From assembly GCA_016190445.1 (NCBI GenBank), contig JACPQL010000008.1, positions 3,139-67,138 on the forward strand: 64,000 nt of DNA. Reading direction: 5' to 3'. A program made the translations under genes and the position numbers. This document shows positions 1-64,000 of the stretch, piece by piece. This DNA comes from Chloroflexota bacterium. Lineage in GTDB: Bacteria; Chloroflexota; Dehalococcoidia; Lucifugimonadales; JACPQL01. Positions within the stretch are counted from its first letter, which is position 1; the number at the start of each line of letters is the position of its first letter. A model generated the notes under the pieces. That model made no database searches and was not told the DNA's origin. It worked only from the letters and a program-made list of their open reading frames with translations.

Positions 1-422
1 CAGAGGGGGACGACGCGGTGTTGCTGGTGCGGTCGCGGGGCAAAGAGGGGGGAGAAGAGGTCAGGGCCTCCGTGAACTCGTCTAAGGTGAACGACAGGCT
101 CCAGCGGCTCGCGGAGGCGGCGGAGCGTTCAGGAGACAGGAAGACCGCCGAGGAGATGAAGGGGCTGCGTGCCAGCCACCAGGCGGAGAGAGAGGAGCGG
201 CTCCGGGAGGCCAGGGATAAGGCCTCCGACAAGGCACGGGAAGCCATGGAGAAGGCCATCGAGCGCTCCAAGGGCGAGGAGAGGAGCACGCCTCGTGCGG
301 ACAAGACACCGACTCGAACCGCTACCCCCACCCCAACGGGTGCCCCCGGCAGCGAGGAGGAAAAAGACAAAGGCAAGAGCGAAGGCAAGGGTAGTAGCGA
401 GGACAGGGGAAGAGGAAAGTAG
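1..422 (+). CDS. 3' end of a gene entering from upstream; charged low-complexity C-terminus
   Basis: The frame is open from the window edge to TAG at 420-422. The tail is K/E/R-rich and helical-looking (EREERLREARDKASDKAREAMEKAIE), followed by a TPTRTATPTPTG stretch. No recognisable domain. Confidence 0.3.
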   Translation, partial: EGDDAVLLVRSRGKEGGEEVRASVNSSKVNDRLQRLAEAAERSGDRKTAEEMKGLRASHQAEREERLREARDKASDKAREAMEKAIERSKGEERSTPRADKTPTRTATPTPTGAPGSEEEKDKGKSEGKGSSEDRGRGK

Positions 423-437
423 CACCCTAGCAGTGCC

Positions 438-1541
438 ATGCGCATCACCGACGTCCAGGCCACCACTATACGCATACCGCTGGAGACGGTCTTTGGAGGA
501 AGCGTCTACCGGATAGATAACCGGTGCACCATCGTCGTCCAGGTGCACACCGACGAGGGCATCGTCAGCGAGAGCTACTCGGGAGACGAGCGCCACGCCT
601 ATCGGGAGGTCCACGAGCTGGTCACCGGCCCCCTGCGAGAGGCGGTCATCGGCGAGGACCCCTTCGCTCTGGAGCGTGTCTGGGAGAAGATGTTCTCCCT
701 CACCCCACTGATGCGCAACAAGAGCGCAGCCATGCGCGCCATCGCAGCGGTGGACACCGCGCTCTGGGACATCGTGGGCAAGGCACTGAAGGTGCCAGTG
801 CGGGTGCTGCTGGGAGGATACAGGGAGCGGCTGCCCGCGGTCCGCTTCGCCTACTACGTGGAAGGAAGGGACACCGCCACCATGGTCGGCGACCTCCAGC
901 GGCAGCGGGAGCGTGGCTTTGGCGGCGTGAAGCTGAAGGTGGGAGGCGTGCCCGTGCCTGAGGACGTGGCACGGGTCAGGGCCATCCGGCAGGCGCTGGG
1001 CGACGACTTCATCATTGTCTGCGACGCCAACCAGGCGTGGACGGTGGCAGAGGCTGTCCAGTTCGCCAGGGCTGTGGAGGAGTTCAACCTGGCCTGGCTG
1101 GAGGAGCCGGTCCGCTGGGAATTCGCCCTGGAGGGGATGCGCCAGGTGCGCCAGCGCACCACCATCCCCGTGGCGGCGGGCCAGGGAGAGAGCACTCGCT
1201 TCGGGTGCTGGCAGTTGGTGGAAGGGGAGGCGGTGGACATTCTGAACGTGGACGCCTCCATCGCAGGCGGCATCACCGAGTGGCGGCGCATCGCCGCCGC
1301 GGCCAGCCTCAAGGGCATCCGCATGGCCCACCACGAGGAGCCGCACATCGCGGTGCAGCTCCTATCGGCCATACCCCACGGCCTCTTCGTGGAGGTGTTC
1401 GAGGAGGCCAGGGACCCAGTCTACCACCAGTTGAACCGCCGTCTGCCACCAATCAGCGGCGGATACATGACCGCGCCCTCCGAGCCCGGCCTGGGGCTGG
1501 AGCTGGACAGGCAGTTCATGGCGCGGTACCGCGTCCTGTAA
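438..1541 (+). CDS. Mandelate racemase/muconate lactonizing enzyme family protein (enolase superfamily, sugar-acid dehydratase-like)
   Basis: 367-aa ORF with MR/MLE-type blocks: KLKVG, VCDANQAW, AWLEEP, PVAAGQGE, ILNVD. Confidence 0.85.
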   Translation: MRITDVQATTIRIPLETVFGGSVYRIDNRCTIVVQVHTDEGIVSESYSGDERHAYREVHELVTGPLREAVIGEDPFALERVWEKMFSLTPLMRNKSAAMRAIAAVDTALWDIVGKALKVPVRVLLGGYRERLPAVRFAYYVEGRDTATMVGDLQRQRERGFGGVKLKVGGVPVPEDVARVRAIRQALGDDFIIVCDANQAWTVAEAVQFARAVEEFNLAWLEEPVRWEFALEGMRQVRQRTTIPVAAGQGESTRFGCWQLVEGEAVDILNVDASIAGGITEWRRIAAAASLKGIRMAHHEEPHIAVQLLSAIPHGLFVEVFEEARDPVYHQLNRRLPPISGGYMTAPSEPGLGLELDRQFMARYRVL

Positions 1542-1584
1542 TACTAACTGTCATAAATCACCGTACACAAGGCCCAACCCAACC

Positions 1585-1650
1585 CCGCTCATGGTTCGAC
1601 AGGCCTGTCCTGGGCCCGCCGAAGGAGGGTGAGGGTTTTCACTCCTAGCT
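1585..1650. repeat. REP-like intergenic unit, partial copy of the 'gctcatggttcgaca' family fused to a 'ggtgagggttttc' unit
   Basis: Shares ccgctcatggttcgacagg with 42338-42434, and the gagggtgagggtttt core with 26272-26318 and 47096-47153. Confidence 0.6.
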
Positions 1651-2283
1651 CTTGAGCCAGAGGACGTCCCCGCACAGGTCGGGGGGATGGGGCCTGCTGG
1701 CGAACACCCGGTACTCCTCCCGCGCCTCCCACACCGTCGTGCCCTCCCCATGGCCCGGATACACTACCACGTCCGGGTCCAGAGCAAGCAGCTTTTCCGT
1801 GATGGCGCGTACAATCTGCCGGAGGTCCTCTGGGGTGCGCGTCTTGCCCGGCCCCCCTGGGAAAAGGGTGTCGCCAGAAATCAGGTGTTTGCCCACCAGC
1901 AGGCAAACGGAGCCCGGGGTATGTCCCGGCGTATGGATGACCCGAATACTGGTGCGCCCCACCTTCAGGTCATCGCCGTCCTTGAGGAAGAAGTCGGCCC
2001 CGCCGGGTACCCGGTCGGCATCGGCCTGGTGCACCCCCACGGGTGCCCTGGTGGTGCGGCGTATCACCTCCAGGCCCGCCACGTGGTCCCCGTGGTTGTG
2101 GGTGATAAGAATACCCTTCACCCGCAGGTCCTCCGCCTCCTTCAGCAGCTTCTCCGGCTCGGCGGGGGCGTCAACTAAGTAGCAGTCCAGGCCCGTGCCA
2201 TCCGCTACTATGTACCCGTTGTTGTCGTAGGGGCCCATGGGCACCCGGTACAGGCGGAACTCACCCTCGTACTCCAGGGGCAT
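1645..2283 (-). CDS. MBL-fold metallo-hydrolase (glyoxalase II-like)
   Basis: 212-aa ORF with the HxHxDH motif (THNHGDHVAG) and downstream HTPGHTPGS. Confidence 0.85.
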   Translation of the reverse strand: MPLEYEGEFRLYRVPMGPYDNNGYIVADGTGLDCYLVDAPAEPEKLLKEAEDLRVKGILITHNHGDHVAGLEVIRRTTRAPVGVHQADADRVPGGADFFLKDGDDLKVGRTSIRVIHTPGHTPGSVCLLVGKHLISGDTLFPGGPGKTRTPEDLRQIVRAITEKLLALDPDVVVYPGHGEGTTVWEAREEYRVFASRPHPPDLCGDVLWLKS

Positions 2284-2312
2284 GGCACTCTCCTCAGAGG
2301 ACAGCTTCTGGT

Positions 2313-2990
2313 CTAGCCTGCCTTGATCTTGAACACCGGCTCCAGCACGTGGACCTGGGCGGCGTTGCCCACCAGGGTCCGGAACTTCTCGGGGTCGCCG
2401 CCGGTGGCGTAGCCGTAGTGCATGGGGATGACATGGCGGGGCTTGATCATGTCACGGACTGCCTCCGCCGCCTCGGCCTCGTCCATGGTGTAGATGCCGC
2501 CGATAGGGACCAGGGCGACATCAATGGCGCCCAGCTTGGCCATCTCGGGCACCTTTCCCGTGTCCCCTGCGTGATAGATGGTCTTGCCCGCCAGGGTGAA
2601 CACGAAGCCAACGTTGAACTGCTCTGCCCTGGTCCTCTTGTGGTGGGTGTTGTAACCCGGCACTGCCCTGAGATCAACGCCCTTCTGGGTGGTGCTTTCC
2701 CCCTCCCGAATAGACACCACGTTGGGCACCTTTCCCTGGAGTTCTTTGGCACAGGGGGCGTTGGCCACCACCACAGTGTCCTGCTTGCCGCACATCTGGA
2801 TGGCCTCCGGGTCCATGTGATCGAAGTGTGGGTGGGTCACAAGCACCAGGTCCGCCCTGTCCGCGCCCACCGCCCTGACGGTGAGCTTGTGGGGGTCCAG
2901 GTACACAATGCGCCCGCTGCCCTGGATACTGAAGGTTGCCTGAACAAACCGTGTGAAGAGGATACCGTCAATGACCGCGCTGCTGGGCAT
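2313..2990 (-). CDS. MBL-fold metal-dependent hydrolase (UPF0173-like)
   Basis: 225-aa ORF with THPHFDHMD, and later YHAGDTG and IPMHYG blocks typical of this subfamily. Confidence 0.8.
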   Translation of the reverse strand: MPSSAVIDGILFTRFVQATFSIQGSGRIVYLDPHKLTVRAVGADRADLVLVTHPHFDHMDPEAIQMCGKQDTVVVANAPCAKELQGKVPNVVSIREGESTTQKGVDLRAVPGYNTHHKRTRAEQFNVGFVFTLAGKTIYHAGDTGKVPEMAKLGAIDVALVPIGGIYTMDEAEAAEAVRDMIKPRHVIPMHYGYATGGDPEKFRTLVGNAAQVHVLEPVFKIKAG

Positions 2991-3059
2991 CTGCGTCCTC
3001 CCTGATTCGATCTTGAGCCGAAAAGATTATAGCATCCATCACCCTCAAACGCCTCCGGC

Positions 3060-3088
3060 TTGACTATCCCGCCTCCACTCCTTATCAT
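3060..3088 (+). promoter_or_regulatory. Sigma70-like promoter upstream of lysA
   Basis: TTGACT (3060-3065), 17-nt spacer, TATCAT (3083-3088). Lies about 75 nt upstream of the preferred lysA start. Confidence 0.45.
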
Positions 3089-3162
3089 GATGCCACTTGA
3101 CGCCACTTTGTCGTCTTCCCTCGGCGAGTCCCGCCAGAGCCCACCGCAGCGGAGGCCCTTGC

Positions 3163-4476
3163 ATGGTGTTGCCCAAGGCAAAAGTGTTCCCGGACACCGC
3201 TCGTGTCAACGGCAAAGGCCACCTGGAGATAGGCGGCTGTGACACCCTGGAGCTGGTGGCCCAGTACGGCACTCCTCTGTACCTGTTCGATGAGGCGACC
3301 CTCCGAGGCCGCGCCCGCGCCTTTGCCTCCGCTTTCGGCAGCCGCTACCCCTCCACCAGGGTGGTCTACGCCTGCAAGGCGTTCATCTGCGTGGGACTTG
3401 CCCGCTTGCTGCTGGAGGAGGAATGCGGCTTCGACGTGGTGTCCGGCGGCGAGATAGCCGCTCTCCGGGCCGCCGGAATCCCCCCAGAGCAAGTGTACTT
3501 CCACGGCAACAACAAGAGCCCCCAGGAGCTGAGGGAGGCCCTGGAGTGGGGCGTGGGCCGGGTGGTGGTGGACAGCTTTCTGGAGCTGGAGCTGTTGGAG
3601 GACCTTGCAGCCCAGGCAGGCAAGACGCAGGAGGTGCGGGTGCGGGTCTCCCCCGGCGTGGACCCCCACACCCACCACCACACCACCACCGGCGTCCTGG
3701 ACAGCAAGTTCGGCTTCCCCATCGCCAAGGGACAGGCGGCGGAGGCGGTGCGTCGTGCCCTCCGGTCGCGGCACCTGGCACTCAGGGGCCTGCACTTCCA
3801 CCTGGGCTCCCCCATCTTCGAGGTCGAACCCTACGTGGAGGCTACCCGGATCGTCATGGAGTTTGCCTCTCGCCTGCGGGAGGAGGGGCTGGAGCTTCGG
3901 GAGTTCAGCCCCGGGGGCGGCTTTGCCATCGCGTATACCGAGGCCGACCAGCCTCCGGCGCCGGAGGCGTACGCCGAGGCCATTGTGAGCGCCCTTCGGC
4001 AGGGCTGCCGGGACCTGGACATGCCGGAGCCCTCCCTTACCATAGAGCCGGGCCGTGCCATAGTCGGGCCCGCCGGAGTGGCCCTCTACACCGTGGGTGC
4101 CACCAAGGAGGTGCCAGGGGTACGCACCTACGTCTCGGTGGACGGCGGCATGGGGGACAACATCCGGCCCGCCCTGTACGGCGCCAAGTACGAGGCGGTG
4201 GTTGCCAACAGAGCATCCCAGCCACCTGCTGTCACTGTGACCGTCGCGGGGAAGTTCTGCGAGTCGGGCGACGTGCTAGTCCGGGACGCCCGCCTGGCCC
4301 CGGTGACGCAGGGAGACGTCATCGCCATACCGGCGTCGGGGGCCTACTGCCCCACCATGGCCAGCAACTACAACATGAACCCCAGGCCAGCCATAGTGCT
4401 GGTGGGCCAGGGGCGCTCCAGACTGCTTCGCCGCCGCGAGACATATGGTGACCTGCTGCGGTATGATGCTCTGTAA
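3163..4476 (+). CDS. lysA: Diaminopimelate decarboxylase
   Basis: PLP-dependent Orn/DAP/Arg decarboxylase family. Blocks include YACKAF, HFHLGS, GGGFAI, CESGD and AYCPTMASNYN. The ORF is open from 3097, but the internal ATG at 3163 lies downstream of the predicted promoter. Confidence 0.9.
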   Translation: MVLPKAKVFPDTARVNGKGHLEIGGCDTLELVAQYGTPLYLFDEATLRGRARAFASAFGSRYPSTRVVYACKAFICVGLARLLLEEECGFDVVSGGEIAALRAAGIPPEQVYFHGNNKSPQELREALEWGVGRVVVDSFLELELLEDLAAQAGKTQEVRVRVSPGVDPHTHHHTTTGVLDSKFGFPIAKGQAAEAVRRALRSRHLALRGLHFHLGSPIFEVEPYVEATRIVMEFASRLREEGLELREFSPGGGFAIAYTEADQPPAPEAYAEAIVSALRQGCRDLDMPEPSLTIEPGRAIVGPAGVALYTVGATKEVPGVRTYVSVDGGMGDNIRPALYGAKYEAVVANRASQPPAVTVTVAGKFCESGDVLVRDARLAPVTQGDVIAIPASGAYCPTMASNYNMNPRPAIVLVGQGRSRLLRRRETYGDLLRYDAL

Positions 4477-4485
4477 CCAAGAAGC

Positions 4486-5517
4486 ATGTGGACTGTAGTG
4501 GGGCAGGAACGGGTAGTGGCGGAGCTGGAAAAAGCCGTTAGGGCGGGCCGGCTCCACCATGCCTATCTGCTGGTAGGCCCTCCCCGGGTGGGGAAGCTGG
4601 CACTGGCCAGGGACTTGGCCCGCGCCGTGAACTGCACCGGTGAGGCGCCGCCCTGCGGTGAGTGCTCCCAGTGCCGCCGCATCGGGGCCGGACTCCACGC
4701 CGACGTCCAGGTGATCGGCCTGGATGGTGGCGGCGAGAGGCCGAGGGCCGAGATAGGAATAGACGCCGTCCGAGACATGGAGCGCGCGGCAAGTCTGCTC
4801 CCCTTTGAGGGAAAGTGCAGGGTGTTCGTCATAGATGGCGCCGAGCATCTGAGCGAGGAGGCAGCCAACGCCCTGCTGAAGACCCTGGAGGAGCCACCCA
4901 CCAGGGTTTTGCTGGTCCTGCTGACAGCGCACGCCCAGGACCTGCCCCCCACGGTGACATCTCGCTGCCAGCGTGTGGAGCTGCGACCCTTGCCCTGGGA
5001 GCGAGTGGAGGCACTGCTCCGAGAGCGGTACGGGCTCAGTGAGGAGCAGGCCCGGGAGGTAGCGCGCCTCTCCCTGGGTTGCCCTGGCTGGGCCGTGGAG
5101 GCCGCCCGAGACCCGGGCCTCCTACAGCGACGCAGCGCCCGGCTGGATGTCATTGCCGCCCTGGCCGAGGCACCGCTGGGAGAGAGGTTCGCCTACGCGG
5201 AGGAGGTGGCCCGCACCTTTCAGCGCCAGCGGGCTGCCGCACGCGAGGAGCTGTTCCTGTGGCTTCGCTGGTGGCGGGATGTGATGCTGGTGCAGGCAGG
5301 ACTGGAAGAGCATATAGCGCATCGCCAACGGGCGGAAGAGCTGCGCCGCCACGCGGAGCGGTGCTCCAAGGCCCAGGTGGCCTCCTTCCTGCGGGTGGTG
5401 CTGAATACCCTGGAGACCCTGGACCGCAACGCCAGCCCCAGGCTGGCGCTGGAGGTAATGATGCTGGAGATGCCTGGACTCACCCATGGCCTCTCTAGAC
5501 CTGGAGTGAAAGCATGA
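4486..5517 (+). CDS. holB: DNA polymerase III subunit delta'
   Basis: N-terminus reads HAYLLVGPPRVGKLALA, followed by the zinc module CGECSQCRRI and the SRC motif (TSRCQ). Confidence 0.85.
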   Translation: MWTVVGQERVVAELEKAVRAGRLHHAYLLVGPPRVGKLALARDLARAVNCTGEAPPCGECSQCRRIGAGLHADVQVIGLDGGGERPRAEIGIDAVRDMERAASLLPFEGKCRVFVIDGAEHLSEEAANALLKTLEEPPTRVLLVLLTAHAQDLPPTVTSRCQRVELRPLPWERVEALLRERYGLSEEQAREVARLSLGCPGWAVEAARDPGLLQRRSARLDVIAALAEAPLGERFAYAEEVARTFQRQRAAAREELFLWLRWWRDVMLVQAGLEEHIAHRQRAEELRRHAERCSKAQVASFLRVVLNTLETLDRNASPRLALEVMMLEMPGLTHGLSRPGVKA

Positions 5518-6359
5518 CCGTTCAGGACGAGACTGCCCGCACGGAGGTCATAGGTGTGCGGCTAGAGCCTGCGGGACCGCTCTACTACTTTGACAGCGCA
5601 GGACACCCAGTGGAAGAGCGCGACCAGGTGGTGGTGGACACAGACAAGGGGCTGGACATCGGCTGGGTAGTGATAGGTCCCAACCGGGTGGTGCAGAGCC
5701 AGTTCCCTGGGGAGCTCCGCAAGGTGGTCCGCAAAGCCACCGATGAGGACCGGGACAAAAGGGAGCGGCTGCGGCAGAGGGCGCAAGAGGCGCTCTCCCT
5801 TGGCAGGAACATAGTCGCGGAGATGGAGCTGCCCATGAAGCTGGCCGAGGCCAGGTGCACCCTGGACGGAGGCCGGCTGCTGATCCACTTCTCCTCAGAG
5901 GAGCGAGTGGACTTCCGCCCCCTTCTGCGCAAGCTGGGACAGGCACTGCGAATGAAGGTGGAGCTGCGCCAGGTGGGTCCCCGGGACGAGGCGAAGCTAC
6001 AGGGCGGGATAGGTCGGTGCGGGATGCCGCTGTGCTGCGTCCTGTGGCTGACGAAGTTCGAGCCGGTCACCGTTCGCATGGCCAAGGAACAGGGACTGCC
6101 CCTCAACGCGGAGCACCTGGCGGGTGCCTGCGGCCGGCTAAAGTGCTGCCTCCGGTACGAGCACGAGCAATACCGGGCCATCAACCAGCTCCTCCCCAAG
6201 ATAGGCGAGGTAGTGGACACACCCCATGGGCCCGCCAAAGTGATAGTGGGACATCCAGTGAAAGAAACGGTGTCGCTGCTGCTGGAGGGGGAAGAGGAAA
6301 AGGTACTTGACCTGCCTCTGGCACAGATCGCCCGGCGGCCCCGCCACAGCGACAACTAG
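5514..6359 (+). CDS. PSP1 domain protein (RicT/YaaT-like)
   Basis: 4-nt ATGA overlap with holB, which is the usual holB-yaaT synteny. Cys-rich C-terminal region (GRCGMPLCC, CGRLKCCLRYE). Confidence 0.8.
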   Translation: MTVQDETARTEVIGVRLEPAGPLYYFDSAGHPVEERDQVVVDTDKGLDIGWVVIGPNRVVQSQFPGELRKVVRKATDEDRDKRERLRQRAQEALSLGRNIVAEMELPMKLAEARCTLDGGRLLIHFSSEERVDFRPLLRKLGQALRMKVELRQVGPRDEAKLQGGIGRCGMPLCCVLWLTKFEPVTVRMAKEQGLPLNAEHLAGACGRLKCCLRYEHEQYRAINQLLPKIGEVVDTPHGPAKVIVGHPVKETVSLLLEGEEEKVLDLPLAQIARRPRHSDN

Positions 6360-6505
6360 AACTGGCCGGGAAACCGCCCTCTGAGGACAGGAAGGATGTA
6401 GGGTGTCCGCCAGCCGGCCCATCCCTGAAGCCGCGCTCCACAGAGCGGGTACAGGTCTGTGCCGAAGCTCTCGCTGGGAAAACGCGGGCGCAGGGCGAGC
6501 CCTGC

Positions 6506-7012
6506 CTACTCAACCCAGGGGATGAACTTGCGCCACTCGTCGCGGATGTGCCGGCTGTGGAACATGTGGTAGGGGTTCGGCCTGGGCGCCTTGGGCTCTC
6601 TCAAGAGCCGCATGTTCGCCTCCTGAGGGGTCCTGCCCGCCTTGCGGTGGTTGCACACGGTGCAAGCGCTTACCACGTTCTCCCAGGAGTGGAGGCCCCC
6701 CTTGTGACGCGGGACCACATGGTCCAGGGTCAACTCCCTGGCGGCACTGCCGCAGTACTGGCAGGTGTACCTGTCCCGCAAGAAGGCCTCCCGCCGGGAC
6801 AGACGCCGCCCAAAGACGGGCCGCTTCACCGAGTATATGAGGCGTATCACCGATGGAATGGTGAACACGGTGGTGGGGCTTCGCAGTTCCCCCCGACCGT
6901 TCTCCAGCAGCTCGGCCTTCCCCCGGTCAAGCAGAACTATCGCCCGTCGCACGCCGCATATGTTCAGCGGTGTGTAGTTGCAGTTAAGCAGCAATACACG
7001 CGCGTCGTTCAT
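6506..7012 (-). CDS. HNH endonuclease
   Basis: Motif CQYCGS...LTLDHVVPRHKGG...WENVVSACTVCNHRK. The ORF is open to a TTG at 7057, but the ATG at 7012 (MNDARVLLLN) is preferred. Confidence 0.8.
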   Translation of the reverse strand: MNDARVLLLNCNYTPLNICGVRRAIVLLDRGKAELLENGRGELRSPTTVFTIPSVIRLIYSVKRPVFGRRLSRREAFLRDRYTCQYCGSAARELTLDHVVPRHKGGLHSWENVVSACTVCNHRKAGRTPQEANMRLLREPKAPRPNPYHMFHSRHIRDEWRKFIPWVE

Positions 7013-7053
7013 CCTGCTCAATGTCGTATGATAGCCACCAGAAGCGAGAAAAA

Positions 7054-7557
7054 TCAACTGAGAGGCAGCATCTGCCGGGCGCGGTCAAACTCCCGCGGCA
7101 GCAGGGCCAGCACCACCCCAATCTTGTCGCGGAGCAAAGGGCCCAGAAGGGACCCCTCCACTGCCCGGTCCAGCCCAGCAAAAGAGAAAGCGGAGAGCAC
7201 CGCGACCAGACCACCGCCAAGAAGGGCTGCCACCACCACCCCCACCGCCGCCCCCGCCACACCGTCCACCCAACCCATAAGGAGAAGCTTCAGGAAGCTC
7301 CGTATGACCCGCCCCAGTATGATGGCAGCCAGCACAGTGGCCATCAGTATGATGAAGAAGGCCGCTACACTGGCCGCGTTCGGACTGGAGATGAAGCCAC
7401 CCAGAAGGTCTGCCAGGGCGCCGTAGAACTGCCCCGCCAGCACTATTCCCGCCACCACCCCCCCAAGGGTCACCACAGCGCGGATAATGCCCACCTTCCA
7501 CCCGATCAACCCCAGCACCGTGAACAGGACGATTATCACTATGTCCAGCCAGTTCAT
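7054..7557 (-). CDS. cvpA: CvpA family membrane protein
   Basis: 167 aa with four predicted TM helices. N-terminus MNWLDIVIIVLFTVLGLIGWKVGIIR is typical of the family. GGGAGGG RBS. Confidence 0.75.
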   Translation of the reverse strand: MNWLDIVIIVLFTVLGLIGWKVGIIRAVVTLGGVVAGIVLAGQFYGALADLLGGFISSPNAASVAAFFIILMATVLAAIILGRVIRSFLKLLLMGWVDGVAGAAVGVVVAALLGGGLVAVLSAFSFAGLDRAVEGSLLGPLLRDKIGVVLALLPREFDRARQMLPLS

Positions 7558-7681
7558 ACGCCCTCCCGTCTGTCAAGCCTGAGCCGTGGTGCAAGCAGTC
7601 TATCACGCCGCTACTTCCCCAGGAAAGGCTCTGGCAGCGGCCTGCCCCGTGGGTGCCGCCTATCCCCCCCTTGAACCCGTA

Positions 7682-7710
7682 TTGACAGGGCAAAGGGAGC
7701 CGGTTATCCT
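7682..7710 (+). promoter_or_regulatory. Sigma70-like promoter for the ABC importer operon
   Basis: TTGACA (7682-7687), 17-nt spacer, TATCCT (7705-7710). Lies 43 nt upstream of the GTG start at 7753. Confidence 0.45.
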
Positions 7711-7752
7711 TTGACCATCTCGTTTGGGTAGGGTGCTGGGGGGTCTCCACCG

Positions 7753-8670
7753 GTGGGCAGATACTTAGTACGACGGGTGCTGCAAGGAATCTTCACACTG
7801 TTGGCCATGACGGTTCTCGTATTCATCATGGCGCGAGTGAGCGGGGACCCCGTAGGCCTTCTGGCGGGTGAGCGGGCAACCAGGGAAGAGAGGGAGATGA
7901 TCCGAAAGGACCTGGGCCTGGACAAGCCTCTGGTCACTCAATACGTCATCTTCTTCAGGCATATGGTCCGAGGCGACTTTGGGCGCTCGCTGCTCACCCA
8001 ACAGTCTGCCGCCAAGATGGTGGGAGAGCGCATCTCCGCCACAGTGCAGCTCGCCGGAGTTGCCTTCCTCTTTTCCGTCCTTATCGCCGTGCCCCTCGGC
8101 GTAATTACCGCAGTCAAGCGGGACTCATGGATTGACTACGTGGGCAAGGTCTTCGCCTTCCTTGGCATGGCCACACCCGGCTTCTGGCTGGGCATCATGC
8201 TCATCTTTGCCTTCGCCGTGACCTTTGAGCTTCTGCCAGCGGGAGGAAGGGGTGGACCTCAGTACCTGATCCTCCCAGCGGTTTCCCTGGGATGGCATAG
8301 CTGCGCCGGGGTTCTGCGCCTGACCCGCTCCGCCACTCTGGACGCCCTGGACAGCGAGTACATCAAGATGGCGCGCATCAAAGGCCTGCCCGAGTGGAAG
8401 GTGGTCTGGAAGCACGCCTTCCGCAACGCCCTCATTCCCCCTCTCACCCTGGCCACAGTGCTGCTGTCCACTCTGCTTACCGGCTCCGTCATCACGGAGC
8501 AGGTGTTCGCCTATCCGGGGCTGGGGGCACTCGCCATCCAGTCCGTGAACTGGCGGGACTACTCGGTGCTCCAGACGGTGATCCTGCTTTACACCGTGAT
8601 TTTTGTGGCGATGAATCTGTTTGTTGACCTGATGTACGCGTACATAGACCCGCGCATACGGTACGGGTAG
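7753..8670 (+). CDS. ABC transporter permease, DppB/OppB type
   Basis: 305 aa. N-terminus GRYLVRRVLQGIF. The EAA-like loop (SEYIKMARIKGLPEWKVVWKHAFRNA) is typical of peptide/nickel permeases. Confidence 0.9.
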   Translation: MGRYLVRRVLQGIFTLLAMTVLVFIMARVSGDPVGLLAGERATREEREMIRKDLGLDKPLVTQYVIFFRHMVRGDFGRSLLTQQSAAKMVGERISATVQLAGVAFLFSVLIAVPLGVITAVKRDSWIDYVGKVFAFLGMATPGFWLGIMLIFAFAVTFELLPAGGRGGPQYLILPAVSLGWHSCAGVLRLTRSATLDALDSEYIKMARIKGLPEWKVVWKHAFRNALIPPLTLATVLLSTLLTGSVITEQVFAYPGLGALAIQSVNWRDYSVLQTVILLYTVIFVAMNLFVDLMYAYIDPRIRYG

Positions 8671-8693
8671 GGTGACAGGGAGAGAGACTTATC

Positions 8694-9587
8694 GTGGCAG
8701 TAGAGGCACGTCGGGCACCAGTGCTGGTCCAGCCAATCCAAATGGCTTGGGGGGAACTCCGCCGCACGCCCATGGTGGCTATTCCCATGGTGATACTGCT
8801 GATCTTCGTGGTGGTGGCCTTCACCGCCCACTGGACGGCACCCTATGGACCCGAGGATGGGGACCTAATTGACCAGTTCATAAAGCCGGCGTGGCTGGAG
8901 GGCGGAAGCCCGGCCCACATCTTCGGCACCGACCGTTTCGGGCGCGACATCTTCAGCCGGATCATGCACGGGGCCAGGGTGTCACTGGTGGCAGCGGTCA
9001 CAGTCATAGCCCTCGCAGCCACGGCAGGGACAGCGCTGGGCATCCTTTCAGGATACCTGGGAGGCATGGCGGATGCCGTGGTCATGCGCGTGGTAGACCT
9101 GATGATGGCCATACCCCCTATCCTCATGGCCCTGGTGCTGGTGGTCATCCTTGGTCCCAGCTTCACCAACGTCATCCTGGTCATAGCCCTCCTCATGTGG
9201 TCGCGGTTCGCCAGGGTGATCAGGGGAGAGGTGCTTTCGCTCAAGCAGAGAGACTTCGTGGCTCTGGCCAAGGTAGCTGGCTGCTCGCAGGCCAGCATCA
9301 TGGCACGCCACATCTTCCCCAACATAATGAACAGCCTCCTGGTGATGGCCACCTTCCAGATAGGGTTTGTCATCCTTCTGGAGGCTTCCCTCAGCTACCT
9401 GGGGGTGGGCATACCACCGCCCACGCCCGCCTGGGGCGTCATGGTGTCCGACGGACGGGACTACATCGGCTCGGCCTGGTGGCTCTCTCTCTTCCCAGGC
9501 GTCGCCATACTGCTGGTGGTCATAGCGGTGAATCTGCTAGGGGACTGGCTCCGAGACCGCCTGGACCCCCGGATGCGGCAGGTGTAG
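8694..9587 (+). CDS. ABC transporter permease, DppC/OppC type
   Basis: 297 aa with HIFGTDRFGRDIFSRIMHGARVSL and DFVALAKVAGCSQASIMARHIFPN blocks. Confidence 0.9.
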   Translation: MAVEARRAPVLVQPIQMAWGELRRTPMVAIPMVILLIFVVVAFTAHWTAPYGPEDGDLIDQFIKPAWLEGGSPAHIFGTDRFGRDIFSRIMHGARVSLVAAVTVIALAATAGTALGILSGYLGGMADAVVMRVVDLMMAIPPILMALVLVVILGPSFTNVILVIALLMWSRFARVIRGEVLSLKQRDFVALAKVAGCSQASIMARHIFPNIMNSLLVMATFQIGFVILLEASLSYLGVGIPPPTPAWGVMVSDGRDYIGSAWWLSLFPGVAILLVVIAVNLLGDWLRDRLDPRMRQV

Positions 9588-9726
9588 GTTGTTCCCGCAG
9601 GGCCACCTCGCCACCCCGTATGGAGATTGCCCGCACACAGTGTTCGACAAGCTTGCCACATGCTGAAAGGCATTCCTTGAACATGCCCGAGGAACGCATA
9701 GGTAAAATGACCGCCAAGGAGGGACT

Positions 9727-11508
9727 ATGTCCAGAGCCACAGGCAAAATGTTGACCTTGGCCCTGGGCGCAGCAGCGCTCCTGCTGCTGGCAGCCCAGGC
9801 CTGCGCCGGCGCCGAGCCCACGGCCACGCCGACGCCCACACCCACACCGCGGCCAGCGGCCACGGCCACGCCAACACCCACCCCAGTGCCCGGCGCGACG
9901 CCCACACCCACCATCCGGGTGGTGCTGGTGGCCACGCCCACGCCAACGCCTACAGCCCCACCCGTGGCCGTCAAGCCCAGCGGCACCCTTAAGTACGCCA
10001 TGGACGCCGTCTCCAGCGCCTTCCCCCTGGAACACCTACAGGGTAGCGCCGCCCAGCGCATCTACCTGGGAGGCACCATCTTCGAGTACCTCATCGGTAC
10101 CGACTTCACCGGACAGATGGTCCCCCAGCTAGCCACCAAGTGGGAGACCAAGGACGGCAAGACCTGGGACTTCACCATTCGCAAGGGAGTCAAGTTCACC
10201 AACGGTCGCGAGATGGACGTCAACGACATCAAGGGTTCCTTCGACGTCCAGTTGCAGTACGGCAAAGGCTCCCAGGGCGCCCAGTTCAAGCGCGTCATTG
10301 ACCACGCCGAGGTCCTCGACCCAGATACCGTCCGCGTGGTGACCAAGGAACCCAACTTCCTCTTCTACTTCGACCTGTCCCAGGCCTCCTACCGGAACTT
10401 CTGGATAGTCCCCATGGACTACTTCAACCAGGTGGGAGCTGACAAGTTCGCTCAGCAGCCCAAAGGCTCAGGCCCCTACGAGTTCGTGGAGAAGGTAGCC
10501 GGCGACCACGTCACAATGCGAGTGCGCGACGACGTGGTCAAGAGCGGCCACTGGCGCCTCAAGCCAGTCTACTGGGAGGAGCTCCAGGCCTACAAGGTCC
10601 AGGAGGAGTCAACCCGCATCGCCATGCTCAAGACGGGCAAACTGGACCTGATTGACATCGCCGTCGCCCTCAAGGACCAGGTGGCGGGCATCCCCCTGGT
10701 GCGCAATGAGGCAGTCACCGCCGGTGCCATCGGTCTGTGCTGCATCGGCGAGGCGCCCTCTATCTTTAACGACATCAAGGTCCGCAAGGCCCTCAACCTG
10801 GCCGTGGACGTGGACACCATCGCCAAGACCATCTTCAAGGGTGAACTCGCCCGCCAGGCCGTCTTCAACTACACCAAGGACGTCTGGGGCTTCGACCCAT
10901 CCCTCAAGCCCTATGCCTACGACGTGGCCGAGGCACAGCGCATCGCCAAAGAGGCGGGCTTCCCACCCCCAGGCTACAAGATGACCATGTACCTGCGCAC
11001 CGACGCCATCGGCATCCCCGACATCGTGGCGGCGGGTGAGGCCGTAGGCACCTACTGGAAGCGCAACCTTGGCCTGGACGTGAGCTTTCAGCCCATTGAG
11101 TCGGCCCGCCTTAGCCCCATGAGCACCCTCAAGACCCCACCCGACCAGATGGTGGCGTCGGGGCTGTGGAACAACGCCTGGACTCCGCGCTCCAGCGTCG
11201 TGGCGGACCCCGGCCAGGCCTTCAACGCCACCATGGGGTGCAAGGCCATCTTCGGCGGCGAGCATCCCTCCCGCACCACATGCACCGAGGTGGACGACTG
11301 GATGCTGGAGTACTTCAAGACGCCGGACCCCAAGGCCCGTGACGCCCTCTCCCTCAAGATCCAGAAGTGGCACTACGACAGCTACATCCCCGTGCCTCTG
11401 GGCGCGGCCAACCAGATCTTCGCCATGGGACCGAAGGTGAAGCTGTACCGCGTGCACCCCGGCTTCCCATACGCCGACTATATTGAGTACACGGAGCCCA
11501 ACAGGTAA
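9727..11508 (+). CDS. ABC transporter substrate-binding lipoprotein, family 5 (peptide/nickel type), paralog 1
   Basis: Signal peptide plus lipobox (LAAQAC), a long PT-rich tether, then an SBP_bac_5-like core (ATKWETKDGKTWDFTIRKGVKF). Confidence 0.9.
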   Translation: MSRATGKMLTLALGAAALLLLAAQACAGAEPTATPTPTPTPRPAATATPTPTPVPGATPTPTIRVVLVATPTPTPTAPPVAVKPSGTLKYAMDAVSSAFPLEHLQGSAAQRIYLGGTIFEYLIGTDFTGQMVPQLATKWETKDGKTWDFTIRKGVKFTNGREMDVNDIKGSFDVQLQYGKGSQGAQFKRVIDHAEVLDPDTVRVVTKEPNFLFYFDLSQASYRNFWIVPMDYFNQVGADKFAQQPKGSGPYEFVEKVAGDHVTMRVRDDVVKSGHWRLKPVYWEELQAYKVQEESTRIAMLKTGKLDLIDIAVALKDQVAGIPLVRNEAVTAGAIGLCCIGEAPSIFNDIKVRKALNLAVDVDTIAKTIFKGELARQAVFNYTKDVWGFDPSLKPYAYDVAEAQRIAKEAGFPPPGYKMTMYLRTDAIGIPDIVAAGEAVGTYWKRNLGLDVSFQPIESARLSPMSTLKTPPDQMVASGLWNNAWTPRSSVVADPGQAFNATMGCKAIFGGEHPSRTTCTEVDDWMLEYFKTPDPKARDALSLKIQKWHYDSYIPVPLGAANQIFAMGPKVKLYRVHPGFPYADYIEYTEPNR

Positions 11509-11586
11509 ATAGTGCCACGCATACCCTGTCCCGTACGCGCCGATACCGGCCCCGGGGCAGGGATATAGGCGGAGGTCAAAGGAGGA

Positions 11587-13389
11587 ATGACCATGAGACG
11601 GACAACAGGCAAAATGCTCACCCTGCTCCTGGGCGCAGCGGCGCTCCTGCTGCTGGCAGTCCAGGCCTGCGCCGGCGCCGAGCCCACGGCCACGCCGACG
11701 CCCACAGCCACGCCACGGCCGGCGGCCACAGCCACCCCGACACCCACTCTGGCGCCTGGCGTGCCCACACCCACACCCACCATCCGGGTGGTGCTGGTGG
11801 CCACTCCAACGCCTACGCCCACAGCCCCACCCGTGGCCGTCAAGCCCAGCGGCACGGTGAAATTCGCCTTCGACGCCGTCTCCAGCGCCTTCCCACTGGA
11901 GCACTTCCAGGGTAGCGCTGCCCAGCGCATCTACATGGGGGGCACGGTCTTCGAGTACCTGTTGGACACGGACCTGGAGGGTAAGATAGTCCCGGGCCTG
12001 GCCACCAAGTGGGAGACCAAGGACGCCAGCTACTGGGACCTGACCATTCGCAAGGGCGTCAAGTTCGCCAACGGCCGCGAGATGGATGTCAACGACATCA
12101 AAGGCAGCTTCGACACCCTGCTGAAGTACGGCAAGGGCTCCCTGGCGGCGCGCTTCAAGCGCATGGTTGACCACGCCGAGGTCCTGAACGACAGCACTGT
12201 GCGCGTGGTGCTCAAGGACCCCAACTTCCTCTTCTATTCCGATATCTCCAGGGCCACCTTCAGCAACTTCTGGATAGTCCCCATGGACTACTTCAACCAG
12301 GTGGGCATAGACAAGTTCGGAGAACAGCCCAGAGGCAGCGGCCCCTACCAGTTCGTGGAGAAGGTGGCAGGCGACCATGTCACCCTCCGCGTGCGCGACG
12401 ACGTGGTCCGCGACGGCCACTGGCGCGTCAAGCCAGTCTACTGGCAAGAGATCCAGTTCTACAAGGTCCAGGAGGAGTCCACGCGTATCGCCATGCTCAA
12501 GACGGCCAAACTGGACCTCGTTGATATCGCCGTCGCCCTCAAGGACCAGGTGGCGGGCCTCCCCCTGGTGCGTAACGAGGGTGTCACCGCCGGCGCCATA
12601 GGCATGTGCTGCATCGGCGACAAGTCCCAGATCCCGGTCTTCAAGGACCGCCCGGGCGAGCCCCTCTTCAACGACATCCGCGTCCGCAAGGCCCTCAACC
12701 TGGCCGTGGACGTGGACACCATCGCCAAGACCATCTTCAAGGGCGAGATAGTCCGCCAGTCCGTCTTCAACTTCACCAAGGATGTCTGGGGGTTCGACCC
12801 CTCGCTCAAACCCTACCCCTACGACGTCGAGCAAGCCAAGCAGCTCGCCAAGGAGGCGGGGTTCCCGCCCCCGGGCTACAAGATGACCATGTACCTGCGG
12901 ACTGATGCCATCGGCATCCCCGACATCGTTGCGGCGGGTGAGGCCGTTGGCACCTACTGGAAGCGCAACCTGGGCGTGGACGTCCAGTTCCAGCCCATTG
13001 AGAATGCCCGCCTCACCCCCATGAACGAGCTGAGTGCTGGAGACCTGTGGAACAACACCTGGACGCCCCGCTCCAGCGTGATAGCTGACCCGGGCCAGGC
13101 TTACCAGGCCACCATGGGCTGCAAGGTCATCTTCAGCTCCACCCACTCCTCCCGCACCACCTGCTCTGAGGTGGATGACTGGATGCTCCAGTACTTCCAG
13201 AGCCCCGACCCGGCCGTCAGGGACGACCTATCCCGCAAGGTCCAGAAGTGGCACTCCGATAACTGGGTCCCCGTGCCCCTGGGCGCCGCCAACCAGATAT
13301 TTGCCCTGGGGCCCAAGGTGAAGAAGTACTACATCCACCCTGGATTCCCCTACGCCGACTACAATGAGCTAACGGAGCCCAACAGGTAG
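11587..13389 (+). CDS. ABC transporter substrate-binding lipoprotein, family 5, paralog 2
   Basis: Same architecture as paralog 1 and clearly homologous along its full length. Confidence 0.9.
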   Translation: MTMRRTTGKMLTLLLGAAALLLLAVQACAGAEPTATPTPTATPRPAATATPTPTLAPGVPTPTPTIRVVLVATPTPTPTAPPVAVKPSGTVKFAFDAVSSAFPLEHFQGSAAQRIYMGGTVFEYLLDTDLEGKIVPGLATKWETKDASYWDLTIRKGVKFANGREMDVNDIKGSFDTLLKYGKGSLAARFKRMVDHAEVLNDSTVRVVLKDPNFLFYSDISRATFSNFWIVPMDYFNQVGIDKFGEQPRGSGPYQFVEKVAGDHVTLRVRDDVVRDGHWRVKPVYWQEIQFYKVQEESTRIAMLKTAKLDLVDIAVALKDQVAGLPLVRNEGVTAGAIGMCCIGDKSQIPVFKDRPGEPLFNDIRVRKALNLAVDVDTIAKTIFKGEIVRQSVFNFTKDVWGFDPSLKPYPYDVEQAKQLAKEAGFPPPGYKMTMYLRTDAIGIPDIVAAGEAVGTYWKRNLGVDVQFQPIENARLTPMNELSAGDLWNNTWTPRSSVIADPGQAYQATMGCKVIFSSTHSSRTTCSEVDDWMLQYFQSPDPAVRDDLSRKVQKWHSDNWVPVPLGAANQIFALGPKVKKYYIHPGFPYADYNELTEPNR

Positions 13390-13522
13390 GCCAGCATCCA
13401 GCCCCTGCCCTGGGGCCAGGACCAGTGCCCCGGGGCAGGGCTATCCTTCTACGGAGCGGCGGCAGTAAAGTTGCCGCGGGGCCGAGTGCGGGAGCAAGTG
13501 CGTCTCGCGCACGGAAGGAGGG

Positions 13523-15310
13523 ATGGCTATGAGAGGTGCAAAAGGCAGGATGCTCACCCTGTTCCTGGGCGCAGCGGCGCTCTTGCTGCTGGCGGCCCAG
13601 GCGTGCGCCGGCGCTGAGCCCACGGCCACGCCCACACCCACACCCACGCCACGGCCAGCAGCCACGGCCACTCCTACCCCCACCCTGGCGCCTGGCGCGC
13701 CCACGCCCACTATCAGGGTGGTGCTGGTGGCCACTCCAACGCCGACACCCACAACCCCACCTGTGGCCGCCAAGCCCAGCGGCACCCTGAAGTACGCCAT
13801 GGACACCATCTCCAGCGCCCTTCCCCTGGAGCACTTCACGGGAGACTCTGCCGTGCGCATCTACATGGGCGGCACGGTCTTCGAGTGGCTCCTGCACACC
13901 GACATGGAAGGCAAGATAGTTCCAGGCCTGGCCACCAAATGGGAGACAAAGGATGGCACGTACTGGGACCTTACCATCCGCAAGGGGGTTACCTTCCCAA
14001 GCGGCCGCGAGATGACCGCGAAGGACGTGGCGGGAAGCATTATGGCGTGGAAGGAGCACGGGAAGGGCTCCTTCGGGAACCACATGAGGCGGGTAATTGA
14101 CCGTGCCGAGGTACTGGACCCCAACACGGTCCGCATGTTCCTGAAGGACCCCGATTTCCTGTGGTTCTTCACCATATCCAGGGCCAACTACCGGAACCCG
14201 TGGACCATTGATATGGAATACCTGGACCAGGTGGGGATTGACAAGTTTCGAGAGCAGCCCGTGGGCACCGGCCCCTTCCGAGTGGTGGAGAAGGTGGCGG
14301 GCGACCACGTCACCCTCCGCGTGCGCGACGACGTGGCCAAGAGCGGCCACTGGCGCGTCAATCCCGTCTACTGGGAACAGATCCAGGCATACAAGGTCCA
14401 GGAGGAGTCCACCAGGATCGCCATGCTCAAGACGGCCAAACTGGACCTGATTGACATAGCCGTGGGTCTCAAGGACCAGGTGGCTGGCCTGCCCCAGGTG
14501 AGGAACGAGGGGGTCTCCGGCGCCGCCATCGGCCTCTGCTGCATCTCAGACAAGGAAGACTCCATATTCAACGACATCCGTGTCCGCAAGGCGTTGAACC
14601 TGGCAGTGGACATGGACACCGTAGCCAAGACCGTCTTCAAGGGAGAGCTGACCCCCCAGGCGGTGTTCATCTTCACCAAGGACATGTGGGGCTTCGACCC
14701 CTCCCTCACGCCCTACCCCTACAATGTTGAAGAGGCCAAGAAACTCGCCAAGGAGGCGGGCTTCCCACCCCCCGGCTACAAGATGACCATGTACCTGCGC
14801 ACCGACGCCCCTGGATTCCCCGATCTTCCGGCCGCGGGGGAGGCCATCGGCACCTACTGGAAGCGCAACCTGGGCGTGGACGTCCAGTTCCAGCCCATCG
14901 AGTATGCCCGCCTCAGCGCCATGTTCGCGTGGGACAGCACAACACGGAAAATGCAGGCTCCGGGCCTGTGGAACAACACCTGGACGCCACGTGCCACCAC
15001 GATCCCGAACCCGAGCGAGGTCTTCAACACGGCCTTCGGGTGCAAAGACATATTCGGCGCCAGCCACACCTCGCGTTTAACCTGCGGCGAGGTGGACAAC
15101 TGGATGCTCCAGTACCCCCAGAGCCCTGACCCAGCCGTCAGGGACGAGCTGGCCCGCAAGGTGCAGAAGTGGTACCACGAGCAGTGGATCCCGGTGCCCA
15201 TCGGCGTGACTAACCAGATCTTCGTCTCGGGCCCCAAGGTAGCCACCTACTCCCCGCAACCCGGCTTCTCCTACGGCGACAACTTCGAGTACGTGGTACC
15301 CAAGAGGTAG
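13523..15310 (+). CDS. ABC transporter substrate-binding lipoprotein, family 5, paralog 3
   Basis: Same architecture as paralog 1. By eye it is the most divergent mature domain of the four. Confidence 0.9.
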   Translation: MAMRGAKGRMLTLFLGAAALLLLAAQACAGAEPTATPTPTPTPRPAATATPTPTLAPGAPTPTIRVVLVATPTPTPTTPPVAAKPSGTLKYAMDTISSALPLEHFTGDSAVRIYMGGTVFEWLLHTDMEGKIVPGLATKWETKDGTYWDLTIRKGVTFPSGREMTAKDVAGSIMAWKEHGKGSFGNHMRRVIDRAEVLDPNTVRMFLKDPDFLWFFTISRANYRNPWTIDMEYLDQVGIDKFREQPVGTGPFRVVEKVAGDHVTLRVRDDVAKSGHWRVNPVYWEQIQAYKVQEESTRIAMLKTAKLDLIDIAVGLKDQVAGLPQVRNEGVSGAAIGLCCISDKEDSIFNDIRVRKALNLAVDMDTVAKTVFKGELTPQAVFIFTKDMWGFDPSLTPYPYNVEEAKKLAKEAGFPPPGYKMTMYLRTDAPGFPDLPAAGEAIGTYWKRNLGVDVQFQPIEYARLSAMFAWDSTTRKMQAPGLWNNTWTPRATTIPNPSEVFNTAFGCKDIFGASHTSRLTCGEVDNWMLQYPQSPDPAVRDELARKVQKWYHEQWIPVPIGVTNQIFVSGPKVATYSPQPGFSYGDNFEYVVPKR

Positions 15311-15342
15311 GCAGCAGGCTTTCAGGCATGCCCTTTGACACT

Positions 15343-15370
15343 GGGCGGCGCCGGTTGTCCGGCGCCGCCC
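15343..15370 (+). terminator. GC-rich hairpin after SBP paralog 3
   Basis: gggcggcgccgg-ttgt-ccggcgccgccc forms a perfect 12-bp stem, followed by agtcctttg. Confidence 0.5.
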
Positions 15371-15479
15371 AGTCCTTTGAGCGAGGCTTGCATTTATGCC
15401 CCTGGGTTGCTACTATCTTTCTCACTTTCCCCGCGCAGCAGAGTGGCTGCTACGAGATTCATAGGCGGAGGGCAGGAGT

Positions 15480-17255
15480 ATGAACAGAACCCGTCTCGTG
15501 TCGGTCCTCGTTGGCTTGGCGATGGTGCTGACACTGGTTGTAGCCTGCGCGGGCGCCGAGCCAACGGCCATCCCCACACCTACGCCCACGCCACGGCCAG
15601 CGGCCACGGCCACCCCCACTCCCACCCCAGCGCCGGGCACGCCTACGCCCACGCCCACCATCCGGGTGGTGCTGGTGGCCACACCAACGCCAACACCCAC
15701 GGCCCCGCCTGTGGCCGTCAAGCCCAGCGGCACCCTGAAGTACGCCATGGATGCCATCTCCAGCGCCCTGCCCCTCGAGCACTTCAACGGAGATGCAGCC
15801 GTGCGCATATACATGGGCGGCACCGTCTTCGAGTGGCTCATAGGCACCGACTTCCAGGGCCAACTGGTCCCCGAGCTGGCCACCAAGTGGGAGACCAAGG
15901 ACGGCAAAAGCTGGGACTTCACCATCCGCAAGGGGGTCACCTTCCCCAACGGCCGCGAGATGGACGTCAACGACATCAAGGGTTCCATGGACGCTGAGTT
16001 GAAGTACGGCAAGGGCTCCGCGGGGGCCCACTTCAAGCGCATCATTGACCACGTGGAGGTCCTGAGCCCAGATACCGTGCGGATCGTCATGAAGGACCCC
16101 AACTACCTCTTCTACGATACTATGTCCAAGGCCTCCTACAGGAACTACTGGACAATGCCCATGGACTACTTCAATCAGGTGGGAGTAGACAAGTTCAACA
16201 CACAGCCCATGGGCACCGGCCCCTACCAGTTCGCGGAGAAGGTGGCGGGTGACCACGTCACATTCCGGGTTAGGGACGATGTGGCCAAGAGTGGCCACTG
16301 GAGGGTCAAACCCGTCTACTGGGAGGAGATCCAGGCATACAAGGTCCAGGAGGAGTCCACCAGGATCGCCATGCTCAAGACCGGCCGATTGGACCTGATT
16401 GACATCGCCGTTGCCCTCAAGGACCAGGTGACAGGCTGGCCCCTGATGCGCAACGAGGGCGTCACCGGCGCAGCCATCGCCATGTGCTGTATCGGCACTG
16501 CCCCCTCTGTCTTCAACGATATCAAGGTCCGCAAGGCCCTCAACTTGGCAGTGGACATGGACACTATCGCCAAGACCATCTTCAAGGGCGAGATCGTCCG
16601 CCAGGCGGTCTTCAACTACACCAAGGACGTCCGGGGCTTCGACCCCTCCCTCAAGCCCTACCCCTACGACCCGACTGAGGCCCAGCGCCTCGCCAAGGAG
16701 GCCGGCTTCCCGCCGCCAGGCTACAAGATGACCATGTACCTGCGGACCGACGCCATCGGCATCCCCGACATCACTGCGGCGGGTGAGGCCGTGGGCACCT
16801 ACTGGAAGCGCAACCTGGGCGTGGACGTCCAGTTCCAGCCCATCGAGCAGGTACGCCTGAGCCCAATGGTCACTCTCAAGACCCCTCCCGACCAGATGAC
16901 GGCCCCGGGGATGTGGAACAACACATGGACAGCTCGTTGCTCCCCAGTGGCAAACCCGGGGGAAGTCTTCAACTCCTGCATGGGCGGCAAAGAGCGTTTC
17001 AGCACCAGCCACACCTCCCACATACGTGCCGACGAGGTGGACGACTGGATGTGGGCCTACTACCAGTCACCGGACCCCAAGGCCAGAGACGAGCTCTCCA
17101 TAAAGATCCAGAAGTGGTTCTATGACGCCTGGATTCCGGTGCCCCTGGGGGCAGCCAACCAGATCTTCGCCCTGGGACCCAAGGTGAAGACCTACCACAT
17201 TCACCCTGGGTTCCCTTACGCCGACTACATCGAGTACACTGAGCCCAACAGGTAG
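15480..17255 (+). CDS. ABC transporter substrate-binding lipoprotein, family 5, paralog 4
   Basis: Different signal peptide (MNRTRLVSVLVGLAMVLTLVVAC) but the same PT tether and SBP core. Confidence 0.9.
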   Translation: MNRTRLVSVLVGLAMVLTLVVACAGAEPTAIPTPTPTPRPAATATPTPTPAPGTPTPTPTIRVVLVATPTPTPTAPPVAVKPSGTLKYAMDAISSALPLEHFNGDAAVRIYMGGTVFEWLIGTDFQGQLVPELATKWETKDGKSWDFTIRKGVTFPNGREMDVNDIKGSMDAELKYGKGSAGAHFKRIIDHVEVLSPDTVRIVMKDPNYLFYDTMSKASYRNYWTMPMDYFNQVGVDKFNTQPMGTGPYQFAEKVAGDHVTFRVRDDVAKSGHWRVKPVYWEEIQAYKVQEESTRIAMLKTGRLDLIDIAVALKDQVTGWPLMRNEGVTGAAIAMCCIGTAPSVFNDIKVRKALNLAVDMDTIAKTIFKGEIVRQAVFNYTKDVRGFDPSLKPYPYDPTEAQRLAKEAGFPPPGYKMTMYLRTDAIGIPDITAAGEAVGTYWKRNLGVDVQFQPIEQVRLSPMVTLKTPPDQMTAPGMWNNTWTARCSPVANPGEVFNSCMGGKERFSTSHTSHIRADEVDDWMWAYYQSPDPKARDELSIKIQKWFYDAWIPVPLGAANQIFALGPKVKTYHIHPGFPYADYIEYTEPNR

Positions 17256-17287
17256 GCCACAGGGCCCCAGGCACACTGTCTGCCATT

Positions 17288-17313
17288 GGCGGCGCCGGAC
17301 AACCGGCGCCGCC
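17288..17313 (+). terminator. GC-rich hairpin after SBP paralog 4
   Basis: ggcggcgccgg-acaa-ccggcgccgcc forms a perfect 11-bp stem, followed by cttcctttgcg. The stem matches the 15343 hairpin but the loop is inverted. Confidence 0.55.
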
Positions 17314-17411
17314 CTTCCTTTGCGTTGACACTCAGCCACTTCCACACCTACACTACGAAATCGGCAACTCGGCCCGTCCACTGGCTACACTGAAGCGAGG
17401 GACCCAAACAG

Positions 17412-18635
17412 ATGGTCCGCCTGACACAGACAGGAATGACCGATAACGAAAAGAGGGTGGTAGTCTACACCTCGGCGGCCCACGCCCTGAACCACGCCCT
17501 GGAGCTGACCTACGGCGCGGTGCTGCTGGTGGTAGCAGCCCAGTTTGGCGTGGGACTGGGGACGCTGGGCATCCTCGCCAGCATAGCCGCCCTGGCCTAC
17601 GCCTTGTCTGCACTGCCAGCAGGCACGGTGGTGGACCGGCTGGGGTCCAAGCGCGTGATAGTGCTGTCCCTGGTGGGAGCCGCGGCAGGCTCAGTCGTGG
17701 CGGCCATGTCGCAGAGCGTGTGGGTGCTGGCGGCTGGTCTCACCGTGGTCGGGTTCTTCGGTGGCATGTACCACCCGGCTGGCCTCACATTCATCGCCCG
17801 AGGCGTGCGAGGGCGAGCCCGGGGCCTGGGGTTGCACGGCATGGGGGGCAACTTGGGCGTGGCCCTGGCCCCCGTGGTGGCAGCCACCATCGCCGGCGTC
17901 TATACGTGGCGGGCCTCCTTCCTTCTGTTCGGGGCCATCGCCCTGCTGGCCGCAGTGGTCATGCAGGTATCCAAGGTAACCGAGGGCGAGTACGCCCGAG
18001 CGAGCGGACAGCGGGAAGCCCACGCCCGGGGCAGCAACCGTGAGGTGACCAGGGCCGTGCTGTTCCCCCTGGTGCTCATCTTTGTGATAAACGCCCTTTT
18101 CGGCTTCATATACCGGGGCACCACCACCTTCCTGCCCGCACATCTGACCGAGAATCTGAGGTTCGACCTGTTTGGCCTGGCACCCGTGACCATCGGCGGG
18201 AGTTTTGCCACCGTGGCGCTGTTGTTTGGCATGGCGGGTCAATACGTGGGAGGGGAGCTGGGTGAACGGATGCGCAGGGAATCGCTCCTGATACCGCTGG
18301 CGGCGCTGGCAGTGCCAGCCCTGCTTATTGTGGGCTACACCAGCGGGGCAGTCCTGGTGATAGGGGCAGCCGCCTTCGCTTTCGTCAACTTCATGGCCCA
18401 GCCGTCCTACAATGCCCTTATCGCCGACTACGCGCCACCGCGAATGCACGGGCGCATGTTCGGGGTGGCGTTCCTGGTCGGCTTCGGGTTCGGCTCCTTC
18501 GCAGGGACTGTCGGGGGACTCATCGCCCAAGAGGTCGGCACAGCGTGGGTGTTCCGCGTACTGGCCATCTTCGGGGTGCTCATCACGGGCTGCACCGTGG
18601 CCATGCACCTGTATGCAACGCGGCGGCGAGGCTAG
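17412..18635 (+). CDS. MFS transporter
   Basis: 407 aa with about 12 hydrophobic segments. Has an MFS-type loop motif (GTVVDRLGSKRV). Confidence 0.85.
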   Translation: MVRLTQTGMTDNEKRVVVYTSAAHALNHALELTYGAVLLVVAAQFGVGLGTLGILASIAALAYALSALPAGTVVDRLGSKRVIVLSLVGAAAGSVVAAMSQSVWVLAAGLTVVGFFGGMYHPAGLTFIARGVRGRARGLGLHGMGGNLGVALAPVVAATIAGVYTWRASFLLFGAIALLAAVVMQVSKVTEGEYARASGQREAHARGSNREVTRAVLFPLVLIFVINALFGFIYRGTTTFLPAHLTENLRFDLFGLAPVTIGGSFATVALLFGMAGQYVGGELGERMRRESLLIPLAALAVPALLIVGYTSGAVLVIGAAAFAFVNFMAQPSYNALIADYAPPRMHGRMFGVAFLVGFGFGSFAGTVGGLIAQEVGTAWVFRVLAIFGVLITGCTVAMHLYATRRRG

Positions 18636-18683
18636 CAGCCCGCAGCTTCCGCGCTGCCAGCCGTGAGCGCAAGCCCGGAGGAG

Positions 18684-19364
18684 CTAGGGTAGCGGGTACG
18701 GAGGCGCCTGCCCCGGCAAGGCGAGGGGTTGAAGCGTCCGGTAGCAGCAACCAGGGTCGCCGCTCCGGATGCAGTCCTCTTTGATCACCTCCTGGCCCAG
18801 CACAGAGGTCAGAAGGTGCCGATCGAAGCTGCACACCAGGTCGCTGACCAGGGCCGCAGTGCGGAAGGGACAGTTGAGCAGGCGGAACCTGATGGCATCC
18901 CCCTCCCGCTCCACCACGGGCCGGAAGCCGCGCTCACTCAGGAGAGTGGCCAGGGCCTTCAGGCGCTCCTCCACCTGGCCACCGCCCATGGTCCGGGCCC
19001 TCTCCGCCCACTCCCTCTCCGAGACCCGCCTGAGGGCCAGCTCCAGGGCGTCTTTTCCACTGAAGTCGCTGGCGGCACCCGGGCTTAGCTTTCCCAGCTC
19101 CTCCAGCAGCAGGGCCAGAAGCCGGCCATAGTCCTTGGGGAGCGTCTCCTGCCCCGTCTCCGTCAAATAGAAGGCGTGCTCGGGCCGCCCCACCTTGTTC
19201 TTCAGGGCAACGTAGGCCACCATCCGGTCCCGCTGGAGGATGTCCAGGTGGCGGCGCACGGTGGCGGGCGCCAGGTCTAGCTGGCTGGTGATGTCCTCCA
19301 CCGTGCTGTAGGGGCTCCGCTGAAGAATCAGGAGGATGTCGAGCCTGGTCCCTTCCATAATCAT
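18684..19364 (-). CDS. ArsR-type winged-helix transcriptional regulator with Cys-rich C-terminal sensor region (SufR-like)
   Basis: N-terminus RLDILLILQRSPYSTVEDITSQLDLAPATVRRHLDILQRDRMV. The C-terminus carries C-x12-C-x20-C-x7-CC. Start placed at ATG 19364, behind a GGAGGAG RBS and downstream of the predicted promoter. Confidence 0.7.
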   Translation of the reverse strand: MIMEGTRLDILLILQRSPYSTVEDITSQLDLAPATVRRHLDILQRDRMVAYVALKNKVGRPEHAFYLTETGQETLPKDYGRLLALLLEELGKLSPGAASDFSGKDALELALRRVSEREWAERARTMGGGQVEERLKALATLLSERGFRPVVEREGDAIRFRLLNCPFRTAALVSDLVCSFDRHLLTSVLGQEVIKEDCIRSGDPGCCYRTLQPLALPGQAPPYPLP

Positions 19365-19413
19365 ACTTTGGCTCTCCTCCCGATAACCGGATGGGCCATA
19401 GGCCCTGTGGAGG

Positions 19414-19442
19414 ATTGTACAACCGGCGGCAGCGGAAGTCAA
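19414..19442 (-). promoter_or_regulatory. Sigma70-like promoter of the ArsR/SufR-like regulator
   Basis: Minus strand reads TTGACT, 17-nt spacer, TACAAT. This is a near-consensus promoter. Confidence 0.55.
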
Positions 19443-19489
19443 AATAGCGCGGCTTGGTGGCTTTTTGACGCCAATATGCATTAAAACCC

Positions 19490-19518
19490 TTGACGCGCAA
19501 GAAATCGCATGATAATCT
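19490..19518 (+). promoter_or_regulatory. Sigma70-like promoter of the small zinc-ribbon ORF
   Basis: TTGACG (19490-19495), 17-nt spacer, extended -10 TGaTAATCT. Sits in a locally AT-rich divergent intergenic region. Confidence 0.5.
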
Positions 19519-19582
19519 AGTTGAAACTTTTAGGATGTGCAAACCGGGGGCGAAGCGGTGACCCCCGTTAAGGAGATATCCT

Positions 19583-19819
19583 ATGACAACGTACCAGGAG
19601 CCAGGCATGGCGGTCGCGGAAGCGCCCCGCTGCACCCACTACTGGGTCATTGAGACACCCGCAGGCGCCTCCAGCAGGGGGAGGTGCCGCCTGTGCGGCC
19701 AGGAGCGGGAGTTCCAGAACTTCCTGGCGGACGCCCGCTGGGATGACACCAGGGCCCCAGAAGCGCCCATCCTGGCCAGGCCAACTCAAGGACTGTCTGA
19801 AACGACAGAAGAGGAATAA
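19583..19819 (+). CDS. Small hypothetical protein with a putative zinc-ribbon (C-x-H ... C-x2-C)
   Basis: 78-aa ORF with an AGGAG RBS 8 nt upstream. Contains RCTHYWVIE...GRCRLCG. No family assignment possible by eye. Confidence 0.5.
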   Translation: MTTYQEPGMAVAEAPRCTHYWVIETPAGASSRGRCRLCGQEREFQNFLADARWDDTRAPEAPILARPTQGLSETTEEE

Positions 19820-19892
19820 GTCCCGTCTTTCAGCATAGGAATCGTCCCGGCCCACCCCGGTTGGGGTGGGCCGACTTGTTGAGGAGCGGAGA

Positions 19893-20282
19893 TCAAGGAG
19901 TGCGAGCCCGCCGCACCTGCACCGCCGCCTCTCCCGTATAGGCCCCCTTGATGGGTGGGCCGGGCTTCGCCACCCGAACGCGGACCGCCTGTGCCAGAGG
20001 GAAATCCGAAAGCAGGCGACTGGCCGCCGCCTGGGCCACAGCCTCCAGCAAGTTGCGTGGCTCCCCCTCCACCACCTCCCGCACCACCCGATATACCCGG
20101 GAGTAGCTAATGGTGTCGCTGATATCATCGGTGACGCCCGCCCGATGCAGGTCCGCCTCCAGCGCCACGTCCACCGTGAACCGCTGCCCCAGAGCGCGCT
20201 CCTCCGGCCGGGTGCCGTGGTAAGCGAAAAAGGTCATGCCGGTCAGGATGACGGCATCGGCCTCTTTGTCCAACTCAAACAC
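19893..20282 (-). CDS. folB: Dihydroneopterin aldolase
   Basis: 129 aa. GMTFFAYHGTRPEERALGQRFTVDV and ISYSRVYRVV blocks are typical of FolB. Confidence 0.85.
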   Translation of the reverse strand: MFELDKEADAVILTGMTFFAYHGTRPEERALGQRFTVDVALEADLHRAGVTDDISDTISYSRVYRVVREVVEGEPRNLLEAVAQAAASRLLSDFPLAQAVRVRVAKPGPPIKGAYTGEAAVQVRRARTP

Positions 20283-20298
20283 TACCAGACGCCCCCGT

Positions 20299-21297
20299 TC
20301 ACCCTCGCCCCTGGCTCTCCCGCCTGCCTATAGCTTCGGACAGCGCCAGCAAGCTGCGGGCCCGCTTCACCATCGGCACATCTATCACCTTGCCGTCAAC
20401 GGAGGTGGACCCCCGGCCCTGGGCTTCGGCCTCGTCCCACGCCTTGAGCACCCGGCGGGCGTACTCCACCTCCTGAGCATCGGGTGTGAAGATGCGGTTG
20501 ATGGGCTCTATCTGAGAGGGATGAATAGCGAACTTGCCTTTGTACCCGAGGTTCCGGGCCAGGCGAGTATCCCGCTCCAGTCCCTCCGGGTCCCGAAAGT
20601 TGACGTAGGGGGTATCCAGGGCCAGCACATCGGCAGCCCGCGCTGCCACGGCCACCACCGACCGGGCATAGAGGAACTCGGTGCCCTGGTCCGTCCTCTC
20701 CATGTCCATGTCGTCGGTGAAGTCCTCCGCACCCAGCGCCACCGCCACCACCCGGGGCGAGGCCGAGCACAGCTCGTAGGCGAACACTATGGCCCGGGCA
20801 TTCTCCAGCCATAGGGCCAGGCGCGTCTGGCCATCGGGCACTCCAGCGCGGCCCTCCATTTCGCCGATGAGAACCGACACTTGACGCACGTCCCGGGCCG
20901 ACTCCAGTTTGCCGATGCTGATGCCGTAGGTGTGATGGCCGATGACGGCCGCCAGGTCATCCCTGGCCAGGCCGGTGGACAGGGCATTGACCCGGGGGAT
21001 GACGCGCCTGCCGCCCTGGGCCAGGATAGGTAGAAGCCCCTGCACCACCCGCCGGGCGTTCTCCTTTTCTCCCGCGGGGACCGAGTCCTCCAGGTCGGGA
21101 ACCAGGGCGTCGGCGGGCAGGTTCAATGCCTTCTGCAACATCTCCCGCCTGTTGCCCGGCACAAACAGCAGACTTCGTAAGGCTTCCACCGCTCTCTCCT
21201 CCCATTCGCAATAGCTGAGGGGCGGGGTAAAGCTGCCTGCCCCGGCGCCATCAATGGCACCACCGTGCATGGCAAGGAAGCGCCAACGGCGCCACAT
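20299..21297 (-). CDS. HpcH/HpaI aldolase / citrate lyase beta (CitE)-like acyl-CoA lyase
   Basis: LRSLLFVPGNRREMLQKALNLPADALVPDLEDSVP, then GAEDFT and KFAIHPSQI blocks. The true start may be internal. Confidence 0.8.
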   Translation of the reverse strand: MWRRWRFLAMHGGAIDGAGAGSFTPPLSYCEWEERAVEALRSLLFVPGNRREMLQKALNLPADALVPDLEDSVPAGEKENARRVVQGLLPILAQGGRRVIPRVNALSTGLARDDLAAVIGHHTYGISIGKLESARDVRQVSVLIGEMEGRAGVPDGQTRLALWLENARAIVFAYELCSASPRVVAVALGAEDFTDDMDMERTDQGTEFLYARSVVAVAARAADVLALDTPYVNFRDPEGLERDTRLARNLGYKGKFAIHPSQIEPINRIFTPDAQEVEYARRVLKAWDEAEAQGRGSTSVDGKVIDVPMVKRARSLLALSEAIGRRESQGRG

Positions 21298-21355
21298 CTA
21301 GCTGGCGCAAGTATACCACAGGTGCAACGGAGGACACGTTGACACCCTTGAGGAC

Positions 21356-22162
21356 GTGTGCTATACATGCCGCACTTTGCAGCACCACTGTGAGGGGAGG
21401 CACACTTTGCCAGCCCAGGTCAGTGTCATTGGAATAGGTGGAGTCCCCGAGGTACAGCCTGGGAACGACCTGGCGGCTCTTGTCACTGAGGCAGCGACAA
21501 GACAGAGGACCCCCCTGGCCAGTGGAGACGTGCTTGTAGTGAGCCAGAAGGTGGTCTCCAAGGCCGAGGGGCGCGTGGTGGACTTAAAGAGCGTCACGCC
21601 ATCGCCCTTTGCCCTGGAGGTGGCCCGCACCTGGCAGAAGGACCCAAGGCATGTGGAGGTGGTGCTCAGGGAGGCGCGGCGGATAGTGCGCATGGACCAG
21701 GGTATCATCATCACGGAGACCCATCACGGCTTCCGCTGTGCCAACTCCGGGGTGGACGCATCCAACGTGCCTGGCGAGGAGACCGTCACCCTGCTGCCCG
21801 TGCACCCAGACGCCTCCGCCGAAGCCATCCGCCGAGGGGTGCGCCAGCTTGCAGCGGTGGATGTGGCGGTGATCGTGTCCGACACCTTCGGTCGGCCATG
21901 GCGTGAGGGAGCGGTGAACGTGGCCATCGGCGTGGCGGGGCTGGAGCCGCTGGTGGACTATAGAGGCCGCCTGGATACTTGTGGAAAGAGGCTTCAGACT
22001 ACGGTCATCGCCGTGGCCGACGAGCTGGCCGCGGCGGCGGAACTGGTCACGGGCAAGCTGGAGAAGGTACCTGCGGCCCTGGTACGGGGATACACTTTCC
22101 GACCTTCGCCAGGAGGCGTCGGCCCCCTCTTGCGAGAGCCATCCCGGGACCTGTTCCGGTGA
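21356..22162 (+). CDS. cofE: Coenzyme F420-0:L-glutamate ligase
   Basis: VIGIGGVPEVQPGNDLAALV, VVSQKVVSKAEGR, ANSGVDASN and SDTFGRPWREG blocks. The start codon is uncertain and may lie a little downstream. Confidence 0.8.
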   Translation: MCYTCRTLQHHCEGRHTLPAQVSVIGIGGVPEVQPGNDLAALVTEAATRQRTPLASGDVLVVSQKVVSKAEGRVVDLKSVTPSPFALEVARTWQKDPRHVEVVLREARRIVRMDQGIIITETHHGFRCANSGVDASNVPGEETVTLLPVHPDASAEAIRRGVRQLAAVDVAVIVSDTFGRPWREGAVNVAIGVAGLEPLVDYRGRLDTCGKRLQTTVIAVADELAAAAELVTGKLEKVPAALVRGYTFRPSPGGVGPLLREPSRDLFR

Positions 22163-22171
22163 GGAGAACAG

Positions 22172-22576
22172 CTACTTGGAGCCAAAGGTGCGGCGCAGCC
22201 ATTGCCAAAAAGAGGGGTTCGGGTCCTCAATGATTCGCCCGCGCCACCGCTTCTCCATGAAGAAGCGCGGCTTGGCAAAGAAGGCTATGTACGCCAGTAC
22301 CAGCAGGCCCACACCAGCCCATGCCGCTGGCCCCGCCGCAGGCGGGAACAGTGCCCGTAGGACGACTGCGGCCACCAAGAGAGCCAGGCCAGCCACCATC
22401 AGCAGCCCGGGGGAAGGGGGCCAGCCACCACCAGGCAGCCGTATGAATCCCTTCCTCGAACTCTTGCGCTTGGGTCGCCCCTGCTGGCCCACCTTGGCCG
22501 GCGCATCGCCGCCTCTGGGCGAGCTATCCGCCCGCCTCAGTATCTCCTCAATCTCGCGCTGGTATCGCTGTGCCAT
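22172..22576 (-). CDS. Hypothetical membrane protein
   Basis: 134 aa. Charged N-terminus followed by two hydrophobic helices. No recognisable family. Confidence 0.45.
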   Translation of the reverse strand: MAQRYQREIEEILRRADSSPRGGDAPAKVGQQGRPKRKSSRKGFIRLPGGGWPPSPGLLMVAGLALLVAAVVLRALFPPAAGPAAWAGVGLLVLAYIAFFAKPRFFMEKRWRGRIIEDPNPSFWQWLRRTFGSK

Positions 22577-22735
22577 GGTTCCTACCCCCGACGGCCCGCC
22601 CTACACCAAGACACCGACCGCGGTACGAGTATATGAGGTGACACCTACTAATTCCGCTCGGGGTCAGTTGCCATCACGGACGCCTACGCTGTAGGCTGCT
22701 ACGGCAACCACCACCCCCACCCGCAACAACACCCC

Positions 22736-23431
22736 ATGGACGACGAACAGCACCAGACCATAAAACAGTATACCACATGGCTAGACAAGGGTGACATCTA
22801 CACCCAGCACTTCCGGTTTGTCCTGTCACCCCTGGCGCGACCTCTGCTCCACCCGCCCCTGGCACGCATGGCCCGCCGCCTGGACATTGGCCCCGGAGAC
22901 AGGGTGCTGGATGTGGGGTGCGGCAGGGGCAGCGTCCTGGAGTACATCCGCCACACAGTGCCTCTGGACCTGGCCCCCGTTGGAGTGGACGTGACCCACG
23001 CCCTGCTGGGGATGGCCAGGCGCACCTTCCTGGGTAGTGATGGCAAGAACGGCTGGGCACCTCACCTCTCCCGGGCCAGCAGTACATATCTCCCCTTTCC
23101 AGGAGAGGTCTTCGATGTGGTGCTGTGCTCCTACATGGTGAAGCACCTGAACGACGATGACACACGCCGCATGGCGGCTGAGGTCTGCCGGGTGCTGCGA
23201 CCGGGGGGCAGATTCCTGATATGGGAGTTCGCCCCTTCGCGCCTTGACCTCCTGACGCGCCTGTACCGGAGGGTGTTCTCTGTGGAGGTGAAGGCGGTGT
23301 ACCTGCGACACCATCAGGAGCTCGCGCCGCTAGTGGCCCGCGGTGGGTTCAGGGATGTCCGCCGTTTTCCCCTCGGTCCCACACTCTATCCACCCATCCC
23401 TCGGGTGGGAGTGCTGGCGGTAAAGGGCTAA
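22736..23431 (+). CDS. Class I SAM-dependent methyltransferase
   Basis: Motif I VLDVGCGRGS, then a post-I acidic residue and an LRPGGRFLIWEF block. Confidence 0.8.
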   Translation: MDDEQHQTIKQYTTWLDKGDIYTQHFRFVLSPLARPLLHPPLARMARRLDIGPGDRVLDVGCGRGSVLEYIRHTVPLDLAPVGVDVTHALLGMARRTFLGSDGKNGWAPHLSRASSTYLPFPGEVFDVVLCSYMVKHLNDDDTRRMAAEVCRVLRPGGRFLIWEFAPSRLDLLTRLYRRVFSVEVKAVYLRHHQELAPLVARGGFRDVRRFPLGPTLYPPIPRVGVLAVKG

Positions 23432-23522
23432 GCAGGCCTCCTGCACTTTCCGCCCCCCCCACCACTACCGGGGAAGTACCATTGTACCCCACCCCATAGG
23501 CGAGAGGGGGTGGAAATACGCC

Positions 23523-24944
23523 GTGAAGTGTGGTACAAATGGCGGTGCACTGCCACGGTCCCTGGTTGCGAGTCACAGTGCTGGGAGGCTTATGCGCGCG
23601 CTTGTGCCAACAGCGATCGGCGCCGCGATAGCAGGCTGGGGCGGCGCCTTCCTGCGCCTTCGACAACGGCTTCCGGCACCTCTGGGCAGCCGCTCTGGAG
23701 GGAATGGGAGCACCCCACTTCACCATCTCATCTGGTTCGACGTTGACACCCACGACGTGCCCGACCTGGACCACCTGGCCGGTGCCCTGCTGGCGGCGGC
23801 AACCCAGGCCACAAGAGCCCAGGGCGCATTGCTCATGTTGCCGGACGGCTCGCGACGGGGCCTGGTGGTGCACTCCTCTCGCTGCATGGAGTGCCAGCCA
23901 GGAAGGCTCTGGCGGGGTAATCCTGTGGTGACGTGGCTGGTGGAGCAGGACTGCCCCGTGACCCTGCGCCAGGTCATGGCCCTGCCCCAATGGCAGGGAC
24001 TACCCGCACAAGAACGCACTGCCCTCAACCTCCCCGCCTCCAGCCTCCTGGTGCCCGCGCGCCGCGGCGATGTGCTGTCGGCCCTCCTGGTGCTGGCCCC
24101 CAGGGCTGACGGAGTGCCCTATTCCCAAGATGACTCGGAGCTGGTCAATGCACTGACCCGGCAGGGAGCCGCCCGTATTGAACTCGCCCGCCTCTCCAGC
24201 CAGCTTCGGGCCCGGCTGCGTGACCTGGAGCAGGCGCAGGGCCAGGTCGAGCAGTCCGCCAAGCTGGCCGCCGTGGGGCAACTGGCCGCCGGGGTGGCCC
24301 ACGAGGCCAACAACCCCCTTCAGACGATCATGAACCTGGCCTACCTGCTGGCCCAGGACCTGGACGGCGGCCCCCTTGGCCAGGATGCCTGGCGCATCCT
24401 CCAGGAAGCCCAGCGTGCCACGAACACCCTGCGGGGCCTCCTGGACCTGGCCCGCCAGGCGCGAGGCTCACCCCGGCAGGTGGACGTGAACGCTCTGCTA
24501 AGCTCCGTGGCCTCCAGGGTGCGCACTTTCCACCAGGATGCACCACTAGACATGGTGACCTCCCTGGACCCGGACCTGCCCTTGGTGTGGGCGGACGAGG
24601 GGGAGCTCCGGCAGGTCTTCGGCAACCTGGTTAGCAACGCCCTGGACGCCATGCCCCAGGGGGGCTCCGTGACCATCACCACGCGCCGTCACGGAGCGAA
24701 CGTCTTGGTCAGCATCACCGACACGGGAGTGGGCATACCTCCCGAGGCGCTGGAGCGTATCTTTGAACCGCTGTACACCACCAAGCCCCCAGGCCAGGGG
24801 ACAGGCCTGGGCCTGGCCGTGAGCCAGGACATAGTGCAGCGCTGTGGAGGCAACATCCAGGCCACCAGCACGCCTGGCCGGGGCAGCACCTTCTCCGTCA
24901 CCCTGCCTGTGGCCGAGCCCGAGAGAGTGAGACGCATTGGCTAA
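23523..24944 (+). CDS. Sensor histidine kinase (GAF-like sensor, HisKA, HATPase_c)
   Basis: H-box AAGVAHEANNPLQ, N-box NLVSNALDAM, G-boxes DTGVGIP and GTGLGLA. The start may instead be the ATG at 23592. Confidence 0.85.
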   Translation: MKCGTNGGALPRSLVASHSAGRLMRALVPTAIGAAIAGWGGAFLRLRQRLPAPLGSRSGGNGSTPLHHLIWFDVDTHDVPDLDHLAGALLAAATQATRAQGALLMLPDGSRRGLVVHSSRCMECQPGRLWRGNPVVTWLVEQDCPVTLRQVMALPQWQGLPAQERTALNLPASSLLVPARRGDVLSALLVLAPRADGVPYSQDDSELVNALTRQGAARIELARLSSQLRARLRDLEQAQGQVEQSAKLAAVGQLAAGVAHEANNPLQTIMNLAYLLAQDLDGGPLGQDAWRILQEAQRATNTLRGLLDLARQARGSPRQVDVNALLSSVASRVRTFHQDAPLDMVTSLDPDLPLVWADEGELRQVFGNLVSNALDAMPQGGSVTITTRRHGANVLVSITDTGVGIPPEALERIFEPLYTTKPPGQGTGLGLAVSQDIVQRCGGNIQATSTPGRGSTFSVTLPVAEPERVRRIG

Positions 24945-25848
24945 GGGCCAAGTCCTGATCATTGAGGACGAGGAGATCGTCAGGGACTCCATGCGGCGTG
25001 TGCTGGCCGACGCGGGGTACCACGCGGATGCGGTGCCCTCCGCGGCGGCAGGGCTTAGCCGCCTGGCGCACCAGGCGTACGACCTGCTGCTGGTGGACAT
25101 GAAGCTACCCAACACCGATGGGCTGGCCTTCCTACGCGAGGTGAGGGCAAGGGACCCGCTCATGGGCGCGGTGGTGGTAACCGGCTATGGGACGCTGGAG
25201 GACTCCTCTCGGGCCATGGAGCTGGGGGCGCTGGGGTTTGTCCTCAAGCCCGCCTCGCCACAGCGACTGCTTGCGGTGGTGGAAGACGCTATCCACCGCC
25301 AGCGCGTGGCAGAGGAGACCCACCGCACCCGCGCCTTGGCCCTGTTGCTGGACCTGAGCCGACTGGCTGCCCGGGAGAGCGACGCGGAGCGCCTGCTGAC
25401 CACGACGCTGAACGTGCTCGACAGTTATGCGGGGGCTACTCGGTCAGCGGTGCTGCTGCTGGACGAGACCGCAAGCTCCCTCAGGCGCGTCAACTCTCGG
25501 AACGTGGGCGGGTTCAATGGCCTGAGCCCCTACGCCTCGGCCCAGCTCGTTCAGCGGTGGCTCCACCAGCCCGACCCGGTGCTCTTTCCAACGGAGGGCG
25601 TCCACTCTCTTGCACTGGCGGAGCGGGAGCTGGCCTCGGCGGGCATCTCCAGGGGCATCTGCGCTCCCCTGGTGGCCCTGGGGCAGGTGATGGGAGCCCT
25701 GGTCCTGGGCATAGGCGCCAGCCATCCAGGGCTGCGGGGGAGCGACGTGGGGTTTCTCACCGTGGCCTGCGGCATCCTGGCGAACGCCGCCCATGCCCGC
25801 CAGCTTGCGGCCAGAGCCGCCGCAGAGGCCACAGAAGGAGTCGCCTAA
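24937..25848 (+). CDS. Response regulator with C-terminal GAF-like domain
   Basis: REC domain (VLIIEDEE...DLLLVDMKLPNTDG...VVVTGYG). TTG start overlapping the kinase stop by 8 nt. Confidence 0.8.
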   Translation: MAKGQVLIIEDEEIVRDSMRRVLADAGYHADAVPSAAAGLSRLAHQAYDLLLVDMKLPNTDGLAFLREVRARDPLMGAVVVTGYGTLEDSSRAMELGALGFVLKPASPQRLLAVVEDAIHRQRVAEETHRTRALALLLDLSRLAARESDAERLLTTTLNVLDSYAGATRSAVLLLDETASSLRRVNSRNVGGFNGLSPYASAQLVQRWLHQPDPVLFPTEGVHSLALAERELASAGISRGICAPLVALGQVMGALVLGIGASHPGLRGSDVGFLTVACGILANAAHARQLAARAAAEATEGVA

Positions 25849-26324
25849 CAACCTGCTGAAAAAGGGGTGTGCACAGGGGCAAAGCCCTGGAGCTTGCCCT
25901 GAGCGCAGCCGAAGGGCCACACCCCACCAGCTTGCCACGGCCCCCGATCTGATCGGGGGCCTCGCAAAGACGAGCAAACGTATTCCGTCGTTGCGAGCGA
26001 GAGTTCGAGCGAAGCAATCTGGAGGAGTGGGGGCAATCCTTCTTCGTGCGTCACAAATTGGGGGAAGTCTACTTTCATCCGTACCGGTGCTCTTGCAAGA
26101 GCATCACCGATTCTGAGGAGTCGGTTGAACTCCTCGGCCTGCAACACCATTCCGCCGACGAAACGCCTGGGGTGGGGCTAGTGCCTCCTAGATAGCCTTC
26201 GCCACCCCAGACCCTGAGTCCCGATTGCATCGGGACTCAGGGTGACATGTGGAAAGCGACTTTTGAGGCAACCCCCTCTGGCGGGAGAGGGGGAGCAAGG
26301 GGGTGAGGGCTTTCGAGGAAGCTC
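25849..26324. repeat. 476-nt non-coding gap made of concatenated REP-like hairpin units
   Basis: Several perfect hairpins: ggcccccgat-ctg-atcgggggcc, the palindrome gctcttgcaagagc, a 15-bp stem at 26211-26243, and ccccctct-ggcggg-agaggggg. Most units recur elsewhere in the window. Confidence 0.75.
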
Positions 26325-27362
26325 CTATGGCCCCAGGGTGACTGTTCGTCCAGTGCGCTGCGACTCCAGCATGGCCAGCGTTACCTGGGCCACCTTGAGC
26401 CCGTCCCACCCGGAGGCGCTCGGTTCCTCCCCACGCTCAACGCACTGGCCAAAGGCCTCCACCATGCCCCGGTACATGGCAGTGTCGTGGGGCCCGTAAG
26501 ACTCGTGCCTGGTGAGCGACTGGCTCACCACCTCCAGTTCCCCCATCAGAGTGGTGCTCACGCTTCCATAGCACGCCAGACGGCCCAGGCTGCCGTACAG
26601 CACCACATCGTTGCGGGGGTCCGGGATGCGCCTGCTGGAGTGGACTGTGGCCAGGGCGCCACCCCGGAAGCGGAGCAGCAGAGTAGCCACGTGCTCCAGC
26701 GGGCGCTCTGGCCGCTGGCCGTCGGTGAGGGCAGCCACCTGCACCACCTCCTGGCCCAGCAGGTAGCGCAAGAGGTCCACGGCATGCACCCCGGAGCCCA
26801 TGAAGGCACCCGCCCCCACCAGGTCAGGGTCCTCCCACCACCTCTGAAGCTCGGAGCGCGGCGGGGGCTCCGTCTGGCCCCGGACGCCTCCGGCGAACTG
26901 GGCTTGGGCCAGCGCCACCTCGCCGATGGTCCCGGATCTGAGCATCTCCCTCATCTCTTGGTGGCCCGGGTGGTGGCGCAGGTGAAAGCAGACGCCCAGC
27001 CTCACGTTGTGGCGCTGGCACCCCTCCACCATGCGACGACAGTCCTCCATGGTCAGCGCCATGGGCTTCTCGCACAGCACGTGCTTCCCCGCCTGGGCCG
27101 CCTTCAGTGTCTGCTCCGCGTGAAGGGCATTGGGCGAGGCGATGTACACCGCGTCCACGCTGGAGTCCCTCAGCATGGCATCGTAGGAGTCGTAGGCGGT
27201 AGCACGGCCCTCCGTGTGCCGCTTGGAGAAGTCCCTGGCGCGGCCCAGGTCACGGCTCACCACCGCTGCCAGCCCGGCGTTAGAGGCAGAGGTTATGGCT
27301 GGGGCCATCTTGTTGTTAGAATGTCGCCCCGGGCCGACGATGGCCCACCGCAGCATAGCCAT
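26325..27362 (-). CDS. Gfo/Idh/MocA family oxidoreductase
   Basis: Rossmann N-terminus LRWAIVGPGRHSNNKMAP, then the EKPMALT motif. Start trimmed to ATG 27362, behind an AGGAGG RBS. The upstream part of the ORF runs through a REP unit. Confidence 0.85.
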   Translation of the reverse strand: MAMLRWAIVGPGRHSNNKMAPAITSASNAGLAAVVSRDLGRARDFSKRHTEGRATAYDSYDAMLRDSSVDAVYIASPNALHAEQTLKAAQAGKHVLCEKPMALTMEDCRRMVEGCQRHNVRLGVCFHLRHHPGHQEMREMLRSGTIGEVALAQAQFAGGVRGQTEPPPRSELQRWWEDPDLVGAGAFMGSGVHAVDLLRYLLGQEVVQVAALTDGQRPERPLEHVATLLLRFRGGALATVHSSRRIPDPRNDVVLYGSLGRLACYGSVSTTLMGELEVVSQSLTRHESYGPHDTAMYRGMVEAFGQCVERGEEPSASGWDGLKVAQVTLAMLESQRTGRTVTLGP

Positions 27363-27417
27363 GGGCACCCTCCTGCTATTCCCTGAGGTTTGTGAAACAA
27401 TGGGGCGACGCATCACC

Positions 27418-27444
27418 GTCATTCCGGCGGAGGCCGGAATCCAG
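27418..27444. repeat. Short palindromic REP unit (gtcattccggcggaggccggaatccag)
   Basis: Hairpin ttccggc-ggag-gccggaa. This repeat type is common in bacterial intergenic DNA. Confidence 0.5.
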
Positions 27445-27587
27445 CGACGCCGGACGTGTTCTGCGCACGCAGTATACAACTATCGCCTGACGGGTTCCGG
27501 CTTTCGCCAGAACGACGAGGGCAGGGCGACTTACTCACAAGCTCTGAAGGGGCTGGCACTCATCCCCGGAAGGCCTCCGCCCCGGCC

Positions 27588-28514
27588 TCAGGAGTGCTCC
27601 CCAGTCAGGTAGCGGTATGCCGAGAGCGCGGCCACGATGCCGTCGCCCACAGCGGAGCCAAGCTGGCGGTCCGAGAACTGCCGGACGTCGCCACAGGCAA
27701 AGACACCGGGCACCGAGGTGGCCATGCGCAGATCAGCCACCACGTGGCCCCCGTTGTCCATGGCCAACAAGCCCTTCAGGAAGGCGGTGTTGGGATGGAA
27801 GCCGATGTAGATGAAGATGCCGCCAGTCTTCATCTGGGACGTCTCGCCAGTCCTCACGTCCTCCAGGGAGAGCCCCTCCACCGAGCCGTTCCCGTGGATC
27901 TGCTTCACCACCGTGTTCCATTGGAACCGCACCTTGGGGTCTTCAAGAGCGCGCTGCTGGAGTATCCTGCTCGCCCGGAGCTGGTCGCGGCGGTGGACCA
28001 CCGTGACGCTGCTGACCATGCGGGTGAGGTACAGGCCCTCCTCCAGGGCAGAGTCTCCACCACCCACCACTACCACGTCCATATCGCGAAAGAAGTTGCC
28101 ATCACAGGTGGCGCAGTAGGAGACGCCGCGGCCAGCGTACTCCTCCTCCCCCGGGACCCCCAGCTTGTTGTGCTCGCCTCCGGTAGCGATGATGACTGCC
28201 CGGGCCGTGTACTCCCCCTCGGCGCCCTTGACCCGCTTGACCGGGCCCGCCACATCCAGGGACTCCACCTCGTCCAGCTTGATCTGAGCGCCGAAACGGC
28301 GGGCCTGTTCCTCGTAGAGCTGGGCCAGATCAGGGCCCTGGACGCCCTTAGGAAAGCCCGGGTAATTCTCGATGTCGCCCGTTAACAGGATCTGCCCGCC
28401 GCACGCAATCCTCTCCAGGACCACTGTTTTCAGCATTGCCCGCACCGAGTATAAGGCCGCGCTCAGCCCCGCGGCGCCCCCGCCCACTATCACCACGTCG
28501 TACTCAGGGTCCAT
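27588..28514 (-). CDS. trxB: Thioredoxin-disulfide reductase
   Basis: GGGAAG FAD motif, redox-active CATCDG, GGGDSALEE NADPH motif. Confidence 0.9.
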   Translation of the reverse strand: MDPEYDVVIVGGGAAGLSAALYSVRAMLKTVVLERIACGGQILLTGDIENYPGFPKGVQGPDLAQLYEEQARRFGAQIKLDEVESLDVAGPVKRVKGAEGEYTARAVIIATGGEHNKLGVPGEEEYAGRGVSYCATCDGNFFRDMDVVVVGGGDSALEEGLYLTRMVSSVTVVHRRDQLRASRILQQRALEDPKVRFQWNTVVKQIHGNGSVEGLSLEDVRTGETSQMKTGGIFIYIGFHPNTAFLKGLLAMDNGGHVVADLRMATSVPGVFACGDVRQFSDRQLGSAVGDGIVAALSAYRYLTGEHS

Positions 28515-28529
28515 CTGTGCCCCCTCTGT

Positions 28530-29486
28530 TCACAAGCTCTTGGTCTTTGCGCCGGGCAAGCCACGCTGGCGGAAGAAGGCCACCGTGCGGGCCAGCCCCT
28601 CCTCCAGTGTAACCGCAGGTGCCCATCCCAGAGTGTCGCGGGCCCGACAGCTCTCCAGAGCAATGCAGTCCACCTCGCCGGGGCGTGCAGGCCCGTAGGC
28701 TATCTCTCCCCGGTACTCCGTGGTCTGGCGCAGCAGGCCGGCTATGCGGTTGACCGAGGTGGCCACGCCGGTGCCGATATTGTAGACCCCACCGACGCCC
28801 CGCTCCAACGCCAGGACGTTGGCCTCCACCACGTCGCCCACATACACAAAGTCCCGTTGCTGCTCGCCCGTACCGAAGATGGTGGGCGCCTGCTCCGTCA
28901 GCATCTTTTGGGTGAATATGGACACCACACCGGCCTCGCCAAAGGGGTCCTGGCGGGGGCCGTACACGTTGGCGTAGCGCAGCGCGGTCCAGGAGAGTCC
29001 GTATACCTGCTGGTACATGGCCAGGTACGTCTCCACCGCAGCCTTGGCCGCGCCGTAGGGCGAGAGGGGGCGCACCGGGTGCTCCTCCCCACACGGCACC
29101 CGCTCAGGATTGCCGTAGAGAGCGCCCCCGGTGGAGGCAAAGATAACGTGCTCCACGCCATGGCGCCGGCACGCCTCCAGCACGCTCAGCGACCCGAGAA
29201 TATTGGTGCGTGCATCTTCCCCCGGGTCCGCCACCGAGCGCACCACGCTGGTCTGGGCCGCGTGGTGCTCCACCACCTCCGGTCGCACCCTGGCGACCAC
29301 CTCCCCTAAGGCAGCAGCCTGGGTGATGTCCAGATGGTAGAAGGCGGCGCGGGGGTCCACGTACTCCCGCTTCCCCGTGGAGAGGTCATCCACCACAGCC
29401 ACCTGGTGGCCTAGCTCCAAGAGCCGGCCCACCAGATGAGAGCCGATGAAGCCTGCGCCCCCGGTGACCAGGATTCGCTTGGGCAA
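28530..29486 (-). CDS. NAD-dependent epimerase/dehydratase (GalE-like SDR)
   Basis: GGAGFIGSHL at the N-terminus and the YGAAK catalytic motif. Confidence 0.85.
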   Translation of the reverse strand: MPKRILVTGGAGFIGSHLVGRLLELGHQVAVVDDLSTGKREYVDPRAAFYHLDITQAAALGEVVARVRPEVVEHHAAQTSVVRSVADPGEDARTNILGSLSVLEACRRHGVEHVIFASTGGALYGNPERVPCGEEHPVRPLSPYGAAKAAVETYLAMYQQVYGLSWTALRYANVYGPRQDPFGEAGVVSIFTQKMLTEQAPTIFGTGEQQRDFVYVGDVVEANVLALERGVGGVYNIGTGVATSVNRIAGLLRQTTEYRGEIAYGPARPGEVDCIALESCRARDTLGWAPAVTLEEGLARTVAFFRQRGLPGAKTKSL

Positions 29487-29500
29487 TAGAGCGCTCTCCC

Positions 29501-30358
29501 TCAGGAATGGAAAGAATACAGGTTGCGGAGGCGGCGGACCCGCTCTTGAATGGGCGGGTGGGTAGAGAAGAGCCCCGCGACGCCACCTTTCAGCGGGTTG
29601 ACGATGAAGAGGTGGGACACCCCCTCATTCACCTTCATGGGATGCCGGGCTGTGCCCTTCTCTAGCTTCTCCAGGGCATCGGCCAGGGCCCACGGCTGGC
29701 CAGAGGTACGGGCGCCGGTGGCGTCCGCCTGGTACTCACGGGTGCGAGAGATGGCCAGGCGCACCAGCATGGCTGCCAGGGGCATCACGATGCCAATCAC
29801 CAAAAGAGCAATGATACCAGCGTAGGGGCTCTGCCGGTTGTCTCGCCCGCTCCCACCACCAAACATCATGCTCCAGCGGGCCATGAAGGCGATCCAGGTG
29901 ATCGCCCCCGCAATGGCGGCAGCCACGGTCATAATGAGGGTGTCCCGGTTGCCTATGTGGCCCAGCTCGTGGGCGATGACACCGCTCAACTCGTCCCGAG
30001 TGAGGAGACGCCGGATCCCTGATGTCACGGCCACGGCGGCGTGCTTGGGGTCACGGCCTGTGGCAAAGGCATTGGGAGAATCGCTCTGAACAGTGCAGAC
30101 CCGAGGCTTGGGTATCTGGGCCAGCCTGGCCTGGTCCTCGATGATCCGGTGAAGCTCAGGGTCCTGCTCCGCCGACACCTCCTTGGCGCCCGCCATGGCC
30201 AGTGCCAGCTTGTCGCTCCACCAGTAGGCGGCGAAGTTCATCAGCAGCGAGAAGACCAGGGCCACTATCACGCCACCGGTCCCGCCAATGAGCGCACCCA
30301 CCAGCAGCAGCATTCCCGTCAGCACCATCAGCAAGAAGAATGTCTTCAGACCACTCAC
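29501..30358 (-). CDS. htpX: Zinc metalloprotease HtpX
   Basis: TM helices, HELGHIGNRD zincin motif, REYQADA block. Confidence 0.9.
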   Translation of the reverse strand: MSGLKTFFLLMVLTGMLLLVGALIGGTGGVIVALVFSLLMNFAAYWWSDKLALAMAGAKEVSAEQDPELHRIIEDQARLAQIPKPRVCTVQSDSPNAFATGRDPKHAAVAVTSGIRRLLTRDELSGVIAHELGHIGNRDTLIMTVAAAIAGAITWIAFMARWSMMFGGGSGRDNRQSPYAGIIALLVIGIVMPLAAMLVRLAISRTREYQADATGARTSGQPWALADALEKLEKGTARHPMKVNEGVSHLFIVNPLKGGVAGLFSTHPPIQERVRRLRNLYSFHS

Positions 30359-30496
30359 GTCAGCTCAACCTCCCGGGCCCAAGCCCGCTCTTACAAGATG
30401 ATAGCACCGGTGCCGCCTCTGGGAAAGGACGGCCCCGGACCCGACTAGGCAGGGAGGCGTCTGCGCGCTAGAGTAGAAGCGGGTGGCTTTTGCCCC

Positions 30497-31681
30497 ATGC
30501 CTCATGACGTAGCGAGAAACGAGGTCAAGCTCCTGGCCCGGGAGATGGGCTTTGACGCGGTAGCCGTGGCCTCTGCTGGGCCACTCCTCAGGGGCGATGC
30601 GGCGGTGGCGCGGGTGCGCCAGGGCCTAATGGACGGCCTGCCCTGGTTCACCGAGGAGCGGGCCCGCAGGGCCTCCCGGCCAGGGGAGCTGCTGCCCGGC
30701 GCCCGGTCGGTCATCTCGGTGGCCATGAGCTACACCGCGCCCGCCGCCACACGCCCGGAGTCAGGACTGAGGGGGAAGGTGGCCCGCTACGCCCGGGGCG
30801 AAGACTACCATAGGGTGATGAAGAGGCGCCTGAAGTCCCTGGTGGAGGCGCTGGAGCGGCGCGCCGGGCGTCCGGTGCGGGCCCGCATCTTTGTGGACGA
30901 CGGCCCCATGCTGGACCGCGCCGCCGCCGAGGCCGCGGGAGTGGGTTGGTTCGGCAAGAACACCCTCATCGTCACGCCAGGCCTGGGCTCCTGGGTCTTC
31001 CTGGGACAGGCCGTCACTGACCTGGAGCTGGAGCAGGACACTCCCTTGAGGAAGAGCTGCGGCTCGTGCCATATCTGTATGGACCGGTGCCCCACGGGGG
31101 CCATTGTGGCGTCTTACGTGGTGGACAACCGGCGTTGCATCTCCTTCCTGACCATCGAGAACCGGGGCCCCATACCTGTGGAGCTGCGCCCCCTGGTGGG
31201 GGACTGGGTCTTCGGCTGTGACATATGCCAGGAGGTATGCCCGGTGAACCGCAAGGCGGCGCCTACGCGGGAGGCTGCCTTCTATGTTCGCAACGGCGGC
31301 ATGTCCACTTTGGACCTGGTGGGCCTGCTGGATATGAGCGAGGCGGAGTACCAGGAGAGGTTCCGGGGCAGCGCCATCAAGCGCGCCCGGAGGGTGGGGC
31401 TACAGCGCAACGCCTGCGTGGCCCTGGGCAACCTGAGGGACCCCGCCGCCGTGCCAGCGCTGACCAGGGCTCTTCAGCACGGGGAGCCTCTGGTGCGAGG
31501 CCACGCCGCCTGGGCCCTGGGGCGCATCGGAGGAGGGGCCGCACGACGGGCGCTGGAGCAGTCCCTGGTCCGCGAGGAGAACATCTATGTGCGGCAGGAG
31601 ATAGAGGCCGCCCTGGGCGAGTCCGCCGTGGCGGCGGTGTCCTCGGGGCGTGCCCCGTCAGCGCAGCGGTGCGAGGTGTAA
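30497..31681 (+). CDS. queG: Epoxyqueuosine reductase with C-terminal HEAT-like repeats
   Basis: Two ferredoxin-type clusters (CGSCHICMDRCP and GCDICQEVCP), a conserved WFGKNT block, and a HEAT-like tail. Confidence 0.85.
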   Translation: MPHDVARNEVKLLAREMGFDAVAVASAGPLLRGDAAVARVRQGLMDGLPWFTEERARRASRPGELLPGARSVISVAMSYTAPAATRPESGLRGKVARYARGEDYHRVMKRRLKSLVEALERRAGRPVRARIFVDDGPMLDRAAAEAAGVGWFGKNTLIVTPGLGSWVFLGQAVTDLELEQDTPLRKSCGSCHICMDRCPTGAIVASYVVDNRRCISFLTIENRGPIPVELRPLVGDWVFGCDICQEVCPVNRKAAPTREAAFYVRNGGMSTLDLVGLLDMSEAEYQERFRGSAIKRARRVGLQRNACVALGNLRDPAAVPALTRALQHGEPLVRGHAAWALGRIGGGAARRALEQSLVREENIYVRQEIEAALGESAVAAVSSGRAPSAQRCEV

Positions 31682-31683
31682 GG

Positions 31684-32136
31684 ATGCCACGGGTCTCCGT
31701 CTCAGGGATTATCTCTGCGCCAAGAGAGGAGGTGTTCCGGCTCTGGACCGCCTACGGGAACGAGCGCAAGGTGCGGGCCTTCCCTGCCATGCAGTCCCAG
31801 CGCGTCATAAGCCTGGATGGCAACGTGGCGGTGGTGGAGAACGTGTTCAACGTGGGAGGCCGCACCATCACTGACCGCCGCCGCTACGTCCTCTACCCGC
31901 CGGAGCGCATCGAGGAGACTATCCTGGAGTCGCCAGGCGTGTGGGGTACGATGGAGCAGCGGTTCGAGGAGGTGCCCGAAGGCACCAGGGTGACCCTGGT
32001 CCAGGACCTGCATTTCAAGGGGTTCCGTTTCTTCCTGGCGCCGCTGCTCCAGGGTTTCCTGCAAGGTAACGCCCAGGAGGTCATCGTCAAGGTACAGGCG
32101 TTCCTGAAGTCAGAGGGAGGAGGCACCAGAGAGTGA
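31684..32136 (+). CDS. SRPBCC (polyketide cyclase/START-like) family protein
   Basis: 150 aa beginning at ATG 31684, 3 nt after the queG stop. The upstream extension of the ORF overlaps queG in another frame and was rejected. Confidence 0.55.
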   Translation: MPRVSVSGIISAPREEVFRLWTAYGNERKVRAFPAMQSQRVISLDGNVAVVENVFNVGGRTITDRRRYVLYPPERIEETILESPGVWGTMEQRFEEVPEGTRVTLVQDLHFKGFRFFLAPLLQGFLQGNAQEVIVKVQAFLKSEGGGTRE

Positions 32137-32145
32137 GAAGCCTTC

Positions 32146-32718
32146 TTGCAGCACTTGCTTGAGGCCACGCTGGTCCTGGCGGGCTACGTGGTGGGCTCGG
32201 CCCCCTTCGCCTACCTGGTGGCGCACGCCAGGGGCGTTGACGTACTGAGAGTGGGCACGGGCAACCCGGGGGCCGCCAACGTCTTCCGGCAGGTGGGGCC
32301 CGTGGCCGGGGTGGCGGTCTTCGCCCTCGACGCGGGCAAGGCGGCCTTACCCGTGGCCCTGGCGCGGGTGCTGGGCGTGTCCGAGTGGGCAGCGCTCCTG
32401 GCCGGCACGGCGGCGCTGGTGGGCCACTGGTACCCGGTCTTCCTGCGCTTTCGCGGCGGCGCCGGGATAGCTCCGGCCATCGGCATTGGCCTGGGCGCAC
32501 TGCCCGTGCCCGCGGCCATCGGCCTGGCGGTGGGCGGTGCTGCCCTGGTGCCCCTGCGCAGCACCGGCTACGCCACCGGATTGGGTGTGGTCGCCTTCCT
32601 CATCAGCGCCCTTGCCCTGGGCTCCGGCGTGCCTCTCACCCTGGCGGTGGCCGCCCAGATGCTGCTGGTGGTGGTGCGCCGCTACCTCCTCCCCTTCCAC
32701 AAGGGCGGCGGTACATAG
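32146..32718 (+). CDS. plsY: Glycerol-3-phosphate acyltransferase PlsY
   Basis: YVVGSAPFAYLVA...GTGNPGAANVFR...HWYPVFLRFRGGAG blocks. Confidence 0.85.
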   Translation: MQHLLEATLVLAGYVVGSAPFAYLVAHARGVDVLRVGTGNPGAANVFRQVGPVAGVAVFALDAGKAALPVALARVLGVSEWAALLAGTAALVGHWYPVFLRFRGGAGIAPAIGIGLGALPVPAAIGLAVGGAALVPLRSTGYATGLGVVAFLISALALGSGVPLTLAVAAQMLLVVVRRYLLPFHKGGGT

Positions 32719-32834
32719 GGTTGAGAGGCCGGGGCAATCATAACTACGCGGGCAGTAGCCCGCTCCCCTCTGTGCCTGCTACAATGTCCAAGTCCCCCGC
32801 TACCACGGCGGGCGCCCCATTCCAGGAGGCCGTT

Positions 32835-33137
32835 ATGCCCGACAGAACACCCCAGCTCACCATTGAAGAGGTACGGCATATCGCCATCCTCTGCCGGGTA
32901 GGCGCCACGGACGAGGAACTCGAGCGGCTGCGCGAGCAGTTGACTCACATCCTGGAGCAGTTCCAGGTGCTCCAGGAGATTGATACCGAGGGCGTGCCCC
33001 CCACGGGCCACTCGGTGGCCCTGCACTCGGTGATGCGTGACGACGAGCCGGGGCCCTCCTACCCTGCTGAGGAGGTGCTGGCCAACGCTCCCAGGCAGGA
33101 GGACGATTACTTCCGAGTACGGGCGGTGCTGGAGTAA
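32835..33137 (+). CDS. gatC: Asp-tRNA(Asn)/Glu-tRNA(Gln) amidotransferase subunit C
   Basis: 100 aa with [26 protein letters not shown] and typical GatC length. AGGAGG RBS. Confidence 0.9.
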
Positions 33138-33141
33138 TCAG

Positions 33142-34608
33142 ATGGACAACGCCCTCTACTATCTGAGCATCCGAGAGGCAAGCCAACTGCTCCGCCGCAG
33201 GGAAATCTCCTCCGTGGAGCTGACCCGCGCCGTCCTGGAGCGGGTGCGACAGGTGGAGCCTGCCATCCAGGCCTACAATGCTGTCACCGAGGAGGTGGCC
33301 CTGGAGCAGGCGCGCCGCGCCGACCAGCGGTTGGCCTCCGAAGATGCCGGCCCCCTCACTGGCATCCCCATGCAGATCAAGGACAATATGTGCACCAAGG
33401 GCATCGCCACCACCTGCTCCTCGCGGATGCTGGAGAGCTTCGTCCCCGTCTACGACGCCACGGTGACCCGCCGCCTCAGCGATGCGGGGGCCGTGCTGGT
33501 GGGCAAGGGCAACATGGACGAGTTCGCCATGGGCTCCTCCACGGAGAACTCGGCCCTCAGGAAGACCCACAACCCATGGGACACCACCCGGGTGCCTGGC
33601 GGCTCCAGCGGCGGCCCCGCGGCAGCGGTGGCCGCCGGCGAGTGCCTCTTTGCCCTGGGCTCGGACACCGGGGGCTCCATCCGCCAGCCCGCTGCCCTCT
33701 GCGGCATCGTGGGGCTGAAGCCCACCTACGGCCTGGTGAGCCGCTTCGGCCTGGTGGCCTTCGCCTCCTCTCTGGACCAGATTGGGCCCATGACTCGCAC
33801 CGTGGAGGACTGCGCCCTGGTGCTGAACGCCATCGCCGGGCACGACCCCCTGGACTCCACCTCCATCCCCCACCAGGTGCCAGACTACACCTCCGCACTC
33901 CGGGCAGACCTCCGGGGTGTGCGCCTGGGCGTGCCCCGCGAGTACTTCGGCGAAGGAATTGACCCCCAGGTGGAGGCCACCATCCAGCAGGCCATAGCCC
34001 GCATGGAGGAACTAGGCGCCACCATCGTCCGGGACGTCTCTCTGCCCCACACCCGGCACGCCCTGGCCGTCTACTACATCATCGCCCCCTCGGAGTGCTC
34101 CGCCAACCTGGCCCGCTACGACGGCGTGAAGTACGGCTACTCCCACGCCGAGGCCGGTAGCATGTGGGAGGCCATGGAGAAGACGCGGCAGCACGGCTTC
34201 GGCCCCGAGGTGAAGCGGCGCATCATGCTGGGCACCTACGCCCTCTCCGCCGGGTACTACGACGCCTACTACCTGAAGGCCCAGAAGGTGCGAACCATCA
34301 TCACCCGAGAGTTCCAGGATGCCTTCCAGAGAGTGGACACCCTGGTGACGCCCACATCGCCCACCGTGGCCTTCCGGCTGGGCGAGAAGACCGAGGACCC
34401 CGTGCAGATGTACATGAGCGACATCTGCACTATCCCGGTGAACATCGCGGGGCTTCCTGGCATCGCCGTCCCCTGTGGCTTTCTGGACGGCCTGCCGGTG
34501 GGGATGCAGATCATAGGCAAGCACCTCGGCGAGGAGACGCTGCTTCGCGTCGCCTACGCCTACCAGCAGTCCACCGACTGGCACCAGCAACATCCGCCCC
34601 TTGTGTAG
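33142..34608 (+). CDS. gatA: Asp-tRNA(Asn)/Glu-tRNA(Gln) amidotransferase subunit A
   Basis: Amidase signature [14 protein letters not shown]...[12 protein letters not shown]. Start at 33142, directly after gatC. Confidence 0.92.
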
Positions 34609-34632
34609 TGCTGGGCAGAGAAGGAGGTACCC

Positions 34633-35118
34633 ATGGGCAAGAAGGGAAGGGAGATAGTCAAAGGCGATGTATCGCGGTTGCTCCAGGACCTTCATGGCGC
34701 CTACGCCCTGGAGTGGGTCGCCCACTATAACTTCATGTTGGCGGCGCATGTAGCCGCGGGCATCAACGCCCCCGTGGTGGCCGGCGTGATGCGCAAGAGT
34801 TCGGAGGGCGAACTGAAGCACGCCAACAGCATCGCCGAACGGATAGTCCAGTTGGGCGGCGAGCCCATCCGGGACATGGCACAGCTCCCGGCCCGCAGCG
34901 GTTGCCCGCCCTTTGCGCTCCCCGAGGAGGGCACCGACCTGGAGAGCATCCTCAAGGCGGCCCTGGAGCTGGAGAGACACGCCATCGGCTTTTACCAGGC
35001 CCTGGCGGACAAGACCCGGGCCGTGGACATCGTCACCCACGAGCTGGCGGAGGAGCTTTTGGCCGACGAGGTGGCCGAGGAGGAGGAGTTGGAGAACCTC
35101 CTGGGCCGCAGCGGCTAG
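34633..35118 (+). CDS. Ferritin-like (bacterioferritin/Dps-like) four-helix-bundle protein
   Basis: 161 aa with ferritin-like helices bearing E/H ligand candidates (ALEW, EGELKHANS, LELERHAIGFY). Confidence 0.65.
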   Translation: MGKKGREIVKGDVSRLLQDLHGAYALEWVAHYNFMLAAHVAAGINAPVVAGVMRKSSEGELKHANSIAERIVQLGGEPIRDMAQLPARSGCPPFALPEEGTDLESILKAALELERHAIGFYQALADKTRAVDIVTHELAEELLADEVAEEEELENLLGRSG

Positions 35119-35128
35119 CCCCCCCACC

Positions 35129-35827
35129 ATGGACGAAGAAGACCTCTCCATCCGCATCCTGGACGTGGCCACCACCGGCAAGGAGGCCAAACGAGGCGGC
35201 CAGGAGTTACTGCTCCGCACCACGCGGGGCGATATCTACTGCGCGTTCCACCAGTCATCACAACCCCAGGCCGGGGTGGTGTGGGTAAGTGGGGCCAGGG
35301 GGAACATCGCCGGCCCCGCCGACGGCATGTACGGTCGCCTGGCCGAGCAGTTCATGGCCACGGGGATCACCTCCCTGCGAGTGGGCCAGCGCCAGCCCGG
35401 CGTCCTGGAAGAGGCGGTCATGGACACCCTGGCCGGGGTATCCTTTCTGAAGGGACTGGGCTATGCCCGCGTGGCGCTGGTGGGACACTCCTTTGGCGGG
35501 GCCGTAGTCATCGCCGCCGCCCCCTTCTCCCCGGAGGTAGTGGCGGTGGCAGCCCTCTCCAGCCAGACCTACGGGGCCCAGCAGGTGGCCCAGGTCTCCC
35601 CCAGACCCCTTCTTCTGGTGCACGGTGAGCTAGACGAGCGCCTCTCCTCCGAGTGCTCCGTGCTCATCCACCAGTGGGCCCGCGACCCCAAGGAGCTGGT
35701 GATAATGGAGGGCGCTGGCCACGCGCTCATGGAGGTCAAAGACCAGCTAGACGCCCTGCTGGGCCGCTGGCTGGCTGATAAGTTGCCGGCCAACACCCGG
35801 CCCTCTGCGGGAGGTGAACTTCCATGA
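35129..35827 (+). CDS. Alpha/beta hydrolase (dienelactone hydrolase-like)
   Basis: Nucleophile elbow GHSFGG and a late GAGHAL block. Start trimmed to ATG 35129. Confidence 0.75.
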   Translation: MDEEDLSIRILDVATTGKEAKRGGQELLLRTTRGDIYCAFHQSSQPQAGVVWVSGARGNIAGPADGMYGRLAEQFMATGITSLRVGQRQPGVLEEAVMDTLAGVSFLKGLGYARVALVGHSFGGAVVIAAAPFSPEVVAVAALSSQTYGAQQVAQVSPRPLLLVHGELDERLSSECSVLIHQWARDPKELVIMEGAGHALMEVKDQLDALLGRWLADKLPANTRPSAGGELP

Positions 35828-36444
35828 ACATGCCCACAAACACGCCCGATGAAGAGCTAAGCATCCTGTTTGGGGCATTCTGCGATGGGCTCCACCAGGA
35901 AGCGAGAGCCCGACGCATGGCCAAGCTCACAATTGGCGCCTCTGGTGTCGATCTCGGTGTTTCTCTCACTCAAGCGCGAGAAACAGAGGTAGCGTCAAGC
36001 CTCTATTTCCACCTCCGGTCCATCGGGTTCTTCGTTCAAATGGAATCCTACTTTGCTACTGGAAACCAGAGACGCCGCCCGGACTTCCGCATCTGGCTAC
36101 CCGTCACACGGACCTACTTGTATCTTGAGTTGAAGCTGGTCGCGTGGGGTCGTGGCTGGAGGTTTTATGGGAAGCCTGCCCTAGAGGACATTGGAAAACT
36201 CGCTCAGGAGACTGATCCTCAGAATCTCCCAAATGGGCTGGCCATGATCGGATTCGACAATCCCGATGCACATGAACGCCTAGAACAGAAATGTCAGAAG
36301 TTGTCGGAGGATATCACGCAGCAACACCCATCGTATCAGAGAGTGGGCCTTCAGAGCGTTGACCTCCAAGGCCTGGATGCAAGGACCTCATGCGCCATGG
36401 TGGGTCTGTGGGTCCGCAAGTGCCCAACACAACCCGCAGACTAG
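35824..36444 (+). CDS. Hypothetical protein with a candidate PD-(D/E)xK nuclease-fold motif, in a lower-GC patch
   Basis: 206-aa ORF with an ATGA overlap onto the hydrolase gene. RRPDFRIWLPVTRTYLYLELK fits the PD...ExK pattern. Third codon positions are visibly richer in A/T than in the neighbours. Confidence 0.5.
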   Translation: MNMPTNTPDEELSILFGAFCDGLHQEARARRMAKLTIGASGVDLGVSLTQARETEVASSLYFHLRSIGFFVQMESYFATGNQRRRPDFRIWLPVTRTYLYLELKLVAWGRGWRFYGKPALEDIGKLAQETDPQNLPNGLAMIGFDNPDAHERLEQKCQKLSEDITQQHPSYQRVGLQSVDLQGLDARTSCAMVGLWVRKCPTQPAD

Positions 36445-36550
36445 GGGTGCAGGGGCACAGCCCCAGGAGCTTGCCCTGAGCGCAGCCGAAGGCCCGGGGG
36501 TCTGGGGGTGTCCCCCAGAAGCGCTTGAGGGCGGGCGGGTGGGAAGAAAA
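36444..36550. repeat. REP-like mosaic (units shared with 25849, 47041, 49680, 50688)
   Basis: ggggtgcaggggcacagcccc + aggagcttgccctgagcgcagccgaagg + cgggggtctgggggtgtcccccaga + gagggcgggcgggtgggaag. Confidence 0.75.
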
Positions 36551-36679
36551 CGTACGCCTCTCGCGTCAGCGTGTACGCCTGCTCCTGGGGAGCACGAGTA
36601 CAAGGGTGAACCCCTTCCTGCTTGTGGCTGAATCCGCCGCCAGGTATCATGGGGAAGGACACAGCGCCCCGGAGGAGCC

Positions 36680-37414
36680 GTGAACAGCCGAAGAAAGGGG
36701 TCGACGTGCGCCATCGAGGTGCAGGGGCTGCATAAGGCCTTCGGTCCCCTCTCCGTGCTGCGACGCCTCAGCCTGCGGGTGGAGTGGGGCGAATGCCTGG
36801 TTCTCCTGGGGCCCAACGGCTCTGGCAAGACCACTCTCCTCAAGGTGCTGGCCACCCTTGCCAGGCCCGACGCAGGCCAGGTGCAGGTGGCAGGGTACGA
36901 CCAGCGGCAGTACCCAGCCCATGTGCGGGCAGCCGTGGGGATGCTGGGGCACCACTCCCTTCTGTACGATGAGCTGACCCCTGAGGAGAACCTGCGCTTC
37001 TACGGTAGGCTGTACTCCGTGGCTGGCCTGGAGCAACGCATAGCCGAGGTGCTGAAGCGCGTGGGCATGGCAGAGCGAAGACGCCAGCGGGTGCGCACCA
37101 TGTCGCATGGCATGCAGCGCAGGGTGGCGCTGGCGCGGGCCATCCTCCACGACCCGCCCGTGCTGCTGCTGGACGAGCCGGAGTCAGGGCTGGACCAGGA
37201 GGCCCTGAGTCTGCTGAAGGGGATCCTGAAAGGCACCGTGGAGCACGGCGGCTCAGTGCTCATGAGTACCCATAACCTGGAGCAGGGGCTGGCCCTGGGC
37301 GACCGCATCGCCATCCTGGCGGGCGGGCGCATCGCGTACCTGGAGTCCGCCAGGACGCTGGACGCCGCCGCCGTCCAGGGGGCCTTCCGGCGGCATACGG
37401 GGGCCAGCCTGTGA
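36680..37414 (+). CDS. ccmA: Heme-exporter-type ABC ATPase
   Basis: Walker A GPNGSGKTT, signature MSHGMQRR, Walker B LLLDEP. Directly followed by ccmB and ccmC. Confidence 0.8.
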   Translation: MNSRRKGSTCAIEVQGLHKAFGPLSVLRRLSLRVEWGECLVLLGPNGSGKTTLLKVLATLARPDAGQVQVAGYDQRQYPAHVRAAVGMLGHHSLLYDELTPEENLRFYGRLYSVAGLEQRIAEVLKRVGMAERRRQRVRTMSHGMQRRVALARAILHDPPVLLLDEPESGLDQEALSLLKGILKGTVEHGGSVLMSTHNLEQGLALGDRIAILAGGRIAYLESARTLDAAAVQGAFRRHTGASL

Positions 37415-38085
37415 CCAACTTCTGGCGGGCTGTCCTCACCATACTCTGGAAGGACATACTGCTGGAGGTGCGGGCCAAAGAGACCATCACCCCCGTCCTG
37501 GTCTTCGCCTTCCTGGTGGTGATCATCTTCAACTTCGCCTTTGAGCCCACCCCTCTTCTGGTGGTGACGGTGGCGCCGGGAATCCTGTGGGTGGCCTTCA
37601 CCTTCGCGGGGGTCCTGGGGCTAAGCAGGAGCTTCGCCGTGGAGAAGGACAAGGGCAGCCTGGACGGGCTCATGCTGGCCCCCGTGGGGCGCGAGGCCAT
37701 ATACTTCGGCAAGCTCCTGGGGAGCTTTCTCTTCATGCTGGTGGTGGAACTCCTAATGCTGCCGCCCTTCCTGGTACTGTTCAACGTGCCGCTCTTCGAG
37801 CCTGAGTTCCTTATCACCGCGATGGTGGCCACCCTGGGCTTCGCCGCCGTGGGCACCGTATTCTCGGCCATGTCCGTCAACACCAGGGCGAGGGAGATCA
37901 TGCTGCCGGTCCTCTTCTTCCCCATCGTGTTGCCGGTCATCATCGGCGCAGTGGCGGCCTCAGGCCCCATCCTGGAGGAGGGGAGCTGGTCGGACATCGC
38001 CGGGTGGCTACAGTTCATGGTGGCTTTCGACGCCATATTCCTTGTGGTATCATCTTTGACGTTCCAGTTCGTTCTGGAGGAGTGA
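37411..38085 (+). CDS. ccmB: Heme exporter protein B
   Basis: 224 aa with six hydrophobic segments. GTGA overlap with ccmA. N-terminus ILWKDILLEVRAKE is typical of CcmB. Confidence 0.8.
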   Translation: MTNFWRAVLTILWKDILLEVRAKETITPVLVFAFLVVIIFNFAFEPTPLLVVTVAPGILWVAFTFAGVLGLSRSFAVEKDKGSLDGLMLAPVGREAIYFGKLLGSFLFMLVVELLMLPPFLVLFNVPLFEPEFLITAMVATLGFAAVGTVFSAMSVNTRAREIMLPVLFFPIVLPVIIGAVAASGPILEEGSWSDIAGWLQFMVAFDAIFLVVSSLTFQFVLEE

Positions 38086-38103
38086 GCGACGGCACCAGAG
38101 GCC

Positions 38104-38817
38104 GTGACAGAGAGCAGGCGCAGGGGAGCGGGGTGGGGGACGCTGCTTCAAGAGGCGTGGCTGCCGCTGGCAGCAGCGCTGATGCTGGCGGACCTGGCCC
38201 TCATCTTTCTCTGGGTGCCCACCGACGCAACGATGGGGATCGTGCAGCGGGTGTTCTACTTCCACGTGCCATCGGCGTGGGTGGGGTTCCTGGCCTTCTT
38301 TGTGGTGTTTGTGGGGAGCATAGCCTATCTGGTAAAGCCGGCCCCCCGCTGGGATGCCCTGGCGCACTCCGCCGCCGAGATCGGTACCCTATTCATGACC
38401 ATTGTCCTGATCACGGGGCCCATATGGGCCAGGCCCGTGTGGGGGGTGTGGTGGACATGGTCGCCCCAGCTCACCACCTCCCTCATCCTGTGGCTCATCT
38501 ACGTTGCCTACCTCATGCTGCGGGCCTATGCGCCCACCCAGCAGCAGGCAGCCAGATATTCCGCCGTGCTGGGCATCATCGGCTTTGTGGACGTGCCGAT
38601 AATATACTTTGCCGCTATACTCTGGCGTGATATTCATCCGGAGAAGGTGGTGGGCCCCATGGCCGAGCGAGGCAGCCTGGCGCCGGAGATGCTGTTTGTC
38701 TTCCTTTTCTCAGTGCTCACCTTCACCGTGCTGTTCGTGATGTTTCTCCAGCAGCGCCTCACTGTACGCAGAGCAGAGGACACGCTGGCGCAAGCGCGGC
38801 GTGCCAGCTCGCGGTGA
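38104..38817 (+). CDS. ccmC: Heme exporter protein C (cytochrome c assembly)
   Basis: Trp-rich heme-handling motif WARPVWGVWWTWSPQ and flanking His residues. Confidence 0.85.
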   Translation: MTESRRRGAGWGTLLQEAWLPLAAALMLADLALIFLWVPTDATMGIVQRVFYFHVPSAWVGFLAFFVVFVGSIAYLVKPAPRWDALAHSAAEIGTLFMTIVLITGPIWARPVWGVWWTWSPQLTTSLILWLIYVAYLMLRAYAPTQQQAARYSAVLGIIGFVDVPIIYFAAILWRDIHPEKVVGPMAERGSLAPEMLFVFLFSVLTFTVLFVMFLQQRLTVRRAEDTLAQARRASSR

Positions 38818-38828
38818 GAGGAGGGGCT

Positions 38829-38997
38829 TATGCCTGACCGAAACCTGGCCTACCTCTTCGCCGCCTTCGCAGTGACCTGGGCTGCATTCTTTGCATACGT
38901 TTTCTACCTGGCGGTCAAGAACAGGGAGCTGCGCCGAGAGATCGAACTCCTGCGCAAGCTCCTGGAGGAGAGAGACGAGTCGCCCTCCTCCCACTAG
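38829..38997 (+). pseudogene. ccmD: CcmD-family small membrane protein, reading frame broken by one extra G in a G4 run
   Basis: ATG 38829 encodes MPDRNLAYLFAAFAVTW. After the G run at 38878-38881, the CcmD-like continuation AAFFAYVFYLAVKNRELRREIELLRKLLEERDESPSSH lies in the +1 frame and ends at TAG 38995-38997. Confidence 0.5.
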
Positions 38998-39062
38998 AAG
39001 GCTACTGAAAAAGGAGTCCTTCGGCGATCTGCTAGGTGGTGTCCCCGAAGTTCGTTGCCAAA

Positions 39063-39190
39063 GTCATTGCGAGGCCCGATGGTTCGAGGTCCTCACCACA
39101 AGCTCCGGAGGGCCGTGGCAATCCGGTGACGGGGTCCACCCCTCCAGATTGCTTCGTCGTCCCGATGTCATCGGGACTCCTCGCAATGAC
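39063..39190. repeat. MITE/REP-like element with 12-nt terminal inverted repeats
   Basis: gtcattgcgagg at 39063-39074 and cctcgcaatgac at 39179-39190. Contains an internal gtcccgatgtcatcgggac hairpin shared with 26211-26243 and 59208-59227. Confidence 0.65.
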
Positions 39191-39273
39191 AATTCGCAAG
39201 CATGTTTCAGAAACAGGACACTAGGTGGTGAGAGAGCCTGTCGGGGCCTTGGCCGCCCAAGCGGAGTAACCAT

Positions 39274-39906
39274 ATGGTCGCCTGGAGGACGCTGGCCCTT
39301 TCACTGCTCCTGACGCTGGCCGCAGCCGCCTGTGCCCAGGGGGAGCTAACTCCAACGCCCACTCCCCGACCTTCCACTCTCGTCCCCCCGGACGCCCACT
39401 CCCAGGGAGAGGTGGGGGCACCAGTCACAGTGGTGGAGTTCTCGGACTTCCAGTGACCCTACTGCCGCGACTTCGCCCTCGGGTCAGGGCGAAAGATGGT
39501 AGAGGAGTTCGTGACCGCGGGCCGGGTCCGCTTCGTGTACCGGCACTACGCCTTCCTGGGCCGGGAGTCGGTGCGGGCCGCCGAGGCTGCGGAGTGCGCC
39601 GCCGAGCAAGGCCGCTTCTGGGAGTACCACGACACCCTCTTCTCCAACTGGGGTGGAGAGAACCGCGGCGCCTTCAGTGATGACCGTCTGAAGAGGTTCG
39701 CCGCTGCCCTGGGTCTGGACCGGGAGAAGTTCAACTCCTGTTTGGACAGCGGCCGATACTCTTATCGAGTGGGGGCGGACAACAGGGATGCCCAGGTCAC
39801 CGGTGTCCGCGGCACCCCCACCGTGTTCGTCAACAATACGCAGGTGGGGAACCCCCTGGACTACTCCCAGTTGAGACGCGCCATCCTCGCCGCTCTCCCG
39901 CGCTAA
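39274..39906 (+). CDS. DsbA-family thiol:disulfide oxidoreductase lipoprotein, candidate selenoprotein (TGA 39454-39456 read as Sec in a UxxC motif)
   Basis: Two track ORFs (39274-39456 and 39496-39906) share one frame with no other stop between them. The joined translation reads VTVVEFSDFQ-[TGA]-PYC, matching the DsbA FSDFQCPYC active site. Downstream sequence is DsbA-like throughout (GRFWEYHDTLF, GVRGTPTVFVN). Lipobox LAAAAC plus a PT tether. Confidence 0.7.
39472..39493 (+). promoter_or_regulatory. SECIS-like stem-loop downstream of the in-frame TGA
   Basis: ttcgccct-cgggtc-agggcgaa forms a perfect 8-bp stem with a 6-nt loop containing GGUC. The stem begins 15 nt after the TGA and the loop 23 nt after it. 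Confidence 0.55.
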
Positions 39907-40160
39907 GAAGACTCCGGCTTATCCCGCGTCACACCTCCAGCGCCACGGGTGCTCTCCCGCCACGGGTCCGCCCTCACCCCCTACATACCCCAGTATGCAT
40001 ATCAGCGGGTACCCCAACAGTATCCGTCAGGACGTAGAGCCCCTAGGAGGCACCAGCATATCCTGATGCCACGCGGGCCACAGCTTTGAGAGGGGAGCCG
40101 GTGAAAAAGCGTTAGCGCCCGTGACAAGAGCGCAACCCGAACCCGAGGAAGGAGGCACCT

Positions 40161-40367
40161 ATGGCAGTAGAGAAGTCTATGGCATCGGCCAGCCTGGCAG
40201 AGGTCGTGGACCGGATCCTGGACAAGGGCGTCGTAGTAGACGCCTGGGTCCGCGTCAGCCTGGTAGGCATCGAGATCCTGGCCATCGAGGCCAGGGCGGT
40301 GGTGTCCGGTGTAGACACGTTCCTGAAGTACGCCGAGGCTGTGGGATTGACGGCGGCAGCCGCCTAA
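40161..40367 (+). CDS. gvpA: Gas vesicle structural protein GvpA
   Basis: 68 aa with [52 protein letters not shown], a near-canonical GvpA core. GAAGGAGG RBS. Confidence 0.95.
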
Positions 40368-40538
40368 GCCCCGCGCACCCAAGTGGGCTCCGGGTGGCCC
40401 CCAAGCACGCCTGGCACCGCCGGGCTCCCCTCCTCCCCAAGGAGACTTAACCTCCTGACGGTACACCCCCTGAAGGGATGCTGATGAGGCAGCGGGCTGA
40501 AGAGGCCACCCGGAGACTGGAATGAAAGGAGGACGGCA

Positions 40539-40937
40539 ATGCCAGCGGCAGAAGAGATGAAAAAGGTGGTGCAGGAGATTATCGGCGCGTACGACACCAG
40601 GGCGGCGGAGGGCGCGTCGCTGCGAGGACAGGTGTCCGACCAGAGGCAGGCAGCCCAGTCGCAACTCCACCAGATGGCCCGAGCCCATCTCACCATGGCC
40701 AAGGAGCAACGGGCCGACCTAACCAGGGAACATACCCACCTGACACGGGCAGGGGCCCAGCGCCGCGCCGATGTTGGCGCCTGGATGAAGCAGGTGACCA
40801 CGGACCACAGGGAGGCCAGAGCGGCGTGGCAACAGATGGGTTGCACCCTGCGAGAAAAGAGGGGAGGCGCCAGTGCCCTGGCCGCCGCACCCGTGTTGGA
40901 GGCCCCGGAGATAACGCCAAGGTCACGGAAGGGCTAG
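40539..40937 (+). CDS. Hypothetical helical protein in the gvpC position (between gvpA and gvpN)
   Basis: 132 aa, R/Q/A-rich and predicted helical, with an AAAGGAGG RBS. No 33-residue GvpC-type repeats visible. Confidence 0.5.
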   Translation: MPAAEEMKKVVQEIIGAYDTRAAEGASLRGQVSDQRQAAQSQLHQMARAHLTMAKEQRADLTREHTHLTRAGAQRRADVGAWMKQVTTDHREARAAWQQMGCTLREKRGGASALAAAPVLEAPEITPRSRKG

Positions 40938-41028
40938 CCGGGCTCCTGGGAGAACCGGGCGTGTGGGCCCCTTTTAGGGAATACGGGGCCTCGTCTGCTC
41001 CGCCATCGAGAAAGAAGGAGTTGAGCCG

Positions 41029-41949
41029 ATGACAACGGCCATGGACGGGCGAATGACCCTCCTGGAGCCCCGGGCACTGCCCAATTTTGTCGAGACCCCG
41101 TTTGTCCAGGGGATCGTGGAACGCGCTCTGACCTACGTCGCAGCCGGCTTCCCCATCCACTTCAGGGGAGCCTCGGGCACAGGGAAGACCACCCTGGCCA
41201 TGCACGTGGCCGCCAAGCTGGGCCGCCCCGTGGTGATGATCCACGGGGACGAAGAGTTCTCCACCTCTGACCTGGTGGGCGGCAAGCACGGGTACCGGAT
41301 GCGGAGGGTGATAGACAACTTCATCCACTCTGTCCTGAAGACAGAGGAGGACATGACTCAGAGGTGGGTAGACAACCGGCTGACGGTGGCCGCCCAGCAC
41401 GGTTTCACCTTCATATACGACGAGTTCACCCGCTCCCGGCCCGAGGCCAACAACGTGCTCCTTTCGGTGCTTCAGGAGCGGATGCTAGACCTGCCCCCCG
41501 CCAGGGAGGGAGAGAGCTACCTCCGGGTCCACCCCGACTTCGCCGCCATCTTCACCAGCAACCCAGAGGAATACGCAGGCGTGTATCGCAGCCAGGATGC
41601 TCTCAGGGACAGGATGATCACTCTTGACTTGGGGTGCTTCGACGAGGAGACGGAGGTGGCCATCACCCAGGCCAGGTCCGGCCTGGAGAGCGCCGATGCC
41701 GAGAAGATCGTGCGGGTCGTCCGCGGCCTGCGGGACTCCGGAGTGTGCGAGTTCGCCCCTACCGTGCGAGGCTGCATCATGGTGGCCAGAGCCATAAAGG
41801 TGCAAGGCGGGGCCGTCACTGCTGAAGACGCTCAATTCCAGCACCTGTGCCAGGACATCCTGGCCTCGGAATCATCCCGAGGTGGCGGAGAGAGCCAGAC
41901 ATCGAGGGTAAGAGAGGTGCTGGACAGCCTCATCGCCCGCTATTGCTAG
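41029..41949 (+). CDS. gvpN: Gas vesicle protein GvpN (AAA+ ATPase)
   Basis: Walker A GASGTGKTT, Walker B FIYDEFTRS, and typical GvpN length and context. Confidence 0.9.
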   Translation: MTTAMDGRMTLLEPRALPNFVETPFVQGIVERALTYVAAGFPIHFRGASGTGKTTLAMHVAAKLGRPVVMIHGDEEFSTSDLVGGKHGYRMRRVIDNFIHSVLKTEEDMTQRWVDNRLTVAAQHGFTFIYDEFTRSRPEANNVLLSVLQERMLDLPPAREGESYLRVHPDFAAIFTSNPEEYAGVYRSQDALRDRMITLDLGCFDEETEVAITQARSGLESADAEKIVRVVRGLRDSGVCEFAPTVRGCIMVARAIKVQGGAVTAEDAQFQHLCQDILASESSRGGGESQTSRVREVLDSLIARYC

Positions 41950-41961
41950 CCGGAGGAGAGC

Positions 41962-42306
41962 ATGAAACGTGTGACAGAGCTGAAAGCGCTGGGTGACATA
42001 AGGACCGCCGTAAGGGCTCGCATCCACTCCAAGACACCCCAAAAGGGGACAGCCCACCGGGACCTCTACCTCCTCAGCAAGGAGAAGGACAGGCTGGAAA
42101 AGGGGCTAGCCCGCCTTGACCGGGAGCGCAAACGCATCCTGGATCACCTGGTAGAGACCTTCAAGGCCCTGGGAAAGCTCCAGCAGAAGGCGCGAGGGGA
42201 GTTGGAGGCCCTGGAGACCACCTCTGAGCCGGCAGAGTGCAACAGGCCGGCGACGGCTTCCCAACACCCGCGGGGGCGTTGGAGGACCGTGCCCTTGGAC
42301 TACTAG
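41962..42306 (+). CDS. Small coiled-coil protein after gvpN (possibly GvpV-like by position)
   Basis: 114 aa with DLYLLSKEKDRLEKGLARLDRERKRILDHL and a GGAGGAG RBS. The GvpV assignment rests only on synteny with gvpN-gvpV arrangements known in other clusters. Confidence 0.45.
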   Translation: MKRVTELKALGDIRTAVRARIHSKTPQKGTAHRDLYLLSKEKDRLEKGLARLDRERKRILDHLVETFKALGKLQQKARGELEALETTSEPAECNRPATASQHPRGRWRTVPLDY

Positions 42307-42337
42307 AACCTAGTGCCAGAAAAGCACGGTATCACGA

Positions 42338-42434
42338 CCCGCTCATGGTTCGACAAGCTCACCATGAGCCGCTCGCCCTTCGACAGGTCCGACTGTGCCG
42401 AGACTCCGATGAAGTCGGAGCTCAGGGTGAGCGG
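42338..42434. repeat. REP-like unit of the 'gctcatggt...accatgagc' family inside the gvp cluster
   Basis: Hairpins gctcatggt/accatgagc and ctccga/tcggag. Homologous to 54839-54915 and partly to 1585-1650. Confidence 0.75.
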
Positions 42435-42488
42435 CTGTCGGTGACGCCGATTTAGGACAGCAAGTACTAGCAGCGTGAGGCTGAGCGG

Positions 42489-43550
42489 ATGACCCAGACC
42501 TACCTCTACAGCATCATAGACGGCGGCGCCCAGGGTGCCCTCGGCGTCGCCGGTGTGGATGGCACCAGCCCCGTGCGCACGCTGGCGCACGACGGCCTGG
42601 GGTGCGTGGTGAGTGACTACCCGGGCGAGGAGTTCAACGCCCTCTCCAGGGAGGAGGTGGTGCGACACCTCCTTGCCCACCAGCGGGTAGCCGAGCACCT
42701 CATGCGAGACCATACCGTGCTCCCGGTCAGGTTCGGCACGTTACTGAATAGCCCCCAGGAGGCGCTGGCCCTCCTGTCCCAGGGCCGCCCGGTCTTTGCG
42801 GAGGCCATGGCCTCTACCCGGGACAGGGTAGAGCTGGAGGTGGCCGCCACGTGGGACGCCAATCGTGTGCTTCGGGAGACCGCCACAGATGAGGAGGTGG
42901 CACGTGCCAGAGAGGCGCTGCCCAGGGAGCCGGAGCGGCAGACCCTGGAGCAGCGAGTCCGTCTGGGCCAGACCGTCAAAGCGTGCATGGACAGGCGCCG
43001 GGACACCTATCGGGACCGTATGGTGGACTTTCTCAGGCCCCTCGCCGTGGATGTGGCCGCCAACACCCTGGTCTCGGACGAGATGGTGATGAACGTGGCC
43101 CTGCTGATTGAGCGGAGCCGCCAGCCCGAGTTTGAAGCCAGGGTGCACCAGCTCGATGCGCTTTTCCAGAACGAGATCACCTTCCGCGTGATAGGCCCTC
43201 TGCCACCCTACAGCTTCTGCACTGTAGGGGTAACCCGGCTGACCGGGGAGGAGATAGAGGAGGCATGGCGAAGACTCCGCCTGACACAACCCGTCTCCGA
43301 GGCCGAGGTCCGACGGGCCTACCGGCGACTGACGGCCCAGGAGCAACTCCACGGTGGGTTGGTCAGCGACCAACTCCTGCGGCTGAGAGAGGCGTCCGAG
43401 TTGCTCCTTCGCTACTGCCGGGCGCGGAGAGTCGGGGCGCACCCCGAGGATAGCGCCCCTCTGTTTGACATCGAGGTCATCCGCAGAAGGAGCAATGAGG
43501 TCCGGCCCTCCCAGTTCGGGGCGGCGATTGCCAGGAGTGCAGTGGCCTGA
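42489..43550 (+). CDS. gvpL: GvpL/GvpF family protein with a C-terminal extension of about 105 aa (degenerate J-domain-like)
   Basis: N-terminus YLYSIIDG...GCVVSDYP...LLAHQRVAEHLMRDHTVLPVRFGT. The core ends at GPLPPYSFC (43220), and an extra domain follows. Confidence 0.85.
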   Translation: MTQTYLYSIIDGGAQGALGVAGVDGTSPVRTLAHDGLGCVVSDYPGEEFNALSREEVVRHLLAHQRVAEHLMRDHTVLPVRFGTLLNSPQEALALLSQGRPVFAEAMASTRDRVELEVAATWDANRVLRETATDEEVARAREALPREPERQTLEQRVRLGQTVKACMDRRRDTYRDRMVDFLRPLAVDVAANTLVSDEMVMNVALLIERSRQPEFEARVHQLDALFQNEITFRVIGPLPPYSFCTVGVTRLTGEEIEEAWRRLRLTQPVSEAEVRRAYRRLTAQEQLHGGLVSDQLLRLREASELLLRYCRARRVGAHPEDSAPLFDIEVIRRRSNEVRPSQFGAAIARSAVA

Positions 43551-44323
43551 TGACCCAGCCAGGAAGATACCTCTACTGCATCATCCGCTGCTCCGAGGAG
43601 CGCGCCTTTGAGGGCGTGGCACCCATCGGGGGGGCCGATGCCGCGGTGTACACCGTCCCCCACGGCGCCCTCGCCATGGTGGTCAGCGACTCGGCCACAA
43701 GGGAGTACGAGGCTACCCGGGCCAACATGCTGGCCCACGAGCGTGTCCAGGAGAGGGTCCTGCGGGAGTTCACCCTCCTCCCCGTCCGGTTCGGGACGGT
43801 GGCTAACTCCACAGCACCCGTCCACGAAATCCAGAGGCTCCTGGAGAAGAGGTCCCCGGAGTTTGACCGGCTCCTTTTGGAGATGGAGGGGAAAGTGGAG
43901 CTGGGCATCAAGGCCCTATGGAGAAACGAGAAGGTCATCTTTGAGGAGGTCCTGGCCGAGAACCCCCGCCTCAGACGGCTCCGCAACTCGCTGATGGGAA
44001 AACCTCCTGAGGTGGTCCGGCGGGAGGGCGTACCGCTGGGAGAAGGCGTGAAAGCGGCGCTGGAGCAGAAAAAGAGCGCCGAGGCGGCCACCATCGTGGC
44101 CCCGCTGGGCCGGATTGCACGCCGCGTACAGGCGGACCAGACCACGGTGGACCGGATGATAGTCAACACCGCCTTCCTGGTTGACCAGGAGCGGCAAGAG
44201 GAGTTCGACCGACAGGTGGCCCTTCTGGACACGGAGCTGGGGCCGCGAGTCCTCTTCAAGTACGTCGGGCCAGTGCCGCCATACAACTTCGTCAACATTG
44301 TGGTGAACTGGGACGAGGTGTGA
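43550..44323 (+). CDS. gvpF: Gas vesicle protein GvpF
   Basis: RYLYCIIRC...LAMVVSD...MLAHERVQERVLREFTLLPVRFGTV...GPVPPYNF. 1-nt overlap (TGATG) with the preceding gene. Confidence 0.9.
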   Translation: MTQPGRYLYCIIRCSEERAFEGVAPIGGADAAVYTVPHGALAMVVSDSATREYEATRANMLAHERVQERVLREFTLLPVRFGTVANSTAPVHEIQRLLEKRSPEFDRLLLEMEGKVELGIKALWRNEKVIFEEVLAENPRLRRLRNSLMGKPPEVVRREGVPLGEGVKAALEQKKSAEAATIVAPLGRIARRVQADQTTVDRMIVNTAFLVDQERQEEFDRQVALLDTELGPRVLFKYVGPVPPYNFVNIVVNWDEV

Positions 44324-44335
44324 AGGAGCGACCGG

Positions 44336-44587
44336 ATGGGGCTTTTCCGGAACCTGCTGATGCTGCCGATGCTGGGGGCTCCCCAAATGGTCCACTGGCT
44401 CGCCGGAACCCTCGCCGAGGAGGCGGAGCGCCGTGCATTGGATGACGTGAGCGTGCGGGGCGAGCTCCTGGAACTACAGCGCCAATATGACGCCGGCGAG
44501 ATGGAAGAGGCGGAGTATGACCGTCAGGAGAGGACTCTGCTAGAGAGGCTCAGCGCCATTCGGGAGGCCAAGGCACAGCGGAGCTAG
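44336..44587 (+). CDS. gvpG: Gas vesicle protein GvpG
   Basis: 83 aa. Hydrophobic N-terminus LPMLGAPQMVHWLAGTLAEEAE followed by LLELQRQYDAGEMEEAEYDRQERTLLERL, typical of GvpG. Confidence 0.85.
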   Translation: MGLFRNLLMLPMLGAPQMVHWLAGTLAEEAERRALDDVSVRGELLELQRQYDAGEMEEAEYDRQERTLLERLSAIREAKAQRS

Positions 44588-44598
44588 AGAGGAGCCAG

Positions 44599-44904
44599 AT
44601 GGAGACCGCGATAGCTACAGAGATGGCGCAAAGCGCCAAGCCCAAACTTGCAGACCTTGTGCAGAAGGCCAGGGCCCAGTTGGCCGAGGTGACCGGCCTC
44701 AAGCCCGTGGCTGTGACGGCGGTTTCCAAGGACCATGACCTCTGGCACATCAGGGTGGAGATGCTGGAGATGTCCAGAATACCCACCGCCACCGATGTGC
44801 TGGGGGAGTATGAGGTGCTCCTGGCGGAGGACGGCGGCATGGTGAGGTTTGAGCGAAAGCGCACCAGGCTTCGGGGCGCGCCCACGGAGATGGAGAAGGA
44901 GTAA
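44599..44904 (+). CDS. gvpO: Gas vesicle protein GvpO
   Basis: 101 aa. The pattern WHIRVEMLEMSRIPTATDVLGEYEVLLAEDGGMVRFERKR matches the GvpO core. Confidence 0.75.
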   Translation: METAIATEMAQSAKPKLADLVQKARAQLAEVTGLKPVAVTAVSKDHDLWHIRVEMLEMSRIPTATDVLGEYEVLLAEDGGMVRFERKRTRLRGAPTEMEKE

Positions 44905-44910
44905 GGAAAG

Positions 44911-45189
44911 ATGGCGTCGCAGTTGGAGAGGGATAGCACCGGCACCCTGGCTGACGTCATAGACCGGATCCTGGACAAGGGCCTGGTCATCAATGCCGAC
45001 ATCCGGGTGAGCGTCGTGGGGGTGGAGCTCTTGGACATCCGAGTCCGAGCGGCCCTGGCCTCCTTCGAGACTGCGGCGCTGTACGGCCTGGAGTTCCCGT
45101 CGGGGACCAGGCTGCCGGAGGCGGTGGGCCAGGCCCGGCCCTCGGCCTCCCGAAACGGCGCAGCGCTGGCCCACGTCCCTGAGCTGTAG
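44911..45189 (+). CDS. gvpJ: Gas vesicle protein GvpJ (GvpA family)
   Basis: [43 protein letters not shown], which is a GvpA/J-type core. Confidence 0.85.
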
Positions 45190-45260
45190 CCGTGGTGGGC
45201 TGCGGACACGAACAGGGTTGTGCCGCCACGATAAGAGGGCCGTAGTAGGAGGTGTGACCT

Positions 45261-45863
45261 ATGGACGACAAAAAGGGACAGCCGGACCCTGGCGCTCTTC
45301 TTGGCGGGACATTGAACATCCTCGGCCTCAAGCTAGACCTGGGGGAGCTGCTGGGCTCCCAGGGGGGACTCACCGAGCGTCTGGAGGAGCTGCGAGAGAG
45401 GCTGAAGGCCGCTGGAGGGAGAGAGTCACTCTCCGACGAGGACTGGAAGCACGGGGGCGCCAGAGTCTCCGGCCACATCCGGACCCGGGGCGCTCTGGGC
45501 GACCAGGAGTACCACATCGGGACAGCGGGCCGGCCACCAAAGAGGGCGGCGCCCACGCCCCAGCCCTCGGAGCCGGTGGAGCCACCTGTTGACGTCTTCG
45601 ATGAGGTTGGCCAGGTAACCATAGTCGCCGATGTCCCAGGGGCCGGCATCGAGGACCTGGAATTGAAGGTGGAAGGGCGTGCATTCTCGCTCGCCACCGG
45701 AGAAAAGGCGCGGCGGAGCTACCACAAGGAGCTCGGCCTTCCCGCTGACGTGGAGCCGGACAGCCTGCGGGCGACGTGCCGCAACGGCGTCCTGGAGGTC
45801 CGCCTGCGAAAGAGGGGAACAAAGGAATCGGGAACAGAGTCCAGTGGTGGCCAGGGCGAGTAG
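45261..45863 (+). CDS. gvpH: Hsp20/alpha-crystallin domain protein, GvpH-like
   Basis: C-terminal ACD: VDVFDEVGQVTIVADVPGAGIEDLELKVEG...RATCRNGVLEVRLRK. Located inside the gvp cluster. Confidence 0.75.
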   Translation: MDDKKGQPDPGALLGGTLNILGLKLDLGELLGSQGGLTERLEELRERLKAAGGRESLSDEDWKHGGARVSGHIRTRGALGDQEYHIGTAGRPPKRAAPTPQPSEPVEPPVDVFDEVGQVTIVADVPGAGIEDLELKVEGRAFSLATGEKARRSYHKELGLPADVEPDSLRATCRNGVLEVRLRKRGTKESGTESSGGQGE

Positions 45864-45866
45864 AGC

Positions 45867-46187
45867 ATGATCCTGGAGCTGAGCGAAGGGGACCTGAAGA
45901 GCGGCGTGCTCAGCCTCGTCGTCGCCCTCGTGGAGATCATCCGTGAGGCGCTGCGACTCCAGGCGGTGAAGCGCATGGAGGGCGGCAGCCTCACGGAGAG
46001 GGAGGTGGAGAGGCTGGGAGAGGCGCTCACTGACCTGGACGCCGCCATCGAGAAGCTAAAGGTCGAGATGGGGATAGCGGAGTCGGTGAAGTCGGTGAGG
46101 GACGGCCTGGACAGCCTGGTGGACGACCTCCTGGACACAATGCTGGCCCCACGACGCTGGGCCCAAGAAGCCCAGCCAGTGCCATAG
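45867..46187 (+). CDS. gvpK: Gas vesicle protein GvpK
   Basis: GVLSLVVALVEIIREALRLQAVKRMEGGSLTEREVERLGEAL, typical of GvpK. Confidence 0.85.
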   Translation: MILELSEGDLKSGVLSLVVALVEIIREALRLQAVKRMEGGSLTEREVERLGEALTDLDAAIEKLKVEMGIAESVKSVRDGLDSLVDDLLDTMLAPRRWAQEAQPVP

Positions 46188-46189
46188 AC

Positions 46190-46999
46190 ATGCAGCAGGT
46201 CATCGCGGCTGAAATACGAACTCAGGCTCCCGCCAGCGAGCAGGCCGGGTGCTACGTCTACTGTGTCGCTCCGGCCATCGAAGCGACGGGCCTGGGGCCC
46301 ACCGGCATCGAGGGCCGGGAGGTCCGCGCCGTAGCGCACAACGGCCTGTGCGCCCTGGTGCACCACTGTCCGGCCCAGCCCTACCAGTCCGACGACGCTG
46401 AGGTGACCGCCTCCTGGGTCCTGGCCCACCACCGGGTGGTGGAGACCGCCTGGAGACGGTGCGGCACGGTGCTCCCCATCACCTTCAACACCATCATCAG
46501 GGCAGAGGAGGGCAGTGCCGAGGAGAGCCTGAGAGCGTGGCTAAATAGGGAATGCCCAAGGCTCGAAGAGAGGCTCCGCTCCCTCGCAGGGAAGGCCGAG
46601 TACGGGGTCCAGCTCTTCTGGAACATCGCGGTCATAGGCAAAAAGGTCGCCCAGGGCAGCCCACAGCTCCGGGCGTTGGAGGAGGAGATACGAAGCAAGT
46701 CGCGGGGCCTTGCCTACATGTACCGCCAGAGACTGGAGCGACTGCTGAGGAGTGAAATGGAGGCCAGGGCGGAGGAGGAGTCCAGAGACCTGTACGCCCG
46801 GCTGGACCGCTGCGTGGAGAGCATCCACATTGAAAGGGCAAAGAGGGACCAGAACGAGCGCCAGATGCTGATGGACCTCTCCTGCCTGGTCTCCGCGGAG
46901 AGGTACCCGGAGCTGGAGGCGGAGCTAAAGAAAGTGGGCCAGAGGGAGGGCCTCTACGTCCGCCTGACAGGGCCCCTGCCCCCCTACAGCTTCTGCTAG
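46190..46999 (+). CDS. gvpL: GvpL/GvpF family protein (third paralog)
   Basis: CYVYCVAP...LCALVHHCP...VLAHHRVVETAWRRCGTVLPITFNT...GPLPPYSFC. Confidence 0.85.
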   Translation: MQQVIAAEIRTQAPASEQAGCYVYCVAPAIEATGLGPTGIEGREVRAVAHNGLCALVHHCPAQPYQSDDAEVTASWVLAHHRVVETAWRRCGTVLPITFNTIIRAEEGSAEESLRAWLNRECPRLEERLRSLAGKAEYGVQLFWNIAVIGKKVAQGSPQLRALEEEIRSKSRGLAYMYRQRLERLLRSEMEARAEEESRDLYARLDRCVESIHIERAKRDQNERQMLMDLSCLVSAERYPELEAELKKVGQREGLYVRLTGPLPPYSFC

Positions 47000-47040
47000 T
47001 GTCCTATAACCGAAATACGTTGAATGAATCAGGGCTCGTG

Positions 47041-47153
47041 CGGGTGCAGGGGCACAGCCCCTGCCGGGGGTCTGGGGGTGTCCCCCAGACATGTTCCTCT
47101 TCCCCCTTTCCCGCTGTGCGGGAGAGGGGGACACAGGGGGTGAGGGTTTTGAG
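47041..47153. repeat. REP-like mosaic between gvpL and the gvpS/M-like gene
   Basis: ggtgcaggggcacagcccc + cgggggtctgggggtgtcccccaga (shared with 36444-36550), then a gggagagggggacacagggggtgagggtttt unit (shared with 26272-26318). Confidence 0.75.
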
Positions 47154-47232
47154 ATAGTCTCTAAAGGCAGCCTCAAAGACTGCCGCCGCAGACGAATCCG
47201 GCAATACTTCGAGTCGGAGTTGGGAGAATATC

Positions 47233-47523
47233 ATGGAGTCCCTGGCACGCCCTCAAGCTACCCTGGTGGACCTGCTGGACCGCGTCCTTGACCGGGGCCT
47301 GGTGCTCAACGCCGACATCATCATCTCCCTTGCCGGTGTCCCCCTCATCGGCATCAACCTGAGGGCCGCCCTGGCGGGAATGGAGACCATGGTCAGACAC
47401 GGTGTCATGACGGAGTGGGACCAGAGCATCCGGGCCCGCGAGACGGAAGCCTCGAAGGTCTCCCAGGCAGCGGCCGGGTGCAACGAGCAGCTTCCTTTAG
47501 CGACGGCAGTGTCGCACCAGTAG
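47233..47523 (+). CDS. GvpA-family minor gas vesicle protein (GvpS/GvpM-like)
   Basis: LVDLLDRVLDRGLVLNADIIISLAGVPLIGINLRAALAGMETM, a GvpA/J/M/S-type core. Confidence 0.8.
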   Translation: MESLARPQATLVDLLDRVLDRGLVLNADIIISLAGVPLIGINLRAALAGMETMVRHGVMTEWDQSIRARETEASKVSQAAAGCNEQLPLATAVSHQ

Positions 47524-47634
47524 TTGCAAGAACTACTTCGGCGTGGAGCAACCACCCTAAGCCAGGGACGGGCAGGCGCCTGTGCAGTGAGCGGACAGAT
47601 GCCAACAGAGCCCAATAGCTTCTCAGGAGAGACG

Positions 47635-49476
47635 ATGGCCAGAGCAATAGGGATTGACCTGGGTACCACCTACACAGTGGTGGCCACCATACAGGAGGGA
47701 CGGCCCCGGACCGTGCCCAACGCCGAGGGCCAGCACCTCACTCCATCGGTGGTCGCCTTCACCAGCGCGGGCGAGCCCCTGGTGGGTCAGCGCGCCAGAC
47801 GCCAGGCCGCGGCCAATCCCCAGGGCACCGTCTTCTCCATCAAGCGCCGCATGGGCTCGGACTATGTGGTGAAGGCTATCGGGAGGGAGTACACACCCCA
47901 GGAGGTCTCTGGCCTCATCCTGCGCAAGGTCAAGGCCGACGCGGAGGAGCGCCTGGGCGAGAGAATAACCCAGGCCGTCATCACCGTGCCCGCGTACTTC
48001 AATGACCGCCAGCGGCAGGCCACCCGGGAGGCGGGCACCTTCGCGGGCCTGGAGGTCCTGAGGATAGTCAACGAGCCCACGGCCGCCGCCCTGGCCTACG
48101 GCCTGGAGCGAGAGGACGTCCACACCGTGCTGGTCTGGGACCTGGGCGGAGGCACCTTCGACGTCTCCATCCTGGAGCTGGGGGAGGGGATCTTCGAGGT
48201 GAGGGCCGTCAGCGGCGATACATGGCTGGGCGGGGATGACTTCGACCAGCGGGTAGCGGACTACCTGGCGGCGGAGTACGAGAAGGTCACCGGCGCCCGT
48301 TTCCCCGCCGACGGGGGCGCAAGGGTGTGGCTGAGAGAGGTGGCGGAGAGGGCCAAGATAGAGCTCTCCTCCTACCCTGTGACCCAGGTACACCTCCCAC
48401 CACTTGGTCCCTGGAGGTGGTCTCAAAAAGGTCCCATCGGCGGGGTGGGTGGATGGGAAAAACTACCTTGGGGTGGGGACTCGCTCAACCACCAGCGCCA
48501 GCTCTGGGCTAGCTCCCGGCAGGTGGAAATAGCGCTTACGCGGGAGCACCTGGAGCGCCTGACCGAGGACCTGCTACGGCGCATGGCGGCCTGCACCCAC
48601 CAGGCCATCGCTGACTCGGGGCTCAGCCCCAACGAGATTGACCGGGTCATCCTGGTGGGGGGCGCCACCAGGATGCCGGCTGTGCGGAGGCTGGCCAGGG
48701 AGGTCATTGGAAAGGAGCCCTACCGGTACATAGACCCTGACGAGGTGGTGGCGGCGGGGGCGGCCATCCAGGCGGGTATGCTCCTGGGGCTCGTCGAGAA
48801 GGCCGTCCTCCTGGACGTTCTCCCCCTCTCGCTGGGAGTAGAGACACAGGGAGGACTCGCGGCCAGGATCATCCCCAGGAACTCTCCTCTGCCAGCATCA
48901 GGCGCCCGCATCTTCACCACGGCGGCGGACTACCAGCCTTCCATGGACGTCCACGTTCTCCAGGGCGAGCGCGAGCTGGCGCTGGACAACATATCCCTGG
49001 GCCAGTTCCAGCTTAGCGGCATCCCTCCGGCTCCCCGAGGGGTGGCCAAGGTGGAGGTGGCCTTCGAGGCCGATGTGGACGGCATCGTCCACGTCTCCGC
49101 CACGGAACTCCTGAGCGAGAGCGAGATGAGGGTGAAAGTCGCCTCCACCAAACACCTGGACCCCAGGGAGATCGGGAGCCTGGCCAATGAGGCCCTGCAC
49201 CATGCCGAGGAGGACAGGGAAAAACGCCAGCGAATTGAGGCGATCATCGAAGCCGAGGGCCTGATGGCCGCGGGGGAGATGCTCCTGAAGGAGCTGGTGA
49301 GGCCGCCGACGGGCCCCCAGTCGCAGAGGACCACGCAGGCATTGGCCAAGCTCAGGGAGGCCATGGCCTGGGGCCTACCCGAGGAGATGAGGGGCCAGAG
49401 CCGTGAGCTGCGCCAGCTCCTGGCGGAGGCGCACAAGGAGGAGCGGCGACCCTCCAAGTCTGTGGGCTCCGGCTAG
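47635..49476 (+). CDS. Hsp70/DnaK-family chaperone paralog with an atypical insertion
   Basis: IGIDLGTTYTVVA, VITVPAYFND, DLGGGTFDVS, VGGATRMPAV and a substrate-binding domain (VLLDVLPLSLGVE). Start trimmed to ATG 47635, behind AGGAGA. A W/G-rich insert lies at about 48391-48525. Confidence 0.85.
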   Translation: MARAIGIDLGTTYTVVATIQEGRPRTVPNAEGQHLTPSVVAFTSAGEPLVGQRARRQAAANPQGTVFSIKRRMGSDYVVKAIGREYTPQEVSGLILRKVKADAEERLGERITQAVITVPAYFNDRQRQATREAGTFAGLEVLRIVNEPTAAALAYGLEREDVHTVLVWDLGGGTFDVSILELGEGIFEVRAVSGDTWLGGDDFDQRVADYLAAEYEKVTGARFPADGGARVWLREVAERAKIELSSYPVTQVHLPPLGPWRWSQKGPIGGVGGWEKLPWGGDSLNHQRQLWASSRQVEIALTREHLERLTEDLLRRMAACTHQAIADSGLSPNEIDRVILVGGATRMPAVRRLAREVIGKEPYRYIDPDEVVAAGAAIQAGMLLGLVEKAVLLDVLPLSLGVETQGGLAARIIPRNSPLPASGARIFTTAADYQPSMDVHVLQGERELALDNISLGQFQLSGIPPAPRGVAKVEVAFEADVDGIVHVSATELLSESEMRVKVASTKHLDPREIGSLANEALHHAEEDREKRQRIEAIIEAEGLMAAGEMLLKELVRPPTGPQSQRTTQALAKLREAMAWGLPEEMRGQSRELRQLLAEAHKEERRPSKSVGSG

Positions 49477-49529
49477 CAGGGTAGTGGAGCGCAACAGCAG
49501 GGCCTTTCGGTTATTCGAGTCAGAGTTCA

Positions 49530-49830
49530 AGCCGCTCATGATGAGAGGCTGTAACCTATCAGTCCCTTCCCCCTTCGTGGGGGAAAGTCCTTAGTCCTCC
49601 CCCATCAAGGGGGAGAAAAGAACCGCAACCGCTGAGCTCCGACAAAGTCTGAGCTCAGTACGAGCGGGAGGCCTCGCCTAGCAGGTTGCTGAAAAAGGGG
49701 TGTGCAGAGAGGCAAAGCCCTGGAGCTTGCCCTGAGCGCAGCCGAAGGGCCGGGGGAACTGGGGTCCGATGAGCTTTGCTCACCGAGACTCTCGGCAAAG
49801 TCGGAGGTGTCCCCCAGCCGGGCGGTGCCC
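49530..49830. repeat. REP-like mosaic between the Hsp70 paralog and the HTH-sHsp gene
   Basis: Hairpins ttccccc/ggggga, cctccccc/gggggag and ctgagctc/gagctcag. A stretch of about 70 nt (49680-49750) is nearly identical to 25849-25918. Confidence 0.75.
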
Positions 49831-49913
49831 GGAGCCGCGCTTCACAGTCGAGATATCGGGGCATGCCCATGCTTGCGCTGAGAGGGCGCGGGTGCCCCGA
49901 AGGGACACATGTA

Positions 49914-49942
49914 TTGAACTATGTATATACTTATGTTACCAT
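49914..49942 (+). promoter_or_regulatory. Sigma70-like promoter placing the transcription start at or next to the ATG of the HTH-sHsp gene, with a palindrome in the spacer
   Basis: TTGAAC (49914-49919), 17-nt spacer, TACCAT (49937-49942). The ATG lies 7 nt downstream with no SD sequence. The spacer contains the palindrome GTATATAC (49923-49930). Confidence 0.4.
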
Positions 49943-49948
49943 ACGGCT

Positions 49949-50680
49949 ATGGAGTCGCGGCGCATCCGAGAGCTTCGCCACGGGCTGGGCCTCTCCCAGG
50001 AGAGGTTCGCCCAGCTATTGGGCGTCTCTTTGCAGACCGTACGGCGCTGGGAGGGTGGCCTGACAAGACCCCTGCCCATCATCAGCCTGAGGCTGGAGAA
50101 GTTGGCGAGACAGGCAGGCACGGCTAAGCGGGGCATCCCAAAGGCGGGAGGTATCCCCATGAGGAAAACGGGCGTGGCGCCGGGTGGCTTCGGCCTTGGA
50201 GGGCTTTTCAAGGGCATCGGCAGCCTCCTCGACCTTCTCTCCCAGATGGCCGAGGAGGGCCAGGAAGAGCACGCCCGCTCCGGAGAGAGGGAGGCACTGG
50301 GAGGCAGAGCAAAAGGGGTGTACGGCTTCAGCGTGCGGATGGGGCTGGGCGGAAAGCCAGTCATCCAGCAGTTCGGCAACGTCCGTGAGACGGAAGTGGG
50401 GCCGGTGGTGGCGGACACGCGGGAGCCGCTGGTGGACGTGATGGACGAGGGCGACCGGCTGGTCGTCATCGCCGAACTCCCCGGCGTGGAGGAAAAGGAC
50501 GTCCGTATCAAGGTGGAGGGCGACGCCCTGGATATCTCCGCCGCCACCGGGGGGCGAAGGTACCACAAGGAGGTCCCGCTGCCCTCGGCGATGGACGCGG
50601 CCACCCTCCAGTCCTCTTACAGGAACGGCATCCTTGAGATAAAGCTGGCGAAAGGCGCAGCGAACGACGGCGCTGTTTAG
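49949..50680 (+). CDS. Fusion protein: N-terminal XRE-type HTH plus C-terminal GvpH-like Hsp20/alpha-crystallin domain
   Basis: HTH region IRELRHGLGLSQERFAQLLGVSLQTVRRWEGG. ACD region VDVMDEGDRLVVIAELPGVEEKDVRIKVEGDALDI...SSYRNGILEIKLAK. The linker resembles the GvpH N-terminal region at 45261. Confidence 0.75.
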   Translation: MESRRIRELRHGLGLSQERFAQLLGVSLQTVRRWEGGLTRPLPIISLRLEKLARQAGTAKRGIPKAGGIPMRKTGVAPGGFGLGGLFKGIGSLLDLLSQMAEEGQEEHARSGEREALGGRAKGVYGFSVRMGLGGKPVIQQFGNVRETEVGPVVADTREPLVDVMDEGDRLVVIAELPGVEEKDVRIKVEGDALDISAATGGRRYHKEVPLPSAMDAATLQSSYRNGILEIKLAKGAANDGAV

Positions 50681-50687
50681 CGGGGTG

Positions 50688-50780
50688 CGGAAAAGGGGAG
50701 GTGCAGTCCCGGACAGGTCGGGATTGCCGGGCCCTGGGGTGTCCCCAGAAAACCTTTCGAGGGCGGGCGGGTGGGAAGAT
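50688..50780. repeat. REP-like mosaic upstream of the Cdc48-like gene
   Basis: ctggggtgtccccagaaaacctttcgagggcgggcgggtgggaag matches the right half of 36444-36550. Confidence 0.7.
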
Positions 50781-50824
50781 GTCGGTTGTACACGAGGATG
50801 TCAACAAAGCCAAGCAACTTCTAG

Positions 50825-53652
<2,828 letters not shown>

Positions 53653-53658
53653 GGCGGG

Positions 53659-54585
53659 CTAGCTGGCTTTCAAGACCAATCGGTACTGCCTGGGCTCGAG
53701 CCGCTGGGCCGCTTGGCCCGGCGACGCGGGACTCTGCTCATCTTCAGGGGGCTTCAGCCTCTCCCCGGTGAACGGCTCCTCCACTACCTTTGCCACCTCG
53801 GGTAGCTCGGTCAGCATCCGGAACAGGGGAACGGGCTCGCGGAAATTCACACTCACCACCGTGTCCCCTCCCCAGGACGCCTTGATCCTCCGCACATCGC
53901 CCTTTACTACCTCCCTCAGCCACTGCTGGAACCTAAGCACGTTCTTCGGCTCCGCAGGAGCGGCAAGCACCAGGTCCACATCAGAGGCCAACTGGTCGCC
54001 GGCACCCGTGGGCTTGGCATCTTCCGGTCCCGCCTTTTCCTCAGGCGGCTGGCCCACGGCTTGCTCGGCCACCGGCCTCTCCTCCACAGTGGTGGTGGTC
54101 ACTGGAGCATCGGCGGGGGGGGCAACTGCACTGCTGGGGACACCCTCCACCCCAGGCCCCAGCTTCCTGAACCCCTGTAGCAGCTTGGCTGCCATGAAAT
54201 GTGAAACGAGGAGACCCCCCCTGGCGACGAAGTGAATGGCCTGGACAACCTGGTCTGCCTCCGAATCTTTCAACAGGTACCCTCGGGCGCCTGCCTGGAG
54301 GGCACTGACCAGGTCTGCCTCCGCCTCCGAGACGGTGAACATCAGAATGTTCACACCGGGCATCTCGGCCTTTAGCCGCCGTGTCGCTTCAACGCCATTG
54401 CAGTTGGGCATGTACAGGTCCATTAGGACCACATGGGGGTTGCTCGTCCTGGCCTTCTCCACCGCCTCGTTCCCGTCAGAGGCCTCCTCCACAATCTCCA
54501 GGGTTTCCTCGTTGACAATCCTCTCCATCAGTGCCCAGCGGAGGGGCACATTGTCATCAACAATCAAGACCCTTATCTTGTCCAT
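53659..54585 (-). CDS. Response regulator (REC) with P/A-rich linker and an unrecognised C-terminal domain
   Basis: REC domain RVLIVDDN...VVLMDLYMPNCNG...ILMFTVSEAE...GARGYLLKD. No LuxR/OmpR-type HTH is visible. Start at ATG 54585, behind GGGAGGG. Confidence 0.8.
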   Translation of the reverse strand: MDKIRVLIVDDNVPLRWALMERIVNEETLEIVEEASDGNEAVEKARTSNPHVVLMDLYMPNCNGVEATRRLKAEMPGVNILMFTVSEAEADLVSALQAGARGYLLKDSEADQVVQAIHFVARGGLLVSHFMAAKLLQGFRKLGPGVEGVPSSAVAPPADAPVTTTTVEERPVAEQAVGQPPEEKAGPEDAKPTGAGDQLASDVDLVLAAPAEPKNVLRFQQWLREVVKGDVRRIKASWGGDTVVSVNFREPVPLFRMLTELPEVAKVVEEPFTGERLKPPEDEQSPASPGQAAQRLEPRQYRLVLKAS

Positions 54586-54674
54586 TTGGGCACCCTCCCT
54601 GCCGGGGCGGTGCTGCAACCCCGATTCCTCCACCTTCCCCGAGGGCAACGGACTTCGCCTGTCCAGGGGACTGG

Positions 54675-54696
54675 CTCACACTTTTCTCACACTTTT
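54675..54696. promoter_or_regulatory. Perfect tandem 11-nt direct repeat (CTCACACTTTT x2) in the leader of the response regulator gene
   Basis: Copies at 54675-54685 and 54686-54696 are identical. They lie immediately downstream (in the minus-strand sense) of the predicted -10. Confidence 0.45.
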
Positions 54697-54706
54697 ACGG
54701 TTGCAC

Positions 54707-54735
54707 ATGTTAAATACCAGAGGACGTTTATGCAA
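54707..54735 (-). promoter_or_regulatory. Sigma70-like promoter of the response regulator gene
   Basis: Minus strand reads TTGCAT, 17-nt spacer, TAACAT, in a locally AT-rich patch. Confidence 0.45.
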
Positions 54736-54838
54736 GCCACAATCGCATGCACCGTGTGGGACCGCAAGGACTAACGACCAACGGGAGTGAAGGCCCCTTT
54801 GCCAAACCGAGGTCTTCCAGCGCGCATCCCGAAATGCA

Positions 54839-54915
54839 GGCTCGCCCTTCGACAGGTCCGACCCCCACCGGTCGGGGTCGAGACTCCGATGAAGTCGGAG
54901 TTCACCATGAGCGGC
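54839..54915. repeat. REP-like unit, homolog of 42338-42434
   Basis: ggctcgcccttcgacaggtccgac...gagactccgatgaagtcggagttcaccatgagcggc. Confidence 0.75.
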
Positions 54916-54993
54916 CCATTTTGGGGATGACCTCTAGCCAGCGGGCGTGGAACAAGCGTAGTTCCACATGGGGTGTGCTTCCTCAGGGACTAT

Positions 54994-57276
54994 CTATGCC
55001 TGGTCCTGGGGAGGCAGTATGCCCTTCTTCCGCTCCACATCGGCCACGATCTCCCGGGTCCGGTCAATCATGTCCGGGCTCACCGATATGGAGGTGATCC
55101 CCCAGTCCACCAAGGCCTTAGTTAGCTCCGGGTAAAAGGAGGGGGCCTGTCCGCAGATGGAGCAGGTAACTTCCCATTGGACGGCTGTGGTGACGATCTC
55201 TTGCAGGGCTTTTTTCACCGCCGGGTGGCGCTCGTCGAACAGCTCCGCCAGCATACTGTTGTCCCGGTCACACCCCAGTATTAGCTGGGTTAGGTCGTTG
55301 GAGCCGATGGATATGCCGTCAATGCCCACCTTCAGGAACTCCTCCAGCAGCAGCACATTGGAAGGCACCTCAGCCATCATCCAGAGTTTGATGCCCTTCT
55401 CACGGCTCAACCCGAACCTTTCCAGAGCCTCCTTGACCCCGGCCAGCTCCTCCGGAGTTCGCACAAACGGCAGCATGACGTAGACATTGTCGTACTGCTG
55501 GACCACCGACTTCAGGGCATCCACCTCCAGCCGGAAGGTCTCCATGTCCCGCAGGTAGCGGGAGCAGCCCCGGAAGCCGATCATGGGGTTCTCTTCCTGG
55601 GGCTCGTAGGCCTCACCCCCCTTGAGGTTGCGGTACTCGTTGGTCTTGAAGTCTGAGGTGCGGTACACCACGGGCCTGGGGTAAAAGGCCGCGGCGAACT
55701 TGACAATACCTTCGGCCAGCTTCTGGGACCAGTGGTGCCCTCTACCCTGCTCCAGCATGTAGCGAGGGTGCTCGCCGATGTGGGCGATGATGAACTCGGC
55801 CCGAAGCAGGCCTACGCCATCCACGTCCCGCTGCGCCACTACATCGGCCAGCTCTGGGTCGGCCAGGTTGACATACACCCTGGTGCGTGTCTTGTAGCGA
55901 CGCCTCGTCGTGACCTGGGCCTCCTGGGGGAGAGCCACCTTCCCCTCGTACACCTGCCCGTGGGTGCCATCCACAGTCACGACGGTCCCGCTGACCAGAC
56001 GCCGAGTGGCATTGCCCGCACCCACCACGCAGGGTATGCCCAGCTCCCGGCTCACGATGGCGGCGTGACAGGTGCGTCCCCCTTTGTCGGTCACGATGGC
56101 CACGGCCCGCTTCATGGCCGGCACAAAGTCCGGCGTGGTCATCTCCGCCACCAGGACGTCTCCCCGCTTCACTCTCTCCATCTCCCCCACGCCACTGATG
56201 ACCATGGCCGGGCCACTGGCGGCCCCGGGGCTGGCCCCAGCCCCCTTGGCCAGTACCAGGCCCTCAAGCTGCAACCCGCCCGTCTGTCCGTCCCCCAGGG
56301 TGGTAATGGGCCTGCACTGGAGCACGTACAGCCTACCACCCTCCTGGGCCCACTCGATGTCCTGAGGATAACTGTTGGCCTCCTCCAACTGGCGACCGAT
56401 GCGCGCCAACTCCACAATAGCCTCGTCGGGTAGCTTCTGTGCCCTTCGCCGCTCACCGGAGACGTCCACCCAGATGTTGGCCTCCTCCTTGCCGCCCAGT
56501 CGGCCTGGGTTGCGGATCAGCATGCGCTCCTGAGAAACGATATGCTTCTCCAGGACGCGGAGCGTCCCTTTTCCAACCACGTACCGGTCCGGGGTGAGGA
56601 CGCCGGAGACGACACCCTCTCCCAGGCCGAACACAGCCTCAATCTCCATTCGGGTGCGGTCGCTGGAGACCGGGTCCGCGGTGAACATGACTCCGGAGAC
56701 CTCGGACTGGACCATCCGCTGCACCACCACGGCGATGGCGGTGGAGAGGTGGTCGTAGCCCTGCTCGCAGCGGTAGAAGATGGCCCGCGCCTCGAAGAGG
56801 GAGGCCCAGCAACCCTGGATGGCCGTCAGCAGGTCCGCCTCTCCGCTCACGTTAAGGAAGGTGGCCTGCTGGCCCGCAAAAGACGCCTCCGGCAGGTCCT
56901 CGGCGGTAGCGGAGGAGCGCACCGCCACCAGACCGCCGCCCAGCTTCCGGTACGCCTCCACCGCCTCACGAGCGATGTCATCTGGAAAGGGAGCGCTGGA
57001 GACAAAACCCTTGATGCGGGAAGAGGCGCTCTCCAGAACAGCGCCCTCGTTGTGGTCCAGACTGTGGAGGATCCGGCTGATGGTCTCGGTGAGGGATGAA
57101 TCGCGGAGGAAACGGGAGTAGGCGTCAGTGGTCACTATGAACCCGGGGGGCACCGGCGCGCCCGCCTCGGTCAACGCGCCCAGGCTGGCGCCCTTGCCGC
57201 CCGCCTGGGCTACATCTGCTTTGCCCACCTCCCCAAACCACAGCACCACCCTATCCCCGGTGCCTCTCGGCATCAT
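54994..57276 (-). CDS. ppsA: Phosphoenolpyruvate synthase (pyruvate, water dikinase)
   Basis: 760 aa. N-terminal ATP-grasp (GGKGASLG), phosphohistidine domain (GGRTCHAAIVSRELGIPCVVG), and PEP-utilising C-terminus (GISIGSNDLTQL). Confidence 0.92.
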   Translation of the reverse strand: MMPRGTGDRVVLWFGEVGKADVAQAGGKGASLGALTEAGAPVPPGFIVTTDAYSRFLRDSSLTETISRILHSLDHNEGAVLESASSRIKGFVSSAPFPDDIAREAVEAYRKLGGGLVAVRSSATAEDLPEASFAGQQATFLNVSGEADLLTAIQGCWASLFEARAIFYRCEQGYDHLSTAIAVVVQRMVQSEVSGVMFTADPVSSDRTRMEIEAVFGLGEGVVSGVLTPDRYVVGKGTLRVLEKHIVSQERMLIRNPGRLGGKEEANIWVDVSGERRRAQKLPDEAIVELARIGRQLEEANSYPQDIEWAQEGGRLYVLQCRPITTLGDGQTGGLQLEGLVLAKGAGASPGAASGPAMVISGVGEMERVKRGDVLVAEMTTPDFVPAMKRAVAIVTDKGGRTCHAAIVSRELGIPCVVGAGNATRRLVSGTVVTVDGTHGQVYEGKVALPQEAQVTTRRRYKTRTRVYVNLADPELADVVAQRDVDGVGLLRAEFIIAHIGEHPRYMLEQGRGHHWSQKLAEGIVKFAAAFYPRPVVYRTSDFKTNEYRNLKGGEAYEPQEENPMIGFRGCSRYLRDMETFRLEVDALKSVVQQYDNVYVMLPFVRTPEELAGVKEALERFGLSREKGIKLWMMAEVPSNVLLLEEFLKVGIDGISIGSNDLTQLILGCDRDNSMLAELFDERHPAVKKALQEIVTTAVQWEVTCSICGQAPSFYPELTKALVDWGITSISVSPDMIDRTREIVADVERKKGILPPQDQA

Positions 57277-57477
57277 CTCCTGCCCCCTGCCTTTGGACTG
57301 ATGATCTAGTACAGCGGGGCAAGCAACTTCGCTGCGGCCGTACCACCCCGCTATCGTGCAGGCACACTTACGGCGCGATTATACCACACTCCGAGATGGC
57401 GACCAGACAGTCACAGCCTCACCCGTGACCGCGCTGGGGCGGAGAAAAAGGAGAGTAAGGTACCGGCCCACTAGAGG

Positions 57478-57504
57478 TCGCTGAAAAACGGAGTTTTTCA
57501 GCGA
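57478..57504. terminator. Perfect 12-bp hairpin between the small ORF and ppsA
   Basis: tcgctgaaaaac-gga-gtttttcagcga. No clear U-tract on either strand, so a terminator role is tentative. Confidence 0.3.
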
Positions 57505-57538
57505 TGGCCCCCTTCCCCACCAGGGATGGGTGAACCTG

Positions 57539-57757
57539 CTAGTCCCGAACGGGAATGCTGCCCCACTGGATAGAGGAGGCATCCTTCACCAGCCTCTTCT
57601 CTTGGGCCAGCTCCCGTATGGCTACCAGCGTAGCATTCACCTCGGGCGTCAAGAACACCCAGTCGGGCTTCTCAGGGAACCAGTAGGGTGAGGTGATGCG
57701 GACCACCTTCCCCTCTTTGGGGTTCAGATAGATGCCGAACTTCTCAGCCTGCACCAT
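57539..57757 (-). CDS. Small hypothetical protein
   Basis: 72 aa from ATG 57757, behind a GGGAGGGAG RBS. No family recognised. Confidence 0.5.
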   Translation of the reverse strand: MVQAEKFGIYLNPKEGKVVRITSPYWFPEKPDWVFLTPEVNATLVAIRELAQEKRLVKDASSIQWGSIPVRD

Positions 57758-57805
57758 GCTTCTCCCTCCCAACACAATGGTATGACCACGTCGTAGGCAA
57801 ACGGC

Positions 57806-58465
57806 TCACTCCCCACCCTGTGCCAGGGCCACGGATGAGGCGTAGATACCCCGGTACTCCAGCGGCAGCAGGGCCGCCACACGCCGCATTACTAGCTCCG
57901 TCATGCCCTCCAGCACCTCCCTCGAAGGGGGGCCATCCACCGGGGGAAGCGTAAAGGCCGTGCCTATGCTCACCTTGACCCGGCACAGTGGCATGGCCAC
58001 TCTGATCATGGGGCCCACGTGCTCCGTTCCGGTGATGCCCACGGGAAGGATGGGGGCCCCCGTCTTCAGGGCCAGGTATGCCACTCCTGGGGCCGACCTG
58101 CGCATACCCCTGGGGTTTCGGGTGGTCTCGGGGAACACCACCAGAGCCTTCTCCTGCTCCAAGAGCTGGACAGAGCGCAGCAACGCCGAGAAGTCGTGTC
58201 CGCTCCGACCCACCGGGTACACACCCCAGGCGTCCAGGATGACCGAGAAGAGGCGGTTGGCAAAAAGCTCCTTCTTTCCCAGGAAGTACACCCGCCGGGG
58301 CATGGTGGCCGCAATGAGGGGCGGGTCCATGTTGCTCTGGTGGTTGGCAACGATGATCAGCCTCCCCTTGCGCGGCACCGACTCCCTCCCCTCCACCTCC
58401 CACCGGCTGAAGAGAGTGAAGCAAGCGCGGCCCACGGAGATGCCCACGTTGTAGAGGACGGCCAT
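57806..58465 (-). CDS. plsC: 1-acyl-sn-glycerol-3-phosphate acyltransferase
   Basis: Acyltransferase motifs NHQSNMDP and VFPETTR. Start at ATG 58465, 2 nt after the cmk stop, with a GGAGGA RBS. Confidence 0.85.
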   Translation of the reverse strand: MAVLYNVGISVGRACFTLFSRWEVEGRESVPRKGRLIIVANHQSNMDPPLIAATMPRRVYFLGKKELFANRLFSVILDAWGVYPVGRSGHDFSALLRSVQLLEQEKALVVFPETTRNPRGMRRSAPGVAYLALKTGAPILPVGITGTEHVGPMIRVAMPLCRVKVSIGTAFTLPPVDGPPSREVLEGMTELVMRRVAALLPLEYRGIYASSVALAQGGE

Positions 58466-58467
58466 CC

Positions 58468-59130
58468 TCAGTCCTCCATCAACTCCAGGATGCTCTGGAG
58501 CACCTGGCACACCGTCAACTTGTCCGTATCCAGCAAGTGGGCGTCGGCGGCGGGGCGCAAGGGGGACTCGGCCCTCTCCGAGTCTATCCTGTCCCGCAGC
58601 TTCAGGCTACCCAGAACATCCTCGTAGGTAACGGCCTTGCCCACGGCCACCAGCTCAGCGTGGCGGCGCCGCGCCCTCTCCTCCTGTGAAGCCACCAGGA
58701 ACACCTTAAGGGCTGCGTCGGGGAGCACCACAGTCCCTATGTCACGCCCCGCCATCACGATACGCCCGGCCGCGGCCAGGTCCCGCTGCTTCTGCACCAT
58801 GGCCACCCTCACCCCGCGCAGCCGCGCTACCAGGGAGACCCTCTCCTCCACCTCGGGACGCCGGAGGGCGGCCGTCACCTCCTCTCCATTCGCCAGGACT
58901 CGCTCCCCATTCTCGGCGCTCAGCTCCAGCGACACCTCTCCCGCCAGGCAGGCCAGCCCCTCCTCATCTTCTGGTGAGACTCCCCGCACAACGGCCATCC
59001 ATGCGACGGCCCGGTACATGGTGCCGGTGTCCACGAACTTGTACCCCAGCTTTTGGGACAGCTTCTTGCCAACCACCGTCTTGCCCGCAGCCACCGGCCC
59101 GTCTATGGCAATTACCACTGGCCTTGTCAC
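58468..59130 (-). CDS. cmk: Cytidylate kinase
   Basis: VIAIDGPVAAGKTVVGKKLSQKLGYKFVDTGTMYRAV. Confidence 0.9.
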   Translation of the reverse strand: MTRPVVIAIDGPVAAGKTVVGKKLSQKLGYKFVDTGTMYRAVAWMAVVRGVSPEDEEGLACLAGEVSLELSAENGERVLANGEEVTAALRRPEVEERVSLVARLRGVRVAMVQKQRDLAAAGRIVMAGRDIGTVVLPDAALKVFLVASQEERARRRHAELVAVGKAVTYEDVLGSLKLRDRIDSERAESPLRPAADAHLLDTDKLTVCQVLQSILELMED

Positions 59131-59282
59131 GTAGAATATCTCCCTCTAACTGCACGCCGCGACTGGGAGGCATTATAAGCAGACACGCCCAGGCGGAGCA
59201 AGCCAATGTCCCGATTGCATCGGGAACCGTGTGGTACAATCCCCTTCAGTTGGCCACATGCCCTGTGCCCGCGGTGGTGCCG

Positions 59283-61871
59283 ATGATACCCGTCAGCCTC
59301 ACCCTACGCAACTTCATGTGCTATCGGGAGAATGTGCCCACCCTGCACCTGGATGGGGTGCGCGTGGCCTGCCTGTGCGGGCCGAACGGCCACGGGAAAT
59401 CGGCGCTGCTGGACGCCATGACATGGGCACTATGGGGCAAGGCCCGCGGCCAGCGCCAGGAACAACTCGTCCACCAGGGCCAGCGAGAGATGCAGGTGGA
59501 GCTGGAGTTCGATGCCGGTGACCGCCGCTACAGGGCCATCCGGCGCTACGCCCGAGGGGGCCGCTCCACTCAGGGCCACAGCTCGCTAGAACTTCAGATG
59601 CAGACGGGGGAGGGGTACCGCCCCATCACCGGCAACTCCATCGCCGATACGGAGGAGAAGATCAGGCAACTTATCGGCATGGACTACGATACCTTCATCA
59701 ACAGCGCCTTCCTGCTCCAGGGCCGCGCTGACGCCTTCACCATGTCCACCCCCGCCCAGCGCAAGGAGGTGCTGGCCCGCGTGCTTGGCCTGGAGCTGTA
59801 CGAACGGCTGGAGGAGCAGGCAAAGGCCCGCGTCAGGGACGCCCAGGGTCGCGCCCACCACCTGGAGGGCGAGCTGGAGCAGCTCCGCCGAGAGGTGACG
59901 CGCCGGGCAGAGTACGAGGAGGCGCTGGCTGATATCAACGCGCAGCTAGCACCGGCCAGGCAGAGTGTGGAGGCCGCCACGCAGCGGCTGGAGGCGCTCC
60001 GCCAGAGGGCTGACCACCTGCGCCGGCAGGGAGAGCGGCTGGCCGAGCTGGAGCGCAGCCTTGAGCGCAGCCGCCAGCAACTCCACGAACTCCGCGCCCA
60101 GCAGGAAAAACTCCAGACTCGAGTCCGGGAGTGGCAGGACCTCCTCTCGCGGCGGGAGCAGGTGCAGGATGGGCACCACAGGCTGGCGGAGGCGCGGGCG
60201 CGCCTGGACGCGCTGAACCAAGCGCTCATGGAGCTGAACTCCCTCCGCGACCGGCTGGCACCCCTGGAGCGGGCCATCGAGCAGGCCCGCGCCCAGCTCT
60301 CGGCCAGGGAACACGCCCTCCTCCAGCACATAGAGCGTGACCTGCGACCCAGGGTGGAGGCCGTCCCCGGCCTTGAGCAGGCCCTGGCACGGGCGACGGA
60401 GCACGCCCAGGCGCTGGAGAGCCGTCATCAGCAGAACCAGGAGGCCCGGACCCTGGCTGAGGAGCTCCGTATGCAGGAGCACGCCCTCCGCTCCGCCACC
60501 GAGGCCCTGAGAAGCCAGGGAAAGGAGCTGCGCGAGAAGCTGGACCTGCTCTCTCTCCACGAGCATGACCGCGAGGCCCGTTGCCCCCTGTGCCAGAGCG
60601 CCCTGGACGCGGAGTCGCGCCAGCGGCTGGCGCGCACCTACCAGGAGGAGATAGAGCGCTGCAGGGAGCAGTACCGCCAGAACGAGGCGGAGCTAAAGCA
60701 CCAGGAGAGGGAGCGGCAGCGCCTGGAGACGGAGGTGGAGACTGCGCAGAGGGCCCTGGACCAGGAGCGCCAGCAGGTACAGCGCGAGCACGCCGTCCTC
60801 TCCGGTCGGCTGGAAGAGGCCCGCCAGGCCCAGCAGGCCCTGGAGAGGGACTCGCGGGAGCGGGAAGAGCACCGGCGGCGGCTGGCGGCGGGAGAGTTCG
60901 CACAGGAGGAGCAGGCCCAGACCAGAGTGCTCCACCAACAGATAGCGGCCCTGGGGTATAATGCCCAGGCCCACCAGAAGGCGGTGGAGTTGGTGCGTCA
61001 GCTTGAGCCGTGGGACGGAGAGTGGCGCCGCCTGGAGGAGGCGGAGCGGTCGCTGCCCCAGGAGCTGGAGAGCCTGCGGTGGGCCGAAGCCCTGGTGCAT
61101 GGAGCGGAGGAGGAGCTACGAGACGGCGAGGCAGCCCGCCATGCCACTCAGGCAGAGCTACACGACTTGCCGGAGGTGGAACAAGACCTGCAAGGGGCAG
61201 AGACCAGCCACCGGGAGACAGTGGAACGCCACACCAGCCTGCTATCCCATCGCCAAACGCTGGAGCAGCGACTGGCAGAGGTGGAGCGCATGGAGCGGGA
61301 GGCCAAGGATCGGACATCCCAACTGGAGGCAGCCAGAGAGGAGGCGGGCCTCTACACCGAGCTCGCCACGGCCTTCGGCAAGGGTGGCATCCAGTCCCTT
61401 CTCATCGAGGCGGCCATCCCACGGCTGGAGGATGAGGCCAACCGGCTGCTGGCGCGCATGACCGACAACCGCATGACGCTGAAGCTGGAGACGCAGCGGG
61501 AGCAGCGGGCCCGGCCAGAGGCGGAGCCCATCGAGACCCTGGAGATCCTCACCTCCGACGAGCTAGGGACGCGCAACTACGCCATGTTCAGCGGCGGTGA
61601 GGCGTTCCGCATCAACTTCGCCCTTCGGGTGGCGCTGTCCAAGCTGCTGGCCTGGCGGGCCGGGGCGCCTCTGCCATCCCTTTTTGTGGACGAGGGGTTC
61701 GGGACCCAGGACACCCAGGGCAGGGAGAAGGTCCTGGACGTGGTACGCTCCATCCAGGAGGACTTCCAGCGGGTCATCGTCATAACCCACCTGGAGGATA
61801 TCAAGGAGGCCTTCCCGGTGCGCATCGAGGTGACCAAGACCGAGGAGGGCTCGACGTTTACCATGGTGTAG
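59283..61871 (+). CDS. sbcC: SbcC/Rad50-like SMC-type ATPase with zinc hook
   Basis: Walker A GPNGHGKSA, a long coiled coil with a central CPLCQS hook, signature FSGGEAFR, and Walker B LFVDEGFG. Start trimmed to ATG 59283. No sbcD gene is adjacent. Confidence 0.8.
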   Translation: MIPVSLTLRNFMCYRENVPTLHLDGVRVACLCGPNGHGKSALLDAMTWALWGKARGQRQEQLVHQGQREMQVELEFDAGDRRYRAIRRYARGGRSTQGHSSLELQMQTGEGYRPITGNSIADTEEKIRQLIGMDYDTFINSAFLLQGRADAFTMSTPAQRKEVLARVLGLELYERLEEQAKARVRDAQGRAHHLEGELEQLRREVTRRAEYEEALADINAQLAPARQSVEAATQRLEALRQRADHLRRQGERLAELERSLERSRQQLHELRAQQEKLQTRVREWQDLLSRREQVQDGHHRLAEARARLDALNQALMELNSLRDRLAPLERAIEQARAQLSAREHALLQHIERDLRPRVEAVPGLEQALARATEHAQALESRHQQNQEARTLAEELRMQEHALRSATEALRSQGKELREKLDLLSLHEHDREARCPLCQSALDAESRQRLARTYQEEIERCREQYRQNEAELKHQERERQRLETEVETAQRALDQERQQVQREHAVLSGRLEEARQAQQALERDSREREEHRRRLAAGEFAQEEQAQTRVLHQQIAALGYNAQAHQKAVELVRQLEPWDGEWRRLEEAERSLPQELESLRWAEALVHGAEEELRDGEAARHATQAELHDLPEVEQDLQGAETSHRETVERHTSLLSHRQTLEQRLAEVERMEREAKDRTSQLEAAREEAGLYTELATAFGKGGIQSLLIEAAIPRLEDEANRLLARMTDNRMTLKLETQREQRARPEAEPIETLEILTSDELGTRNYAMFSGGEAFRINFALRVALSKLLAWRAGAPLPSLFVDEGFGTQDTQGREKVLDVVRSIQEDFQRVIVITHLEDIKEAFPVRIEVTKTEEGSTFTMV

Positions 61872-61923
61872 CAATGCTGCTGGCACACGCGGTGCTCCAG
61901 CAGCTACAAAAAGAGGAGGGAAC

Positions 61924-62298
61924 ATGGCAACGTCTGATGAACGGTACCAGCGGGGCTTGCAGGTGCGACTGAAGCTGAGTGGCGGCAAGCAGCCCATCAG
62001 CCCATCGGGAGGGCTGATGCCGGACCTGGACCGCTTCGCTACCGAGGCCTGCTTCGGCGACGTGTGGGCCAGGCCGGGCCTGGAGATGAAGCTCCGCAGC
62101 CTGGCCACCATCTCCGCCCTCACCGTGCTGGGCCGGGAGGCACAGCTAAAGAGCCACGTCGGCTACGCCCTGAACCTGGGGTGGAAGAAAGATGAGCTAC
62201 TGGAGCTTTTCATGCACCTGGCTTTCTACGGCGGGCTCCCGGCCTCCCTGGCCGCCATGAGGGCCGCAGGCGAGGTATTCAAGGAGCGGGGCCTGTAA
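61924..62298 (+). CDS. Carboxymuconolactone decarboxylase (CMD/AhpD-like) family protein
   Basis: 124 aa with GDVWARPGLEMKLRSLATISALTVLGREAQLKSHV and HLAFYGGLPA blocks. Confidence 0.8.
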   Translation: MATSDERYQRGLQVRLKLSGGKQPISPSGGLMPDLDRFATEACFGDVWARPGLEMKLRSLATISALTVLGREAQLKSHVGYALNLGWKKDELLELFMHLAFYGGLPASLAAMRAAGEVFKERGL

Positions 62299-62337
62299 GG
62301 GTACAGACGCCTTGTACAAAAAGGTCGCTCACAACCT

Positions 62338-62409
62338 GTCACCCTGAGAGCTTGTGAGTTTTTCCTCCCCCGTGGACGGGGGAGGACTAAGGTGGGGGTT
62401 CAGAGTGAC
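62338..62409. repeat. REP/MITE-like unit with imperfect terminal inverted repeats and a central 10-bp hairpin
   Basis: gtcaccctgag ... cctcccccgt-gga-cgggggagg ... cagagtgac. Confidence 0.6.
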
Positions 62410-62514
62410 ATCTTGTGCAAGACCGGGGTCGCTTCCAGACCCTCGGCAGGGGGATTTTGCTCCCCGCACCCGCGAATGACGTCAACAGAGCCAGACAGAT
62501 CCACGAGGTAGCAC

Positions 62515-63261
62515 ATGGAAGACACCAGCAGGACTGAACTCCTGGCGGTGGCGGCGGAGAACGTGACCTTCAGCTACGGCCATCGCCAGGTCCTAAATGG
62601 CCTTTCGCTCCGTATTCCGCCAAAGAGGGTCTTCGGCCTCCTGGGAGCCAACGGCGCCGGCAAGACCACCCTCATCCGACTGCTGGTGGGCCTCCTGAAA
62701 CCCCAGGCGGGGAGCATCCGCATCCTGGGAGAGCCACCCTCGCCCAGGCTCGCCCACCGCGTCGGCTACATGCCTCAGCTCACCGCCCTCTACCAGGAAC
62801 TCTCCGCGCAGCAGAACGTGGAGTTCTTTGCCCGCATGTACGGCATGGCCAATCCCTCCCAGCGGCGCCAGGCCGTGGAGGAGGCCATCAACCTGGTGGG
62901 GCTGTGGGACCGGCGCAGTGACCCCGTGCTCCGCCTGAGCGGCGGCATGCGCCAGCGGGTGAGCCTGGCAGCGGCCCTTGTGCATAGCGCTCCCTTGCTG
63001 CTGCTGGACGAGCCGACGGTGGGGCTGGACCCAGAGCTCCGCGCCTCCTTCTGGGAGCATTTTGGGCGCCTGACGCGCCAGGGGGTGACCCTGGTCATCT
63101 CCAGCCACACCATGGACGACGCCGCCCACTGCGACCGGCTGGTCTTCTTACAGGACGGGCGAGTAGTGGCCGAGGGGAGTCCGGCGGAGCTACGCGCCGC
63201 CACGGGCACGAGCGACGCCACTCTGGAGGATGCCTTCCTCCACTACGTAAGGAGGGGGTAG
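62515..63261 (+). CDS. ABC transporter ATP-binding protein (ABC-2/DrrA-like exporter)
   Basis: Walker A GANGAGKTT, signature LSGGMRQR, Walker B LLLDEP. Confidence 0.88.
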   Translation: MEDTSRTELLAVAAENVTFSYGHRQVLNGLSLRIPPKRVFGLLGANGAGKTTLIRLLVGLLKPQAGSIRILGEPPSPRLAHRVGYMPQLTALYQELSAQQNVEFFARMYGMANPSQRRQAVEEAINLVGLWDRRSDPVLRLSGGMRQRVSLAAALVHSAPLLLLDEPTVGLDPELRASFWEHFGRLTRQGVTLVISSHTMDDAAHCDRLVFLQDGRVVAEGSPAELRAATGTSDATLEDAFLHYVRRG

Positions 63262-63265
63262 TCGA

Positions 63266-63997
63266 ATGTCCTGGAACCGGACCACCGCCATCGCGAAACG
63301 GGTCATCAGCCAGGTCCTTCGGGACCGCCGCACCCTGGGCCTCATCTTCTTCGTCCCCATCGTCGTCATGTCCCTGGTGGGCTTCAGCTTCGCGGACCAG
63401 CGATTTATCCTGGACAGCGCCGCACCCGCCCTTTTGGCGGTGTTTGCCCTGTTCTTCACCTTCGTCCTCACAGGGGTGAGCTTCCTGAGAGAACGGGCCT
63501 ACGGCACCCTGGAGCGGCTGCTGGCCACCCCCGTGGGGCGAGGCGACATAATCGTGGGCTACCTGGCGGGCTTCCTCCTGTTCGCCGGGATGCAGTCGCT
63601 GATCATCCTGCTGTTCACCATCCTGGCACTACAGGTCCACTACCAGGGGGCGCTGTGGCAGATATTCTTGCTCCTGATGGTGCTGACCATAGTCGGCGTC
63701 AACCTGGGCATCTTCGTCTCCACCTTCGCACGCAACGAGTTCCAGGTGGTGCAGTTCATTCCCCTGGTGCTGGCGCCCCAGATATTCCTCTCCGGGATAC
63801 TGCTGCCGGTGGCACAGATGCCCTGGTACTTCCGGGGCGCGTCGAAGGTGTTCCCACTGACCTACGCCGTGGAGGGCCTGCGGGACATCATGCTGCGGGG
63901 AATGGGGCTGCTGGATGTGCTGCCGGAGCTGGGCGTCCTGGCCGCCTTCGCTGTTGCGCTCATTGTGCTGGCAACGGGGGTCGTGCGAAGGGCGTAG
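63266..63997 (+). CDS. ABC-2 type transporter permease
   Basis: 243 aa with six hydrophobic segments. Immediately follows the ATPase gene. Confidence 0.85.
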   Translation: MSWNRTTAIAKRVISQVLRDRRTLGLIFFVPIVVMSLVGFSFADQRFILDSAAPALLAVFALFFTFVLTGVSFLRERAYGTLERLLATPVGRGDIIVGYLAGFLLFAGMQSLIILLFTILALQVHYQGALWQIFLLLMVLTIVGVNLGIFVSTFARNEFQVVQFIPLVLAPQIFLSGILLPVAQMPWYFRGASKVFPLTYAVEGLRDIMLRGMGLLDVLPELGVLAAFAVALIVLATGVVRRA

Positions 63998-64000
63998 CGC

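Follow-up and report, generated by a model that had tools for sequence, protein, structure and literature searches.

A candidate DsbA/BdbD-like selenoprotein gene split at an in-frame TGA in a Dehalococcoidia-type Chloroflexota genome

Exchange between cysteine (Cys) and selenocysteine (Sec, U) at the CxxC sites of thioredoxin-fold proteins is well established, and the gene described here does not overturn current understanding. Within COG1651, predictions of "DsbG-like" selenoproteins carrying a UxxC motif go back to 2004-2005 (Kryukov & Gladyshev 2004; Zhang et al. 2005/2006; PMC1088965, PMC1794560), and a 2026 review that gives this family as NF041057 describes the functions of its members as uncharacterised (PMC13188914). 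The NCBIfam model bears the name "Rcas_1661 family thioredoxin-like (seleno)lipoprotein," and its members, which occur in Chloroflexota, combine a Thioredoxin_4/DsbA-like fold, a lipoprotein-type N-terminus, and U as the first residue of UxxC with a SECIS hairpin just after the UGA. To our knowledge, all members of the family are in silico predictions, and none has been shown experimentally. Another set of predictions, "DsbA-like protein form 1" (COG2761, PF01323, FrnE-like) from the Sargasso Sea and GOS surveys, likewise places UxxC in a DsbA-superfamily domain and was reached by the same logic of Cys/Sec pairs that is applied here. Among proteins of known structure, the relatives are Bacillus subtilis BdbD (3eu3), whose partner is the DsbB-type protein BdbC, and actinobacterial DsbA/MdbA-type oxidases (4pwp, 7unn, 4k6x). 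For Sec insertion itself, the point of comparison is the SECIS-SelB system of Escherichia coli fdhF and fdnG.

The window, by which we mean the whole 64-kb stretch of DNA analysed, contains a plus-strand frame of 210 codons (39274-39906) that opens with ATG at 39274, closes with TAA at 39904-39906, and holds a single internal stop, the TGA at 39454-39456, in the junction peptide VVEFSDFQ-TGA-PYCRDF. The ORF listing cuts this gene into two parts (39274-39456 and 39496-39906); the first-pass annotation had proposed that both belong to one frame with no further stop between them, and translation confirmed it. The expectation that standard annotation would break the gene also proved right, since public gene calls on identical contigs yield pieces of 60 aa and 136 aa. 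As read from its sequence and its relatives, the gene very probably encodes an exported, probably lipid-anchored thiol-disulfide oxidoreductase of the DsbA/BdbD type with Sec as the nucleophile of a U-P-Y-C motif (Table 1), and it would then be annotated as one gene, not as a pseudogene or two fragments.

Table 1. Positions of the candidate selenoprotein gene, its predicted elements, and the upstream ccm genes in the window
Feature	Position	Strand	Basis or detail
ccmA	36680-37414	+	Pfam ABC_tran
ccmB	37411-38085	+	Pfam CcmB
ccmC	38104-38817	+	Pfam Cytochrom_C_asm
ccmD	38830-38997	+	NCBIfam CcmD family
Shine-Dalgarno-like GGAG	39263-39266	+	7 nt before ATG; read from sequence, putative function
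Predicted complete DsbA/BdbD-like selenoprotein CDS	39274-39906	+	210 codons including Sec61; single internal TGA
Putative signal peptide with lipobox-like end, MVAWRTLALSLLLTLAAAA-C20	39274-39333	+	translation, pattern match
Pro/Thr-rich tether TPTPTPRPS	39349-39375	+	after signal peptide
UGA, predicted Sec61, first residue of UPYC redox motif (39454-39465)	39454-39456	+	aligned with Cys of homologues; conserved TGA
bSECIS-type hairpin, apical loop CGGGUC at 39480-39485	39472-39493	+	-12.1 kcal/mol; within CDS
GTPT, predicted cis-proline loop, residues 180-183	39811-39822	+	phmmer alignment to BdbD ATPT

Profile searches, for which U was replaced by C in the translation, support the assignment to the DsbA family that had been made at first reading. 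Pfam PF13462 (Thioredoxin_4) matched residues 41-204, across the TGA, with E=1.4e-35 and 123.4 bits (cut-off 23.2), and PF01323 (DSBA) matched with E=1.1e-17 and 64.9 bits (cut-off 25.6). The solved structure nearest to the window protein was BdbD 3eu3 (E=6.9e-18), whose CPSC aligned onto TGA-PYC; across BdbD and the actinobacterial oxidases, matches ranged from E = 7e-18 to 1e-8. These extracytoplasmic, membrane-tethered proteins have the CxxC at the same position and a TPT cis-Pro loop but carry Cys instead of Sec. The corresponding GTPT loop of the window protein presumably faces the active site, as in known DsbA-family folds. FrnE-type structures matched weakly (E about 3e-5, residues 102-186), and "DsbA-like protein form 1" represents another subfamily, the window protein being PF13462/COG1651-like. 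At the N-terminus, the sequence preceding Cys20 conforms to the bacterial lipoprotein signal rule, the lipobox being judged by pattern alone, and relatives of the protein begin with either a lipobox or a transmembrane anchor.

The best NCBIfam match was NF041057 (E=1.9e-39, profile positions 75-239 of 247), at 135.7 bits against a cut-off of 190. The UPYC at residues 61-64 and the lipoprotein-like N-terminus are both as in that family, as are the fold, the hairpin just after the UGA, and the occurrence in Chloroflexota; what sets the window protein apart from the family's members is its low score and a SECIS type of its own, TTCGCCCT-CGGGYC-AGGGCGA. It is a relative of NF041057 lying below the equivalog cut-off, and it represents a divergent addition to a selenoprotein family that bioinformatics had already predicted. 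Seven other U-forms drawn from different subfamilies scored 96-169 bits, all below 190, and the NF041057 model would rescue neither these nor the window gene. With this gene, the extracytoplasmic "DsbG-like" selenoproteins gain a divergent lineage of Dehalococcoidia type.

The case for Sec is strong because of comparative data, and not because of the window hairpin alone. No fewer than 119 species-level genome loci carry the motif EF[S]DFQ-TGA-P[FY]C, compared with about 0.02 expected by chance from an information-content estimate. A second, subfamily pattern recovered 25 metagenome loci and 17 loci in genomes, which with few exceptions bear the label Dehalococcoidia or Chloroflexota. Genomes with U-forms came from Chloroflexota, Acidobacteriota, Myxococcota, and Planctomycetota, and complete Dehalococcoidia chromosomes such as OZ242283.1, OZ253584.1, and OY730226.1 are among the carriers. 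Among 121 instances analysed, the frame after the TGA stays open for about 143-165 codons in nearly all complete cases, and the combination of TGA and open frame is common to more than 150 homologous loci. Cys-type homologues read EFSDFQ-C-P/S-x-C at the TGA column in all 80 sequences fetched, and a CxxC occupies the corresponding site in 116 of the 119 other proteins that the database search returned. Alignment of the joined translation with these Cys forms and with BdbD bears out the proposal that the TGA occupies the place of the nucleophilic Cys, where it would give a UxxC centre.

A sequencing or assembly error that hides a TGC or TGT codon carries almost no probability. A single base separates TGA from TGY, but Logan contigs of under 3 kb, assembled independently from three runs (SRR12113433, SRR12113385, and SRR12113401), show 100% identity across 1.0-1.8 kb that take in the TGA, which makes such an error unlikely, and the same codon recurs in the homologues.

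Directly downstream of the TGA lies the hairpin that the first-pass annotation had described, a perfect 8-bp stem formed by TTCGCCCT (39472-39479) and AGGGCGAA (39486-39493) with GGUC in its loop; the stem starts 15 nt and the loop 23 nt after the TGA. Published criteria for bacterial SECIS (bSECIS) elements specify an apical loop of 3-9 nt with G in its first two positions, an upper stem of 4-16 bp, 16-37 nt from UGA to loop, and an MFE of -7.5 kcal/mol or lower (PMC13188914 Fig. 2). Applied by hand, these ranges accommodate the window hairpin in every respect (6-nt loop with G at position 2, 8-bp stem, 23 nt, -12.1 kcal/mol), in keeping with the earlier view that its spacing and loop suit a bacterial SECIS. 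As in E. coli fdhF and fdnG, the hairpin follows the UGA directly within the coding sequence, contains both G and U in its small apical loop, and shows a spacing that fits the consensus model; the E. coli elements differ in having no sequence similarity to it.

Taken from the window sequence alone, the hairpin is unusual to a moderate degree. Folded by itself it reaches -12.1 kcal/mol (z = -2.78), a value matched by 0 of 200 shuffles, and the fold of its 67-nt context is ordinary (z = -1.51, 19 of 200 shuffles equal or better). The window has 1520 TGA trinucleotides, and 12 of them (0.8%) are followed, within SECIS-compatible spacing, by an equally good hairpin whose loop has G in positions 1-2. 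The stem is built of rare codons, TCA accounting for 4.3% of Ser codons and CGA for 7.7% of Arg codons in the window. Rfam returned no match in the whole window at the gathering threshold, and at E <= 10 on 39380-39600 it returned one chance-level match to an unrelated lncRNA model (E = 7.2) and left the hairpin unmatched, a null result that says nothing either way.

Relatives of the gene were more informative. Each subfamily has its own strong, conserved hairpin starting 14-25 nt after the TGA. The window type was found in 27 distinct sequences, namely, that of the window and 26 others, mostly from Dehalococcoidia, and RNAalifold predicts it independently. Seven stem pairs are common across this family, four of them invariant, and two of those four include fourfold degenerate third positions; pair 21-38 is CG in 21 sequences, UA in 5, and UG in 1 and is never unpaired. 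In the sister type (35 sequences), 99% of cells are paired, compensatory changes occur in three of six pairs, and 0 of 500 shuffles were as good. The downstream hairpin is thus kept by TGA-bearing orthologues of both types, the outcome that had been set against a simple nonsense mutation when the gene was first noticed. The window-type SECIS is offset from the hairpin of the Anaerolineae-type sister group, lying 6 nt further upstream. Comparison of Sec with Cys forms points the same way: for the best local hairpin, the median energy was -11.45 kcal/mol among Sec forms (n = 118) and -7.4 among Cys forms (n = 69; Mann-Whitney p = 4e-10), a gap that is present in every GC bin and amounts to -3.25 kcal/mol after GC adjustment (t = -6.3), with the proviso that these statistics, like the shuffle controls, ignore phylogenetic relatedness.

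A narrower control, using Cys forms that share the local peptide, was mixed. Two of them, L322 (FALGMGRQ) and L005 (FALGPTRQ), are without the hairpin. The nearest Cys form (P0003/L321; 61% identity, TGT, peptide FALGPGRQ) retains most of the window-type hairpin, and because of it the hairpin is not exclusive to Sec forms. L321 fits a recent switch from Sec to Cys, and its hairpin makes the mere presence of such a structure a weaker argument for Sec. U- and C-forms (127 and 117 sequences) were interleaved in a quick NJ tree, and the window protein sat on a long branch with the U-forms L221 and L228 marginally nearest; the tree does not settle whether it belongs to a Sec clade.

Such observations could be read as signs of a nonsense pseudogene, produced when TGC or TGT mutated to TGA or when the Sec machinery was lost, with the hairpin left as a relic or a coincidence. 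Interleaving of Sec and Cys forms implies frequent switches, the hairpin of the close Cys form implies that hairpin and codon can uncouple, and gene callers do split the gene. Nor does the window hold Sec machinery: Pfam searches of large ORFs and ARAGORN found no selA, selB, selD, or tRNA-Sec within its 64 kb. ARAGORN detected no tRNA in the window and only ordinary tRNAs in 119 related loci, and a search for the SelD N-terminal motif over 1.66 Mb of sequence gave one spurious match. When TGAs with open, high-GC3 frames on both sides were scanned for other selenoprotein candidates, only ordinary gene ends appeared. We nonetheless judge a pseudogene distinctly unlikely. Apart from the TGA the gene shows no lesion; its two halves are intact, conserved, and in the same frame, and a Pfam domain runs across the TGA. 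More than 150 homologues with open frames have TGA at exactly this codon, the stem is kept by rare codons and compensatory changes, and the sequence is identical in several samples.

Highly improbable, in our estimate, is a further possibility, that neither SelB nor Sec takes part and the UGA is instead decoded through near-cognate insertion of Trp or Cys or through a lineage-specific recoding, to give a protein with W/CxxC. Low-level insertion of Trp or Cys at UGA is known in bacteria, and the Sec machinery of this organism is a prediction. Against this, TGA is a normal stop in the window, ending 9 of its 26 Pfam-supported genes, which argues against reassignment of UGA; the codon falls at the catalytic Cys, a classic site of Cys/Sec exchange; and simple read-through would have no use for a conserved, co-varying hairpin at SECIS distance. 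Sec insertion is the reading we retain, and the first-pass proposal of a Sec UGA at a DsbA-like nucleophilic Cys, followed by a SECIS in a gene divided by annotation, has strong comparative support.

The same cannot be said of the function first suggested for the protein, a part in apocytochrome or periplasmic thiol redox control, which was derived from a position directly after ccmABC(D). The genes ccmA to ccmD do lie upstream on the same strand, but a 276-nt spacer with a stem-loop separates ccmD from the selenoprotein gene, and the arrangement is not shared, ccmB or ccmC being found by tblastn at 0 of 156 related Sec loci. The opposite flank is occupied by an unrelated gas-vesicle cluster. 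A dedicated cytochrome c maturation component, co-expressed with ccmABCD and controlling apocytochrome thiols, is accordingly unlikely. B. subtilis BdbD oxidises apocytochrome c, and on that ground the protein could plausibly interact in some way with cytochrome c maturation, yet the fold is that of DsbA/BdbD (PF13462), the nearest relatives are paired with VKOR, and neither the spacer nor the gas-vesicle flank speaks for a common unit. A CcmG/DsbE/ResA-type thioredoxin was also considered and rejected: Thioredoxin_4 and DSBA were the Pfam families above threshold in the window protein, with no match to Redoxin or AhpC-TSA, and the related loci lack ccmB and ccmC as noted.

VKOR is a quinone-linked re-oxidase of DsbA-like proteins, and 14 Sec loci have a VKOR gene (PF07884, E = 5e-23) as their immediate same-strand neighbour downstream. 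These loci include the nearest relatives of the window gene (L221, L228, L235, L237, and L226), and the pairing resembles that seen in Actinobacteria. In the window itself no partner gene was found, neither a DsbB nor, by tblastn and an HMM of 13 VKORs, a VKOR. Because relatives pair the gene with VKOR, general oxidative protein folding is the most likely role, and synteny in the nearest relatives suggests a testable role for Sec in oxidative folding outside the cytoplasm.

For the window protein, we infer Sec insertion, export, lipidation, partner, and substrates from sequence, and the following scheme is offered in that spirit. By the canonical bacterial mechanism, SelB.GTP.Sec-tRNA(Sec) would bind the hairpin, so that Sec would be inserted at the UGA in place of termination. 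Export of the 210-residue precursor would depend on the signal peptide at its N-terminus, and Cys20 would probably be acylated. Outside the cytoplasmic membrane, U61 and C64 could alternate between a selenolate/thiol pair and a selenenylsulfide, with secreted proteins as their partners in disulfide exchange. Where the gene is coupled to VKOR, as in its closest relatives, this two-gene unit would serve general oxidative protein folding and not a dedicated step of cytochrome c assembly.

If this scheme is right, the source organism decodes Sec, which would help in interpreting other split genes in its genome. A search with PpsA yielded only relatives with 55-62% identity, almost all of them assigned to Dehalococcoidia or Chloroflexota, and so puts the organism within Chloroflexota, close to Dehalococcoidia. 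A wider picture is quite possible, and we hold it tentatively: U-form BdbD/DsbA-like proteins may make up a far larger and more diverse selenoprotein group than curated models suggest, the Dehalococcoidia-type clade may represent a selenium-dependent DsbA-VKOR module in which a selenenylsulfide acts as the oxidant for secreted proteins, and the SECIS may have been rebuilt from different codons and shifted by at least 6 nt between subfamilies. Our literature search found no paper mentioning VKOR, selenocysteine, and DsbA together. The VKOR arrangement extends to a Cys form as well, L322 having a VKOR gene downstream too.

One frame on the forward strand runs from ATG 39274 to TAA 39904-39906, and its sole interruption is TGA 39454-39456, at the junction VVEFSDFQ-TGA-PYCRDF. 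The mechanical ORF list yields two pieces (39274-39456 and 39496-39906), the split within one frame that the first-pass annotation had described, and the gene carries no second lesion. The observation is real and its main interpretation, selenocysteine (Sec), is right; for UGA 39454-39456 itself, we regard Sec as highly probable. The alternative of a sequencing or assembly artefact is rejected by contigs assembled independently from three runs (SRR12113433, SRR12113385 and SRR12113401): across 1.0-1.8 kb, TGA and hairpin included, they show 100% identity with the window. Genome-wide recoding of UGA is argued against by the 9 of 26 Pfam-supported window genes that end in TGA; the genetic code is therefore standard. 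None of selA, selB, selD and tRNA-Sec was found within the 64-kb window. In a PpsA search the organism fell in Chloroflexota near Dehalococcoidia, its PpsA being only 55-62% identical to that of any representative.

For domain searches, U was replaced by C in the 210-residue product. Pfam PF13462 (Thioredoxin_4) matches residues 41-204 (E = 1.4e-35) and therefore runs across the TGA; PF01323 (DSBA) matches at E = 1.1e-17. The top solved-structure relative is Bacillus subtilis BdbD (3eu3; E = 7e-18), whose CPSC aligns to TGA-PYC and whose TPT cis-Pro loop aligns to GTPT at residues 180-183, followed by actinobacterial DsbA-type oxidases. Among Cys-type homologues retrieved from species-representative genomes, 80 of 80 read EFSDFQ-C-P/S-x-C at the TGA column, which together with the BdbD alignment upholds the earlier placement of the TGA at the nucleophilic Cys of a DsbA motif. 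The N-terminus reads MVAWRTLALSLLLTLAAAA-C20, with a linker rich in Pro and Thr after it, and by pattern only it looks like a lipoprotein signal peptide.

Predictions of DsbA-superfamily selenoproteins with a UxxC center date back to 2004-2005. A Sargasso Sea survey described "DsbA-like" (COG2761/PF01323) and "DsbG-like" (COG1651) members (PMC1088965), a DsbG-like selenoprotein was reported in Symbiobacterium thermophilum in a study that counted three selenoprotein families in Chloroflexi (PMC1794560), and a 2026 review equates DsbG-like with NF041057 and calls the functions of such predicted selenoproteins uncharacterized (PMC13188914). The established class invoked at first reading exists, as predictions. 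The top NCBIfam model is NF041057, "Rcas_1661 family thioredoxin-like (seleno)lipoprotein" (E = 1.9e-39), at 135.7 bits, below the curated cut-off of 190, and by sequence the protein belongs to the COG1651/PF13462 branch. Seven representative Sec forms of other subfamilies (L237, L081, L109, L083, L141, L090 and L086) score 96-169 bits; because all tested forms fall below the cut-off, the curated model seems to leave out the greater part of this widespread group. The window gene is a divergent new addition to a bioinformatically defined selenoprotein family, and no new type of system.

Searching species-representative genomes for DNA encoding EF[S]DFQ-TGA-P[FY]C returned at least 119 stretches, with about 0.02 chance matches expected from the information content of the pattern. 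Those listed were mostly from Chloroflexota, Acidobacteriota, Myxococcota and Planctomycetota, and among 121 instances nearly every complete one kept its frame open for about 143-165 codons past the TGA. Extending the pattern by the subfamily peptide F-A-L-G gave 17 genome loci, nearly all labeled Dehalococcoidia or Chloroflexota (SAR202 included), and 25 metagenome loci. Six Sec forms (L087, L140, L142, L183, L186 and L195) have 300-525 open codons after the TGA rather than about 150, a sign that the selenoprotein domain may be fused to further domains on its C-terminal side. A Myxococcota MAG (L145; JBBTFH010000117.1, 1558-3549, reverse strand) carries three tandem Sec-form paralogues, all of which have a TGA and a hairpin of their own.

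The perfect 8-bp hairpin noted at first reading is present at 39472-39493, beginning 15 nt 3' of the TGA. Folded in isolation it reaches -12.1 kcal/mol (z = -2.78; 0 of 200 shuffles as good), and a 67-nt context gives z = -1.51. An equally good hairpin lies at a SECIS-compatible distance from 12 of 1,520 TGA trinucleotides in the window (0.8%; the window is 65% GC), so that from the window sequence alone its significance is only moderate. The bacterial SECIS consensus calls for a 3-9 nt loop with G in its first two positions, a 4-16 bp stem, 16-37 nt spacing and a minimum free energy of -7.5 kcal/mol or lower (PMC13188914); with its 6-nt loop CGGGUC, 8-bp stem, 23-nt spacing and stability, the hairpin agrees with these values, as had been proposed for its spacing and loop. 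Its stem uses codons that are scarce in the window (TCA, 4.3% of Ser; CGA, 7.7% of Arg; GGG, 25% of Gly).

Features of the window and hairpin types among homologues
Feature	Position	Strand	Sequence or basis
ccmA, ccmB, ccmC	upstream of selenoprotein gene		Pfam
CcmD-family ORF	upstream of selenoprotein gene		NCBIfam profile
GGAG	7 nt upstream of ATG 39274	+	read from sequence
8-bp hairpin, no mismatch	39472-39479 / 39486-39493	+	stem TTCGCCCT / AGGGCGAA, loop CGGGTC
gvpA	40161-40367	+	
gvpN-like AAA	41029-41949	+	
gvpL/F	42489-43550	+	
gvpF	43550-44323	+	
gvpG, gvpO	gas-vesicle cluster, between gvpF and second GvpA/J-like gene as listed	+	
Second GvpA/J-like gene	44911-45189	+	
Hsp20, gvpK	gas-vesicle cluster, listed before gvpL/F 46190-46999	+	
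gvpL/F (further copy)	46190-46999	+	
Acidobacteriota/Myxococcota hairpin			GAGGGTCG-GTC-CGACCCTC
Anaerolineae-type hairpin			CTGRCG-CGGGT-CGYCAG
Window-type hairpin			TTCGCCCT-CGGGYC-AGGGCGA

Among relatives, every subfamily has a strong hairpin with onset 14-25 nt past the TGA, built from codons that differ between subfamilies. The median top local hairpin is -11.45 kcal/mol in Sec forms (n = 118) versus -7.4 in Cys forms (n = 69; p = 4e-10), a gap kept in each GC bin (GC-adjusted effect, -3.25 kcal/mol), in tests that treat sequences as independent and ignore relatedness. Across 27 distinct window-type sequences, four of seven family-shared stem pairs are invariant, two of them including 4-fold degenerate third positions, and another pair varies as CG (21), UA (5) and UG (1), unpaired in none. 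The stem Ala and Gly codons are GCC and GGG in all 27 (backgrounds, 35% and 20%), and RNAalifold independently gives the same helix. In 35 sequences of the sister, Anaerolineae-type group, 99% of cells are paired and three of six pairs show compensatory changes, a level reached by 0 of 500 shuffles. In both types, TGA-carrying orthologues keep the hairpin of their type, with compensatory changes.

The nearest Cys form (L321, protein P0003; 61% identity) has TGT at this codon, shares the local peptide CPYCRDFALGPGRQ and keeps most of the hairpin, which therefore is not by itself diagnostic of Sec. Over that peptide, L321:78-854 (ENA ERZ24794666, coverage about 3.5x) forms TCGCCCT-CGGACC-AGGGCGG; the hairpin was not found in the more distant Cys forms L322 and L005, which have similar peptides. 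We read L321 as a probable recent Sec-to-Cys switch, whose hairpin may be a fossil SECIS. In a quick NJ tree Sec and Cys forms interleave, and the window protein is not firmly placed.

The ccm genes are upstream neighbors as first described, across a 276-nt spacer, and the role in cytochrome c maturation drawn from this is unsupported, being a matter of adjacency only: ccmB or ccmC lay near 0 of 156 related Sec loci. In 14 Sec loci the next gene downstream, on the same strand and about 0.45-0.55 kb past the TGA, encodes VKOR (PF07884, E = 5e-23); these include the window protein's five nearest relatives (L221, L228, L235, L237 and L226; 55-60% identity), along with L218, L239, L240, L207, L238, L187, L135, L194 and L234. 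The Cys form L322, too, has VKOR after it (L322:3720-4172). In bacteria without DsbB, DsbA-like proteins are known to be re-oxidized by VKOR, and its place beside the nearest relatives' genes makes the most likely role that of a disulfide oxidase or isomerase of general function, acting outside the cytoplasm through a U-x-x-C center. VKOR was not found in the 64-kb window, so any partner would be encoded elsewhere. Our literature search found no paper combining VKOR, selenocysteine and DsbA. SAR202 versions are fusions of lipoprotein signal, Pro/Thr linker, YceI domain and DsbA(U); in L105, L106, L214 and L236 (SAR202/Dehalococcoidia MAGs), DsbA(U) is C-terminal in a protein of about 470 residues with a YceI-like domain (PF04264) and a long Pro/Thr/Ala linker.

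At about 39159-39177, within the spacer (38998-39273), lies the inverted repeat GTCCCGAT-GTC-ATCGGGAC, with 8-bp arms and no T-run. It was not flagged in a consensus scan for terminators, and it may form a stem-loop, terminator-like or regulatory, that separates the ccm genes from the selenoprotein gene. On its other side, directly downstream, the selenoprotein gene is flanked by a complete gas-vesicle cluster (40161-47000, forward strand, continuing to 53014), past which lie DnaK, an HTH+GvpH/Hsp20-like protein and a CDC48-type AAA ATPase. Elsewhere, 9727-17255 (forward strand) holds four tandem paralogues of about 595 residues, all family-5 extracellular solute-binding proteins (PF00496).
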